Source: Candidatus Methanoperedens sp. (GTDB lineage Archaea > Halobacteriota > Methanosarcinia > Methanosarcinales > Methanoperedenaceae). From it: DNA of 32,000 nt. The stretch spans positions 1-32,000 of the forward strand of contig JBGQBI010000002.1 in the NCBI GenBank assembly GCA_041494705.1, read 5' to 3'. Position numbers and translations under genes: made by a program. Positions 1 through 32,000 of this stretch are shown in pieces; the first letter of the stretch is position 1, and each line of letters opens with the position of its first letter. The notes below the pieces were generated by a model. The model searched no databases. It saw only the letters and a program-made list of their open reading frames with translations, and had not been told where the DNA came from.

Positions 1-711
1 ACGCTAAAGTTTAAAAATACAGGCACAGGCACAGTACAGAACGCCGTAGCTGAAATAGACCTTACCGGCACCGGGGGAAGCAGCAAATCATCCTTTTCAA
101 TTCTTGGCGCAGGAACGCAATTTTCTCTCGGTAACCTGAAGGCGGGAGATGAGGCCGAGATTACATTTGATCTGGCTGTAGACATTACCGCAACTCCGGG
201 TGTATACAATCTGCCTTTAAAAATTACAGGACTGGGCAATTACTCATCCAATAATTATGTCGGACTGGTTGTTGCAGGAACAACAAATTTTGAGATAAGT
301 TACCAGGAGACTCTGGGCTCTTTTTCGCTCAATGTCCTCAATATAGGAGTAAATCCTGCCAATTCGGTGACGGTCAGCCTGCCACGTCAAAAAAACTTTT
401 CTACGACGGGAAGCAGTTCTGCGGTTCTGGGTAATTTAAATTCCGGCGATTACACATCTGCCATATTCCAGATTGCAAAAATAGCGGGCGCTGGCAACAG
501 TCTTGAAGTCGATATACAATATACCGACACAAGCGGACAGAGACACACCATCACAAAGTTTCTTCCAGTAGATTTATCCACGGCTGGGGCACAAACCAAG
601 TCTGCAAGTACAAATTATACAACATGGTTGCTGGCAGCTATTGTTATACTGGTAATATACTGGCAGAGAAGTAAAATATCCACCTATTTCCAGAAACAGA
701 AAGGGAGGTAA
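1..711 (+). CDS. Cell-surface (S-layer-domain/CARDB-like) protein, C-terminal fragment with a C-terminal membrane anchor; the 5' end lies outside the window
   Basis: Frame 1 is open from base 1 to the stop at 709-711. The translation (TLKFKNTGTGTVQNAVAEIDL...PGVYNLPLKITG...) looks like repeated beta-sandwich surface modules. It ends in a hydrophobic helix (WLLAAIVILVIYW) and a basic tail. It sits directly upstream of a MacB-type permease, a common archaeal arrangement. Confidence 0.6.
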   Translation, partial: TLKFKNTGTGTVQNAVAEIDLTGTGGSSKSSFSILGAGTQFSLGNLKAGDEAEITFDLAVDITATPGVYNLPLKITGLGNYSSNNYVGLVVAGTTNFEISYQETLGSFSLNVLNIGVNPANSVTVSLPRQKNFSTTGSSSAVLGNLNSGDYTSAIFQIAKIAGAGNSLEVDIQYTDTSGQRHTITKFLPVDLSTAGAQTKSASTNYTTWLLAAIVILVIYWQRSKISTYFQKQKGR

Positions 712-731
712 AGACACCGTACAAGACTAAT

Positions 732-1985
732 ATGAAGATTTTTGATATTTTCAGGTTATCCCTGAGCCACGTTAAAAAAAGCAAAATGCGAAGCTGGCTC
801 ACTATTATCGGCATTGTAATAGGAGTGGCTGCTGTCGTAGCTATAATCTCCATAGGACAGGGGATGCAAGCGAGTGTCCAGGCTCGCCTGGGCAGCCTTG
901 GAGCCGATTTGATTACGGTCACCCCCGGTTTTTCACGGGCATCAGGCGGCGGTTTTGAAGGGGGAAGAGGGGGTGGCGGTGCTACTATTAACCTCACGGA
1001 TAAAGACGCAAACGCGATTAAGCAGTTGCCGGGAGTGTTATATGTAAACGGCATGGTTTCAGGCAGTTCGGATATAAGACTGGGTACAGAGAAGACCTCC
1101 GTGTCCATAACCGGTGTCGATACCGCAGTCTGGCGCTCCATGGTCACAACGCAGCTTGAAACGGGCAGGTATCTTCAGCCGGGCGATTCGAATGCTGTAG
1201 TTATAGGCAACTCTTTAGCTCATACTACTTTTTTACAGCCGATTACCCTGAATAGACCGATTATAATAGGAGGCAAGAGTTTCAAGGTCGTGGGAATCCT
1301 TGTTTCATCGGGAGGGGGTTTTGGAGGAGGGGGTGGTGATAATGCAGTATACATGTCCGCAGATTACGCCCGGGAGGTTATAACTACAAATGTATCCAGA
1401 AACACATTTACTTCAATCATGGTAAAGATAGCCGACCCAACGCTGGCGGACCAGATAACCCAGGATATTATAAACAAACTTATGCCTGAGAGGCACGTCA
1501 ATCCAAGAACAAGGGATTTTACAGTCACGGCATTTGCAACAATACAGCAGCAGATTACCAGCGTCGTCCAGACGATATCGCTGTTCCTTGCTGCGATAGC
1601 TGCAGTTTCGCTTCTCGTGGGCGCCGTGGGCATCGCAAACACCATGTTCATGTCTGTCATGGAACGCACAAGGCAGATAGGCCTGCTCAAAGCTCTTGGC
1701 GCCACAGATAATGAAGTAATGAAACTTTTCATTATGGAATCCGGATTATTCGGATTTGTCGGGGGAGTGCTCGGGATAATTTCCGGCGTACTGATATCGG
1801 TAATAATATCCGAGGTAGGCCTCAGGGCAATTGGAGCGGGCGGGACGATGAACGCAGTTGTCACGCCCCAGCTTCTTATCTTTGCACTTGCATTCTCTAT
1901 ATTCGTGGGTGTAATCTCAGGCGTCGCTCCTGCAAGATCAGCAGCAAAGATGAACCCGGTGGACGCATTGCGGTTTGAACAATAA
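732..1985 (+). CDS. ABC transporter permease, MacB/FtsX family
   Basis: 417 aa. It has an N-terminal TM helix (WLTIIGIVIGVAAVVAIISIG), a large extracytoplasmic domain and a C-terminal FtsX-type 3-TM bundle (ISLFLAAIAAVSLLVGAVGIANTM...MERTRQIGLLKALGA). It ends NPVDALRFE, typical of this family. Confidence 0.85.
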   Translation: MKIFDIFRLSLSHVKKSKMRSWLTIIGIVIGVAAVVAIISIGQGMQASVQARLGSLGADLITVTPGFSRASGGGFEGGRGGGGATINLTDKDANAIKQLPGVLYVNGMVSGSSDIRLGTEKTSVSITGVDTAVWRSMVTTQLETGRYLQPGDSNAVVIGNSLAHTTFLQPITLNRPIIIGGKSFKVVGILVSSGGGFGGGGGDNAVYMSADYAREVITTNVSRNTFTSIMVKIADPTLADQITQDIINKLMPERHVNPRTRDFTVTAFATIQQQITSVVQTISLFLAAIAAVSLLVGAVGIANTMFMSVMERTRQIGLLKALGATDNEVMKLFIMESGLFGFVGGVLGIISGVLISVIISEVGLRAIGAGGTMNAVVTPQLLIFALAFSIFVGVISGVAPARSAAKMNPVDALRFEQ

Positions 1986-2064
1986 GAAACAGGTTTCACC
2001 AAATCCTGTTTCTTGCAATTGTTCAAGGAATATTTTATCTGCTTTATCCTCATAAAAGGATTTA

Positions 2065-3036
2065 ATGGATTTATTATCTCATGCCCTGCTCCCCTTTTTG
2101 CTCGGGAATTTCTTCAAGCGAAGAAAGGATGAGATTGCCGCGCTTACCATAGGAGGAATCGCGCCGGACTTTGATATATCCCTTCTCTGGATTAACTTCG
2201 TTTATCCCAATTTCTTCCTTTTAACCCACCGCGGCATAACCCATTCCCTTTTTTTCGGGTTTTTCACATGTGTTCTTATACTATATCTTGCAACGCGAAG
2301 CCGCGTGAAAAACATAGTTAAACGTTATATCGATTTTGAGCCTGTGTTCTCGCGCCGTACTATACTATTTGCTTTTGCAGGCGTGATAATACATTTAATT
2401 CTTGACTATTCGACAACCCGGGGAGTCCCGCTTCTTTATCCGTTTGACGTATCAAGATTCTCTGCCGAGGTATTTTTCTATACCGACACATATCTCATGA
2501 TACTGGCGCTGGTTATGGTAATATGGTTATACAGGAAGCCTTTGCAAAAAAATACCGCAGTGAAGTTTTTAGTAATTTATCTTATCGTTTTCGCAGGGCT
2601 TGGAACTGCAAGGCTTACCGAAAAAATCAGCGCCGAGCAGTTTTTCCATGACACCGGAATAAAAGCCTATCCCACCATGAGTATTTTTGACTGGTATGCA
2701 CTTGGGATAGATAACAACGAAATAAAGATATACGAATACAATGGGTTTAACAGGACTTCGGTTTATAATGATACAGTTCCTGCCCTTGATGTATTATCGC
2801 CGGGCGAAGGACTTGATTCCGCTCTTGGCGCGGCTGGGGAACTTCCTCAGATAAAGATGTTCGAGTGGAGAGCGTATGCGGTTGCAGTCAACGCCACTTC
2901 CACTGACGGTATATGGTTTCTGGAATACTATGACCCGCTTGGGAAAGCGATGGCAAGGGGCGCTCCTGCTTTTTTGATGAGAATCAATAAGCCTATCATG
3001 GTCAAGGTTGAAGCGGGAAAGGCTGTTGTATTATAA
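2065..3036 (+). CDS. Membrane-bound metal-dependent hydrolase (YdjM/DUF457-like) with an extra C-terminal soluble domain
   Basis: 323 aa. The N-terminus MDLLSHALLPFLLG...GGIAPDFD...HRGITHS carries the His/Asp pattern of DUF457 membrane hydrolases. There are several TM helices, then a roughly 140-aa non-membrane tail. Confidence 0.6.
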   Translation: MDLLSHALLPFLLGNFFKRRKDEIAALTIGGIAPDFDISLLWINFVYPNFFLLTHRGITHSLFFGFFTCVLILYLATRSRVKNIVKRYIDFEPVFSRRTILFAFAGVIIHLILDYSTTRGVPLLYPFDVSRFSAEVFFYTDTYLMILALVMVIWLYRKPLQKNTAVKFLVIYLIVFAGLGTARLTEKISAEQFFHDTGIKAYPTMSIFDWYALGIDNNEIKIYEYNGFNRTSVYNDTVPALDVLSPGEGLDSALGAAGELPQIKMFEWRAYAVAVNATSTDGIWFLEYYDPLGKAMARGAPAFLMRINKPIMVKVEAGKAVVL

Positions 3037-3113
3037 ATAGAAAAAAGAAGAATAAATACTATCTGTTAATCTGGAATATATTGACCGGATAGGACTGTTA
3101 ATCGGGATAAATC

Positions 3114-5651
3114 ATGGAAAAAGCATTCGACCCGGAAAGTATCACCGGGCTTTCAGAAGACGACGCTGCCAGGAAACTCAAAGAAGAAGGTTATAACGAG
3201 CTTCCGTCCCAAAAAAAGCAGGGCATGTTTTCCATACTATTGAATGTTTTACTTGAGCCGATGCTGCTTTTGCTTTTAGGTTCAGGTTTGATATATTTGT
3301 TACTGGGGGAAGTAAAAGATGCTTTAATGCTGCTCCTGTTCGTGTTTGTGGTTTTCGGGATAACATTTTACCAGGAGAGAAAGGCAGAGCGGGCTTTAGA
3401 GGCTTTAAGGAACCTGTCAAGCCCGCGAGCGCTTGTGATAAGGGACGGAAAGCAAAAGAGAATTTCAGGGCGGGAGGTCGTCATGAGCGACATTCTTGTC
3501 CTGAGGGAAGGAGACCGCGTCCCTGCCGACGCTGTATTGCATTTTTGCACCAATTTCATGGTCGATGAGTCCATGCTTACAGGTGAATCCATAGCTGTAA
3601 GGAAGTGCGAATGGGACGGCAAAACCCGGTACATGCAGCCCGGCGGGGAAGATTTGCCCTTTGTATTTTCCGGGACGCTGGTAATACAGGGGCACGGGAT
3701 AGCGGAAGTCACGGCAACAGGGATACATACCGAGATGGGTAAAATCGGCAGGGCTTTGCAGGCCATTAACCGGGAAGAGACTTTACTTAAGAAAGAAACA
3801 AAGCTCGTGGTACGCAATTTCGCGATTGGAGGGCTGATACTCTGTACTTTCGTCGTGATAATCTACGGATTGACGAGGGGCGATTGGTTAAAGGGATTAC
3901 TTGCCGGGCTCAGTTTGGGTATGGCGTTGATCCCGGAAGAGTTTTCAGTGGTTTTGCTGATATTCCTGAGCCTCGGGGCGTGGAGGATGTCAAAAAGGCA
4001 GGTTCTGACGCGGCGCATGCCCGCTATCGAAACGCTTGGCTCGGCGACCGTTTTATGTGTCGATAAAACCGGCACCCTGACAATGAACAGGATGATTCTA
4101 AGTTCCATGTATTGCCGGGGTGAATACTACGATACTGTGAAAAACGGGGACAAGCCGCTTCCTGAAAAATTCCATGAATTGCTTGAGTTCGGATACCTGG
4201 CAAGCCAGAAGGACCCGTTTGACCCGATTGAGAAAGAGATAAAAAAAGGCACCGAACAATTTCTTTCACACACAGAACACGTACACCAGAACTGGAAACT
4301 TATCCTGGAGTACCCGCTCTCCAAAAACCTGCTGGCACTGTCAAACGTATGGGAATCATACGACAGGCGAAAGCATGTCATCGCAGCCAAAGGCGCTCCC
4401 GAGGCAATAGCGGATTTATGCCACATGGATGGGGTGAAAAAGAAAGAGCTGCTATCCCATGTACAGAGGATGGCTGACAGCGGATTGAGGGTTCTTGGAG
4501 TTGCAAAATCAAGTTTCCAGAAGGATTCCCTGCCCGAAATACAGCACGATTTCGAGTTTGAATTTATCGGATTGTTTGGCTTTGTAGACCCCGTCCGGCC
4601 CGGTGTAAGGGAGGCGGTCGCAGAATGTTATTCTGCAGGGATAAGGGTTATTATGGTCACGGGGGATTATCCGGGCACTGCCAGGCACATAGCGCGGGAA
4701 ATCGGTTTAATAGACCCTGATAAATATATAACAGGCGCTGAGCTTGCAGGAATGGGCGGGAGAGAGCTAGCGGAGAAAATCAAGACCACAAATATTTTTG
4801 CCCGCGTCGTGCCTGAACAAAAACTGGCTATCGTAAATGCCCTGAAATCCAACGATGAGGTCGTTGCGATGACAGGCGATGGGGTTAATGATGCTCCGGC
4901 ATTGAAATCAGCCCACATAGGTATTGCAATGGGCGAGCGGGGCACGGATGTCGCGAGGGAATCGTCAGCTATTGTCCTTCTGGATGATAATTTTTCGTCC
5001 ATTGTTTCAGCGGTCAGGCTTGGCAGGAGGATTTTTGATAATCTTAAGAAAGCTGTTTCCTACATATTTTCAGTTCATATACCGATAGCCGGGATGGCGC
5101 TCTTTCCCATATTATTCAAATTGCCCCAGGTGCTTTTGCCTGCTCATATCGCATTTCTTGAACTGATAATTGACCCGGCATGTTCAACTGTATTTGAGGC
5201 TGAACCCGAGGAGAAAAACATCATGGAAAGACCGCCCCGGAATTTGAAAGAAAAGTTATTCGGGAAAAAAAGCCTGATGGGCAGCCTGTTTCAGGGAATA
5301 AGCGTCCTTGTGGTTGTAATTCTCGTTTTTCTTCTTGCATTGTATCTGGGCAAGGGAGAACTGGAAGCCCGCACCCTTACATTCACTACGCTTGTTATCG
5401 CAAATCTTACCCTGATAGTGGCTAACCTCTCATGGTCAGGGGATATAATCAAGACAAATTATTCGGAAAACAAGGCATTATGGCTGGTAATAGGAGGAGC
5501 GCTCTTGATTCTCGTCCTGGTTCTTTACGTGCCTGCCTTGAGAGACCTGTTCCATTTTTCGGCGCTGCATCTTGAAGACCTGCTTATCGTGTTCGCTGCG
5601 GGAATTTTAAGTGTGGTGTGGTTCAAGCTGCTGAATGTCCGATTGGAGTAA
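3114..5651 (+). CDS. P-type cation-transporting ATPase (P2-type, Ca2+/cation pump-like)
   Basis: 845 aa. It has the Cation_ATPase_N-like start (LSEDDAARKLKEEGYNELP), TGES, the phosphorylation motif CVDKTGTLT, the hinge motif MTGDGVNDAPALK and 10 predicted TM segments. Confidence 0.9.
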   Translation: MEKAFDPESITGLSEDDAARKLKEEGYNELPSQKKQGMFSILLNVLLEPMLLLLLGSGLIYLLLGEVKDALMLLLFVFVVFGITFYQERKAERALEALRNLSSPRALVIRDGKQKRISGREVVMSDILVLREGDRVPADAVLHFCTNFMVDESMLTGESIAVRKCEWDGKTRYMQPGGEDLPFVFSGTLVIQGHGIAEVTATGIHTEMGKIGRALQAINREETLLKKETKLVVRNFAIGGLILCTFVVIIYGLTRGDWLKGLLAGLSLGMALIPEEFSVVLLIFLSLGAWRMSKRQVLTRRMPAIETLGSATVLCVDKTGTLTMNRMILSSMYCRGEYYDTVKNGDKPLPEKFHELLEFGYLASQKDPFDPIEKEIKKGTEQFLSHTEHVHQNWKLILEYPLSKNLLALSNVWESYDRRKHVIAAKGAPEAIADLCHMDGVKKKELLSHVQRMADSGLRVLGVAKSSFQKDSLPEIQHDFEFEFIGLFGFVDPVRPGVREAVAECYSAGIRVIMVTGDYPGTARHIAREIGLIDPDKYITGAELAGMGGRELAEKIKTTNIFARVVPEQKLAIVNALKSNDEVVAMTGDGVNDAPALKSAHIGIAMGERGTDVARESSAIVLLDDNFSSIVSAVRLGRRIFDNLKKAVSYIFSVHIPIAGMALFPILFKLPQVLLPAHIAFLELIIDPACSTVFEAEPEEKNIMERPPRNLKEKLFGKKSLMGSLFQGISVLVVVILVFLLALYLGKGELEARTLTFTTLVIANLTLIVANLSWSGDIIKTNYSENKALWLVIGGALLILVLVLYVPALRDLFHFSALHLEDLLIVFAAGILSVVWFKLLNVRLE

Positions 5652-5854
5652 TGATTGAGGTGATAGTTAGATTTGCGCTCTCAGCGCTACCACCATTTTC
5701 GAAAAACCTGTAGGCATCGGTGGATGCCCATGGATTTGCATTTCTTAAGCTTCATGATTTTTTCATGTTTTTATTCAGGCCAAGTATCAATCTTAAAATG
5801 GATAATCGAGGCGCAAAAATACTAAAAGAGGAGTAAATTGCAAATAATTCAGAG

Positions 5855-6649
5855 TTAAGCGTTAGTTTTTTCGAATTTTTCAATATGCTCTTCCGACATT
5901 TTTCTAGCAAAAGTTTGAATTGCATTTTTATATCTATAAAAATCTTTTTCACTAACATTTATTTGTTTTGCATAAATGTATCGTTTCTTTTTTATTATTT
6001 TTTCGAGTTCATGACTAACTAATCCGTTATTGTGTATTAAACAATTTCTTACTAAATTTAATTCGATTACATCGTTTTGAATGTCGATCTTAAATCCTAG
6101 ATTGTTTTGAAAATATTTTATCCAATCCTCGACAGAACCATACATCAAATCTCTTACCTTTGCTTCTTTTAACCTTTCTAAAGTATTACCTGTTTTAAGA
6201 GCATCAATCAATTCTTCATCTTTCAAAGTCGACTTTGTTGATTTCAAAGTATCCATATTATTTTCAAATATATTTCTAAGTAGATCACTAACAAATCCCT
6301 CAAATACTAGCATTAAGGAAATTACCGCTTGTTCTCTTGCTAGAGCGGGAATTCTTTTAATCGTTATTAATCCAGATCTAACTACATTTCGAAGAAAAGA
6401 CAACTCCTTAGAATTAAAATTTATTTTAATCAGTTCCTGCTTCTTGATATTGTCAATAGCTTCTATTTCTTTCACTATCTTTGTAAATTCTTCATGAGAT
6501 AATTTTTTTTGTGCAAATTTCGATCCAAGTTTAGCGAGTAACCGAACGACACGAGCTTCTTTATGAGAAGCACCATAGACAGCCGAACTATAAACTTCAT
6601 CGATTGATTTTAAGTTATTCAATAAATTTGATAATAATTTTTTTGTCAT
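5855..6649 (-). CDS. HEPN-motif protein (predicted RNase-type toxin/abortive-infection-like), all-alpha, orphan
   Basis: 264 aa ORF in a markedly AT-rich islet (about 5750-6770). It carries the canonical HEPN Rx4H motif with a polar residue after Arg: LVRNCLIHNNG (R201 codon 6047-6049, H206 codon 6032-6034). The rest of the sequence looks helical. I recognise no other domain. Confidence 0.55.
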   Translation of the reverse strand: MTKKLLSNLLNNLKSIDEVYSSAVYGASHKEARVVRLLAKLGSKFAQKKLSHEEFTKIVKEIEAIDNIKKQELIKINFNSKELSFLRNVVRSGLITIKRIPALAREQAVISLMLVFEGFVSDLLRNIFENNMDTLKSTKSTLKDEELIDALKTGNTLERLKEAKVRDLMYGSVEDWIKYFQNNLGFKIDIQNDVIELNLVRNCLIHNNGLVSHELEKIIKKKRYIYAKQINVSEKDFYRYKNAIQTFARKMSEEHIEKFEKTNA

Positions 6650-6790
6650 TTTTACATTTTAACTTATGATTGATCTCAGCTTAGCATCTAATAACTAACT
6701 TTCTTTGCATATATAATATTTTGTAGAGTCTACAAATAAAAGAACATCGTCCCGAGCCCTAGACTCCAATATTTTGTTCGATTATATAGC

Positions 6791-7807
6791 TCACCCAGCA
6801 CTTTTTCTCTTAACCTTCTCGACTTCCTTCAATATCGTGTCAATCCCGCCCTTCACAATCGTCTCGAACTTCTCACCGCGCATGCTCGCCCTGTTCAGCG
6901 TCTCGCCCAGCTCCAGAGGAAGCGCAATATCAACCCAGTTATCCCTTACCCTGTGAAGCAAAGGCTTTTCCAGTATCTCTTTCGCTTTTTCATCGACCTT
7001 CGATGCTGTTTCATTATCCTTGAATTTAACAGGCACATGCAGCGTCAGTGAGGTAATTTTACCATCTTTTTCTTTCGGCGTGTACAGCCGTACAATCTCA
7101 CTCCCGAACCGCCCGAAGAACTGGTCTGTCCCTTTACCGAATCCTATTTTTTCAATCGCAGCGACAGCCCCGGCTGGAATGTCGTCCATGATGCAGCCGC
7201 AAAGAGCGCTTGTAATCTCCTTTTCTTCAGTGCTTTCCGCAAGGCGGATAAAATCATCAAGCGGGAAGCCCATTACTATTTCATCATCCCTGTACCCGGA
7301 AAACATCCGCGCGCCGTTGCAGAGAAGGGACAGGTTCACCTTTTTCTCCATGAAAGGTATGGCGGTACACTCTCCGCATACTGCAAACTCTCCCTTGAAC
7401 TTAACTTCAACCAACTGTTTTTCATGCAATTGCGAAAGGATTGTGGATACGCGCATTATTTTGCGTGGCGTACCGATGACGACAACAACATCAGGTTTTT
7501 TATCTGTTTTTTCAAGCGGGGAAACGCTCACTAATTTTGTGTTCGCAGGTTTTATACGCGGATAGACTTCCCCGTAGCTCGGTTCTGTAAACCCGAGCGC
7601 AAGTTCTGCGCTTGTGCATGTGAGTTCTTCAACGCCAAAAATGAAACTCTCGCCATATACCGCGCTTCGTCTCACCATTTCACAAAACCTCATGGGAGCG
7701 GTGCTGGTTTTTTGTTCATTGCCATCACTTATTATCCTGACTGCAACAGGCGATGACGGAAGTTCAAAAAATTTCCTGAATTTCATCGATAATTCTGCAT
7801 ATTCCAT
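6791..7807 (-). CDS. DUF169 (ArCR, COG2043) family protein with a roughly 100-aa C-terminal extension
   Basis: I take the internal ATG at 7807 (MEYAELSMKFRKFFELPSSPVAVRII...) as the start. It lies 2 nt after the SepCysS stop, whereas the longer ORF (to 7885) would overlap SepCysS by 76 nt. The N-terminal 230 aa resemble DUF169 proteins. The tail (DGKITSLTLHVPVKF...KVKRKSAG) is additional. Confidence 0.6.
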   Translation of the reverse strand: MEYAELSMKFRKFFELPSSPVAVRIISDGNEQKTSTAPMRFCEMVRRSAVYGESFIFGVEELTCTSAELALGFTEPSYGEVYPRIKPANTKLVSVSPLEKTDKKPDVVVVIGTPRKIMRVSTILSQLHEKQLVEVKFKGEFAVCGECTAIPFMEKKVNLSLLCNGARMFSGYRDDEIVMGFPLDDFIRLAESTEEKEITSALCGCIMDDIPAGAVAAIEKIGFGKGTDQFFGRFGSEIVRLYTPKEKDGKITSLTLHVPVKFKDNETASKVDEKAKEILEKPLLHRVRDNWVDIALPLELGETLNRASMRGEKFETIVKGGIDTILKEVEKVKRKSAG

Positions 7808-7809
7808 TT

Positions 7810-8997
7810 TCAATCCTCGACTTTTATTCCGTTTTCTCGTGCGATATCCTTGAAAGCTCTGGCGACATACTCTACCTGTTCCCATTTCAAGCCATAAGTA
7901 TTAATCTTGAAATTCTTGCTCATGCCTGGATGGAGCCCTACAATCTTTCTCTTTTTCAATTCGTGATAAAGGAAATAGCCCCTGCGCTTATCCTTTTCAG
8001 CTATTTCATGAAGGGGCAGGCTTTCAATATTCATAAGCGGATGCTGCTTTGGTTTAACACCCATCTGGTGGAATCCCTCGATTTTTTCAAGCTCTTTTAC
8101 AAAATACTGCGCTTTCTTTACCTCTTCATCCCAGTGCTTGACCCTTTCAACCACTGCGGGAAATGATGCCATAAGCGTTGCAACAGGCGCGCCAAATACG
8201 GGTGAGCAGCCAAAAAGCGCAACTTCCTTTTTCGTGAATCCTCGTCCGCTCCAGTCACCGCGGCATGTGGATTTATTAAAAACCTTGCCGCTCCATTCGT
8301 ATGTGGTGGCAAGTATCCCGATAGGCGCCGACGCAGCCCAGCTCTTGTGCCCCGAGCCGCACAGGAAATCAACATGGAGTTTCTTGCCGTCAATGGGCAT
8401 GATGCCTGACGAATAAGCAGTATTCAAAAGGAATGGGACGCCATATTCCTTGCAGATTTTTCCCACTTTTTCAGCATCAGCGATATTGCCATACCTGTAA
8501 TCAACATGCGTCAGCACTGCCATTGCCGGGAGTTTGCCTGTCTTTTGCTCGACTTCCTCAAATTTCCTGGCATATCCATCGATATCGATTTCAAACGTGG
8601 GATAACCATTATGCGGCACTTCAACGATATTCAATTTATTCGCTTCGGCTGCAAGATAGGATGTGTAATGCGCCAGGGCGTCCAGCACCACGGTATCGCC
8701 CGGCTCGCACACCATGTGCATGGCAGCCCATTTGGCATGCCTGCATCCGGCTGTGAACCTGACATCGTCCATGTTCAGGAACTCGGCCACATCCTGGACA
8801 AGGTCGTGTACGGGGGGCTTATCTACAAGGTCAACCCGTGCCTCGAAGCAATAATCGCATACCGAATAGCCGTCCCCGAATTCAAGAAGAGCCTTTCGCG
8901 CTTCTGCCGTCAGCACGCCGCCCCGCTGTATGGGATGTACGTTGACATAGGTATCGGAAATGCCGCGGGTGAGGTTTTTGTATTTGTTAAGTTCCAT
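7810..8997 (-). CDS. pscS: O-phospho-L-seryl-tRNA(Cys):Cys-tRNA synthase (SepCysS), PLP-dependent
   Basis: 395 aa. It closely resembles the archaeal SepCysS sequences I remember: NVHPIQRGGVLTAEARKALLEFGDGYSVCDYC, the PLP-lysine region GSGHKSWAASAPIG, and HWDEEVKKAQYF. Confidence 0.85.
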   Translation of the reverse strand: MELNKYKNLTRGISDTYVNVHPIQRGGVLTAEARKALLEFGDGYSVCDYCFEARVDLVDKPPVHDLVQDVAEFLNMDDVRFTAGCRHAKWAAMHMVCEPGDTVVLDALAHYTSYLAAEANKLNIVEVPHNGYPTFEIDIDGYARKFEEVEQKTGKLPAMAVLTHVDYRYGNIADAEKVGKICKEYGVPFLLNTAYSSGIMPIDGKKLHVDFLCGSGHKSWAASAPIGILATTYEWSGKVFNKSTCRGDWSGRGFTKKEVALFGCSPVFGAPVATLMASFPAVVERVKHWDEEVKKAQYFVKELEKIEGFHQMGVKPKQHPLMNIESLPLHEIAEKDKRRGYFLYHELKKRKIVGLHPGMSKNFKINTYGLKWEQVEYVARAFKDIARENGIKVED

Positions 8998-9118
8998 GCT
9001 TAATAATCATGCTCAAAGAGTTTATTAATTGACTTATAATTAACGGAAAAGGCAAAGACTTTCAGAATTATAGCAAGATTCTTAAATAAGCGTAATTCTA
9101 AAAACGGAAATGAATCTG

Positions 9119-9179
9119 GACAGGATTAACAGGATTGACAGGATACGATATTAAATCCAGTTAATCCTGTTATCCCGTC
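9119..9179. promoter_or_regulatory. Imperfect 61-bp inverted repeat built from six AC(A/T/G)GGAT heptads, in a divergent intergenic region
   Basis: The left arm is GACAGGATT-AACAGGATT-GACAGGATA (9119-9145). The right arm (9153-9179) reverse-complements to GACGGGAT-AACAGGATT-AACTGGATTT. It lies between the divergent SepCysS (start 8997) and HTH-CBS regulator (start 9321) genes. Confidence 0.4.
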
Positions 9180-9320
9180 TGGAAAATCGGGAGAATGCTT
9201 AAACGATCTGTCAAAATTTGAAATTATGGAAATTTACGAACTATGCTATAACATCTCCCGATTTGCTAAATTATTGGTCATAGTAACCCTCATATATAAC
9301 TTATTACCCATAGTAATATA

Positions 9321-9878
9321 ATGTCCCTTCCCACACCAGATGATATAAAAAAACTGAGGCTTGAACTTAAGCTCACCCAGCACGAAATCGCCACCCGCGC
9401 CGGGGTAAGCCAGCCCCTGATTGCGCGCATAGAATCCGGGGATGTCGACCCGAGGCTTTCCACGCTTCGCAAGATATTCAACGCGTTCGACGCAGCAAGG
9501 AAAGAACGTATAGTGGTCAGGGATATTATGCACGCACCCATCATACATACAAGTTCGGACAGTTCAATGGAGGATGCTGCCAGGATAATGGAAGAACATG
9601 GTTTTTCCCAGATGCCTGTAATCGACAGTGGAGTGCCTGTTGGAAGCATCTCAACCGACCAAATAGTGAGTTCGATGACAGACCAGGACCTAAAGAAAGT
9701 GTCCCACCTTCTTGTGCGGAACATCATGGGCGATTCTTTTCCCACAGTCTCACCTACCTCGGATGCAAATACAGTTTCACGGATTCTGGAAAAGAATCCT
9801 GCAGTGCTTGTGCTTGAAAAGGGAAAAGCCATAGGTATGGTGACCAAACACGATATCATGAAAATGCTGAGGGGTTAA
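9321..9878 (+). CDS. Transcriptional regulator, XRE-type HTH fused to a CBS domain pair (COG3620-like)
   Basis: 185 aa. It has an N-terminal HTH (LKLTQHEIATRAGVSQPLIARIESGDVDPRLSTLRKIFNAF) followed by two CBS-like modules (VRDIMHAPIIH...GFSQMPVID; VRNIMGDSFPTV...VLVLEKGKAIGMVTKHDIMK). Confidence 0.8.
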   Translation: MSLPTPDDIKKLRLELKLTQHEIATRAGVSQPLIARIESGDVDPRLSTLRKIFNAFDAARKERIVVRDIMHAPIIHTSSDSSMEDAARIMEEHGFSQMPVIDSGVPVGSISTDQIVSSMTDQDLKKVSHLLVRNIMGDSFPTVSPTSDANTVSRILEKNPAVLVLEKGKAIGMVTKHDIMKMLRG

Positions 9879-10132
9879 AGGCACAATACCCCTGTTTCCA
9901 CTGGACAATAACCCTATATACTTAAAAATCAATAATAAACCTCCAGACCTACGAAGTCTGGAAAAAATCGTGTTGATAGGTCCTTGCGGGAGAACGGCAG
10001 CGCCAAAATCTATGACCGTACAGACAACCCCAATGCGGTACACGCGATAACACCTGGCACAAGGGTTACGGAGGCTGACAGCGGCAAAAGCCAGAGGATG
10101 AAGTTCTGAGTTAGTGTCAGGTTACAGCAATA

Positions 10133-11770
10133 TTAATCCGCTTTTTTTGAAATTTTTTTCCATTCTTCTACATACTCTTTTGGTATGCCATAGTCTTCTA
10201 TCAGAGATTCCCATGAATATTTATGATGATACTCGATAGCATTCCACATCGCCAACGCTATGTCATAACTATAATGCTTCAGTTTTGCTGATGGAGATAA
10301 TTCGTACCATTTAGGTGGAAAATCAAGTAGATTATTCTTTTGTATGGTACGTTCGAGTTCATAATCTCGGGAAAACTTTTCGCCCTGGAACTCGACAATT
10401 TCAATCTCAGCTCTTGTATATCGATACATCACTTGAGGATGGATTGGGTTTCTTTGAGCCGATATATTTTTTTTGGGCGTGTTTAATTTTCCCTTCTCCG
10501 AGTGCATGTTAGCGCTGTGCTCCTCAATAATCGACTCAAGCATGAAATATTTCTCAACAAATTTCTTGAGCTCCTCGTCCGAAATTGCCGATATCCGCTT
10601 CTCCTCGTTATACAATTTCTGGATATCAGCCTGAATAGCCTTCACGCGCGGGTCGGTCTTTTCAACCTTCGTGGCAACGTGCATCAATTCGTTAAGCGTC
10701 TCCTCGACTTTATAGCGTATCACCTCAAGCCCGGAGGAATCGCCTATCATCAATTCTCTCTTTCCTCCAACAAGTTCAGGCGGATAGGGCTCATACGTGA
10801 ATGGATTCTTTATTATTCCTGCTGTATGAATCCCGCTTTCATGGGCAAAGATATTTTTTCCCACAACTGATTTATTGCGGGGCACCCTTATCCCGATTTC
10901 CCGTTCCATGAACCTCGCAAATTCTGTTATTGACGTTAAATCATACTTCTGGAATCCTTCAACCCTCTGTATCAGGAACAATACCACTTTCTCAAGCTCC
11001 GCGTTCCCTGCCCTTTCTCCTATTCCGAGAAACGTTAAACTTGACCAGTTTGCGCCGTACCAGTATCCTGCGAGCGAACATGCAACTGACATCCCGAAGT
11101 CGTCATGGACATGGGTCTCGATGTTTTTTGTACCGATTTCCCTCAATCTCTTTACAATATGAGGAATGCCGTATGGCTCATCTACCTCAGGGAAAGGAAC
11201 ACCATAGCCAACTGTATCGCACAGGCGTATTATGCAATCCGGGTCTATCTCAAGCAATTTACTGATAAGCGGGAACACAAAACCCTCGTTATCCGCACGT
11301 GTCATATCCTCGATATGCGCCCTTGTGCGAAGCCCGTGGTCAACTGCATACTGCAGCGCATCCGTATATTTTTTTTCAGCCTCTTCACGGCTTTTAAGAC
11401 CCATCTTGTCAATGACATGCGAATCAGAGACCGACATCAATATGCCAGTTTCTTTTATCCCGTCCATGCTGAGCACAAAATCAATATCCTTGGGATTTGC
11501 ACGCGCCCATCCTGTGACTTCGGGAAATTCATATCCCCGGTCAAGCATTTCTTTGGCGGCTTCCCTGTCGCGCTCGTTATAGACAAAGGTTTCAAGTTTT
11601 TCAATACCGATTTTATGAAGATACTCATAGATCTCGGTCTTGTGCTTTTTTTTCATCACTATCCCGGGCATCTGGGAACCGTCACGAATAGTACTGTCGC
11701 TTATAAAAACTTCCTGCCCCAGCGGCAGCTTGATTTTTGGCAAATCCTCGTATGTCCTGTAGATTTTCAT
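10133..11770 (-). CDS. HMGL-like (DRE-TIM metallolyase) synthase related to isopropylmalate/homocitrate/Re-citrate synthases, with a C-terminal extension
   Basis: 545 aa. It has the N-terminal substrate/metal motif FISDSTIRDGSQ, plus HVHDDFG and AHESGIH, which are characteristic of the pyruvate carboxyltransferase/HMGL fold. The last 145 aa or so (from EEHSANMH) are not part of the usual catalytic core. Confidence 0.65.
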   Translation of the reverse strand: MKIYRTYEDLPKIKLPLGQEVFISDSTIRDGSQMPGIVMKKKHKTEIYEYLHKIGIEKLETFVYNERDREAAKEMLDRGYEFPEVTGWARANPKDIDFVLSMDGIKETGILMSVSDSHVIDKMGLKSREEAEKKYTDALQYAVDHGLRTRAHIEDMTRADNEGFVFPLISKLLEIDPDCIIRLCDTVGYGVPFPEVDEPYGIPHIVKRLREIGTKNIETHVHDDFGMSVACSLAGYWYGANWSSLTFLGIGERAGNAELEKVVLFLIQRVEGFQKYDLTSITEFARFMEREIGIRVPRNKSVVGKNIFAHESGIHTAGIIKNPFTYEPYPPELVGGKRELMIGDSSGLEVIRYKVEETLNELMHVATKVEKTDPRVKAIQADIQKLYNEEKRISAISDEELKKFVEKYFMLESIIEEHSANMHSEKGKLNTPKKNISAQRNPIHPQVMYRYTRAEIEIVEFQGEKFSRDYELERTIQKNNLLDFPPKWYELSPSAKLKHYSYDIALAMWNAIEYHHKYSWESLIEDYGIPKEYVEEWKKISKKAD

Positions 11771-11881
11771 TGGCTGACTGATTGTATTTTTGATTTATAT
11801 TACTTGTGGTTTTTGATATCAGGTTTCCATCAATCAAAAACTTTATGACCAATGCATACTAAACGATGACGGTGATAATTT

Positions 11882-12280
11882 ATGGTGAAAATGCCCCCCG
11901 AAATAAAGGATGTTGTTTCCAAGCAAAAACCGCTGCCGATTGCGACAGCAGATAAAAGCGGGAAACCAAACGTTGTATTTGTGACCATGTGGAAAATCCT
12001 TGACGATGAAACTATATTGTTCGTGGATAACTTTTTCAACAAGACAAGAAAGAACATTGAAGCAAACCCGAATATGGCAATAGTCGCATACGATGGCGAA
12101 GCCAAGAAATCCTACCAGATAAAAGGGACAGTGGATATAGAAAACAGGGGCGACAGGTATTCAAGCGCAAAAGAAATGGCGGATACCAAGAAATTACCCG
12201 GAAAGGCAGCCATTGTCTTTCATGTTAAAGAAATATACGATGCGACATACGGACCGAATGCCGGGAAAAAGCTGGCTTAA
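11882..12280 (+). CDS. Pyridoxamine 5'-phosphate oxidase-like FMN-binding split-barrel protein
   Basis: 132 aa. The pattern KPLPIATADKSGKPNVVFV...ILFVDNFFNKTRKNIEANPNMAIVAY is typical of small archaeal PNPOx-family flavoproteins. Confidence 0.65.
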   Translation: MVKMPPEIKDVVSKQKPLPIATADKSGKPNVVFVTMWKILDDETILFVDNFFNKTRKNIEANPNMAIVAYDGEAKKSYQIKGTVDIENRGDRYSSAKEMADTKKLPGKAAIVFHVKEIYDATYGPNAGKKLA

Positions 12281-12363
12281 CTTTTAACGTATCTTTGCAA
12301 ACTCTGCGTTCTCTGCGGTGAAATAAAGATCTCACCGTAAAGAACCGGGAATTTTTTAAAGTC

Positions 12364-13383
12364 TTGTCCCGAACAGGCATTATTTACCACCCGGATTATT
12401 TAAAACACGAAACCGGTTTGCATCCTGAGAATAAAGAGCGGTTGCTATCCATAATCGCATATCTTCGAAAAACCGGAATGATGGAACAGCTTGAACTTAT
12501 TGAACCAAGGTATGCAGCTCCTGAGGAAATTCGATATATCCATTCGCAGGAATATATAGAAAAAGCCAGAAGGTACTCCGAACTTGAGCTACCGCTTGAC
12601 CCCGATACGATATTATGCCGCGATTCATACAACGTGGCGCTCCTTGCTGCCGGCGGCGCGATTACAGGGGTTGATGCGTTGCTTGATGGAGCGGATTCCT
12701 CTTTTGCGCTTGTAAGACCGCCGGGGCATCACGCAGAACCGGGCAGGGGAATGGGATTTTGCATTTTCAATAATGTTGCGATTGCGGCGCGCCATGCACA
12801 GAAAAAAGGAAAAAAGCGCATCCTGATAGTGGACTGGGATGTCCATCACGGGAACGGGACGCAGGAGGCATTTTACGACGACCCGTCGGTACTTTATTTC
12901 TCAACTCACCAGTATCCTCATTATCCTGGAACAGGATGGCTAAATGAGGTTGGAAGTGGAAACGGCGAGGGCTATAACATCAATGTGCCTCTGCCTGCCG
13001 GAACCGCTGACGCCGGTTTCATTGCAGCATTTGAGGAGATACTTGTTCCTGCCGCGCTTGAATTCCGGCCTGACATGATTCTTGTCAGCGCAGGACAGGA
13101 TGCCTGTGCCAACGACGGGCTTGCAAATATGAGAATGAGCGTGGATGGTTTTGCTGTGCTTGCATCCATTGTAAAATCAATAGCTAAGGAAACCTGCGAT
13201 GGGAAGCTCGGCGCTGTCCTTGAAGGCGGGTACGACCTTCCGCTGCTTGCCCATTCTGTTGCGGCAGTGCTCAATGTTTTTATGGGGCTGGAACCTGTCA
13301 GGAAAGTATCAGCCGTCAATCCGCAGGTGAGGGCACGGTTAGAAGAAATAAAACAAGTCCAGCGCAAATACTGGCATATTTGA
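12364..13383 (+). CDS. Histone deacetylase-family (class II HDAC / acetoin-utilisation AcuC / acetylpolyamine amidohydrolase-like) Zn-dependent deacetylase
   Basis: 339 aa with a TTG start. It has [15 protein letters not shown], the Zn/catalytic motif [11 protein letters not shown] and EGGY. Confidence 0.85.
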
Positions 13384-13433
13384 GCTTGCTCCGATAGATT
13401 AATACGTAAAAAGCCTATTATGCAACCTTGCGA

Positions 13434-13506
13434 AGCCCGGTAGTGTAGCGGTCAATCATGCGGGACTCTGGATCCTGCGACCAAGGTTCGAATCCTTGCC
13501 GGGCTA
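13434..13506 (+). tRNA. tRNA-Gln (anticodon CUG), no encoded CCA
   Basis: The acceptor stem AGCCCGG pairs with CCGGGCT and the discriminator is A. The T arm is CAAGG-TTCGAAT-CCTTG. The anticodon arm is CGGGA-CTCTGGA-TCCTG, giving CUG at positions 34-36. The overall sequence resembles archaeal tRNA-Gln. A T-rich tract follows. Confidence 0.85.
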
Positions 13507-13530
13507 TACGCCATTAATTTTAATAAAATT

Positions 13531-13830
13531 TTAGTCAACAGTCAAGTCAGTATCGTTGATTGGCGTTATTGTATTTCCAGAGACATTAGTATCAACGCTT
13601 GCAACTTCTTTTGAAATACTTTCGATATCGCTGGAAATTGTTGCGCTGCTAATTGTTAGATTGCCAGAAGTTCCAGGACTGGCTGGCACGGTGTTTGTAG
13701 CTGTTATATTATTGCCAGTTCCTGGAGTGACTGTTGCATTGTTTGTTGCAGGGTTTTGCTCTGTTTTTTGCAAGCATCCGGAGAAGCCTAAAACAACTAA
13801 GATTAATAGCAAAACGATTAGTTTTTTCAT
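13531..13830 (-). CDS. Small secreted Thr/Asn-rich protein with a lipobox-like signal peptide
   Basis: 99 aa. It starts MKKLIVLLLILVVLGFSGC (signal peptide plus Cys). The start overlaps the upstream gene's stop in an ATGA arrangement. Confidence 0.55.
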   Translation of the reverse strand: MKKLIVLLLILVVLGFSGCLQKTEQNPATNNATVTPGTGNNITATNTVPASPGTSGNLTISSATISSDIESISKEVASVDTNVSGNTITPINDTDLTVD

Positions 13831-14705
13831 ACTGTTCCCTCATGTGGTTGATTATTCGTCGAGACGTTAGAACCTTTGCCTTTTCCACCTTTTTCAGCAT
13901 CGCTCATTTCCGGAACCATCTTTCGTGCTTTGTCAAATGCTTTTACCAGATAATTTTGTGCATTATTAATGAAACTGCGAACATCTTTTGCCATCTGGCT
14001 TATTTCCTGGGTCGAGTTTGTTTGTGCATACCTGGCTTTCGCATTCGCGATATTCTCCTTGGTTTTCGCAAGGTCGGCTTTATATTGCGTCAGGGAATTT
14101 TCCAGTTCGCGTGTGTCGTATCCAGACGCTTTAAGCTCAATTAGTTTCGCATCCAGTTTGGTGGTTATGCCGTCCGCTTTGACCATCAGGTTGTCCATCT
14201 GGGTGATGAGTTTGTCGGTCTGATTTTGCAAGGCTGTTTCTTCAATTTGATTGACGATGTCTTCCACGTTTTTTGCAGCGCTTTTCAGGGCGTACTTGCT
14301 GGAGCCGGAATCCGCAAAAACCGCTTTTGCTTCAGCCAGTTTTGCATCGATTTCATTACGATTCGGAATTGTTATATTCTCGTCTTGAAGTTGGACCAGT
14401 CTTTTCTCTGTCAATACAACTTCTTTTAGTAAAATGCCCTGCATCAAGGGTTTAAGTTTGTTCCAACAGGTCCCCTGGGGGGCGTTAGTAGCTACCGCAG
14501 ATTCTTTGCACATTCTTTTTTGATTTATGAAATTTTCCTTTGCAGTGTAAAAGGCTTCTAATCTTTCTTTGAAAGGCTGTGTTTCATTGCCTACGTTTGG
14601 CGCAGGAGGTGTTGGCGGAACTGTTCCCGCTGCCTGTGCGAGATTGATAGTTGAAAAAGTAAGTGCAGCCATCAAAACAAATACTATAAGAATTTTATAT
14701 TTCAT
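13827..14705 (-). CDS. Secreted, predicted coiled-coil/all-helical protein of unknown function
   Basis: 292 aa. It has a signal peptide (MKYKILIVFVLMAALTFSTINLAQAAG) followed by a Pro-rich linker and long heptad-like helical sequence. GGAGGAAGGGT lies immediately upstream of the ATG. Confidence 0.6.
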   Translation of the reverse strand: MKYKILIVFVLMAALTFSTINLAQAAGTVPPTPPAPNVGNETQPFKERLEAFYTAKENFINQKRMCKESAVATNAPQGTCWNKLKPLMQGILLKEVVLTEKRLVQLQDENITIPNRNEIDAKLAEAKAVFADSGSSKYALKSAAKNVEDIVNQIEETALQNQTDKLITQMDNLMVKADGITTKLDAKLIELKASGYDTRELENSLTQYKADLAKTKENIANAKARYAQTNSTQEISQMAKDVRSFINNAQNYLVKAFDKARKMVPEMSDAEKGGKGKGSNVSTNNQPHEGTV

Positions 14706-14877
14706 ACCCTTCCTCCTTCTTTTATTATTAATGAATGTCAGTATATAAACTTTTGCTTAGCATCAGAATTTCGAGAAGGGAAGCAGTTCCGAACAAAATT
14801 CTTCCACTGGCTGATGTTTTGACAGCATTTTTTTATTTAATGGCATTAACTGAGATATATGTGGTTGATGTGATGTA

Positions 14878-15963
14878 TTATTGAGTCGTTTCTATGCGTT
14901 TTAATTCCTGCGTGGAATAAGAAGAATAATTTGCAATTCTTGGCGCAATATAAAATAATTTCTCATCATGTTTTTTAATTGTTCCAAATATAGTTTTTTC
15001 GGATAAACCGTTTGTAACTTCAGCATGCAATAAATAATTTCCAGACTGCAAAGTAGAAGTATTAACGTTTAAATACCAGATTCCTTCATACTTTTTTCCA
15101 ATCATTAATTTGTTTCTTGATAAATTTTCTTGGGTATTGTTTATTGTGATATCATCGATGTACTGAAAAATATTGCCATCGCTGGCATTCATTTTGTATA
15201 AATTTATATAATTTGCAGAATACGCAATCCCTGTTTCTTTTATTTTGAACGTTTGAATACCAGTATTTGTATTTGTTTGTGAGAATTCTTCTATCGAAAA
15301 AGTGCCTGTTAATAAATATAAAGGAGCTGTTAGTAAAAGTAAAACTAATAGTAAAACTAGCATTGATATTAAAAAAATAACCAGTGGACTAAAGTTAAGA
15401 ATCATATATCTTTCAAAATCGAATTTTAAGAGAGTCTTAACCTTGATTTGACTTATTTTCGACCTGATATTTCTTAGTGGTTCGATTAAATTTATTTCGG
15501 TGAGACGGATGTAGATAATTATAATAATCGTAGAGGCAAATATCCAATAAAAATTGAATATATAATTATAATTATTAATTTTACTTGGATCCTTAAACAT
15601 CTCATGAGATAAAAGGGTAAAAATCGAAAAAACAATCCACAAGATAGGTAGTATAAAAATAGATTTAAATAATTTCTGTGTAATGTTTTTTATTTGTTTA
15701 CTTTCTGATTCTGTGGAGAGTAAATACCCTTTTAGTATTAGAAACAAAAAAACCATTGAAAATTCAAGTAATAATAACATTACTAAAAAATAAACCGTAA
15801 GTTGAAGAAAATCACCTAAAACAATCACATTATTATTAAAATAATCAATCGTTTTCAATAAAAAAGCTGATACTCCAGCTAATAGTGTTATTGCAAGGGT
15901 TATCTCTTTAAAATCACGAGAATTTTGCCGCTTCTCTTTTTGCAACTCTTCCTCAATTCCCAA
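14878..15963 (-). CDS. Polytopic membrane protein with a C-terminal beta-rich extracytoplasmic domain, unknown function
   Basis: 361 aa ORF in a strongly AT-rich islet (about 14706-16060). It has about six hydrophobic segments, then a roughly 140-aa Asn/Thr-rich soluble tail. I recognise no family. Confidence 0.5.
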   Translation of the reverse strand: MGIEEELQKEKRQNSRDFKEITLAITLLAGVSAFLLKTIDYFNNNVIVLGDFLQLTVYFLVMLLLLEFSMVFLFLILKGYLLSTESESKQIKNITQKLFKSIFILPILWIVFSIFTLLSHEMFKDPSKINNYNYIFNFYWIFASTIIIIIYIRLTEINLIEPLRNIRSKISQIKVKTLLKFDFERYMILNFSPLVIFLISMLVLLLVLLLLTAPLYLLTGTFSIEEFSQTNTNTGIQTFKIKETGIAYSANYINLYKMNASDGNIFQYIDDITINNTQENLSRNKLMIGKKYEGIWYLNVNTSTLQSGNYLLHAEVTNGLSEKTIFGTIKKHDEKLFYIAPRIANYSSYSTQELKRIETTQ

Positions 15964-16063
15964 GTTAAAGTTACTCCTCGAATATTTTTAAATACAAATA
16001 GTTGCGTTTAATATTTAATAGTTTCTTGATATTATATACAATTAGATTTAACTTACTATAGAA

Positions 16064-17047
16064 ATGTTTTTGCTACCAACTCTCCTTAAAATTATCATGC
16101 CCAACCAAAAGCCCATCAATATCGGTCATCTTTCAACCGTATATCATACCTCATTTATCCTGATGGGCACAGACTGGCTTGAAAAAGCAGGCATCCATGC
16201 GAACTGGAAACTCTTTGCCTCAGGTCCCGACATCGTTAAAGCCTTCGCAAACGAGGAAATCGACATCGGGTATATCGGCCTGCCTCCCGCAATTATCGGC
16301 ATCGATAGGGGGGTTCCGATTATCTGCGTCGCGGGTGGGCATGTGGAAGGAACCGTGCTGATTGCCCGGAATGAATACAGGACTCTTGATGATTCGGGGA
16401 GCTTGAATGCTGCGCTTTCGCAATTTGAAGGAAAAACAATCGGCTCCCCTCCGAAAGGCTCAATCCACGATGTCATCATCAACAATGCCATAAATGAAGC
16501 AAAGCTCAATATCGAGGTTAAGAACTTTGCCTGGACAGACTTTGTTCTTGAGGCGCTGGTGGATGGCGATATCGATGCAGCGGTCGGAACGCCGTCTCTT
16601 GCTGTTGCAGCGGTGCGTGCCTGTGGCGCAAAAATAATCATCCCGCCGCACGCCCTGTGGCCCGATAATCCAAGCTACGGTATAGTTATCAGGAAGGAGC
16701 TGATGCAATCTCCTGAAGTGATTCTGGACTTCCTTAAACTTCATGAAAAAGCAAGTAATTTCATCAGGGCAAAACCAAAGAATGCAGCAAAAATTGTTTC
16801 AAAACTCACAGGGATTGTGGATGAAGAGTTTGTGATGAGCGCTTACATGGTCTCCCCGAAATATTGCGCTTCCCTGTCCAACGAGTTCGTTCACTCGACA
16901 ATGGCTTTTGTGCCTGTGCTCCACAGGTTAAAATACATTTCAAGAGAGTTGTCAGTAAACGAGATATTTGAGTTCGGTTTTATTAATAATATCCATAAAG
17001 AACCGCCGCATTATAATATGAATATCCGTTCAGCTCAACCTTTATAG
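16064..17047 (+). CDS. NMT1/THI5-like (SsuA/TauA-type) substrate-binding-fold protein; no obvious signal peptide
   Basis: 327 aa. The alternative start ATG at 16097 gives MPNQKPINIGHLSTVYH. The motifs INIGHL...DIGYIGLPPAI...VAGGH resemble the periplasmic-binding-protein type 2 fold of nitrate/sulfonate/taurine binding proteins. Confidence 0.55.
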   Translation: MFLLPTLLKIIMPNQKPINIGHLSTVYHTSFILMGTDWLEKAGIHANWKLFASGPDIVKAFANEEIDIGYIGLPPAIIGIDRGVPIICVAGGHVEGTVLIARNEYRTLDDSGSLNAALSQFEGKTIGSPPKGSIHDVIINNAINEAKLNIEVKNFAWTDFVLEALVDGDIDAAVGTPSLAVAAVRACGAKIIIPPHALWPDNPSYGIVIRKELMQSPEVILDFLKLHEKASNFIRAKPKNAAKIVSKLTGIVDEEFVMSAYMVSPKYCASLSNEFVHSTMAFVPVLHRLKYISRELSVNEIFEFGFINNIHKEPPHYNMNIRSAQPL

Positions 17048-17922
17048 AATGGTTCTCTTTTATCCATTGCAAGCTTCATTAATTCCATGATTTCTTGCGG
17101 CTCTTTATTATTCACATCCACCAGGTTGTCATTCCTGAAAAGACAGGGTTTCAATCTTCCGTCCGAAGTGACGCGAAGCCTGTTGCAATTGGCACAGAAA
17201 TGCGAATTATCAATAGGCCTGACAAGCTCTACTTCGACTCCTCCGATATGATATTTTTTTCTTCTATGCATAGCCCGCTCTTCAATTTTTGAGGCTCTGG
17301 ATTCAAGGAATTTTTCAATTTCATTTATATCAACCTGATACTGCGCTGTTCCCTGGAAATCCATTAATTCTATCAATTGCAGGATAACCTTCCCTTCAAA
17401 CTTCCTGATAAAATCCATCATTTTCAGGATTTCACTGTCGTTTATCCCTTTGAGAAGCACCATATTTAGTTTTACAGGCGTCATGCCCCTATCAACGGCG
17501 GCATCAATTCCATCAAGTACGTTACTAATATCCCCTCCTGTGATTTTCCTGTATTGTTCAGGAGAAAGAGATGGAAGACTGATATTGATGCGGTCAAGCC
17601 CGCTATCTGCAAGGCTTTTCGCCCTTTGCGCAAGAAGAGTTCCGTTGGTTGTGGCCGAGATATCCTTGAGCTTTGGAAGCGATTTGATGATTTCCTCAAA
17701 ATCAGTCCTGAGTAAAGGTTCCCCGCCAGAGAACTTTACCCTATCCACCCCGAAAGCCTGAGAAGCCCTGACTATATTTCCAATAGTCCTGCAGGTCATC
17801 TCATTATTTATTTCCCGCGTTTCACCTTCATGATGGCAATAGAGGCATTTCAGGTTGCAACGGTTGGTAAGGGATATCCTGAGACTCCTTATCGTCCTTC
17901 CATATGCGTCTGTTAACTGCAT
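17035..17922 (-). CDS. moaA: GTP 3',8-cyclase (molybdenum cofactor biosynthesis protein A), radical SAM
   Basis: 295 aa. It has LRISLTNRCNLKCLYCH (CX3CX2C), FSGGEPLL and a C-terminal cluster region CANCNRLRVTSDGRLKPCL. The size is typical of archaeal MoaA. Confidence 0.85.
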   Translation of the reverse strand: MQLTDAYGRTIRSLRISLTNRCNLKCLYCHHEGETREINNEMTCRTIGNIVRASQAFGVDRVKFSGGEPLLRTDFEEIIKSLPKLKDISATTNGTLLAQRAKSLADSGLDRINISLPSLSPEQYRKITGGDISNVLDGIDAAVDRGMTPVKLNMVLLKGINDSEILKMMDFIRKFEGKVILQLIELMDFQGTAQYQVDINEIEKFLESRASKIEERAMHRRKKYHIGGVEVELVRPIDNSHFCANCNRLRVTSDGRLKPCLFRNDNLVDVNNKEPQEIMELMKLAMDKREPFYKG

Positions 17923-17934
17923 TGTTGCCAGGGA

Positions 17935-18141
17935 TTAGCCTCCTGTCACAACCCTCAGGATTTCCACATTGTCGGGCGTCACCACTTCATCCAGCGGTAC
18001 AGGAGCGCCTTTCCGGAATACCAGGACGATTTCTGGATTTATGTTTAGGGATTTTAGCATCCCTTCATACGTTGAATCCGATGAAAGTTCCAGGACTTGC
18101 TCTTTGACCCCCCCGGAAAGAATTTTTACTTTTACCTTCAC
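17935..18141 (-). CDS. MoaD/ThiS-family ubiquitin-fold small sulfur carrier (SAMP-like), C-terminal GG
   Basis: 68 aa with a GTG start. It ends ...EILRVVTGG-stop and sits directly upstream of moaA. Confidence 0.7.
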   Translation of the reverse strand: MKVKVKILSGGVKEQVLELSSDSTYEGMLKSLNINPEIVLVFRKGAPVPLDEVVTPDNVEILRVVTGG

Positions 18142-18282
18142 TTATATTTCCTCAGGCAGTTCCTCCAGTTCCCCTTTTGTTTTCGTTAAATCCACAAGAT
18201 GCTCATCCATCAATTTGTTCTCCTGAATCTTTCGCTTTTTTTCGCCCTTTCTTTCAAGTTCCCGCTTTTTAAGTTTTGACAT
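18142..18282 (-). CDS. Small charged hypothetical protein (46 aa), translationally abutted to the MoaD-like gene
   Basis: This ORF is not in the supplied track because it is under 60 aa. It reads ATG 18282 MSKLKKRELERKGEKKRKIQENKLMDEHLVDLTKTKGELEELPEEI, with TAA at 18142-18144 immediately followed by the GTG of the MoaD-like gene. A GAGGT SD-like sequence lies about 8 nt upstream. Confidence 0.35.
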   Translation of the reverse strand: MSKLKKRELERKGEKKRKIQENKLMDEHLVDLTKTKGELEELPEEI

Positions 18283-18526
18283 GGTTTTACCTCGCATCTT
18301 TTGAGTTTAAAATCGTAGTAGGTTAAGAATCACTGCTCTGTTCCTGATGTATACTTAGCTTCTGTGTATTATTAACTTTGTGCATGGTATCAACCTAGTT
18401 TTTAAAATTTGAATAGCTTCACCCACTCTTGCCACTGGATTTTAGAAATAACCAGAATTCAAAGCACATACTAAGCGCCGCGGAGTGCAATGGGCAGTTA
18501 CTTTTCCGATGATGAGCATTTCAAAT

Positions 18527-19723
18527 TTACATCTGTGAACAGATTGATTGCTTGAGCATGGAAAAAGTATGGTCTTGTAAACTAGGTTGAAAAATATCGT
18601 GGTTGTCCACGTAGTTTGATGCTAAACAACCTCCCCGAAAGTCTTCAGCAATTCCTTTAGCCTCACAAGCCACACGCAACTGCGAGCTATTAACCAACTC
18701 AAACCGGTTTTTAAGGTGGGTCAAGCCATATCGTACATCACCTAACTTCATTATAAGCTCTTTATTATTCAAAGCCAAAATCTTTGAACACGGTGATGCC
18801 TCTCCATTTACAGCAACTGATATTGAGTTACGACCTGCCTGGCATCCAAAAAATGGCTCCGTGAGTTTTTCATCAAATTCATTAATTCGCAAATCATGGC
18901 GCGGTGTTTGTTTGTACCAATGGAATAATTTCTTTAACTGTTTGCTATAAGAATCTATACTTTCCATAGACCACTCAATACCCGTTGCATAACCAATAAT
19001 AAATTGGTTGATGCCCACTTCATAAAGTCCTAGGACATTTTCAAAGAGATCGGAGGCTGTTGATGGCATAACAGTAATTTTTACACCAACCCATGGTTGT
19101 ACTCTTTTCAATATTTCAAACGCTCTCATTACTTGTTTGAAGGTGCCACTACCATGCTTATCTATTCTGAATCTGTTGTGTGTAGACTCGAGCCCATCGA
19201 CACTTAAAAGAACTTTGACTTTATGCTGAGCAAAGTAATTGACCATATAATCATTTAGCAGAACTCCATTGGTGGTGATATTGAAATCAATAGATTTTCC
19301 GAAAAGTGAAGCCTTTTTTTCAGCATGTTCTGTTACAGATCGAACCGCAGGGAAATTTAACAGAGGCTCGCCACCGAAATGAGTTACATATAATTGAGGT
19401 TCGCCCTGGGCGTAGTCAAAAAGAAGATCTATCGCTGCTTTAGCTGTTTCCAGAGGCATCTTTCGATGCCCATGAAAGGTTTTTTCGAAACAGTAGCTAC
19501 ATGCCAGATTGCAACCCTCCGTATGAATGATTTCTAATTTTGTCAATGGAGGAAACAGGGATCCATTTAACTGCGCTACAGTCTGATATATAAGGTTTCT
19601 AACATTTTCTGAAGATAAGTTCAGGCAATTTTCAAGATGAGAATGGAGCAGACCAATATCTAGAGAATCTGATAATAAATACCCATAGACATCATCAATT
19701 AAATTTTTATGCAATGTTATCAT
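18527..19723 (-). CDS. Radical SAM enzyme with a SPASM/twitch-like C-terminal auxiliary Fe-S domain (anSME-family peptide maturase-like)
   Basis: 398 aa. It has the CX3CX2C motif GCNLACSYCFEK (C71/C75/C78) and GGEPLL. The C-terminal sequence C-x12-G-x4-C (FFGCQAGRNSISVAVNGEASPC) matches the first SPASM/twitch signature. Further Cys residues occur at VACEAK, RGGCLAS and SICSQM. About 60 aa precede the radical SAM core. Confidence 0.8.
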   Translation of the reverse strand: MITLHKNLIDDVYGYLLSDSLDIGLLHSHLENCLNLSSENVRNLIYQTVAQLNGSLFPPLTKLEIIHTEGCNLACSYCFEKTFHGHRKMPLETAKAAIDLLFDYAQGEPQLYVTHFGGEPLLNFPAVRSVTEHAEKKASLFGKSIDFNITTNGVLLNDYMVNYFAQHKVKVLLSVDGLESTHNRFRIDKHGSGTFKQVMRAFEILKRVQPWVGVKITVMPSTASDLFENVLGLYEVGINQFIIGYATGIEWSMESIDSYSKQLKKLFHWYKQTPRHDLRINEFDEKLTEPFFGCQAGRNSISVAVNGEASPCSKILALNNKELIMKLGDVRYGLTHLKNRFELVNSSQLRVACEAKGIAEDFRGGCLASNYVDNHDIFQPSLQDHTFSMLKQSICSQM

Positions 19724-19908
19724 TCTTTTGATATATGAGTGTGTCTGAATATTTTCTCAAGGATAAGATACCAAATTGCGATGTTATAGGATTGTTTAAC
19801 AAAAACGCTACTAATTCATAGCTTTATCATAACGGCATGTATCATATTTTCAAATAAGATAAGCGTTTAGGGTTGGGTTCAAATATCCATTTCTTGCGCA
19901 ATTTTTTT

Positions 19909-20142
19909 CTATCCCATGAACTTAATTGTGCAGTCGAATTGTCCCGAACATGATACTGTACCAGTACACGAGTAGTCACCACACTTAAAACCTGTCCCCG
20001 TGCAAGCATAAGGCATAGGCCTTGGAGACACCACCGCCTTCTCACTAGCAGCTAGAGATTGAGATATTCTTGTAAGAATCTCATTTGCTATATAATTTGA
20101 CAGGCTTTTCAACTCCTCTTGAGACAGTTTCTCGATTACCAT
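19909..20142 (-). CDS. Candidate RiPP precursor peptide: a roughly 44-aa Cys-free leader plus a Cys-rich core of about 33 aa
   Basis: 77 aa: MVIEKLSQEELKSLSNYIANEILTRISQSLAASEKAVVSPRPMP-YACTGTGFKCGDYSCTGTVSCSGQFDCTIKFMG. All five Cys (47, 54, 59, 65, 71) are in the last 31 residues. The gene has its own SD and TATA box and is co-oriented 185 nt upstream of the radical SAM gene. Confidence 0.7.
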   Translation of the reverse strand: MVIEKLSQEELKSLSNYIANEILTRISQSLAASEKAVVSPRPMPYACTGTGFKCGDYSCTGTVSCSGQFDCTIKFMG

Positions 20143-20145
20143 AAT

Positions 20146-20184
20146 TTTCCTCCCAGAATATCTTTAATTCTGTTTCTATATAAA
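20146..20184 (-). promoter_or_regulatory. Promoter/RBS of the precursor peptide gene (TATA box TTTATATA plus SD GGGAGG)
   Basis: The minus strand reads ...AATGTTTATATAGAAACAGAATTAAAGATATTCTGGGAGGAAAATT-ATG. The TATA-like box is at 20177-20184, about 35-40 nt upstream of the ATG. The SD is at 20149-20154, 6 nt upstream. Confidence 0.5.
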
Positions 20185-20214
20185 CATTGTGTTTAGCGGG
20201 AACCTGTTTCCTGA

Positions 20215-21324
20215 TTAAAATAATTCCAAACTCTTAAGTTCATATTTCCTGCTCCCGCATCCTATTTTTTCAGCAGCTTCGATATGTAACCACGGGTTCA
20301 CGCCCCATACATTGTATATCGATTTTCCATCCGGTTTCATTCTCCCGTTAATTAAATCGATTGTTGCAGAATCAATTGCCACCGGGTCTTTTCCAGCCAG
20401 GATACCTATATCTTCAACAAAGCGCTCACCCGAAAAATTGAAGCAATCGCAGCCCGGCGTGAGGTCGTAGACCCAGTTAATATATCCAATCCGCCCATTC
20501 AGCGCTTTTATAGGGCCAAGCGCGGCTTCACCCAGCCTCTTTTGCATTTTATCTGTCGCATCCGGAGGAGGAATTATCGCCTCCTGCTGGCATGCATCAG
20601 CGCAGGACAACTCACCGCAGCATTTTGTATGGTCGATTTCAGGCGGCGTTATAGCGCCCCACGGGCATACTTCCACGCAATCCCCGCACTGTATGCATTT
20701 TTCAGGGTCGATGGAGGGCTTGCCCACTTCATGTACCTTTATCTTTCCTGCCCTGTCAAGACATCCCATGCCCAGGTGCTTTACCGCACCGCCGAATCCT
20801 GAAGCAGGATGCCCTTTTCCATGGGAAATGATAATCATCGAATCGGCTTCCGCGATGGCAGAGGCAACCGTAATGCTGCCAAGCGCTTCCCCATTAATCT
20901 CTATTTCCTTGCCATCGCCGCCTCTTAAACCGTCAGCCACAATAAAAGGGGCGTTCATGCTCGCATGTGTAAAACCGTTCATTGAAGCGCCTTTTATAAG
21001 ATTCGGCGCGTTCAGTTTCATTCCTTTGTATAACGTCGTGGTGTCGGTCACAAACGGTATTCCTCCGGCTTCCATCACAAGGTCAACCACAGTTCTTGCA
21101 ATTACAGGTCTTATATGAGTCGTGTTCCCATATTCCCCCGGATGTATTTTTATTGCTACAATATCACCTTTTTTGACAGGTGAAATATACGGAAAAATTC
21201 TCTTTATCTGTTCAGGCTGGTTATCTTCAGGCTTTGTGATTTTCGCATCTTTGAATAATATATTACTCAGGAATATCCCTCCACATCTCTTTTGATTTGT
21301 GATATCATAGTATTTAAACTGCAT
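20215..21324 (-). CDS. DUF362-family protein with an inserted 2x[4Fe-4S] ferredoxin-type domain
   Basis: It has the DUF362-like motif GDIVAIKIHPGEYGNTTHIRP, then HGKGHP...GMGC, and a ferredoxin motif CIQCGDCVEVCPWGAI plus further Cys clusters (CCGELSCADAC). The ORF is open to 21408. I prefer the ATG at 21324 (MQFKYYD...) because it leaves a TATA-containing divergent promoter free. The start is uncertain. Confidence 0.65.
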   Translation of the reverse strand: MQFKYYDITNQKRCGGIFLSNILFKDAKITKPEDNQPEQIKRIFPYISPVKKGDIVAIKIHPGEYGNTTHIRPVIARTVVDLVMEAGGIPFVTDTTTLYKGMKLNAPNLIKGASMNGFTHASMNAPFIVADGLRGGDGKEIEINGEALGSITVASAIAEADSMIIISHGKGHPASGFGGAVKHLGMGCLDRAGKIKVHEVGKPSIDPEKCIQCGDCVEVCPWGAITPPEIDHTKCCGELSCADACQQEAIIPPPDATDKMQKRLGEAALGPIKALNGRIGYINWVYDLTPGCDCFNFSGERFVEDIGILAGKDPVAIDSATIDLINGRMKPDGKSIYNVWGVNPWLHIEAAEKIGCGSRKYELKSLELF

Positions 21325-21338
21325 ACTATTTAAACCAC

Positions 21339-21352
21339 AATATTTATATAAT
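21339..21352. promoter_or_regulatory. AT-rich TATA-like element (AATATTTATATAAT) in a divergent intergenic region
   Basis: It is positioned about 20-30 nt from both the ATG at 21324 (minus) and the ATG at 21381 (plus). This is consistent with leaderless or short-leader archaeal transcripts in both directions. Confidence 0.3.
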
Positions 21353-21380
21353 CTCTCGTTAAATATATGACTAATCAAAA

Positions 21381-21572
21381 ATGGGAGATGGGTTAATGTT
21401 AGAGACATCCAAAGAAAGAGTAAAACTGCTCAAAGCCGGTATCCCAGGCAAGAGAATAGAAACAATGTATATAAAATTCAATAATTTCAAGATAGTCCAG
21501 AAACCTGTACTTTTTGAGATGGTTGAAACCGATTCAAACAATATTGAAAATTATAACAGCCAAAAGCTGTGA
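21381..21572 (+). CDS. Hypothetical small protein (63 aa)
   Basis: The only support is an open frame with an ATG downstream of a TATA-like box. I recognise no family and the composition is AT-rich. Confidence 0.25.
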   Translation: MGDGLMLETSKERVKLLKAGIPGKRIETMYIKFNNFKIVQKPVLFEMVETDSNNIENYNSQKL

Positions 21573-21642
21573 TTTAACACCTTTTCTTACGATTGCTGTT
21601 TAATAAAATTTATATGTGTCAACTGCGTTAGCAGACGAGCCT

Positions 21643-21816
21643 ATGACTGTAAATGTAAATCGTTATAAATGCGGATACTGCGGAGCATGCGTGGGTGTAT
21701 GCCCGGTAGGAGCGCTTGAACTGGTAGAGACATGGATAGAGGTGGATAATACGTGCACAAGTTGCGGCGTATGCGCGAAGATATGTCCCGTTGGCGCACT
21801 GGTGGTTGTTAAATGA
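21643..21816 (+). CDS. 2x[4Fe-4S] mini-ferredoxin, the likely dedicated electron donor of the downstream geranylgeranyl reductase
   Basis: It has two CxxCxxCxxxCP motifs (CGYCGACVGVCPVGAL; CTSCGVCAKICPVGAL). The track ORF starts at GTG 21616, but a TATA-like AAATTTATAT at 21606-21615 makes the ATG at 21643 (MTVNVNRYKCGYC) the more likely start. A ferredoxin-GGR pairing has been described in Methanosarcina acetivorans. Confidence 0.8.
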   Translation: MTVNVNRYKCGYCGACVGVCPVGALELVETWIEVDNTCTSCGVCAKICPVGALVVVK

Positions 21817-22088
21817 AAAACTTTAGGAAAGTTTTATCAAAAACCGTTGCGCCGCTTTACTTCGCAGACACGTATGGCGAAGCCATACGTAAACCTTTAA
21901 GAAAGGTTTATCAAAAACTTTTAGAAAAGTTTATTAAATTCAACACGTATGGCTTTGCCATACGTGGACACTGCGTAAACCGAAGTTTCGGTTTTCAAAC
22001 GACAGGTATGCAAAGCATACCTGAACACCACGTAAACTGGGGTATCGGTTTACGTGGATACCGCATAAAGCGAGGTGTCGCTTTATGA
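21813..22088 (+). CDS. Questionable 91-aa ORF spanning the hairpin array (ATGA overlaps at both ends)
   Basis: The frame is open. Its ATG overlaps the ferredoxin stop (21813-21816) and its TGA overlaps the GGR ATG (22085-22088). About 70 percent of its nucleotides are perfect palindromes, and the protein resembles nothing I know. See the repeat feature and findings. Confidence 0.25.
21817..22087. repeat. Array of nine perfect short hairpins/palindromes (8-10 bp stems, mostly 2-4 nt loops)
   Basis: A 21817-21835 AAAACTTT/agg/AAAGTTTT. B 21870-21890 ACGTATGGC/gaa/GCCATACGT. C 21891-21909 AAACCTTT/aag/AAAGGTTT. D 21915-21932 AAACTTTT/ag/AAAAGTTT. E 21944-21966 CACGTATGGC/ttt/GCCATACGTG. F 21977-21994 AAACCGAA/gt/TTCGGTTT. 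G 22003-22023 CAGGTATGC/aaa/GCATACCTG. H 22028-22057 CCACGTAAAC/tggggtatcg/GTTTACGTGG. I 22064-22087 CATAAAGCGA/ggtg/TCGCTTTATG. Confidence 0.85.
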
Positions 22089-23263
22089 AGAGCAGATATG
22101 ATGTTATTGTGGTTGGAGCAGGCCCGGCAGGTTCAATCACCGCAAAAACCGCCGCATCGGGCGGGCTTGATGTCCTGCTTATTGAAAAGAGGCAGGAGAT
22201 AGGGGACCCTGTGAGATGCGCTGAAGGTGTAGGAAAAGAGGATTTGAAAAAACATATAGAACCTGACCCACGATGGATAGCGGCAGAAGTAAAAGGTTCC
22301 AAGATACTCGCACCTGATGGAACTGAAATCAAAATGTCAGAAGAAGCATCAAGCGGAAAGGCTGGTTACACTCTTGAAAGAAAGGTCTTTGACAGGGCGC
22401 TTGCCCAGCAGGCTGCCATGGCAGGGGCAGAAGTGATGGTAAAGACACGGGCGACCGGATTATTGCGGAATAACGGCAAAATAACCGGGATAAATGCCAT
22501 GTATATGGGGGAAACCCATGAGATTAAAGCCGATATCGTAATAGGCGCTGACGGTGTGGAATCAAAAGTAGGAAGATGGGGCGGAATAGACACGTCATTA
22601 AAGCCCGGAGATATCGATACCTGCGCGCAGTTCCTGGTTTCAAATATCGACGCAGGTGAATACAGTATGTTCTATCTGGGTGAAAAATATACGCCCGGAG
22701 GGTATGTATGGGTATTTCCCAAAGGCAAATACACAGCGAATGTCGGATTGGGGCTCCTTGGAAGCAAATCCGGGAACGTCCGCGCCATTACACTCCTTGA
22801 GAAATTCCTGAAAGATTATATGCCACAGGCTAAAATCCTGGAAATGGTGGTTGGCGGAGTCCCGGTCAGCGGGCCGATTAAACAGACAGTAACGGACGGG
22901 CTGATGCTTGTAGGCGATGCTGCAAGGCAATCGGATCCATTGACTGGCGGCGGTATTATTAACGCAATGGACGCGGGGAAGATGGCAGGAGAAGTCTGTA
23001 TCAAGGCCAAAGAAATGGGTGATTATTCTGTAAGGGTTTTGAAAGAATATGAGGATAAATGGCGCGCAACTATCGGGAAAGAACTCAGCAAATCCCTTGT
23101 TGTCAAGAATATGCTCCTTAAGCTCACGGACGAACAATTGAACCAACTTGCTCATTCGCTTAATGGGATAGATACGAGTAAGATGGCTTTACCAACTTTG
23201 TTGCCTATATTATTCAAAAGAAATCCCAGGATATTGTGGGAATTGAGAACGCTGTTCGTGTAA
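22085..23263 (+). CDS. Geranylgeranyl reductase (digeranylgeranylglycerophospholipid reductase), FAD-dependent
   Basis: 392 aa. It has the Rossmann FAD motif [13 protein letters not shown], plus RCAEGV, GADG and [17 protein letters not shown], which are typical of archaeal GGR. It is preceded by the small ferredoxin. Confidence 0.85.
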
Positions 23264-23298
23264 AAATTAAAAAAAAAATGATTATTCTTTTTTAATTT
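23264..23298. terminator. Bidirectional AT-only palindrome with oligo-T tracts between the convergent GGR and secY genes
   Basis: AAATTAAAAAA (23264-23274) is the reverse complement of TTTTTTAATTT (23288-23298). This gives T-runs on both strands immediately after both stop codons. Archaeal termination typically occurs at oligo-T. Confidence 0.45.
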
Positions 23299-24782
23299 CA
23301 TTCCTTCCCGAAGAAGCTTCTCATCATCGGGTGCATCTCCATCATCTGCTGGCTGGCGATGTCCTCGTACAGCCTGTACATGATGCTGACTGTAAGCAAT
23401 AAACCTGTTCCGCCTGCGCCTCCCAGTGTCCCGAGAAGGCTGGCTACGAGCGTAAGCAATCCTATGAACGCGCCGCCTATTACCGTTACCTTGGGTATAT
23501 ACCGCTGCATTACGCGTTCAAGCGTCCCGCTGCTTCTGCGGTAGCCCGGTATCTGCATCCCTGAATTCTGGATTTTTTCAGCCACGTTCTTTGCACCCAT
23601 ACCTGTTGTTTCAATCCAGAAGAGAGCAAATATTATACCGCCAATTATTAGCATGAAAGCATCGGTCAGGACATGAAGCGCAATCTGCCATATAGCCGGA
23701 GGCGCGACGCTGAGACTTGTGAACTGAGATGACACAAGTGATGGAATCCAGTTATTAGGTCCCTGAATAGGAGAAAGATAATACATAAGACCATTCACAG
23801 GCGTAGCCTGCTTGAATTCGCCCAATAAGCTAATACCTCTGCTTGAGAGGATAAGCCCCACCATCTGGATATTCGCCTGCAGCGCCCTCACCAGGATCAT
23901 GGGCAGAACACTTGCGTAGATAAGTTTCACGGGAAAGCGCCCGCGAGCGCCCCTTACGGCGGCATGAGCCAGCGGGATCTCTATACGGCAGCTTTCTACG
24001 TAAACCACCATCAGATAAATTATGACTGTGCTGATCAGTGCCAGGATACCGCCTTTCACCAACAAGAATAGTACCCCATCACCTGTCAGGAGATAATCAA
24101 GACCGATATTCGATGACGGGCTGGCTATGTGAATCCATTTCGGGATAAGCCCAATCGGGAATCCTGTCTCATCGAGTTTCCAGTTGAATATACCCTGGAC
24201 AATTTGCTGCGATACACCGGCAATAATGAACAACCCCACGCCTGAACCTATGCCCCACTTGGAGACTATCTCATCCATGTAGAGAATCAGCACACCCCCG
24301 ATGCATATCTGTATGAACAGCAATACGGTTATCCAGCTGACACTAATATTGAGCTGCGCTGCAAGCCCTGCATCGGCTTTCATATAGCCGCCAAGGATTT
24401 GAGGCAGCGCTTCAAGGGCTATCATCACAAAGACAAGTAATTTCTGCAGACCCTGGAAAATGGCCTGCTGGTGCGGATTTGTAAGATCCATCCTGATAAC
24501 ATTTGCCCCCACAAGTAATTGCAGAACTATCGATGCCGTTACTATGGGCCCTATTCCAAGTACCATGAGCGAACCCGACGCACCTGCAAAGAATGCGCGG
24601 TAGAGTTCAAAAAGATCTATTGAGCTTTTATCAAGCCCGAACAAAGGTATGTTCGCCAGGGCAAAATAAAGGACGAGAATCCCAAGGGTCCATCCCAGTT
24701 TTTTCTTGAAATGCACATGACCTTCGGGACGCGATACCGCAGGAAGGCGATTCAATAGGGGGGCAAGACTTTCAAATACCAT
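23298..24782 (-). CDS. secY: Preprotein translocase subunit SecY
   Basis: 494 aa with 10 TM segments. It occupies the conserved position at the distal end of the r-protein operon. Typical archaeal SecY segments are present (GIGPIVTASIVLQLL, IGSGVGLFI). Confidence 0.9.
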   Translation of the reverse strand: MVFESLAPLLNRLPAVSRPEGHVHFKKKLGWTLGILVLYFALANIPLFGLDKSSIDLFELYRAFFAGASGSLMVLGIGPIVTASIVLQLLVGANVIRMDLTNPHQQAIFQGLQKLLVFVMIALEALPQILGGYMKADAGLAAQLNISVSWITVLLFIQICIGGVLILYMDEIVSKWGIGSGVGLFIIAGVSQQIVQGIFNWKLDETGFPIGLIPKWIHIASPSSNIGLDYLLTGDGVLFLLVKGGILALISTVIIYLMVVYVESCRIEIPLAHAAVRGARGRFPVKLIYASVLPMILVRALQANIQMVGLILSSRGISLLGEFKQATPVNGLMYYLSPIQGPNNWIPSLVSSQFTSLSVAPPAIWQIALHVLTDAFMLIIGGIIFALFWIETTGMGAKNVAEKIQNSGMQIPGYRRSSGTLERVMQRYIPKVTVIGGAFIGLLTLVASLLGTLGGAGGTGLLLTVSIMYRLYEDIASQQMMEMHPMMRSFFGKE

Positions 24783-24788
24783 ATTCTT

Positions 24789-25235
24789 TTACTCTGCGTT
24801 AGGGGATTGTGACGCTTTTGCCTGTCCTTTTGCTTCTTCGATTTTCTGTTTTGCAACAGATGAGAATTCATTAGCCGTAATAAAGAGCGGTTTTGTTATC
24901 TTTCCACTGCCAAGCACTTTCTCAATACCGATATTTGCAAGGTCTATGTGGAACGCTTCGCCTTTCTTTTCAGCAAAGCCATCTATCACCAGTTGCTCTA
25001 TGGCTTCATCGAGTTCACCTACATTTACGATGACTTTATCGGAAGCAGTCGATAACGGTCTTTTGAACCCATGTTTGCCGAAACTCAAACCCCGCTGCAT
25101 TGACCTGACAAAGTGGTGTTTGCATGTACCTGCATTCCCGCGTCCTCCGCGGCTTCCGCCGCCTCTCCGGTTCTTATGCGTGCCGCCGCCGCAGGTTCTT
25201 GAACCCCTGAATTTCTTTGTTTTTTGTTTGCCCAT
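24789..25235 (-). CDS. rpl15: 50S ribosomal protein uL15 (L15P)
   Basis: 148 aa. It has a Gly/Arg-rich N-terminus ([29 protein letters not shown]) and the expected operon position. Confidence 0.9.
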
Positions 25236-25239
25236 AAAA

Positions 25240-25701
25240 TTACCTCATCTTGTTTAACAGGGTATTGATTTCAGCGCCATGGAATCCGAGGTCTCCACCT
25301 TCCTGGAATGTCCTTTTTGTGCCTTTAAGACCTTTTCTTGCCGGATGCATCCTGAAAACAGGCTTTAATTTAGGAACGTCGGACAAAGATGATTTCCCTT
25401 CACAAATGGCTTTCGCCAGTTCACCAAACGATTTGAATTTAGTATTCTTCGTAAGGTATTCAAGGGTCAAAGCATCTCCGCCTTCGAGCCGTCCTCTATT
25501 TTCCAGCATTTGCTCAAGGGTTTCAGGACTAATAATGCCCCAGGCAATGTAATCTTTTGCTTTATGAATCATCCCCTTGTAATTTGGTGTATCGGGGAGG
25601 ATTACACAATGATTAATCCTGTCAAGTCGTATCATGCTTAATGTATCCCTGATATCCTGTCGCGTCTTCACGCCGCCGCGAAGTCGAACTGCTGCGTACA
25701 T
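25240..25701 (-). CDS. rpl30: 50S ribosomal protein uL30 (L30P)
   Basis: 153 aa. It starts [26 protein letters not shown] and has the expected operon position. Confidence 0.9.
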
Positions 25702-25704
25702 TTT

Positions 25705-26337
25705 TTACACCTTCATTGTTGTGGTTTTCATAAGAGCATCGTATGTTGCCTTGGCAAAATTGATGGTTGTCCGGGTCTCGCCATATACTTTTGTCCAGGC
25801 ATCTTTTATGCCTGCAATTTCAAGTACTTTTTTTGCAGTTCCGCCGGAAGCTAAACCAAGCCCGCGAGGGGCGGGTTTAAGTTCCACTTCTACACTGCCT
25901 GCTTTACCTATAACCTCAAAAGGTACCGTATGACCCAGACCGCAGCCGCATTCCCATGAGCCGCAGCCTCTCTTGATATTGATTATATTCATCTTGGCAG
26001 TATCTATCGCTTTTCTGATAGCCACGCCAACCTGGACATCCTTGCCTTCCCCGATGCCGATAAAACCATCGCCATTGCCTACAATTACCGTGGCTCTGAA
26101 TTTTACCCGCCTGCCGGAATCTGTCATTCTCTGGACCATATTGATATCCAGCACTTCATCTCTTATTTCAGGAAGCAATGCGTCAACAATCTGGTACTCC
26201 CTTATGGGTAGTCCCGACTCAAGGGCTTCGCTCATCGTGGTTACCTGTCCTTCCTTGACTAATTTGCCAAGTCTTGTTTGGGGAACCCATTCTACTTTCT
26301 GTTCTTCGAATTTTCTATCGAATTTTCTATCTGCCAT
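25705..26337 (-). CDS. rps5: 30S ribosomal protein uS5 (S5P)
   Basis: 210 aa. It has [26 protein letters not shown] and the expected operon position. Confidence 0.9.
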
Positions 26338-26341
26338 ATTT

Positions 26342-26866
26342 TCACCTGAATTCGCCCTGAATCTTTTGTTTTACTGCCTCAACTTGCTCTGCAACGTTTG
26401 TTTTTCTGTATTTATCTATATGTTTACCCATAATCCTATCGTCCGATGGGAAAATTGCCGGGTCATGGGGTATATCAAGACCTGCATCTACTGCTCCTTT
26501 CAAAGCTGCAAATAGCCGTCCACCCTGTGTTGTGTGATATAACCCTGTGTCGAGTATTGCCTCTTTCTGCCCTGTTTTTTTTGCACGATACCCGAGCAAT
26601 AACCCTGCCAGGTATGCGGATGCGATATTTCCCGTTCCTGCAGTATAACCGTATTTCTTCAATTCACTGGTATTCGCCGAAACTAGAGTAACATCTCCAG
26701 ATGCGGAAGGTATTACTATCTGTGCCAGTGTATTTTTTGAACTTTTCCTGACCACAAGGCGGGGTTTTCTTGAGATCAGCAGTTGTTTTCTTGCCCGGTA
26801 ATCTGTTTTACCGTCTCTTACTCTTCTGAATTTGACTCTGTATCTTGCTCCTGTTGCCATGTTCAC
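26342..26866 (-). CDS. rpl18: 50S ribosomal protein uL18 (L18P)
   Basis: 174 aa. It has [26 protein letters not shown] and the expected operon position. Confidence 0.9.
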
Positions 26867-27315
26867 ACCACCTTGCCTTTAAGTTGTTCTATGTTAGCGG
26901 TCAGGTGCGCCCTGCTTCGAAATTCCCCGCCTTTCGCTTTGCGGTATAATTTCCTGTATGTGGAAACATCAATGGTATTATTGTCTCTTTTTTCTTTAAG
27001 AAGACTGCGCAGTGCCCTGATTTTCTTCATCCACTGTTCTTTCTTTGGGTTCCGTGCGCCTTTTGCACCGTTTCTTGAGCCGTGACCCTTCCTGTGTCCA
27101 TAATCACGGGCCTCATCAGCTTTTCGTACCCTTCCGCGGCTATTTCCGTTAATTTCTCTTTTGCCGATTTTTTTTTCTCCGATCAATTTGCGGATATCTT
27201 CCCGCGTCAGGGCGGTGGAAATGTCCTTATAGGCTTCGGGATTCATCCATACCCGGTTCACGCCTATGTCCATAACTTCTGCCGCCAATCGCCTCTGGTT
27301 CGCTAAATCTGTCAT
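26863..27315 (-). CDS. rpl19e: 50S ribosomal protein eL19 (L19e)
   Basis: 150 aa. It has LANQRRLAAEVMDIGVNRVWMNPE and a 4-nt overlap with its neighbours. Confidence 0.9.
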   Translation of the reverse strand: MTDLANQRRLAAEVMDIGVNRVWMNPEAYKDISTALTREDIRKLIGEKKIGKREINGNSRGRVRKADEARDYGHRKGHGSRNGAKGARNPKKEQWMKKIRALRSLLKEKRDNNTIDVSTYRKLYRKAKGGEFRSRAHLTANIEQLKGKVV

Positions 27316-27953
27316 GTTGTTTCACTCCTTGCGGGGTTTAAAATCTTCAATCCCAATTCAGCAGCCTTCTTCTCTATAATCGCCCGCTTTCTTGATCCAA
27401 CTGTGTGGGCTATCCTGGCAGCCTGCCTGCCGACCTTAAGAGACTCAATATCTTTGGGGGTTCTCACCAGGACTTCCTCAAATCCGGATGGATGAAGTCC
27501 GCGGACTGCTGCCGGACTGCCATAACCTGCCTCCACAAGCGGAGTTTTCCCTTTGACTGCATAACGTGTCTTGTTATGAATACCGTCAGGTCTCCTCCAG
27601 TAATCTGCAAGCTTCTTTTTCTTATGGGAATCAGTCTGCTTGAACTCGGGTTTCTTGCTTTTCTGTTTCTTCCTGACATTAAGAAGCCTTTTTGTTTCTT
27701 CATCAAGAACAATGGTTATGGGCAGTGCTTCTGTTTTTTCTTCCTGCTTTTCTTCTTCAACAACTATCTTATCGGCAGAAGCTTTGATTTTGTTTGCAAG
27801 TTTTGCGCCTATCCCTTTAATATCTGCAATTTCATCTACGCTTGCCTTTTTTATCGAAGCGATAGTTATAAATCCTGCATCATAAAGTAATTTTGCTTTA
27901 GCTTTGCCAACACCTTCGATGGTTGTGAGCTGTTTGATTGCTTCATCTTCCAT
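27312..27953 (-). CDS. rpl32e: 50S ribosomal protein eL32 (L32e) with an N-terminal double helix-hairpin-helix extension
   Basis: 213 aa. The C-terminal half (WRRPDGIHNKTRY...GYGSPAAVRGLHPSGFEEVLV) is eL32. The N-terminal 70 aa or so carry two HhH motifs (IEGVGKAKAKLLYDAGF; IKGIGAKLANKI). Confidence 0.85.
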   Translation of the reverse strand: MEDEAIKQLTTIEGVGKAKAKLLYDAGFITIASIKKASVDEIADIKGIGAKLANKIKASADKIVVEEEKQEEKTEALPITIVLDEETKRLLNVRKKQKSKKPEFKQTDSHKKKKLADYWRRPDGIHNKTRYAVKGKTPLVEAGYGSPAAVRGLHPSGFEEVLVRTPKDIESLKVGRQAARIAHTVGSRKRAIIEKKAAELGLKILNPARSETT

Positions 27954-27957
27954 TTTT

Positions 27958-28491
27958 TCACCGCCTTTCTACGAGGTAAACCCCGTCCTGGAATACCCTC
28001 GGGTCAAATCTTTTGATTTTTGTAGCCTGGCGGATGTTAGCTGCTGTTTGCCCAACATCTTCCTTATTTATCCCGGAAACAATTACCTGGTCTCCTTTTA
28101 TCATGACCTTTGTATTACCCTGGATATTGGCCTTTCTTGCTCTCTTTTCACCAAGGAAATTGCCTATTATTACCTGCTGTCCTTCGGTTTTCAATTGGAT
28201 AGGGAAATGTGAATAAACCACTTTCATCGTATACTCATATCCACTTGTTACTCCTGCAATCATATTTTTTAGATGGGATTCAAGCGTGCCCAGCATTGCT
28301 AGCTGTTCTCTTCTTGGCATATCGGTCATAACAACGACCTCCGAATCACTTCTCTTTATTGTAATTCCAGGATACCATAGTTCTCTCTGGAGCTGTCCCT
28401 GCGGCCCCGATATCGACACATTCATCTTATCGATGTTGACGTTCACGCCCTCCGGGATTCCTATTGTTCTCTTCGTTTCCATAACATTCAC
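27958..28491 (-). CDS. rpl6: 50S ribosomal protein uL6 (L6P)
   Basis: 177 aa. It has IPEGVNVNIDKMNVSISGPQGQL and the expected operon position. Confidence 0.9.
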   Translation of the reverse strand: MNVMETKRTIGIPEGVNVNIDKMNVSISGPQGQLQRELWYPGITIKRSDSEVVVMTDMPRREQLAMLGTLESHLKNMIAGVTSGYEYTMKVVYSHFPIQLKTEGQQVIIGNFLGEKRARKANIQGNTKVMIKGDQVIVSGINKEDVGQTAANIRQATKIKRFDPRVFQDGVYLVERR

Positions 28492-28881
28492 CTAATAAAC
28501 ATACGCAAGTAACTGGCCGCCAAGACCGCTTTCCCTGGCTTCGGAATGGGTCATAACGCCATTTGGCGTGGTCAGGATAATAGACCCAAAGCCTTTAGCA
28601 GGCAAGAACCGCTTTTCCCATGCCTCGAATTCCATATTCTTTACAGCGTGCCGCGGCCTGATTACTCCGCATTTGTTAATCTTTCCTTTTAGCTGGACTT
28701 TAAATACACCGGATTTCCCATCCTCGATGAATTCGAAATCGCCGATATATCCTTTATCCTTCATGACCTTGAGCACACTTCCTATTACTTTTGAAGCTGG
28801 CCTGATGGTACATTCCGGTTTACCTGTACTTTCTGCATTTTTTATTGTTGATAATGCGTCTGCGAGTGGATCTAGTAACAT
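28492..28881 (-). CDS. rps8: 30S ribosomal protein uS8 (S8P)
   Basis: I take the start at ATG 28881 ([17 protein letters not shown]). The track ORF extends 3 codons further, to a GTG at 28890. Confidence 0.9.
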
Positions 28882-28890
28882 TAAAATCAC

Positions 28891-29043
28891 CTACGTATAT
28901 TTCTCAAAGCCCATGTCATAAGCTATATCCCTGAAGCATTGCCTGCAGAGGTATATATCATATTTCCGAACAAGTCCCTGCTTCCTACCGCAGCGTTTGC
29001 AGACATTGGCACCGGCTCCGAATTTTTTCTTACTCCGTTCCAT
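28891..29043 (-). CDS. rps14: 30S ribosomal protein uS14 (type Z, zinc-binding)
   Basis: This 50-aa ORF is below the track cutoff. It reads [50 protein letters not shown], with CxxC...CxxC. It exactly fills the gap between uL5 and uS8. Confidence 0.9.
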
Positions 29044-29550
29044 TTAAACTACCTCCGCACCGTACTTCTCTTTTAAAAAAGAAATAGCATCTTCCTTTTT
29101 CAACCTGTGATTCATAGGTATTTTGTGTTTCTCTATCTTTCGGGTGTTTATCCTGTATCCCGGGCGCTTTATTGAAACATTTACATCCATGCCGTAAATG
29201 CCTATTGACGGGTCATATTTCATCCCTGGGAAATCGGTATGTTCCTCAATCCCGAATGAAAAGTTGCCATTCTCATCGAACTGGGACGCATTCAGTTTAT
29301 TCTCGACTATTTTTAATGCAGTCTTTAAAAATTCCTGGGCATTCTTTCCTCTTAACGTAACTTTGCATCCTATTGGTTCCCGTTTCTTTATAGAGAAAGT
29401 CGGCAATGTTTTCTTTGCAATTGCCCGGACCGGTTTTTGCTTCACTATTGCCTCAAGCAGGTTTTCAGCATTTATCAACCGTTCACCGCTTTCTCCAGTA
29501 CCTATATGAACCGTAACTTTCTCGATTAAAGGGATTCTCATTGGATTCAT
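29044..29550 (-). CDS. rpl5: 50S ribosomal protein uL5 (L5P)
   Basis: 168 aa. It has [20 protein letters not shown] and the expected operon position. Confidence 0.9.
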
Positions 29551-29552
29551 CT

Positions 29553-30245
29553 TTAAACCACCTTGATTTCAGGCGTTGATTCACCTATGACAAATACATA
29601 ATCTTCAATTGTATCGAATTCCTTTTCATTTGATATGGCTACCATGTTCGTTCCTGAACCTCTTACTTTGCGGATTTGTTTTATCTTCCCGATTTCCCCG
29701 GAGTGTTCTCCGCCGACAATCATGGCAAGGTTTCCCTGTTTATACGGAATGTGTTTGATGATTTTGCGGTCCGGGAAACCCAGAATAACAGTATCAATCG
29801 TGTTGTACTCATTGGATGCCAGGATATTGCTGCCGTCATGCAGGTTGAGCTGCACAGCGCCTTTATTCACAATGGTTTTATTATTTATCCTGCATAATTT
29901 CAAGGCATTTGCATCTTCCTTGTAGAGTTTGAACCTGTTATTGGCATCCAGCAGGACGCGATAATATTCATTGGTTGTCGGGATTGAGACTATATCGAAG
30001 AGCCCTGCAATATACTTATAATTCGTTCTCTTCACTCCATCCACGAAAATATTACCTTCATTAATTATTGTCTTGGCTTCCTTGCTGGTATTGGCTATTT
30101 TTAGCATATCCCTTACAACAACAAGCAATGGAATCCCTGTTCCCTTGGAATGCGGCCCTGCATTGGCTCCAACTACCCAGTGATGCGTCTTTCTTGTAAT
30201 CGGCCATGTTGTTGGTGCCGCCACTCTTTTCTGATGTCTTGCCAT
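29553..30245 (-). CDS. rps4e: 30S ribosomal protein eS4 (S4e)
   Basis: 230 aa. It starts [24 protein letters not shown] and has the expected operon position. Confidence 0.9.
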
Positions 30246-30596
30246 TTAATCACCTAAGCGCTTTTCATCTTTGATTTCTAATTTTGTTATCATTACGTTC
30301 GAAGGCTGTACCGGTCTTGGTACTTCGGTGCCGTCTGATTTGGTGACGCTAACACCGTCTACGGTGATGGTCATTTTTGTAAGATTTACATTGGCTACCT
30401 TTCCTTCTTTACCTTTATGATCACCACGAAGGACTTTTACAGTATCGCCGGTGCGTACAGGTATGCTTTTAATTCCGTGTTTTTCCACAAGTTCGGGGCT
30501 GAGCATAGCGCCCAGCAGTTTATGCCTCCTGTGGAGCGGCGCCTGGTACCTGGATTTTCTCTGTTTTCTTGGTTGTGTTGATACCATGTTTTTCAC
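30246..30596 (-). CDS. rpl24: 50S ribosomal protein uL24 (L24P)
   Basis: 116 aa. It has the KOW motif [21 protein letters not shown]. Confidence 0.9.
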
Positions 30597-30995
30597 CTAC
30601 ACTATAATCGAGGCTGCTGATGATATCTTCGAGTACCGCTCGGCAGCTTCCCTGGCAACAGGGCCTTTTATTTCAGTGCCTTTTGGCACGCCTTCATCAT
30701 CAACTATCACGCATGCATTGTCCTCAAAAGAAACCCGCATTCCATCGGGCCGCCTGAATTCCTTTTTCTGGCGTATTATGACCGCTTTGAAGATTTGTTT
30801 TCTCATTTCCGGGGTTCCTTTCTTGACGCTTACGATAAGAGTATCCCCGATACCTGCGCGAGGGTATCTGTTTCTTACACCGCGATATTTTAATACAGAA
30901 ATAACTTCAACGACACGCGCCCCCGTGTTATCGGCGACTTCCATACGGCTTGCCGTGTTAATTGCACGCGGTATTTTTGCCTTCATCCCTCTCAT
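30597..30995 (-). CDS. rpl14: 50S ribosomal protein uL14 (L14P)
   Basis: 132 aa. It has [14 protein letters not shown]...[11 protein letters not shown]. Confidence 0.9.
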
Positions 30996-31315
30996 TTCGA
31001 CACCTCAATAATAACATAGGATTTTGTCTTGCTAAGTGGTCTGCATTCTGCAATCGTTACATTATCGCCCTCTTTTGCATTTATGCAGGGAGGGTTGTGG
31101 GCATGTACCTTGGTCTTTCTCTTCTCGTACCGCTCGAATTTTGCAATCTTTTTGACAAATGTTCTCTGCACAACTACTGTATTATCCATTTTGTCGCTGA
31201 CTACGACTCCTTTTAAAACCTGCCCTCTTACGGGCAGGACTCCATGAAAAGGACATTTGGGATCAGTACATTCTTTTGCTGGCGTTTGAACATCCAGCCC
31301 GATATCTCGTGTCAT
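30992..31315 (-). CDS. rps17: 30S ribosomal protein uS17 (S17P)
   Basis: I take the start at the internal ATG 31315 ([25 protein letters not shown]). The longer track ORF (to 31399) would overlap the Rnp1 gene. Confidence 0.85.
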
Positions 31316-31328
31316 TATTATACCTCTT

Positions 31329-31664
31329 CTATTTCCTGAATTTTCTCTTAAATTTTGTCTGGATTCTGTTTTCGGGTTGCGAGAGCAATAATCTTCCATC
31401 GACTTTGAGCGTCAGCGGTAAGTAACGTTTACCGTCAACTGCCTGATGAGACGTCCTCATCAATGATGGAATTGTGAATATAAATGATGAACAGGTTTTT
31501 GATACTTTTTTCTCCTGTTCACCGGTTCTTATTGTAAGCATATTTTTTGTTTCATCGATTATTCGTCCCTCTATTCCTATGAGGGAACTGTTTGTGCTTT
31601 CCACTACATTTGTATCAAGACCGATGAGTTCATGGTGTATGATATTGTGCGGTGTCAGCTTCAT
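31329..31664 (-). CDS. rnp1: RNase P protein component 1 (Rpp29/Pop4 homologue)
   Basis: 111 aa. It has [33 protein letters not shown], typical of archaeal Rnp1. It occupies the canonical position between uL29 and uS17. Confidence 0.85.
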
Positions 31665-31864
31665 TATTCTTTAGGCTCCTTCTGGATTGTTTTTATCCTT
31701 GCGATGGTTTTCCTTATCTCTTTTATCCTGCCCGGATTTTCAGGAGCGCCGCCAGCCGATGCGACAGCACGTTCGCGGATTAGCTCCATTTTGAGCTTGT
31801 CCAGTTCCTCCTGCCGCTCGGTTATGTTCATGTTCCTGATTTCATCGACCCGCAGTATTGCCAT
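31664..31864 (-). CDS. rpl29: 50S ribosomal protein uL29 (L29P)
   Basis: 66 aa. It has [33 protein letters not shown]. Confidence 0.9.
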
Positions 31865-32000
31865 TAATTTTCCTCCTTTTTATGGAGACGTGATGCCGGG
31901 TGCCAGTAATCGTACTCCGGATGTTTGTGTTCCATGACATCCCCGTGCATTCTTTCTTCGATATTGCCGGTATGGCTTTCTTCTGCTGTGGGTACAGGCG
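31864..32000 (-). CDS. rps3: 30S ribosomal protein uS3, C-terminal tail (partial; the gene continues beyond the window)
   Basis: The minus-strand frame is open from the window edge (...[44 protein letters not shown]). Its TAA overlaps the uL29 ATG as TAATG. I identify it from the conserved gene order (uS3 precedes uL29), not from any motif. Confidence 0.55.

Follow-up and report, generated by a model that had tools for sequence, protein, structure and literature searches.

To our knowledge, work on peptides carrying thioethers made by radical SAM enzymes has been confined almost entirely to Firmicutes and a small number of Proteobacteria. In the PapB/PapA system of Paenibacillus polymyxa the acceptor residues of PapA lie in CX3D motifs, and PapB makes six CX3D rings in freyrasin. 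QhpD, from the maturation of the gamma subunit of quinohemoprotein amine dehydrogenase, introduces multiple Cys thioethers into a small polypeptide that contains Cys (QhpC). The SCIFF (six-Cys-in-forty-five) systems of Clostridia, such as CteB/CteA, are minimal pairs of a Cys-rich precursor peptide and a maturase, and we know of no physiological role that has been assigned to them. In CteB the SPASM domain is complete and houses two auxiliary clusters, and an RRE-like domain lies at the N-terminus. In triceptide systems (FxsB, GrrM/OscB, YhhB, AmcB), a leader-core precursor with short repeated aromatic motifs lies beside a radical SAM/SPASM enzyme. With respect to chemistry, PapB is described as crosslinking Cys to Asp or Glu (PMC9413430), and six positions of CteB have been defined as being in 'catalytic-site proximity' (PMC10288494).

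We analysed a stretch of 32,000 nucleotides of archaeal DNA (the window), the host of which encodes SepCysS. The window contains an open reading frame of 77 codons that lies 185 nt upstream of a radical SAM open reading frame, both on the minus strand (Table 1). A sequence-only reading of the window had described this arrangement and had given the peptide a Cys-free helical leader and five C-terminal Cys residues, all of which was borne out by the open reading frames and, for the helix, by an AlphaFold2 prediction (residues 8-35, with pLDDT ∼87-91 over residues 11-30). The Cys residues are at positions 47, 54, 59, 65 and 71, with none before 47, and the core is disordered in the prediction. 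The exact 77-aa protein has also been called in three assemblies. It had no NCBIfam match at E ≤ 0.01, including the SCIFF precursor model TIGR03973.

Table 1. Features of the peptide-enzyme cassette, in window coordinates
Feature	Position	Strand	Remarks
TATA-box-like TTTATATA	20177..20184	(-)	upstream of peptide gene; candidate, read by eye
Shine-Dalgarno-like GGGAGG	20149..20154	(-)	6 nt ahead of peptide-gene ATG; candidate, read by eye
Putative precursor peptide gene, 77 aa, with stop codon	19909..20142	(-)	open reading frame; peptide-family HMM match, E 6.7e-25
Leader region, residues 1-44	20011..20142	(-)	Cys-free; conserved motif (S/T)xE(E/D)(L/I)xx(L/I)...
Core region, residues 45-77: YACTGTGFKCGDYSCTGTVSCSGQFDCTIKFMG	19912..20010	(-)	
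Peptide-enzyme spacer, 185 nt	19724..19908	(-)	T5 run inside (GCGTTTTTG)
Radical SAM maturase gene, 398 aa, with stop codon	18527..19723	(-)	
N-terminal three-helix domain, residues 1-58	19550..19723	(-)	AlphaFold2 helices 2-16, 23-34 and 38-56; zero beta-strands
CX3CX2C (C71, C75, C78)	19490..19513	(-)	CNLACSYC, residues 71-78; SAM-binding [4Fe-4S] cluster site
Twitch-like/half-SPASM domain, residues 290-380	18584..18856	(-)	

Spacers in other loci are ∼30 to 380 nt long, and the predicted RNA fold of the window spacer was not significant (z-score -1.04). A scan for promoters and intrinsic terminators performed no better on the window than on shuffled sequences; as it used a bacterial sigma-70 consensus, which is inapplicable to archaea, it has no bearing on the TATA-box-like element. 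The module had been read as AT-richer than its flanks, and this holds for the radical SAM gene (GC 0.383, GC3 0.336; neighbours 0.43-0.50 GC) but not for the peptide gene, the GC content of which is average (0.432). No protease or exporter gene was present inside or adjoining the module, as had been noted, whereas the neighbour previously called MoaD proved to be a SAMP2/ThiS-type gene. Directly upstream of the peptide gene, the window has a DUF362-ferredoxin gene; as it is missing from the Methanoperedens and bacterial loci, we rejected it as a conserved partner.

The enzyme belongs to the radical SAM superfamily (PF04055, 66.6 bits against a cut-off of 29.5); it also matches Pfam Fer4_12, and its AlphaFold2 model has a pLDDT of 88. 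The three Cys residues of CX3CX2C are invariant across 17 homologues, and the CX12GX4C motif, which had been claimed together with CX3CX2C, is likewise present (residues 294-312). The best NCBIfam match is the PapB ranthipeptide maturase (NF047865), which is covered in whole (model positions 3-330 of 330) with 193.5 bits, below the curated equivalog cut-off of 340 bits. The QhpD model follows with 149.6 bits (cut-off 453) and the SCIFF maturase TIGR03974 with 132 bits (cut-off 425), and the nif11 maturase and CcpM are also among the next matches; the cut-off of no named family is reached. Moreover, CteB (5WGG) is the closest PDB entry both by sequence profile (E 1.5e-44) and by fold (Foldseek E 2.9e-24, TM 0.74). 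Of its six proximity positions, mapped by hand from the alignment, four are identical in the enzyme (F79, F116, T150 and S174), and the other two are S313 and K314 here, H and Q in CteB. The earlier assignment to sactipeptide/ranthipeptide (SCIFF-like) systems is supported by the matches to PapB, QhpD, the SCIFF maturase and the CteB structure, but the locus is not a SCIFF system: neither the maturase score nor the peptide agrees with the models of that family. From QhpD it also differs in its surroundings, as no qhp partner (dehydrogenase subunit, protease or exporter) was found among the neighbours scanned.

The C-terminal domain departs further from these relatives. The SPASM profile PF13186, searched against this domain alone, gave 18.4 bits (cut-off 21.5), with an alignment confined to positions 1-35 of the 67 in the profile. 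CX2CX5CX3C, one half of SPASM, is absent, and with it the full set of seven Cys residues; the only conserved Cys residues are C294, C312, C353 and C366. In the alignment with CteB, C353 and C366 correspond to the first and last Cys of its CX2CX5CX3C motif. As this motif is missing and there is a single Cys in the C-terminal tail, the cluster content appears to be unlike that of PapB and CteB. Of the SPASM/twitch label given earlier, the twitch-like part with its CX12GX4C stands and the full SPASM does not; judged by its motifs, the domain seems best described as a degenerate, twitch-like half-SPASM. At the other end of the protein, Pfam showed no PqqD/RRE match even at E ≤ 10 and, unlike in PapB, the N-terminus is predicted to consist only of three helices, whereas a PqqD-like winged-helix RRE has three strands as well as three helices. 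A canonical RRE is thus not recognisable, in which the enzyme also differs from CteB with its RRE-like domain. We take residues 1-58 to be the probable leader-binding region.

Is the peptide a partner of the enzyme or a chance neighbour? A same-strand peptide of the family lies beside the enzyme in 23 of 23 non-redundant loci with enough flanking sequence and in two more fetched later, and these peptides resemble each other (HMM E-values ∼1e-25 to 2e-5 over the 25 loci); the leader motif of the window peptide recurs in peptides from other loci. The loci come from Methanoperedens, Bacillus, Pelotomaculum, Kitasatospora, Acidobacteria and soil metagenomes, so the co-conservation of the peptide with enzyme homologues, which the sequence-only reading had made a test of its proposal, extends over archaea and bacteria. 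Distances between enzymes correlate with distances between peptides (Spearman 0.29), a value reached in none of 2000 Mantel permutations, and the nearest enzymes (loci L122, 70%, and L123, 63%) accompany the nearest peptides. The pairing is beyond chance. An all-against-all BLAST comparison of flanking sequences recovered nothing but the enzyme, the shadow ORFs antisense to it and the peptide, and no protease, exporter or other partner gene was conserved across loci. A few extra genes are common only to closely related acidobacterial-type loci. A short leader/core precursor gene co-conserved with a modifying enzyme, which is what marks a RiPP gene cluster, is therefore what these loci contain.

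The peptide family is visible only by inspecting neighbourhoods and by exhaustive profile search: a word-indexed search with the 77-aa peptide returned only the peptide itself, a profile of the locus-derived peptides returned 12, and an exhaustive profile search returned 116 representative peptide clusters. For the enzyme, a scan of a genome collection with the full-length alignment was dominated by the generic FGGEP pattern and gave only four close relatives, and the C-terminal alignment was used instead for the scan of metagenomes. A literature search found no account of the family or its motif; its coverage was incomplete, so this absence proves nothing.

Across the family a conserved, helical leader without Cys precedes a variable core, with 3 to 12 Cys per peptide, and some representative precursors have two cores or two leader-core units. 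The five-Cys subclass of the window peptide also includes 14 representative peptides and that of the Kitasatospora locus L086. Cys residues are mostly spaced by 5-6 residues, and aromatic residues (F/Y/W, background 12.8%) occupy position -2 of Cys in 73% and position +4 in 50% of cases, the commonest residues at +4 being F (36%), Y (14%), S (7%) and G (7%). The ends of the repeat give its register: an aromatic residue occurs at +3 to +5 after the last Cys in 93 of 95 peptides but at -2 of the first Cys in only 43 of 95, and thus the unit is C-x3-aromatic. The window core consists of five C-x(2-4)-aromatic/Val units (C47-F52, C54-Y57, C59-V63, C65-F69 and C71-F75), one of which, C59-V63, ends in Val. 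Like PapA, with its in-line rings, the peptide has repeated Cys-x3-acceptor units; unlike in PapA, the residue after x3 is Phe or Tyr rather than Asp, and the window units (C-x(2-4)-F/Y/V) do not follow the CX3D/E pattern of PapB-type precursors.

The enzyme family is found in archaea and many bacterial phyla, in which it also differs from PapB, and its members are 50-70% identical across the two domains. The C-x3-Phe/Tyr motif, often ending in KFTG, is so conserved that the archaeal window core and a Kitasatospora core are nearly identical. Together with the low GC3 of the radical SAM gene, these observations fit the lateral acquisition that had been suggested from base composition. A search of plasmids and phages found no close member of the family, with all matches below 60% identity; the matches listed were 25-30% identical and were QhpD or nif11-type enzymes or unannotated, and the best plasmid relative is QhpD (∼29% identity). 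We therefore rejected a plasmid or phage vehicle. A defence-system reading was rejected as well, as the PADLOC hits (50.6 and 34.4 bits) reflect a generic radical-SAM likeness to viperins.

That the 77-aa product serves as a precursor peptide which the neighbouring radical SAM maturase modifies has, in our estimate, a probability of roughly 0.75. The cassette would then be a minimal two-gene RiPP system. The amphipathic leader helix would dock on the enzyme, probably on its three-helix domain, and would thereby bring the disordered Cys-rich core into the active site. SAM would be reductively cleaved at the CX3CX2C cluster, and the resulting 5'-deoxyadenosyl radical would abstract a hydrogen from an acceptor residue. 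A Cys thiolate, bound to an auxiliary [4Fe-4S] cluster (presumably a single one, with C294, C312 and C366 as ligands), could then attack the carbon radical and form a thioether. That the enzyme forms thioethers on the peptide is reasonably likely, given what the enzyme's relatives do and the Cys-x3-aromatic repeat. The C-x3-(Phe/Tyr) repeats led us to propose further that a thioether links each Cys to the aromatic residue roughly four positions C-terminal to it, so that the core would form a 'thioether ladder' of five small in-line rings, comparable to the six rings of freyrasin; this specific pairing is put forward tentatively. The cassette would function without a dedicated protease or exporter, and the family would have moved horizontally between bacteria and archaea.

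A RiPP pair need not make thioethers. The enzyme could instead form C-C (cyclophane-type) or other non-thioether crosslinks on an aromatic-x-Cys motif, in which Cys would be the third-position partner or would serve in disulfides or as a metal ligand. The 73% of Cys residues with F/Y/W at -2 resemble the aromatic-X-X3 motif of cyclophanes, and cyclophane maturases are among the weaker NCBIfam matches (YhhB 85.8, GrrM 71.7, AmcB 68.1 and FxsB 65.8 bits). However, thioether families score far higher than these 66-86 bits, the closest structure is that of the thioether-forming CteB, and the repeat, as its two ends show, runs in a Cys-first register that triceptide precursors do not share. We therefore consider this chemistry unlikely. 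Even less probable, in our view, is that the Cys-rich protein assists the enzyme by binding metal or Fe-S or by redox action, in the manner of a mini-ferredoxin or a metallothionein, while the enzyme works on a different substrate. Five to six regularly spaced core Cys residues, the lack of a protease or exporter and, in the cyanobacterium Aphanocapsa, a larger protein with the module as its C-terminal domain would suit such a partner, but a conserved leader with a hypervariable core, 3 to 12 Cys and precursors with more than one core are features usual in RiPP substrates and not in cofactor-binding proteins. Furthermore, disorder is predicted for the core, and the close enzyme homologues among named families all act on peptides.

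The enzyme might also be an anaerobic sulfatase-maturating enzyme (anSME), or a maturase of another protein or a cofactor, with the small ORF next to it by accident. A Methanosarcinales homologue (P0040) is indeed named 'Anaerobic sulfatase-maturating enzyme' by its source (NCBI), and anSME structures are among the fold matches (E ∼1e-16). Against this, the enzyme scores 92.4 bits with TIGR03942 (cut-off 349), and so does not fall with the genuine sulfatase maturases as the sequence-only reading had allowed it might; the enzyme has only part of the 7-Cys SPASM motif that anSME carries, and no sulfatase gene was found among the window neighbours scanned with Pfam. Since the small ORF is kept in 25 of 25 informative loci across phyla while all other neighbours differ, we regard this explanation as extremely improbable.

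Modification of the peptide by its neighbouring enzyme remains our main reading, and several observations speak against it. The absence of a protease and an exporter leaves the release and the role of the product unexplained. In Aphanocapsa, leader and core are fused C-terminally to a 510-aa beta-propeller protein, an arrangement ill-suited to a simple secreted peptide. The aromatic-x-Cys periodicity could reflect a three-residue cyclophane motif. Finally, every family HMM score falls far short of its curated cut-off, a canonical RRE is lacking and half of SPASM is missing.

Judged from its genes, the cassette represents an uncharacterised peptide-modification family common to bacteria and archaea, in which the radical SAM enzyme most likely cross-links the peptide. 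The family is most likely a horizontally spread, minimal RiPP system whose products would carry in-line thioether rings. Whether it amounts to a new thioether 'ladder' class, with CX3-aromatic links, a single auxiliary cluster, no RRE and a spread by horizontal transfer that takes in Acidobacteria, Actinobacteria, Firmicutes, cyanobacteria and two or more archaeal lineages, is a proposal to which we give slightly less than even odds. The cassette is common to a SepCysS-encoding archaeon, Methanoperedens and soil bacteria of several phyla. If the ladder reading is true, it would rank with the earliest archaeal radical-SAM thioether RiPP systems open to direct testing. Confirmation of the chemistry would add a further type to the known acceptors in in-line thioether rings. 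The family would then also provide a natural case of RRE-free leader recognition and of an enzyme that works with a reduced SPASM domain, and a two-gene system compact enough to be tested directly in a heterologous host and used in peptide engineering.

Both genes of the proposed RiPP module lie on the reverse strand, as the sequence-only reading had described, with 185 nt between the 77-aa peptide ORF and the 398-aa radical SAM ORF. Cysteines in the peptide occur exclusively at residues 47, 54, 59, 65 and 71, which bears out the five C-terminal cysteines and Cys-free leader of that reading. AlphaFold2 with a 12-sequence alignment predicted a helix at residues 8–35 (pLDDT ∼87–91 for residues 11–30), in keeping with a helical leader, and a disordered core; no Pfam or NCBIfam model covered the peptide. 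The claim that the module is AT-richer than its flanks held for the radical SAM gene (GC 0.383, GC3 0.336, versus 0.43–0.50 GC in the neighbours) but not for the peptide gene (GC 0.432). The host is archaeal, since the window encodes uS5 of the eukaryotic/archaeal type and SepCysS (both exceeding the model cut-off), a geranylgeranyl-reductase-family protein (exceeding the subfamily cut-off) and a SAMP2-like protein (above the cut-off of Pfam SAMP2, slightly below that of the NCBIfam model). The DUF362–ferredoxin gene is probably unrelated to the module, because it was not found next to the module at the other loci examined.

Features of the window and of compared loci (L-handles)
Feature	Positions	Strand	Remarks
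77-aa precursor peptide ORF	19909..20142	(-)	ORF call
398-aa radical SAM ORF	18527..19723	(-)	ORF call
TTTATATA	20177-20184	(-)	5' of peptide gene; putative, seen by eye
GGGAGG	20149-20154	(-)	5' of peptide gene; putative, seen by eye
DUF362 protein with inserted 4Fe-4S ferredoxin domain	20215-21408	(-)	ends 72 nt 5' of peptide gene, same strand
361-aa ORF	14878-15963	(-)	GC 0.27, GC3 0.24
ORF with weak sub-threshold Swt1-like HEPN match	5855-6649	(-)	GC 0.28, GC3 0.21
tRNA-Gln (CTG)	13434-13506	(+)	directly 5' of uncharacterised ORFs 13827-14705 and 14878-15963
DUF169 ORF	6791-7885	(-)	overlaps SepCysS ORF by 76 nt as listed
SepCysS ORF	7810-8997	(-)	overlaps DUF169 ORF by 76 nt as listed
Aphanocapsa lilacina fused precursor	L087 6321-7853 (identical locus L101 3631-5163)		3' of radical SAM gene; leader-like segment and core
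Bacillus toyonensis precursor genes	L084 4734-4943 and 6379-6579		two different, one each side of radical SAM gene
ParA/RepA-like partition ATPase	L122 2361-3113		follows closest enzyme homologue

Elsewhere in the window, the 361-aa ORF (long hydrophobic stretches by eye, no Pfam match) and the ORF with the HEPN match were much AT-richer than all else and may be foreign. The tRNA-Gln site may mark a hotspot for integration. For the DUF169 ORF, the assigned start (codons from 7885 down) is probably too far upstream.

We asked whether the peptide is conserved beside homologues of the enzyme. A word-indexed search with the window peptide gave matches in its own genome only. In a genome scan, an ORF of 72–81 aa lay directly upstream of the enzyme gene in all four archaeal relatives (Methanoperedens, Methanosarcinales), each with a leader resembling SxEDIxxIxxxV... 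and a Cys-rich core. A like ORF was also present beside the enzyme in Bacillus toyonensis, Pelotomaculum, Kitasatospora (whose core, YACTSTSFTCGTYSCTGIVSCSGDFNCTIQFAG, differs little from that of the window peptide, YACTGTGFKCGDYSCTGTVSCSGQFDCTIKFMG), a Bryobacteraceae MAG and two ENA contigs. A further 31 loci came from scanning metagenomes with an alignment of the enzyme's C-terminus specific to the family. When a peptide HMM was run on the six-frame ORFs of the loci, a same-strand family peptide was found in 23/23 informative loci (non-redundant, with the enzyme gene complete and 300 nt or more of sequence upstream of it), and in several truncated loci the peptide lay downstream. The most similar peptides belonged to the two closest enzymes (71% and 64% identity, BLASTP), and the enzyme and peptide distance matrices gave a Spearman coefficient of 0.29, somewhat inflated by near-duplicate loci (0/2000 permutations as high). 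No third gene recurring across the loci was found, and their genomic contexts were completely different from each other. Exhaustive HMMER searching of 1.84 billion representatives returned 116 peptide matches at E ≤ 0.001, a few of which, being long proteins, are probably false positives. The enzyme family is large; the best 120 clusters (90% identity) each shared 49% identity or more with the window enzyme, and the taxa named in the family include Acidobacteria, Actinobacteria, Firmicutes and cyanobacteria as well as the archaeal Methanosarcinales, Methanotrichaceae, Methanoperedens and Nitrososphaeraceae.

Precursor architecture varied. In Aphanocapsa lilacina, a leader-like segment and Cys/aromatic core (…LFVCTGSQFNCGTYDCTTIHGCSNIFGC…) are carried as an in-frame C-terminal fusion on a 510-aa SBBP beta-propeller protein encoded directly downstream of the radical SAM gene; this locus has no separate precursor gene, and the fusion ORF no internal ATG/GTG start. 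The B. toyonensis locus adjoins a Pycsar-like pair (cyclase and PycTM), and one of its peptides is named 'Lantibiotic' in UniRef. Multi-unit precursors (among the representative peptides P0135, P0137, P0140, P0141, P0146 and P0150) are ORFs of 110–176 aa with either one leader and two cores or two full leader–core units. Acidobacterial-type loci (L088, L097, L098, L110) combine 3-Cys peptides (FTCPGDFGC…) with shared flanking genes, namely an upstream ORF of ∼408 aa (L088, L097, L098) and a downstream ORF (all four; faint Glyco_transf_28 match in L088). Either ORF may have a tailoring function peculiar to this lineage, or may be shared through mere synteny.

Both motifs previously noted in the enzyme, CX3CX2C (CNLACSYC, residues 71–78) and CX12GX4C (294–312), were present, and CX2CX5CX3C was absent from its sequence. 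Pfam matches were Radical_SAM and Fer4_12 only. The enzyme matched 70 NCBIfam families, every one below its curated cut-off, and thus reached that of no named family: the PapB ranthipeptide maturase model aligned over its entire length at 193.5 bits (cut-off 340), followed by QhpD (149.6; 453), nif11 maturase (135.5; 518.7), CcpM (132.6; 500) and SCIFF maturase (132; 425). One homologue, P0040 from a Methanosarcinales archaeon, bears the source annotation 'Anaerobic sulfatase-maturating enzyme'. This identity fails for the window enzyme, which scored 92.4 bits against a cut-off of 349 and fits neither in genomic context nor in Cys motif, suggesting that the label is an over-annotation. PADLOC returned generic viperin similarity only, and a defence role is not supported. 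The closest solved structure was CteB (5WGG; E 1.5e-44, profile of 17 homologues), also the top Foldseek match of the AF2 model (pLDDT 88, E 2.9e-24), with ChlB, anSME, TigE, SkfB and SuiB ranking below it.

Cysteines 71, 75, 78, 294, 312, 353 and 366 were invariant across homologues. C353 and C366 align with the outer two cysteines of CteB's CX2CX5CX3C, the inner two are missing, and the SPASM Pfam model matched in its first half only, below cut-off. By the published ligand scheme of the anSME and CteB auxiliary clusters, C294, C312 and C366 would bind a single auxiliary cluster, which might offer a substrate cysteine an open site, as CteB's reportedly does; a second cluster is doubtful. Many bacterial members carry a CSGCS-type C-terminal tail that could supply extra cluster ligands; the window enzyme has one tail Cys and some archaeal relatives none. 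As the N-terminal 58 residues are predicted (AF2) to form three helices without strands and gave no PqqD match, a canonical RRE is absent.

What does the core encode? Among 119 peptides, Cys numbered 3 to 12 (mode 5), mostly 5–6 residues apart, with F/Y/W at Cys −2 in 73% and at +4 in 50% (background 12.8%). In single-core peptides, an aromatic residue followed the last Cys at +3 to +5 in 93/95, while one preceded the first Cys at −2 in just 43/95, which identifies Cys-x3-aromatic as the repeating unit, often ending in K-F-T/S-G. This variable Cys number, together with the multi-core precursors and the predicted disorder of the core, argues against the small protein being a Cys-rich cofactor-binding partner. 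The residues joined by PapB lie in CX3D motifs, which the Cys-x3-aromatic register parallels. This register and the enzyme's relatives make in-line thioether rings between Cys and the aromatic residue the most economical hypothesis, and make aromatic-x-Cys cyclophane crosslinks less likely. PapB is described as joining Cys to Asp/Glu (PMC9413430).

Finally, we considered the origin of the cassette, for which lateral acquisition had been suggested. The window enzyme was 71–72% identical to unnamed environmental sequences, ∼60% to bacterial and 53–57% to Methanoperedens ones. Its peptide falls in a 5-Cys subclass with Kitasatospora and 14 representative clusters, and the peptides of the Methanoperedens relatives fall in different subclasses. 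These patterns, and the enzyme gene's low GC3 (0.336), support the view that the cassette was acquired laterally and entered archaea more than once. The closest homologue (L122, 71% identity) may lie on a mobile element, given the adjoining partition ATPase gene, and resolvase and phage-integrase genes share an island with the B. toyonensis copy. The third-closest locus (L123, 1127–3123) has AglG- and Agl16-like glycosyltransferase neighbours that look archaeal. No close family member was found on the plasmids and phages searched, nor any published description of the family or motif in the literature searched, the coverage of which was incomplete. Uncharacterised radical SAM–SPASM peptide families are many. 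The RiPP-module interpretation is supported overall, with thioether chemistry predicted, and the family would be classed as a Cys-rich RiPP cassette of the radical-SAM type, set apart by its core motif, its reduced SPASM domain, the lack of an RRE and its occurrence in both archaea and bacteria.

Follow-up and report, generated by a model that had tools for sequence, protein, structure and literature searches.

A conserved two-gene cassette of a cysteine-rich modular peptide and a radical SAM enzyme in Candidatus Methanoperedens and diverse bacteria, probably a ranthipeptide-like system

The window analyzed here, a stretch of 32 000 nucleotides from Candidatus Methanoperedens sp. (GCA_041494705.1 JBGQBI010000002.1:1-32000), contains what is probably a minimal two-gene RiPP-type cassette, with a ranthipeptide-like precursor in which the cysteines would be crosslinked in turn by a single radical SAM enzyme encoded next to it. 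The assignment of the peptide to ranthipeptide-like precursors stems from the combination of a Cys-rich modular core, a helical leader, an obligate partner enzyme resembling PapB and CteB, and the unstructured state predicted for the core. The two genes represent a real and conserved precursor/enzyme subfamily that is so far unnamed; this subfamily belongs within the known world of radical SAM/SPASM thioether peptides, so that the ‘new precursor class' proposed in a sequence-only reading of the same DNA was an overstatement.

Features of the cassette and its immediate surroundings in the window
Feature	Positions	Strand	Basis	Remarks
DUF362 and 4Fe-4S ferredoxin-domain gene	20215..21408	minus	Pfam DUF362 2e-40	upstream of the peptide gene
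TTTATATA, perfect match to the archaeal TATA-box consensus	20177..20184	minus	read from sequence	~38 nt upstream of the peptide ATG
GGGAGG, Shine-Dalgarno-like	20149..20154	minus	read from sequence	6 nt before the peptide ATG
Precursor peptide gene	19909..20142	minus	ORF listing	77 aa and stop codon
Leader, residues 1-44	20011..20142	minus		conserved motif and non-conserved P40-P44 linker
Core, residues Y45-G77	19912..20010	minus		five aromatic/Val-x-Cys units, then terminal K-F-x-G
Peptide-enzyme spacer	19724..19908	minus	read from sequence	185 nt, with T-runs CTTATTTG and GCGTTTTTG
Radical SAM maturase	18527..19723	minus	NCBIfam, Pfam, PDB, AlphaFold2, Foldseek	398 aa

Translation of the peptide ORF yields MVIEKLSQEELKSLSNYIANEILTRISQSLAASEKAVVSPRPMPYACTGTGFKCGDYSCTGTVSCSGQFDCTIKFMG, and the segment that the sequence-only reading had designated as the core corresponds exactly to codons Y45-G77 on the minus strand. 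The layout described in that reading is found in the translation as well: the five core cysteines are in positions 47, 54, 59, 65 and 71, with a 7-5-6-6 spacing, each is preceded at position -2 by an aromatic or branched residue (Y, F, Y, V and F) and followed immediately by a small one (T, G, T, S and T), and Gly occupies position +2 in three of the five units (CTG, CTG and CSG). The identical 77-aa protein is encoded on 7 contigs, but the copies from other samples are 100% identical in DNA and therefore uninformative with respect to selection. By its match to archaeal promoters, TTTATATA at 20184-20177 is the putative promoter of the peptide gene, and the 185-nt spacer that precedes the enzyme ATG contains no Shine-Dalgarno site. 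Partial termination within this spacer could, we infer, leave the precursor in excess of the enzyme.

The pattern is conserved and does not arise by chance. When the window peptide was searched exhaustively with phmmer against 1.8 billion representative proteins (E<=1e-3), 29 matches were obtained, ~22 of which are small peptides of 69-94 amino acids that share the window core; a word-indexed protein search had retrieved only the peptide itself. All five cysteines are retained in ~30 homologous peptides, most of these with the 7-5-6-6 spacing, and in an alignment of 21 sequences, C47, C59, C65 and C71 are invariant whereas C54, G49, F52, Y57 and F75 are at least 90% conserved. The core consensus derived from this alignment is G-[YWF]-x-C-T-G-x-x-F-x-C-G-x-Y-x-C-x-G-x-V-x-C-x-G-x-F-x-C-T-[VI]-K-F-x-G, and across the family, the -2 position of the fourth site is occupied by Val, His, Asp or Phe. 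When the 33-aa core of the window peptide alone was shuffled 200000 times, F, Y, W or V fell at -2 of all five cysteines in 3 cases. Over 37 precursors, an aromatic residue (F, Y or W) is found at -2 of 147 of the 186 cysteines, compared with a shuffle mean of 27.7 (sd 4.6, maximum 47, 20000 shuffles), and over 38 precursors, of 150 of the 190. Thus, both the cysteines and the aromatic positions are conserved in the homologs, the refuting condition named in the sequence-only reading, a lack of conserved Cys positions, does not hold, and the observation made from the single sequence stands.

The window peptide has no NCBIfam match at E<=1, no Pfam or NCBIfam model covers the family, its members are labeled ‘hypothetical protein' in all of the database records examined, including each of the 14 matches in a profile search with the 21-peptide alignment, and a full-text literature search for the core sequence and related terms turned up nothing relevant. 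A degenerate DNA pattern for the core hit 53 metagenome loci, among which six are true family members and the rest are mostly TG-rich low-complexity DNA. Below threshold, 7 of the 21 family peptides match the NCBIfam model of heterocycloanthracin/sonorensin (best E 0.0022) and 2 of the 21 match that of the BufA2 copper-binding RiPP (1e-4), probably on account of composition. A TOMM or bufferin assignment was rejected: these matches are weak, and there is no YcaO- or MNIO-like large ORF in the window map, three window proteins having been scanned against family libraries.

The N-terminal part of the family peptides carries the motif S-x-E-E-L-x-x-L-x-x-x-I-A-x-E-I-L, and AlphaFold2 predicts a helix at residues 8-34 of the window peptide, with block-mean pLDDT values of 93 and 90 over residues 11-30; for the core, the pLDDT is ~50, so that an autonomous fold is not predicted. 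Of the amphipathic leader helix proposed earlier, then, the helix is supported by the prediction, and its hydrophobic moment is unexceptional, being equalled by 30% of shuffles. The PRPMP segment is indeed present at residues 40-44, but it is not conserved in homologs and so does not mark a conserved junction of leader and core. An enzyme-first search uncovered additional precursors with the leader S-P-E-E-L-x-x-[IL]-A-x-x-V-A-x-E-[VM]-L but with differing cores, namely those of Bacillus toyonensis (4 Cys, CGSSASFDCRVFDCTNSFSC), Streptosporangium (4 Cys, FKCGDYECTGGEFTCSKFRC), a member of Bryobacteraceae (3 Cys, FTCPETFACSKSYSC), a planctomycete (9 Cys) and Methanoperedens BLZ2 (5 Cys, CFRCGFMGSYSCDQDPFECTTTFRC). 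These relatives have anything from 3 to 9 units, whereas the leader motif and the enzyme family are constant. One conserved leader, 3-9 short units and one enzyme make up the layout that iterative processing predicts, and the iterative recognition by one enzyme suggested in the sequence-only reading would fit this range of unit numbers.

Two variants depart from this architecture. In one locus (L109 9536-11068, on the same contig as L094 6324-7856, from an Aphanocapsa lilacina metagenome-assembled genome) and also in P0142, leader and core make up the last ~75 residues of a protein of 510 aa that weakly matches PQQ_2/SBBP beta-propellers; in L109, this fusion gene is located downstream, not upstream, of the radical SAM gene, and the core has two additional terminal cysteines (…GCMSYSGLCYGCILY). 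In an Acidobacteriaceae metagenome-assembled genome (L006 2689-3719), three precursor genes are arrayed in tandem upstream of the gene for an enzyme of 40% identity, a large glycosyltransferase-like ORF follows the enzyme gene, and in each precursor a twin-arginine-like signal (…ARRKLFQQLAILAGAGALA…) replaces the usual helical leader, which suggests export of this particular variant.

The enzyme has a CxxxCxxC motif (C71/C75/C78) that is invariant in 104 homologs, matches the Pfam Radical_SAM domain (PF04055, 4e-18) and, in an AlphaFold2 model (mean pLDDT 94.9), adopts a radical SAM core fold that Foldseek matches to CteB and anSME. Its closest curated families are thioether synthases. The top NCBIfam match is PapB (NF047865; E 5.3e-57, 193.5 bits against a cut-off of 340, with the full 330-position model aligned), followed by QhpD (1.1e-43, 149.6 bits, cut-off 453), the nif11 and CcpM maturase models in ranks three and four, and then the SCIFF maturase (2.8e-38, 132 bits, cut-off 425); the matches to cyclophane formers are far weaker (1e-24 to 1e-18). 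Because the enzyme falls below every curated family cut-off, it is assigned to an unnamed clade. The nearest solved structure is CteB (5wgg; E 1.6e-32 in the PDB sequence search and TM 0.75 in Foldseek). Of the six CteB residues defined by proximity to the catalytic site (PMC10288494), four (F112, F152, T186 and S210) are identical and invariant here, as F79, F116, T150 and S174, whereas positions 5 and 6 of the profile differ (S313/K314 in place of H363/Q364).

The two terminal domains are more distinctive. The N-terminal domain (residues 2-56) is predicted by AlphaFold2 to consist of three helices (2-16, 23-34 and 38-56) without strands, and there is no Pfam match to PqqD/RRE at E<=1, so that the enzyme has no recognizable RRE. 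At the other end, the auxiliary domain of the window enzyme has cysteines C294, C312, C353, C366 and C395. The Pfam SPASM match is below threshold (15.7 bits against a cut-off of 21.5). Of the canonical motif (Cx9-15Gx4C ... Cx2Cx5Cx3C ... C), the first half is present (C294-x12-G307-x4-C312), the Cx2Cx5Cx3C block is replaced, and most relatives have C346-x6-C353-x12-C366 plus C395-x2-C, that is, seven auxiliary cysteines with a spacing unlike that of the canonical seven-Cys SPASM domain. The window enzyme itself retains five of these seven: it has Ser346 where 87% of the family has Cys, and ends in …SICSQM, without the final Cys that 71% of the relatives carry. Given this substitution and this loss, the second auxiliary cluster of the window enzyme may be incomplete or impaired, which has to be kept in mind in experiments with this peptide/enzyme pair. 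P0003, its nearest relative among the aligned proteins (71% identity), is likewise without the final Cys, and P0002 (72% identity) has this Cys displaced by three residues toward the C-terminus.

The pairing of a precursor-like peptide gene with a radical SAM gene, which the sequence-only reading presupposed, is genuine and recurs across the family. A homolog of the window enzyme, 49-63% identical, directly adjoins the family peptide at every locus with enough flanking DNA, including the metagenomic loci L084-L090, loci L113, L115, L127, L147 and L148, and those of Kitasatospora (L150, 3697-3978 and 4001-5245) and Pelotomaculum (L092), whereas the other neighbors differ from locus to locus and the neighborhoods are otherwise unrelated. 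The hosts of the cassette span archaea and five or more phyla of bacteria, and include Methanoperedens, Nitrososphaeraceae, Kitasatospora, Streptosporangium, Bacillus, Pelotomaculum, Acidobacteriota, one cyanobacterium and one planctomycete. The same core is present in Kitasatospora and Pelotomaculum, and variant cores in Bacillus, Streptosporangium, Acidobacteriota, Bryobacteraceae, the cyanobacterium and the planctomycete, which rules out a peculiarity of archaea. A related-loci search of genome contigs with the enzyme alignment yielded at least three close loci, the matches listed being mostly ordinary SCIFF-type maturases.

The spread of the cassette is patchy: the Bacillus enzyme is 54% identical to that of the window archaeon, the Kitasatospora core is near-identical to the window core, and some copies of the cassette adjoin transposase or integrase genes. 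Together, these features suggest dissemination by horizontal transfer. The G+C content of the cassette in the window (18500-20000), 0.35-0.40, is somewhat lower than that of its neighbors (0.45-0.52), and at window positions 15000-16000, G+C drops to 0.26-0.28, which is compatible with a foreign origin. In Methanoperedens sp. BLZ2 (L005 3714-5215), there is a divergent cassette, with a different core and an enzyme 57% identical to that of the window, next to a heterodisulfide-reductase-like gene, a nucleotidyltransferase gene and a pyruvate:ferredoxin oxidoreductase gene, unlike the neighborhood in the window. From this divergence and the different surroundings, the cassette was probably acquired more than once in the Methanoperedens lineage.

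Some of the bacterial and metagenomic loci have features of their own. In Bacillus toyonensis (L091 2633-4335 and 9497-11218), integrase/resolvase genes lie on one side of the cassette and a Y-family polymerase/YolD pair on the other, and there are Pycsar-like genes (cyclase and PycTM) close by, surroundings that look like a mobile or defense island. At locus L084, where the peptide gene is intact and a transposase fragment and an OLD-family nuclease gene adjoin, the radical SAM gene contains a single in-frame TAG (9190-9192, …FDE*TNATFFGCQ…) and is otherwise intact to its end; the call of this gene ends at the same 293-residue length in L084, L085 and L086, the TAG being read directly from the L084 sequence. 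A pseudogene, amber read-through or pyrrolysine could account for this codon. A role in defense, for which the Pycsar-type genes near the Bacillus cassette and the OLD-type gene at L084 could be invoked, was discarded, because PADLOC reports only generic similarity to viperin.

As in ranthipeptides, a Cys-rich precursor lies here beside a radical SAM enzyme similar to QhpD, CteB and PapB, and the adjacency is conserved. Freyrasin (PapA/PapB), a ranthipeptide of Paenibacillus, resembles the present system in that PapB is the top curated match of the window enzyme, in that the core consists of short, evenly spaced Cys units served by one enzyme, and in that the commonest Cys-to-aromatic offset here, +4, equals the ring size of C-x3-D. 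However, the window enzyme remains under the PapB cut-off, has a helical N-terminal domain and a changed spacing of auxiliary-cluster cysteines, and the core contains no C-x3-Asp, the conserved partner here being aromatic rather than acidic. The acidic residues of the window core are only two, D56 and D70, neither at +4 of a Cys (the +4 residues are G, S, V, F and F), so that the acceptor type of PapB and QhpD is absent. QhpC/QhpD, the system of the gamma subunit of quinohemoprotein amine dehydrogenase, provides the second-best enzyme match and shows that a small polypeptide laced with thioethers can be a component of the cell rather than a secreted antibiotic; nevertheless, the score is well short of the QhpD cut-off, the acceptors in QhpC are Asp and Glu, and no genes for other subunits of this dehydrogenase were found among the neighbors examined.

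The SCIFF (thermocellin) system, CteA/CteB or ScfA/ScfB, contributes the closest solved structure and shares four of the six proximity residues, but where CteB has CDSCWAKFYCSGGC, the window enzyme has C353-EAKGIAEDFRGG-C366, with the second and third cysteines lost. None of the 21 family peptides matches the SCIFF model (TIGR03973 for the peptide, TIGR03974 for the maturase), and the sequence-only reading was right to set the peptide apart from SCIFF, considering that it lacks NCBIfam matches and that the score of the enzyme is far under the cut-off for the maturase. SCIFF is a two-gene cassette that is not known to have a conserved protease or exporter, or a function, and the present cassette is similarly limited to two genes, with no conserved protease or exporter among the loci compared. 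SCIFF is largely clostridial, whereas the present family is scattered over archaea and many bacterial phyla. In NxxcA/NxxcB, the Asn of an NxxC motif serves as the acceptor for the Cys three residues later. This is a precedent for the layout that an aromatic-x-Cys arrangement would need, a short ring with the acceptor just before Cys, although the acceptor there is Asn at -3, compared with the aromatic residue at -2 here. The NxxcA/NxxcB ranthipeptide is named in PMC11851443 and PMC10288494.

In the scheme that we favor, the helical leader would dock on the enzyme, probably via the three-helix N-terminal domain, and the disordered core would present five units, each consisting of one Cys and one aromatic residue (or Val, His or Asp). 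Cleavage of SAM would generate the 5'-deoxyadenosyl radical, hydrogen would be abstracted from a carbon of the acceptor residue, and an auxiliary Fe-S cluster would hold the Cys, whose sulfur would then be joined to this carbon in a thioether; repeated unit by unit, the reaction would produce a string of small rings. The likeliest acceptor would be the benzylic beta-carbon of the conserved aromatic residue, which would be the crosslink partner because it is the sole constant of every inter-Cys segment. The Thr, Asp, Ser and Gly residues that had been put forward as candidate acceptors between the cysteines are not conserved across the wider family, only the aromatic residue being kept there. 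On chemical grounds, the residues found at the fourth site, Val, His, Asp and Phe, would all bear a relatively activated C-beta hydrogen, and one of them, Asp, is the residue to which PapB attaches sulfur.

Two registers of these rings can be envisaged, one in which the aromatic residue two positions before Cys would close a three-residue ring, and another in which the aromatic residue three to five positions after Cys would form a ring of the C-x3-acceptor type made by PapB. The aromatic residue that precedes 150 of the 190 cysteines always keeps the exact distance of -2. An aromatic residue also occurs between a Cys and the next one in 158 of 190 cases, with an offset of +4 in 80, +3 in 37 and +5 in 35. 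The last Cys, with no later Cys, is followed by an aromatic residue in 37 of the 38 precursors, and in six of the 38, the first Cys lacks an aromatic residue at -2. By these counts, aromatic-x-Cys and Cys-x3-aromatic would fit about equally; since Y45, the first, and F75, the last aromatic residue, are both conserved in the narrow family, either register leaves one of them unexplained. With no protease or exporter kept, the product may remain attached to its leader and intracellular, or may depend on host factors. A more ambitious version of the scheme, which we regard as possible but doubtful, holds that Cys sulfur is bonded to the benzylic beta-carbon of Phe, Tyr or Trp (or its equivalent in His, Val or Asp), a crosslink that would be new to RiPPs, installed 3-9 times by a clade that reads the helical leader through a three-helix domain and not an RRE, and that the outcome is a leader-retaining intracellular peptide spread by inter-domain transfer, the first product of radical SAM modification of a peptide to be connected with an anaerobic methane-oxidizing archaeon.

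Other accounts of the cassette have to be weighed against crosslinking through side chains. It appears unlikely that the enzyme makes sactionine bonds, that is, links Cys sulfur to the alpha-carbon of the acceptor, which would make the peptide a sactipeptide in which the aromatic residues only bind substrate. Bonds to the alpha-carbon demand no particular side chain, and there is a precedent in the sactisynthases GggB and QmpB, which are ranthisynthase-like and make non-hairpin rings (PMC10288494). Nonetheless, the top matches of the window enzyme form non-alpha thioethers, by score it is not of the sactisynthase type (RumMC, 80 bits against a cut-off of 720; SkfB, 3.5e-07 in the PDB search), and the cysteines are spread evenly over the core, without the classical hairpin of a Cys half and an acceptor half. 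Subtilosin, in which Phe accepts sulfur at its alpha-carbon, is a further precedent for this bond, but sactionine formation would not explain why residues with an activated C-beta hydrogen are so strictly conserved.

The aromatic-x-Cys units could also be the target of non-thioether chemistry, either a triceptide-like C-C cyclophane to the beta-carbon of the +2 residue, here Cys, or an anSME-like oxidation of Cys, an explanation to which we assign quite a low probability. The triceptides (three-residue cyclophanes made by XncB, YhhB, GrrM, FxsB or ChlB) likewise combine repeated aromatic-X-X motifs with a SPASM-type enzyme, 150 of the 190 cysteines are embedded in the matching aromatic1-X2-X3 form, similarity of the window enzyme to YhhB (2.7e-24) and anSME (2.9e-26) is detectable in NCBIfam and to ChlB and anSME (TM 0.65-0.70) in Foldseek, and some of the enzyme homologs are automatically annotated as anaerobic sulfatase-maturating enzymes. 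These cyclophane and anSME matches are, however, at least 30 orders of magnitude weaker than that to PapB, with only 66-86 bits against cut-offs of 310-445 for YhhB, GrrM, AmcB and FxsB, there is no sulfatase motif C-x-P-x-R, and the invariance of Cys in every unit points to sulfur chemistry; moreover, Cys is not known to occur at the third position of triceptide motifs. Finally, it is highly improbable that the peptide remains unmodified, as a small Cys-rich protein that, for instance, binds a metal or an Fe-S cluster or contains disulfides, and that the enzyme next to it acts on another substrate. The nearby Fe-S genes in the window (DUF362/ferredoxin, 2x[4Fe-4S] ferredoxin and MoaA) and the weak matches of two family members to the BufA2 metallophore model (1e-4) would accord with such a protein, but the same enzyme family adjoins the peptide in two domains of life while the other neighbors change, the number of cysteines is odd, AlphaFold2 predicts no confident fold for the core, and the layout of leader and modular core is typical of modified peptides.

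Experimentally validated archaeal RiPPs are limited to haloarchaeal lanthipeptides, archaeal ranthipeptide and sactipeptide clusters having been only predicted (survey in PMC12144867). With its two genes, the cassette of this Methanoperedens-type archaeon is a compact target, open to direct co-expression, and the bacterial versions, in Kitasatospora, Bacillus and Pelotomaculum, belong to genera that can be cultured and to named genome assemblies. Because no RRE is detectable in the enzyme, the family may have gone unnoticed in RRE-based compendia of radical SAM systems. A Cys-rich peptide beside a SPASM-type enzyme is what specialists would expect; the conserved aromatic partner, the helical domain with its putative role in recognition and the archaeal host make the cassette a worthwhile and easily tested target. 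If the aromatic residue is indeed the partner of each Cys, peptide stapling, with a toolbox now centered on PapB, would gain a new type of thioether and a short, portable recognition unit. As with SCIFF, the cassette raises the question of the intracellular role of crosslinked peptides that carry a leader and lack an exporter.

The DUF362 gene, considered as a third component, was rejected because it is not conserved at other cassette loci: it lies beside the cassette only in the window and in the identical copy L001, was not found in this position in the 53 pattern-hit loci or in 13 related loci, and is probably a neighbor and not a part of the system. Immediately downstream of the enzyme gene, there are genes for a 68-aa ubiquitin-like protein of the MoaD/ThiS type that ends in GG (17935-18141) and for MoaA (17035-17922). 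These are molybdopterin genes; MoaA, itself a radical SAM enzyme and the second one here, has no relation to the cassette. The digeranylgeranylglycerophospholipid reductase encoded in the window falls into a cluster, at 90% identity or more, with proteins of Candidatus Methanoperedens, which assigns the window to a Methanoperedens-type archaeon. The sole Rfam match in the window is one tRNA gene, at 13434-13506.

Follow-up and report, generated by a model that had tools for sequence, protein, structure and literature searches.

On the + strand of the window, by which we mean the whole 32 kb stretch of DNA analysed here, a small ferredoxin (Fd) gene is followed by the gene of a geranylgeranyl reductase (GGR), and a dense block of hairpins lies between the two (Table 1). 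The first-pass annotation of this DNA had described nine perfect inverted repeats at 21817-22087, and our sequence scan found all nine at these positions. Hairpins with a stem of at least 8 bp and a loop of 2-10 nt number 14 in the whole window, nine of them in the spacer block, and their density in the rest of the window is 0.04 per 276 nt. In 2000 dinucleotide-preserving shuffles of the 276-nt block, the mean was 0.066 hairpins (~0.07 expected) and the maximum 3. Hairpins cover 194 of the 276 nt. RNA folding of the block gave -118.3 kcal/mol for the sense strand (z = -10.8), and a z of -9.7 for the antisense strand.

Table 1. Genes, junctions and hairpins of the Fd|GGR locus in window coordinates; for hairpins, stem length (bp) and loop length (nt) are given as stem/loop
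Feature	Position	Strand	Description
Ferredoxin gene	21616..21816	+	2x[4Fe-4S], 66 aa; ORF list; Pfam Fer4 E = 8e-14
Ferredoxin stop codon TGA	21814-21816	+	Within left ATGA
Left ATGA junction	21813..21816	+	Ferredoxin TGA overlapping ATG of element ORF
Inserted element	21817..22088	+	272 nt; junction comparison, tree
Stop-free element ORF (putative relay)	21813..22088	+	91 codons, ending ...RIKRGVAL*; ORF list
Stop TGA of element ORF	22086-22088	+	Overlaps GGR ATG
Head hairpin AAAACTTT-agg-AAAGTTTT	21817..21835	+	8/3
Degenerate tenth hairpin AAACCG-ttgcgc-CGCTTT	21841..21858	+	One mismatch; sequence, stem catalogue
Hairpin ACGTATGGC-gaa-GCCATACGT	21870..21890	+	9/3; GTATG-core family; -12.9 kcal/mol
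Hairpin TAAACCTTT-aag-AAAGGTTTA	21890..21910	+	9/3; compensatory variant of head hairpin
Hairpin AAACTTTT-ag-AAAAGTTT	21915..21932	+	8/2; stem catalogue
Hairpin CACGTATGGC-ttt-GCCATACGTG	21944..21966	+	10/3; -16.3 kcal/mol
Hairpin AAACCGAA-gt-TTCGGTTT	21977..21994	+	8/2; stem catalogue
Hairpin CAGGTATGC-aaa-GCATACCTG	22003..22023	+	9/3; -13.3 kcal/mol
Hairpin CCACGTAAAC-(10 nt)-GTTTACGTGG	22028..22057	+	10/10; -19.0 kcal/mol
Tail hairpin CATAAAGCGA-ggtg-TCGCTTTATG	22064..22087	+	10/4; -13.4 kcal/mol
GAGGTG, Shine-Dalgarno-like 6-mer	22072..22077	+	Spans tail 5' arm and loop; sequence
Right ATGA junction	22085..22088	+	GGR start overlapping stop of element ORF
Geranylgeranyl reductase gene	22085..23263	+	392 aa; Pfam GGR_cat E = 3e-24
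Two diverged tandem copies of ~76-nt basic unit	21813..21966	+	Repeat families D2 and D4

Both ends of the block are conserved among the copies of the element described below, namely the head, i.e., the first 33 nt from the ATG at 21813, and the last 27 nt. As RNA, the head hairpin is lengthened with one bulge and pairs TGA with TCA, and the hairpin at 22028-22057 extends to 13 bp with two G-U pairs; in other copies the latter forms a perfect 12-bp stem. The degenerate tenth hairpin is perfect elsewhere, as AAACTG-ttgcgt-CAGTTT in seven copies and with the loop ttgcgg in one more. The tail hairpin includes the GGR start codon in its 3' arm, and GAGGTG precedes this codon by 7 nt. Shine-Dalgarno (SD)-type motifs are enriched 5' of starts in these genomes (27% versus 4.7% background), and GAGGTG probably serves as a ribosome-binding site.

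A diverged tandem duplication of ~75 nt had also been proposed, and 21813-21890 and 21888-21966 indeed align as two copies of one unit, spaced by 74-75 nt and with an identity of 87-89%. This basic unit is composed of a head-type hairpin, a linker hairpin and a GTATG hairpin; L008 has the minimal element, 108 nt long, which is this unit plus a tail. The earlier statement that the block is not a CRISPR array was borne out, as identical direct repeats with regular unique spacers were not seen in it. A regular direct-repeat family is absent from the block, and TRF reports only a 23-nt repeat with 2.1 copies. Membership in a known RNA family was rejected. With Rfam 15 at the gathering score, the sole match in the whole window was a tRNA elsewhere, and a relaxed scan only gave generic miRNA-precursor hairpin matches of 18-27 bits versus cut-offs of 43-249.

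Empty and filled junctions

The hairpin block is an insertion and not an evolved spacer. Ferredoxin orthologues were placed in 39 GGR loci by tblastn, and in 36 of these, Methanosarcina among them, the two genes overlap (ATGA) or abut, with no spacer present. The ancestral state of the Fd|GGR junction is a stop and a start codon overlapping as ATGA; the left ATGA of the window is the equivalent of this ferredoxin-stop/GGR-start overlap of the empty alleles. At the filled junction here, the 272-bp element lies between two ATGA copies. In the tree, the window lineage is nested among relatives with an empty junction, and in a second filled clade, L008 and L042, the versions are 104 and 240 nt long and quite unlike that of the window. 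Presence/absence alleles were found at three sites, each with ATGA on both sides and flanks otherwise unchanged. Besides Fd|GGR, these are L30|L15, with 15 empty loci versus the filled L007 (n = 16), and L32e|L19e, at which the window itself is empty (...ATGAcagat) and L042 is filled (...ATGA[aaaac...gcttt ATGA]cggat). Because ATGA is repeated at both sides, a placement of the element at 21813-22084 is equally good, and the flanking pair fits a target-site duplication as well as a single target copy joined by an ATGA at the end of the element itself.

The first-pass annotation had considered a structured spacer, operator array or ncRNA dedicated to ferredoxin and GGR. Since 36 of the 39 orthologous junctions do without a spacer, a locus-specific role of the element in ferredoxin/GGR expression is not supported. 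An assembly or chimera artefact had likewise been allowed for. Palindromes are hard to assemble, and the related assembly L005 has a gap of ~90 nt exactly over the Fd|GGR junction. However, the identical 91-aa ORF is found on five contigs that were assembled independently and come from different assemblies, one of them, Ga0534157_0000001 of JGI 3300053059, 2.07 Mb long, and related copies occur in dozens of independent MAGs and metagenomes. Because of the five identical ORFs, we give an artefact next to no chance.

A dispersed mosaic family in Candidatus Methanoperedens

The modular element occurs at ~17 distinct sites besides Fd|GGR in Candidatus Methanoperedens, ribosomal-protein operons included. 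Other sites are RNase P p30|Rpp14, L15e|PF01877, GTPase|OapB, EamA|X, aminotransferase|CobD and ?|NurA. Among 57 mosaic ORF matches, the named ones all belong to Methanoperedens or to an 'uncultured archaeon'. Within the 32 kb window no second copy was found. A block of 78 nt at 21953-22030 is 100% identical to L040:10121-10198, which lies on the same 2.07 Mb contig as the Fd|GGR copy and ~200 kb from it.

The copies have one architecture in common. Head and tail hairpins are conserved, and the perfect-hairpin modules between them are shuffled. Twenty copies hold 140 perfect hairpins with 45 distinct stems, and the modules are shuffled among copies. Loops may appear flipped with the sense orientation kept (GAA/TTC, TTT/AAA). 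Turnover is rapid, as module content at one fixed site differs greatly in sister lineages. In L074 and L063, two elements stand in tandem with one ATGA common to both, which is expected if each insertion recreates its target. Related 'free' hairpin arrays exist that have neither head, tail nor ORF.

The element hence is a dispersed, insertion-polymorphic, mosaic palindromic repeat, found so far only in Candidatus Methanoperedens. Among the four options that the first-pass annotation had offered, a REP-like palindromic cluster comes closest, the family being dispersed, modular and insertion-polymorphic. That annotation thus holds in part; the insertion and the 91-codon ORF had been overlooked. 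It had also known of no described archaeal element of this layout. The searchable literature on palindromic, MITE, hairpin or REP elements of Methanoperedens/ANME yielded nothing on such elements, and the hairpin-mosaic repeat apparently is undescribed. Viral contigs scanned for the commonest hairpin gave 0 matches, and a viral origin is therefore without evidence.

Start codons and an open frame without a conserved peptide

At 16 of ~17 sites, a real gene downstream starts with the 3' ATG of the element. Of the sense-oriented tail ATGs, 19 of 19 begin a long ORF, a frame that reaches the contig end, or a further element, versus ORFs of 13-82 aa in mirror-orientation controls. An exception is L074:14055-14225, which follows the stop of one gene and has no gene downstream. 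An upstream ATGA overlap is present at nine distinct sites. ATGA sites number 163 in intergenic sequence versus 45 at gene starts. All characterised copies are separate ORFs located between genes or 5' of a gene. Some of the copies were collected via called ORFs, which introduces an ascertainment bias, and a sample of eight distinct sites obtained by DNA pattern gave the same picture. The placement fits a targeting of starts as well as survival only at starts, and the two cannot be separated.

The block had been treated as non-coding, but it maintains an open frame with an ATGA overlap at each end. In 2608 nt of copies, frame 0 contains three stops, each of the other five frames 25-66. In complete copies the ORF that starts in the head stops within the tail hairpin, with 0, 6 or 20 nt left to the AUG; only in L044 has the head ATG been lost. 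Copies that use the third frame have ATG and not AGG as head loop and thereby avoid a TAG stop.

A conserved protein-coding pattern had been named in advance as speaking against the earlier reading; we find that the frame is kept and that the peptide is not conserved. A conserved protein family was rejected. The loop codon in TYGxAIR varies freely (F, E, S, G, W, A or T), and identical DNA modules appear in two or three reading frames (KNFRKVL / KTLGKFY / KKLYES). The element ORF matched no family in Pfam. Together with Pfam, the search comprised a word search of 5.8 billion proteins and an exhaustive HMMER search, and the latter returned 20 clusters only, all of the mosaic kind, plus three unrelated repetitive proteins (P0058-P0060). 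P0058 and P0060 were weak long matches and were dismissed as unrelated.

Perfect stems and a probable DNA-level process

Perfect palindrome accounts for ~67% of the element sequence. The stems are nearly all perfectly Watson-Crick paired, only ~5 in the stem catalogue having any mismatch, and positions next to the stems show 11 G-T versus 14 A-C oppositions. In many stems a GTATG/CATAC core is kept while the flanking stem positions covary. The first-pass annotation had concluded that structure is conserved while sequence drifts. The compensatory double changes in the stems are confirmed, but the implied selection on RNA structure is not, as an excess of G-U pairs is absent. We likewise dropped a conserved RNA structure with covariation as a candidate, because the G-U wobble asymmetry of a sense RNA was not found. 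From the perfect stems and the missing G-U excess it follows that the hairpins look maintained at the DNA level and not as RNA, and stem perfection points to a palindrome process acting on DNA.

Probable mobility and known repeat systems

In agreement with the earlier annotation, no transposase was found among the 17 window genes scanned, nor among the called genes of seven context loci (L040-42, L072-75). Terminal inverted repeats were not detected either, the head and the reverse complement of the tail being identical at 12 of 40 positions with a negative global alignment score. The element was probably moved by some enzyme, with ATGA as target or as duplication.

The element resembles REP/BIME and MITE elements. 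Like the REP/BIME repeats of Enterobacteria and Pseudomonas, it consists of multicopy short palindromic units in mosaic arrays that are often located between co-transcribed genes, vary among strains and do not themselves code for anything. A REP bears GTAG (or CGTC) as an unpaired tag, and RAYT transposases are associated with these repeats (PMC3733652, PMC2817692). In contrast, the element is nearly devoid of GTAG, which occurs once, and CTAC not at all, versus ~16 expected in ~4.2 kb of 20 copies, and no RAYT was seen among the genes scanned. CGTC is found 22 times in the 20 copies, yet does not consistently flank the hairpins, whose most frequent 5' flanks are ATGA, ACGA and TACG. Moreover, REPs follow stop codons and are untranslated, whereas the element begins on a stop/start overlap, keeps its frame open and supplies the next AUG. 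REP stems are imperfect, those of the element perfect and in an archaeal host.

Prokaryotic MITEs, such as SM1-4 of Sulfolobus and the IS200/IS605-derived PATEs of Haloquadratum, are small, non-autonomous, multicopy and insertion-polymorphic like the element, and the short direct repeat (ATGA) on both sides is MITE-like as well. As in PATEs, there is a hairpin at each end and no terminal inverted repeat; together with the constant ATGA, this would be consistent with a PATE-type element. Unlike MITEs, it is associated in sense with gene starts and has a shuffled hairpin interior. Its ATGA adjoins or lies within the end hairpins, which differs from the geometry of the IS608 type, whose cleavage sites are at some distance from the foot of the hairpin.

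BOX elements of Streptococcus pneumoniae (boxA-boxB(n)-boxC) also combine fixed head and tail modules with a variable internal number and are intergenic, dispersed and strongly folded. Some of them encode small ORFs (PMC10969869). They are, however, bacterial, unrelated in sequence, and have neither a fixed link to start codons or stop/start overlaps nor a maintained relay frame. Rickettsia palindromic elements (RPEs), according to the same review (PMC10969869), are inserted in-frame into protein genes of the host and end up in the encoded protein. RPEs and the element alike are palindromic, selfish and compatible with translation, and from the open frame of the element ribosomes would read a by-product peptide, but an RPE is a single palindrome of ~100-150 bp, whereas the element is an array of many short hairpins and constitutes a separate mini-ORF between two genes, bounded by ATGA overlaps. 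Organelles also contain selfish short palindromic repeats, e.g., Volvox mtDNA/ptDNA (PMC2670323), which resemble the element as short hairpin families that proliferate and diversify by compensatory change, but they are eukaryotic-organellar and show no connection with start codons or open frames.

Insertion, a proposed translational relay and alternative explanations

Overall, we consider it rather probable that a mosaic palindromic element was inserted at an ATGA overlap and is translated through by a relay. The module string has grown by duplication of the ~76-nt unit and probably also by exchange with other copies. A ribosome ending the ferredoxin gene would re-initiate at the head AUG, translate through the hairpin array and thereby melt the hairpins, terminate in the tail hairpin and re-initiate on the GGR AUG; alternatively, GGR initiation could start from the SD of the tail itself. 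The basic peptide would be a by-product. Such a translational relay from ferredoxin to GGR is suggested by the frame kept open across the element. In archaea and bacteria, ATGA overlaps are an established substrate for termination-reinitiation, as described by Huber et al. 2019 (PMC6728339). Both ends of the element ORF are 4-nt ATGA overlaps as in the coupled genes treated there. The study concerns ordinary gene pairs, whereas the element would interpose a third ORF, one without apparent meaning, and use the mechanism twice.

We may further assume that the insertion is nearly neutral, even in essential operons, and that the element is tolerated inside operons because ribosomes would translate through it. 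More tentatively, and with somewhat less than an even chance, it may represent a novel type of mobile DNA in archaea, homing to ATGA stop/start overlaps and start codons by an enzyme or mechanism new to REP, MITE and IS200-type elements and bringing along a 'translation pass-through kit'. This kit would comprise the head AUG, a stop-free frame over the shuffled hairpins, and a tail hairpin with SD and regenerated AUG, and would allow the colonisation of ribosomal-protein and other essential operons with translational coupling intact.

As a host regulatory RNA, placed under selection or exapted and recruited to numerous operon junctions for its usefulness, the element could act between cistrons and set the ferredoxin:GGR ratio, stabilise or process the mRNA, or act as a thermo- or ligand-sensing switch. 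The very strong fold (z = -10.8), the downstream AUG sequestered in the tail stem next to an SD-like loop, and the strictly sense orientation at operon junctions, including those of ribosomal-protein operons, would agree with this, as would the analogy with bacterial REPs, which modulate intercistronic mRNA stability. We nevertheless regard it as unlikely, with the element missing at 36/39 Fd-GGR and 15/16 L30|L15 junctions, a module content at one site that is very different in sister lineages, junctions that are functionally unrelated and stems of a DNA-type perfection without G-U pairs. The perfect DNA palindromes, with their conserved GTATG/CATAC core and covarying flanks, could also be read as binding sites, in an operator array or a cruciform platform, of a palindrome-recognising protein with a role in transcription regulation or chromosome structure. 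However, the element lies inside operons at start codons and not at promoters, and DNA binding leaves the sense orientation and the open-frame constraint unexplained, which makes this account highly improbable.

Spread might have occurred without transposition, by slippage or template switching in place followed by gene conversion or recombination via head and tail or via ATGA microhomology. Perfect stems, sense-oriented loop flips, tandem unit duplications and the fast module turnover at a fixed site are in line with such a process, and no transposase was found among the scanned genes. Precise ATGA-flanked insertions at unrelated loci are, however, hard to obtain without a site-specific step, and the tandem elements of L074 and L063 with their common ATGA also speak against it; we deem it decidedly unlikely. 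Very unlikely, too, is a real small protein gene, in which case a mobile cassette would encode a family of basic peptides, 27-130 aa long and built from repeats. In favour of it, the ORF keeps its ATG and its stop, has coupled overlaps as in genuine operon genes and is annotated by gene callers in many assemblies, but its loop codons are free, the same DNA is read in different frames, its length varies 4-fold at the same site, it has neither a Pfam family nor relatives outside the set, and ~67% of it is perfect palindrome.

If the translated insertion that we favour is correct, selfish DNA would inhabit coupled operons by being translatable and by passing the ribosome to the next gene. Archaea would thereby gain their first described REP/BIME-like hairpin-mosaic family and a natural test bed for termination-reinitiation over strong secondary structure. 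The host of the element is the methane-oxidising Methanoperedens, a lineage of which both genomes and extrachromosomal elements are being actively studied. Since element length varies among strains at fixed sites, it could serve as a strain marker. The elements may also cause mis-assembly at operon junctions, as the gap in L005 suggests. In many assemblies, gene callers annotate the element ORFs as dozens of 'hypothetical proteins'.

Results

Pfam bears out the earlier assignment of the two neighbouring genes to ferredoxin (Fd; here of the 2x[4Fe-4S] type) and geranylgeranyl reductase (GGR). Their 'spacer' is filled exactly by a 91-codon stop-free frame, here called the relay ORF, which the first-pass annotation had missed. 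Its ATG overlaps the ferredoxin stop and its TGA the GGR ATG, in each case within an ATGA. Our comparison drew on species-level genomes and covered 39 GGR loci, of which Methanoperedens and its relatives supplied 33 and Methanosarcina 6. In 36 of the 39, Fd and GGR overlap or abut directly (...GTTAAATGAAAAAC...), without any spacer. The Fd-GGR block is an insertion, a point that had likewise gone unseen. Three loci (L-numbers denote comparison loci) are exceptions: L008 has the element in a 104-nt version, L030 holds a 1.2 kb insert unrelated to it, and L005 shows a gap of ~90 nt relative to empty alleles that joins ferredoxin codon 48 out of frame to GGR codon 13. L005 is among the closest relatives of the window by GGR protein identity (97%), and its gap probably reflects faulty assembly or a deletion that a palindromic insert triggered. 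In the GGR tree, the window lineage branches from within a group of empty relatives (L001-L004, L006), and the filled loci L008 and L042 (the latter with 240 nt) pair separately. The same ATGA must then have gained the element at least twice, or precise loss must have happened several times. The L030 insert, in a Methanoperedens-related genome, holds an extra GGR-like/FAD-oxidoreductase-like gene and a partial duplicate of the ferredoxin promoter and 5' end. Directly 5' of the ferredoxin gene lies a 63-aa ORF (MGDGLMLETSKERVKLLKAGIPGK...) without Pfam family; a similar ORF occurs at the same place in L042 and is gene-called in L076 and L077.

All nine perfect inverted repeats reported earlier were recovered exactly where they had been placed, and the proposed tandem duplication of ~75 nt is real, its two stretches aligning as copies of one unit. 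With a stem of ≥8 and a loop of 2-10, perfect hairpins number 14 in the 32 kb window; nine lie in the Fd-GGR block, of which hairpins cover 194/276 nt. In 2000 dinucleotide-preserving shuffles of these 276 nt, hairpins averaged 0.066 and never exceeded 3. The block folds as RNA with -118 kcal/mol (z = -10.8) on the sense strand and with z = -9.7 on the antisense strand; single hairpins contribute -13 to -19 kcal/mol each, and the A/U-rich first hairpin is far weaker (-4.8 kcal/mol).

Databases hold 57 relatives of the relay ORF (52-130 aa), all unnamed or from Methanoperedens/'uncultured archaeon' and none with a Pfam domain; searching 1.84 billion cluster representatives exhaustively with HMMER brought up nothing beyond this family. 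The relatives are mosaics, nearly all starting MKNF[RK]KVLSK and ending RIKRGVAL (or VIKGRNPL), between which modules, e.g. of the TYGx type, are shuffled and duplicated. Genomic context was checked for eight relatives, and DNA-level searches gave more copies; a metagenome scan with one hairpin (ACACGTATGGCNNNGCCATACGT), free of ORF-calling bias, returned 29 loci. All searches combined gave about 17 distinct sites, namely the junctions Fd-GGR, ribosomal proteins L30-L15, L32e-L19e and L15e-PF01877, RNase P p30-Rpp14, GTPase-OapB, EamA-X, aminotransferase-CobD and ?-NurA, the start of a PUA-domain gene, a Pelota-like gene, and several others. The 2.07 Mb contig holding the window sequence carries at least two more copies (L040), with one 78-nt block 100% identical to part of the Fd-GGR copy. 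Besides Fd-GGR, empty and filled alleles can be compared cleanly at two sites. Both lie in the ribosomal-protein (spc-type) operon that makes up the right third of the window and has SecY at its end; here the L30-L15 and L32e-L19e junctions are empty, but each is filled in other Methanoperedens genomes. L32e-L19e reads ...caacATGAcagat... in the window and ...agaaATGA[aaaac...gtcgctttATGA]cggat... in L042, and L30-L15 is empty in 15 loci and filled in L007. We are highly confident that the Fd-GGR block is an inserted, dispersed repeat element.

The first 33 nt of the element (ATGAAAAACTTTAGGAAAGTTTTATCAAAAAC; head hairpin) and its last 27 nt are near-invariant across sites and genomes. Head variation is mostly in the hairpin loop or compensatory, e.g. 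AAAACTTT/AAAGTTTT to AAACCTTT/AAAGGTTT, and tails, the conserved last hairpins, fall into two classes (...CATAAAGCGAGGTGTCGCTTTATGA and ...CATAAAGGGGCGTAACCCTTTATGA). The smallest elements (84-108 nt) consist of head, one hairpin and tail, longer ones have added units, and tandem pairs with one common ATGA occur in L074 and L063. In 535 kb of DNA, each of the 19 sense tail ATGs begins an ORF of 72-392 aa or a further element, or has its frame cut off by the contig end, whereas the mirror-orientation control gave ORFs of only 13-82 aa. The tail ATG is a real start codon of the downstream gene. Since intergenic ATGA is commoner away from gene starts than at them (163 vs 45 in 131 kb, ~3.6 to 1), sense placement at gene starts in 16 of the ~17 sites is far from chance; eight sites found by DNA pattern only fit the same rule without exception. 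Nine sites have a co-directional gene upstream whose stop overlaps the head ATG, and these insertions occupy former ATGA stop/start overlaps. Gene-start placement may reflect targeting of start codons or survival only there. One head-containing copy, in L074, departs from the rule: it starts on the ATGA where an IspD-like gene terminates, lacks tail hairpin and downstream gene, and has ATGAACGCA on either side. On one contig (L045), the element precedes each of three paralogous genes (MTEPF... start) with a common left flank GGACTGGCTTTCC.GT, the third copy having TTG for its tail ATG; either the element was duplicated along with the gene, or both form a larger repeat unit.

Coordinates of the element, its relatives and neighbouring features
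Feature	Location	Strand
Ferredoxin gene	window 21616-21816	+
GGR gene	window 22085-23263	+
Relay ORF	window 21813-22088	+
Element (272 nt)	window 21817-22088
Left ATGA	window 21813-21816
Right ATGA	window 22085-22088
Duplicated unit, copy 1	window 21813-21890
Duplicated unit, copy 2	window 21888-21966
78-nt block	window 21953-22030
78-nt block, identical copy	L040:10121-10198
63-aa ORF	window 21381-21572	+
Radical SAM gene	window 18527-19723	-
77-aa ORF	window 19909-20142	-
Ribosomal-protein operon	window 23298-31664	-
Empty L30-L15 junction	window around 25235-25240
Empty L32e-L19e junction	window 27312-27315
Fd-GGR gap	L005:1530-1545
Fd-GGR unrelated insert	L030:1781-3000
Copy without tail	L074:14055-14225
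Copies before paralogues	L045:213-296, 1675-1914, 5744-5824
Free hairpin array	L012:4260-4365
Free hairpin array	L043:4208-4296
Free hairpin array	L046:13-204
Free hairpin array	L052:724-814
Free hairpin array	L056:704-1103
Free hairpin array	L069:894-1293
Free hairpin array	L071:6-171
Larger-repeat copies	L057:1544-1626, 3731-3813, 4228-4331	-
T-arm-like stretch	L055:2100-2140	-

Discussion

An assembly or chimera artefact, which the first-pass annotation had named as a possible undoing of its reading, is ruled out by the identical relay ORF on five independently assembled contigs, one of 2.07 Mb. That annotation had also considered that a conserved protein-coding pattern might make the palindromes incidental to a gene. 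The frame is indeed kept open: 14 copies (2608 nt) contain 3 stops in frame 0 and 25-66 in each of the other five frames, and the ORF opened by the head ATG stops within the tail hairpin, 0, 6 or 20 nt short of the downstream AUG, in every complete copy except L044, whose head ATG is gone. Copies reading the head hairpin in the third frame (MKKLYES...) have ATG, not AGG, in the head loop, which removes that frame's TAG. The peptide, however, varies. At its loop codon, TYGxAIR has any of F, E, S, G, W, A and T, one and the same stretch of DNA falls into different frames in different copies (e.g. KNFRKVL vs KTLGKFY), and element length at a single site differs up to four-fold between lineages; on these grounds the frame is conserved and the peptide is not, and we reject a protein gene family.

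Neither is the element probably an RNA-structure family. Perfect hairpins (stem ≥6) make up 67% of the sequence of 20 copies; they number 140 and have 45 different stem sequences. Stems are nearly all perfectly Watson-Crick paired, with a mismatch in only about five, G-T shows no excess over A-C in these copies (11 vs 14), and the sense strand has loops in either orientation (GAA/TTC, TTT/AAA). Such a pattern suits a DNA-level process equalising the two arms, such as template switching or arm-to-arm correction, better than selection on folded RNA. Rfam gave no match for the element. Many stems have a GTATG/CATAC core with covarying flanking positions, which could be a recognition motif.

The element works like the mosaic repeats REP/BIME and BOX, and resembles Rickettsia RPEs in its compatibility with translation, although RPEs sit inside host genes. 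It differs from REPs by the absence of a GTAG or CGTC tag and of any RAYT seen with it, and by an apparently maintained ORF where REPs are untranslated; from MITEs it is set apart in that our search found no terminal inverted repeats. Among archaea, a 2024 review of prokaryotic MITEs names cases only from Sulfolobus, Halobacterium, Haloquadratum, Desulfurococcus and few others and mentions none tied to start codons or translational coupling, and the searchable literature yielded no palindromic, MITE, hairpin or REP elements of Methanoperedens/ANME. Features and literature together thus place the element among dispersed palindromic repeats, from which it stands out in two ways: it sits strictly on stop/start overlaps, and it maintains a relay frame.

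Termination-reinitiation coupling at ATGA overlaps is established for archaea and bacteria (Huber et al. 2019, PMC6728339). A ribosome terminating at the ferredoxin UGA would re-initiate at the head AUG, translate through the hairpins while unfolding them, and terminate in the tail hairpin. The GGR AUG sits in the 3' arm of this hairpin (-13.4 kcal/mol) with GAGGUG 7 nt upstream, and in these genomes SD-like motifs (≥5-mer match to AGGAGGTGATC) occur at 27% of starts vs 4.7% background; initiation at the GGR AUG might be by the same ribosome or by a new one recruited by the tail SD. Ribosome passage would render the element near neutral inside operons, and copies gaining stops or losing the tail would be purged together with downstream gene expression, which would explain the open frame. 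We lean towards this full explanation, translational relay included. As to movement, no transposase was found in the window and context loci. The two ATGA copies may stem from duplication of a 4-bp target; alternatively, the target may adjoin an element whose own end reads ATGA, a scheme like that of IS200/IS605 in logic and unlike it in geometry.

'Free' hairpin arrays have modules in common with the element (e.g. ACGTATGCC...GGCATACGT) and lack head, tail and open frame. They also hold other hairpin families (GCGCCCTCCCGAGGCGCAACTCGGGAGG, CGAAACCTAACGGTTCTC, ACGGATACG...CGTATCCGT) and a recurrent GATGAACGCAGAT motif. These arrays may be decayed copies at neutral sites or the wider pool that supplies modules to the sub-family formed by the element; Methanoperedens intergenic DNA seems to contain a wider 'hairpin soup'. 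In L057, three larger-repeat copies have identical left flanks (...CACGGAGCGCACGG followed by ATGAAAACCTTT...) leading into a head-like hairpin and other hairpin modules, which suggests a longer composite repeat family. A tRNA T-arm-like stretch (GGTTCGAGTCTGGG) beside a hairpin array in L055 may be what is left of a tRNA or of an attachment site.

Elsewhere in the window, a 77-aa ORF without Pfam family has a Cys/Gly/Thr-rich C-terminus (...CTGTGFKCGDYSCTGTVSCSGQFDCTIKFMG); directly downstream lies a radical SAM enzyme (PF04055 + Fer4_12), and the two may form a RiPP precursor/maturase pair.
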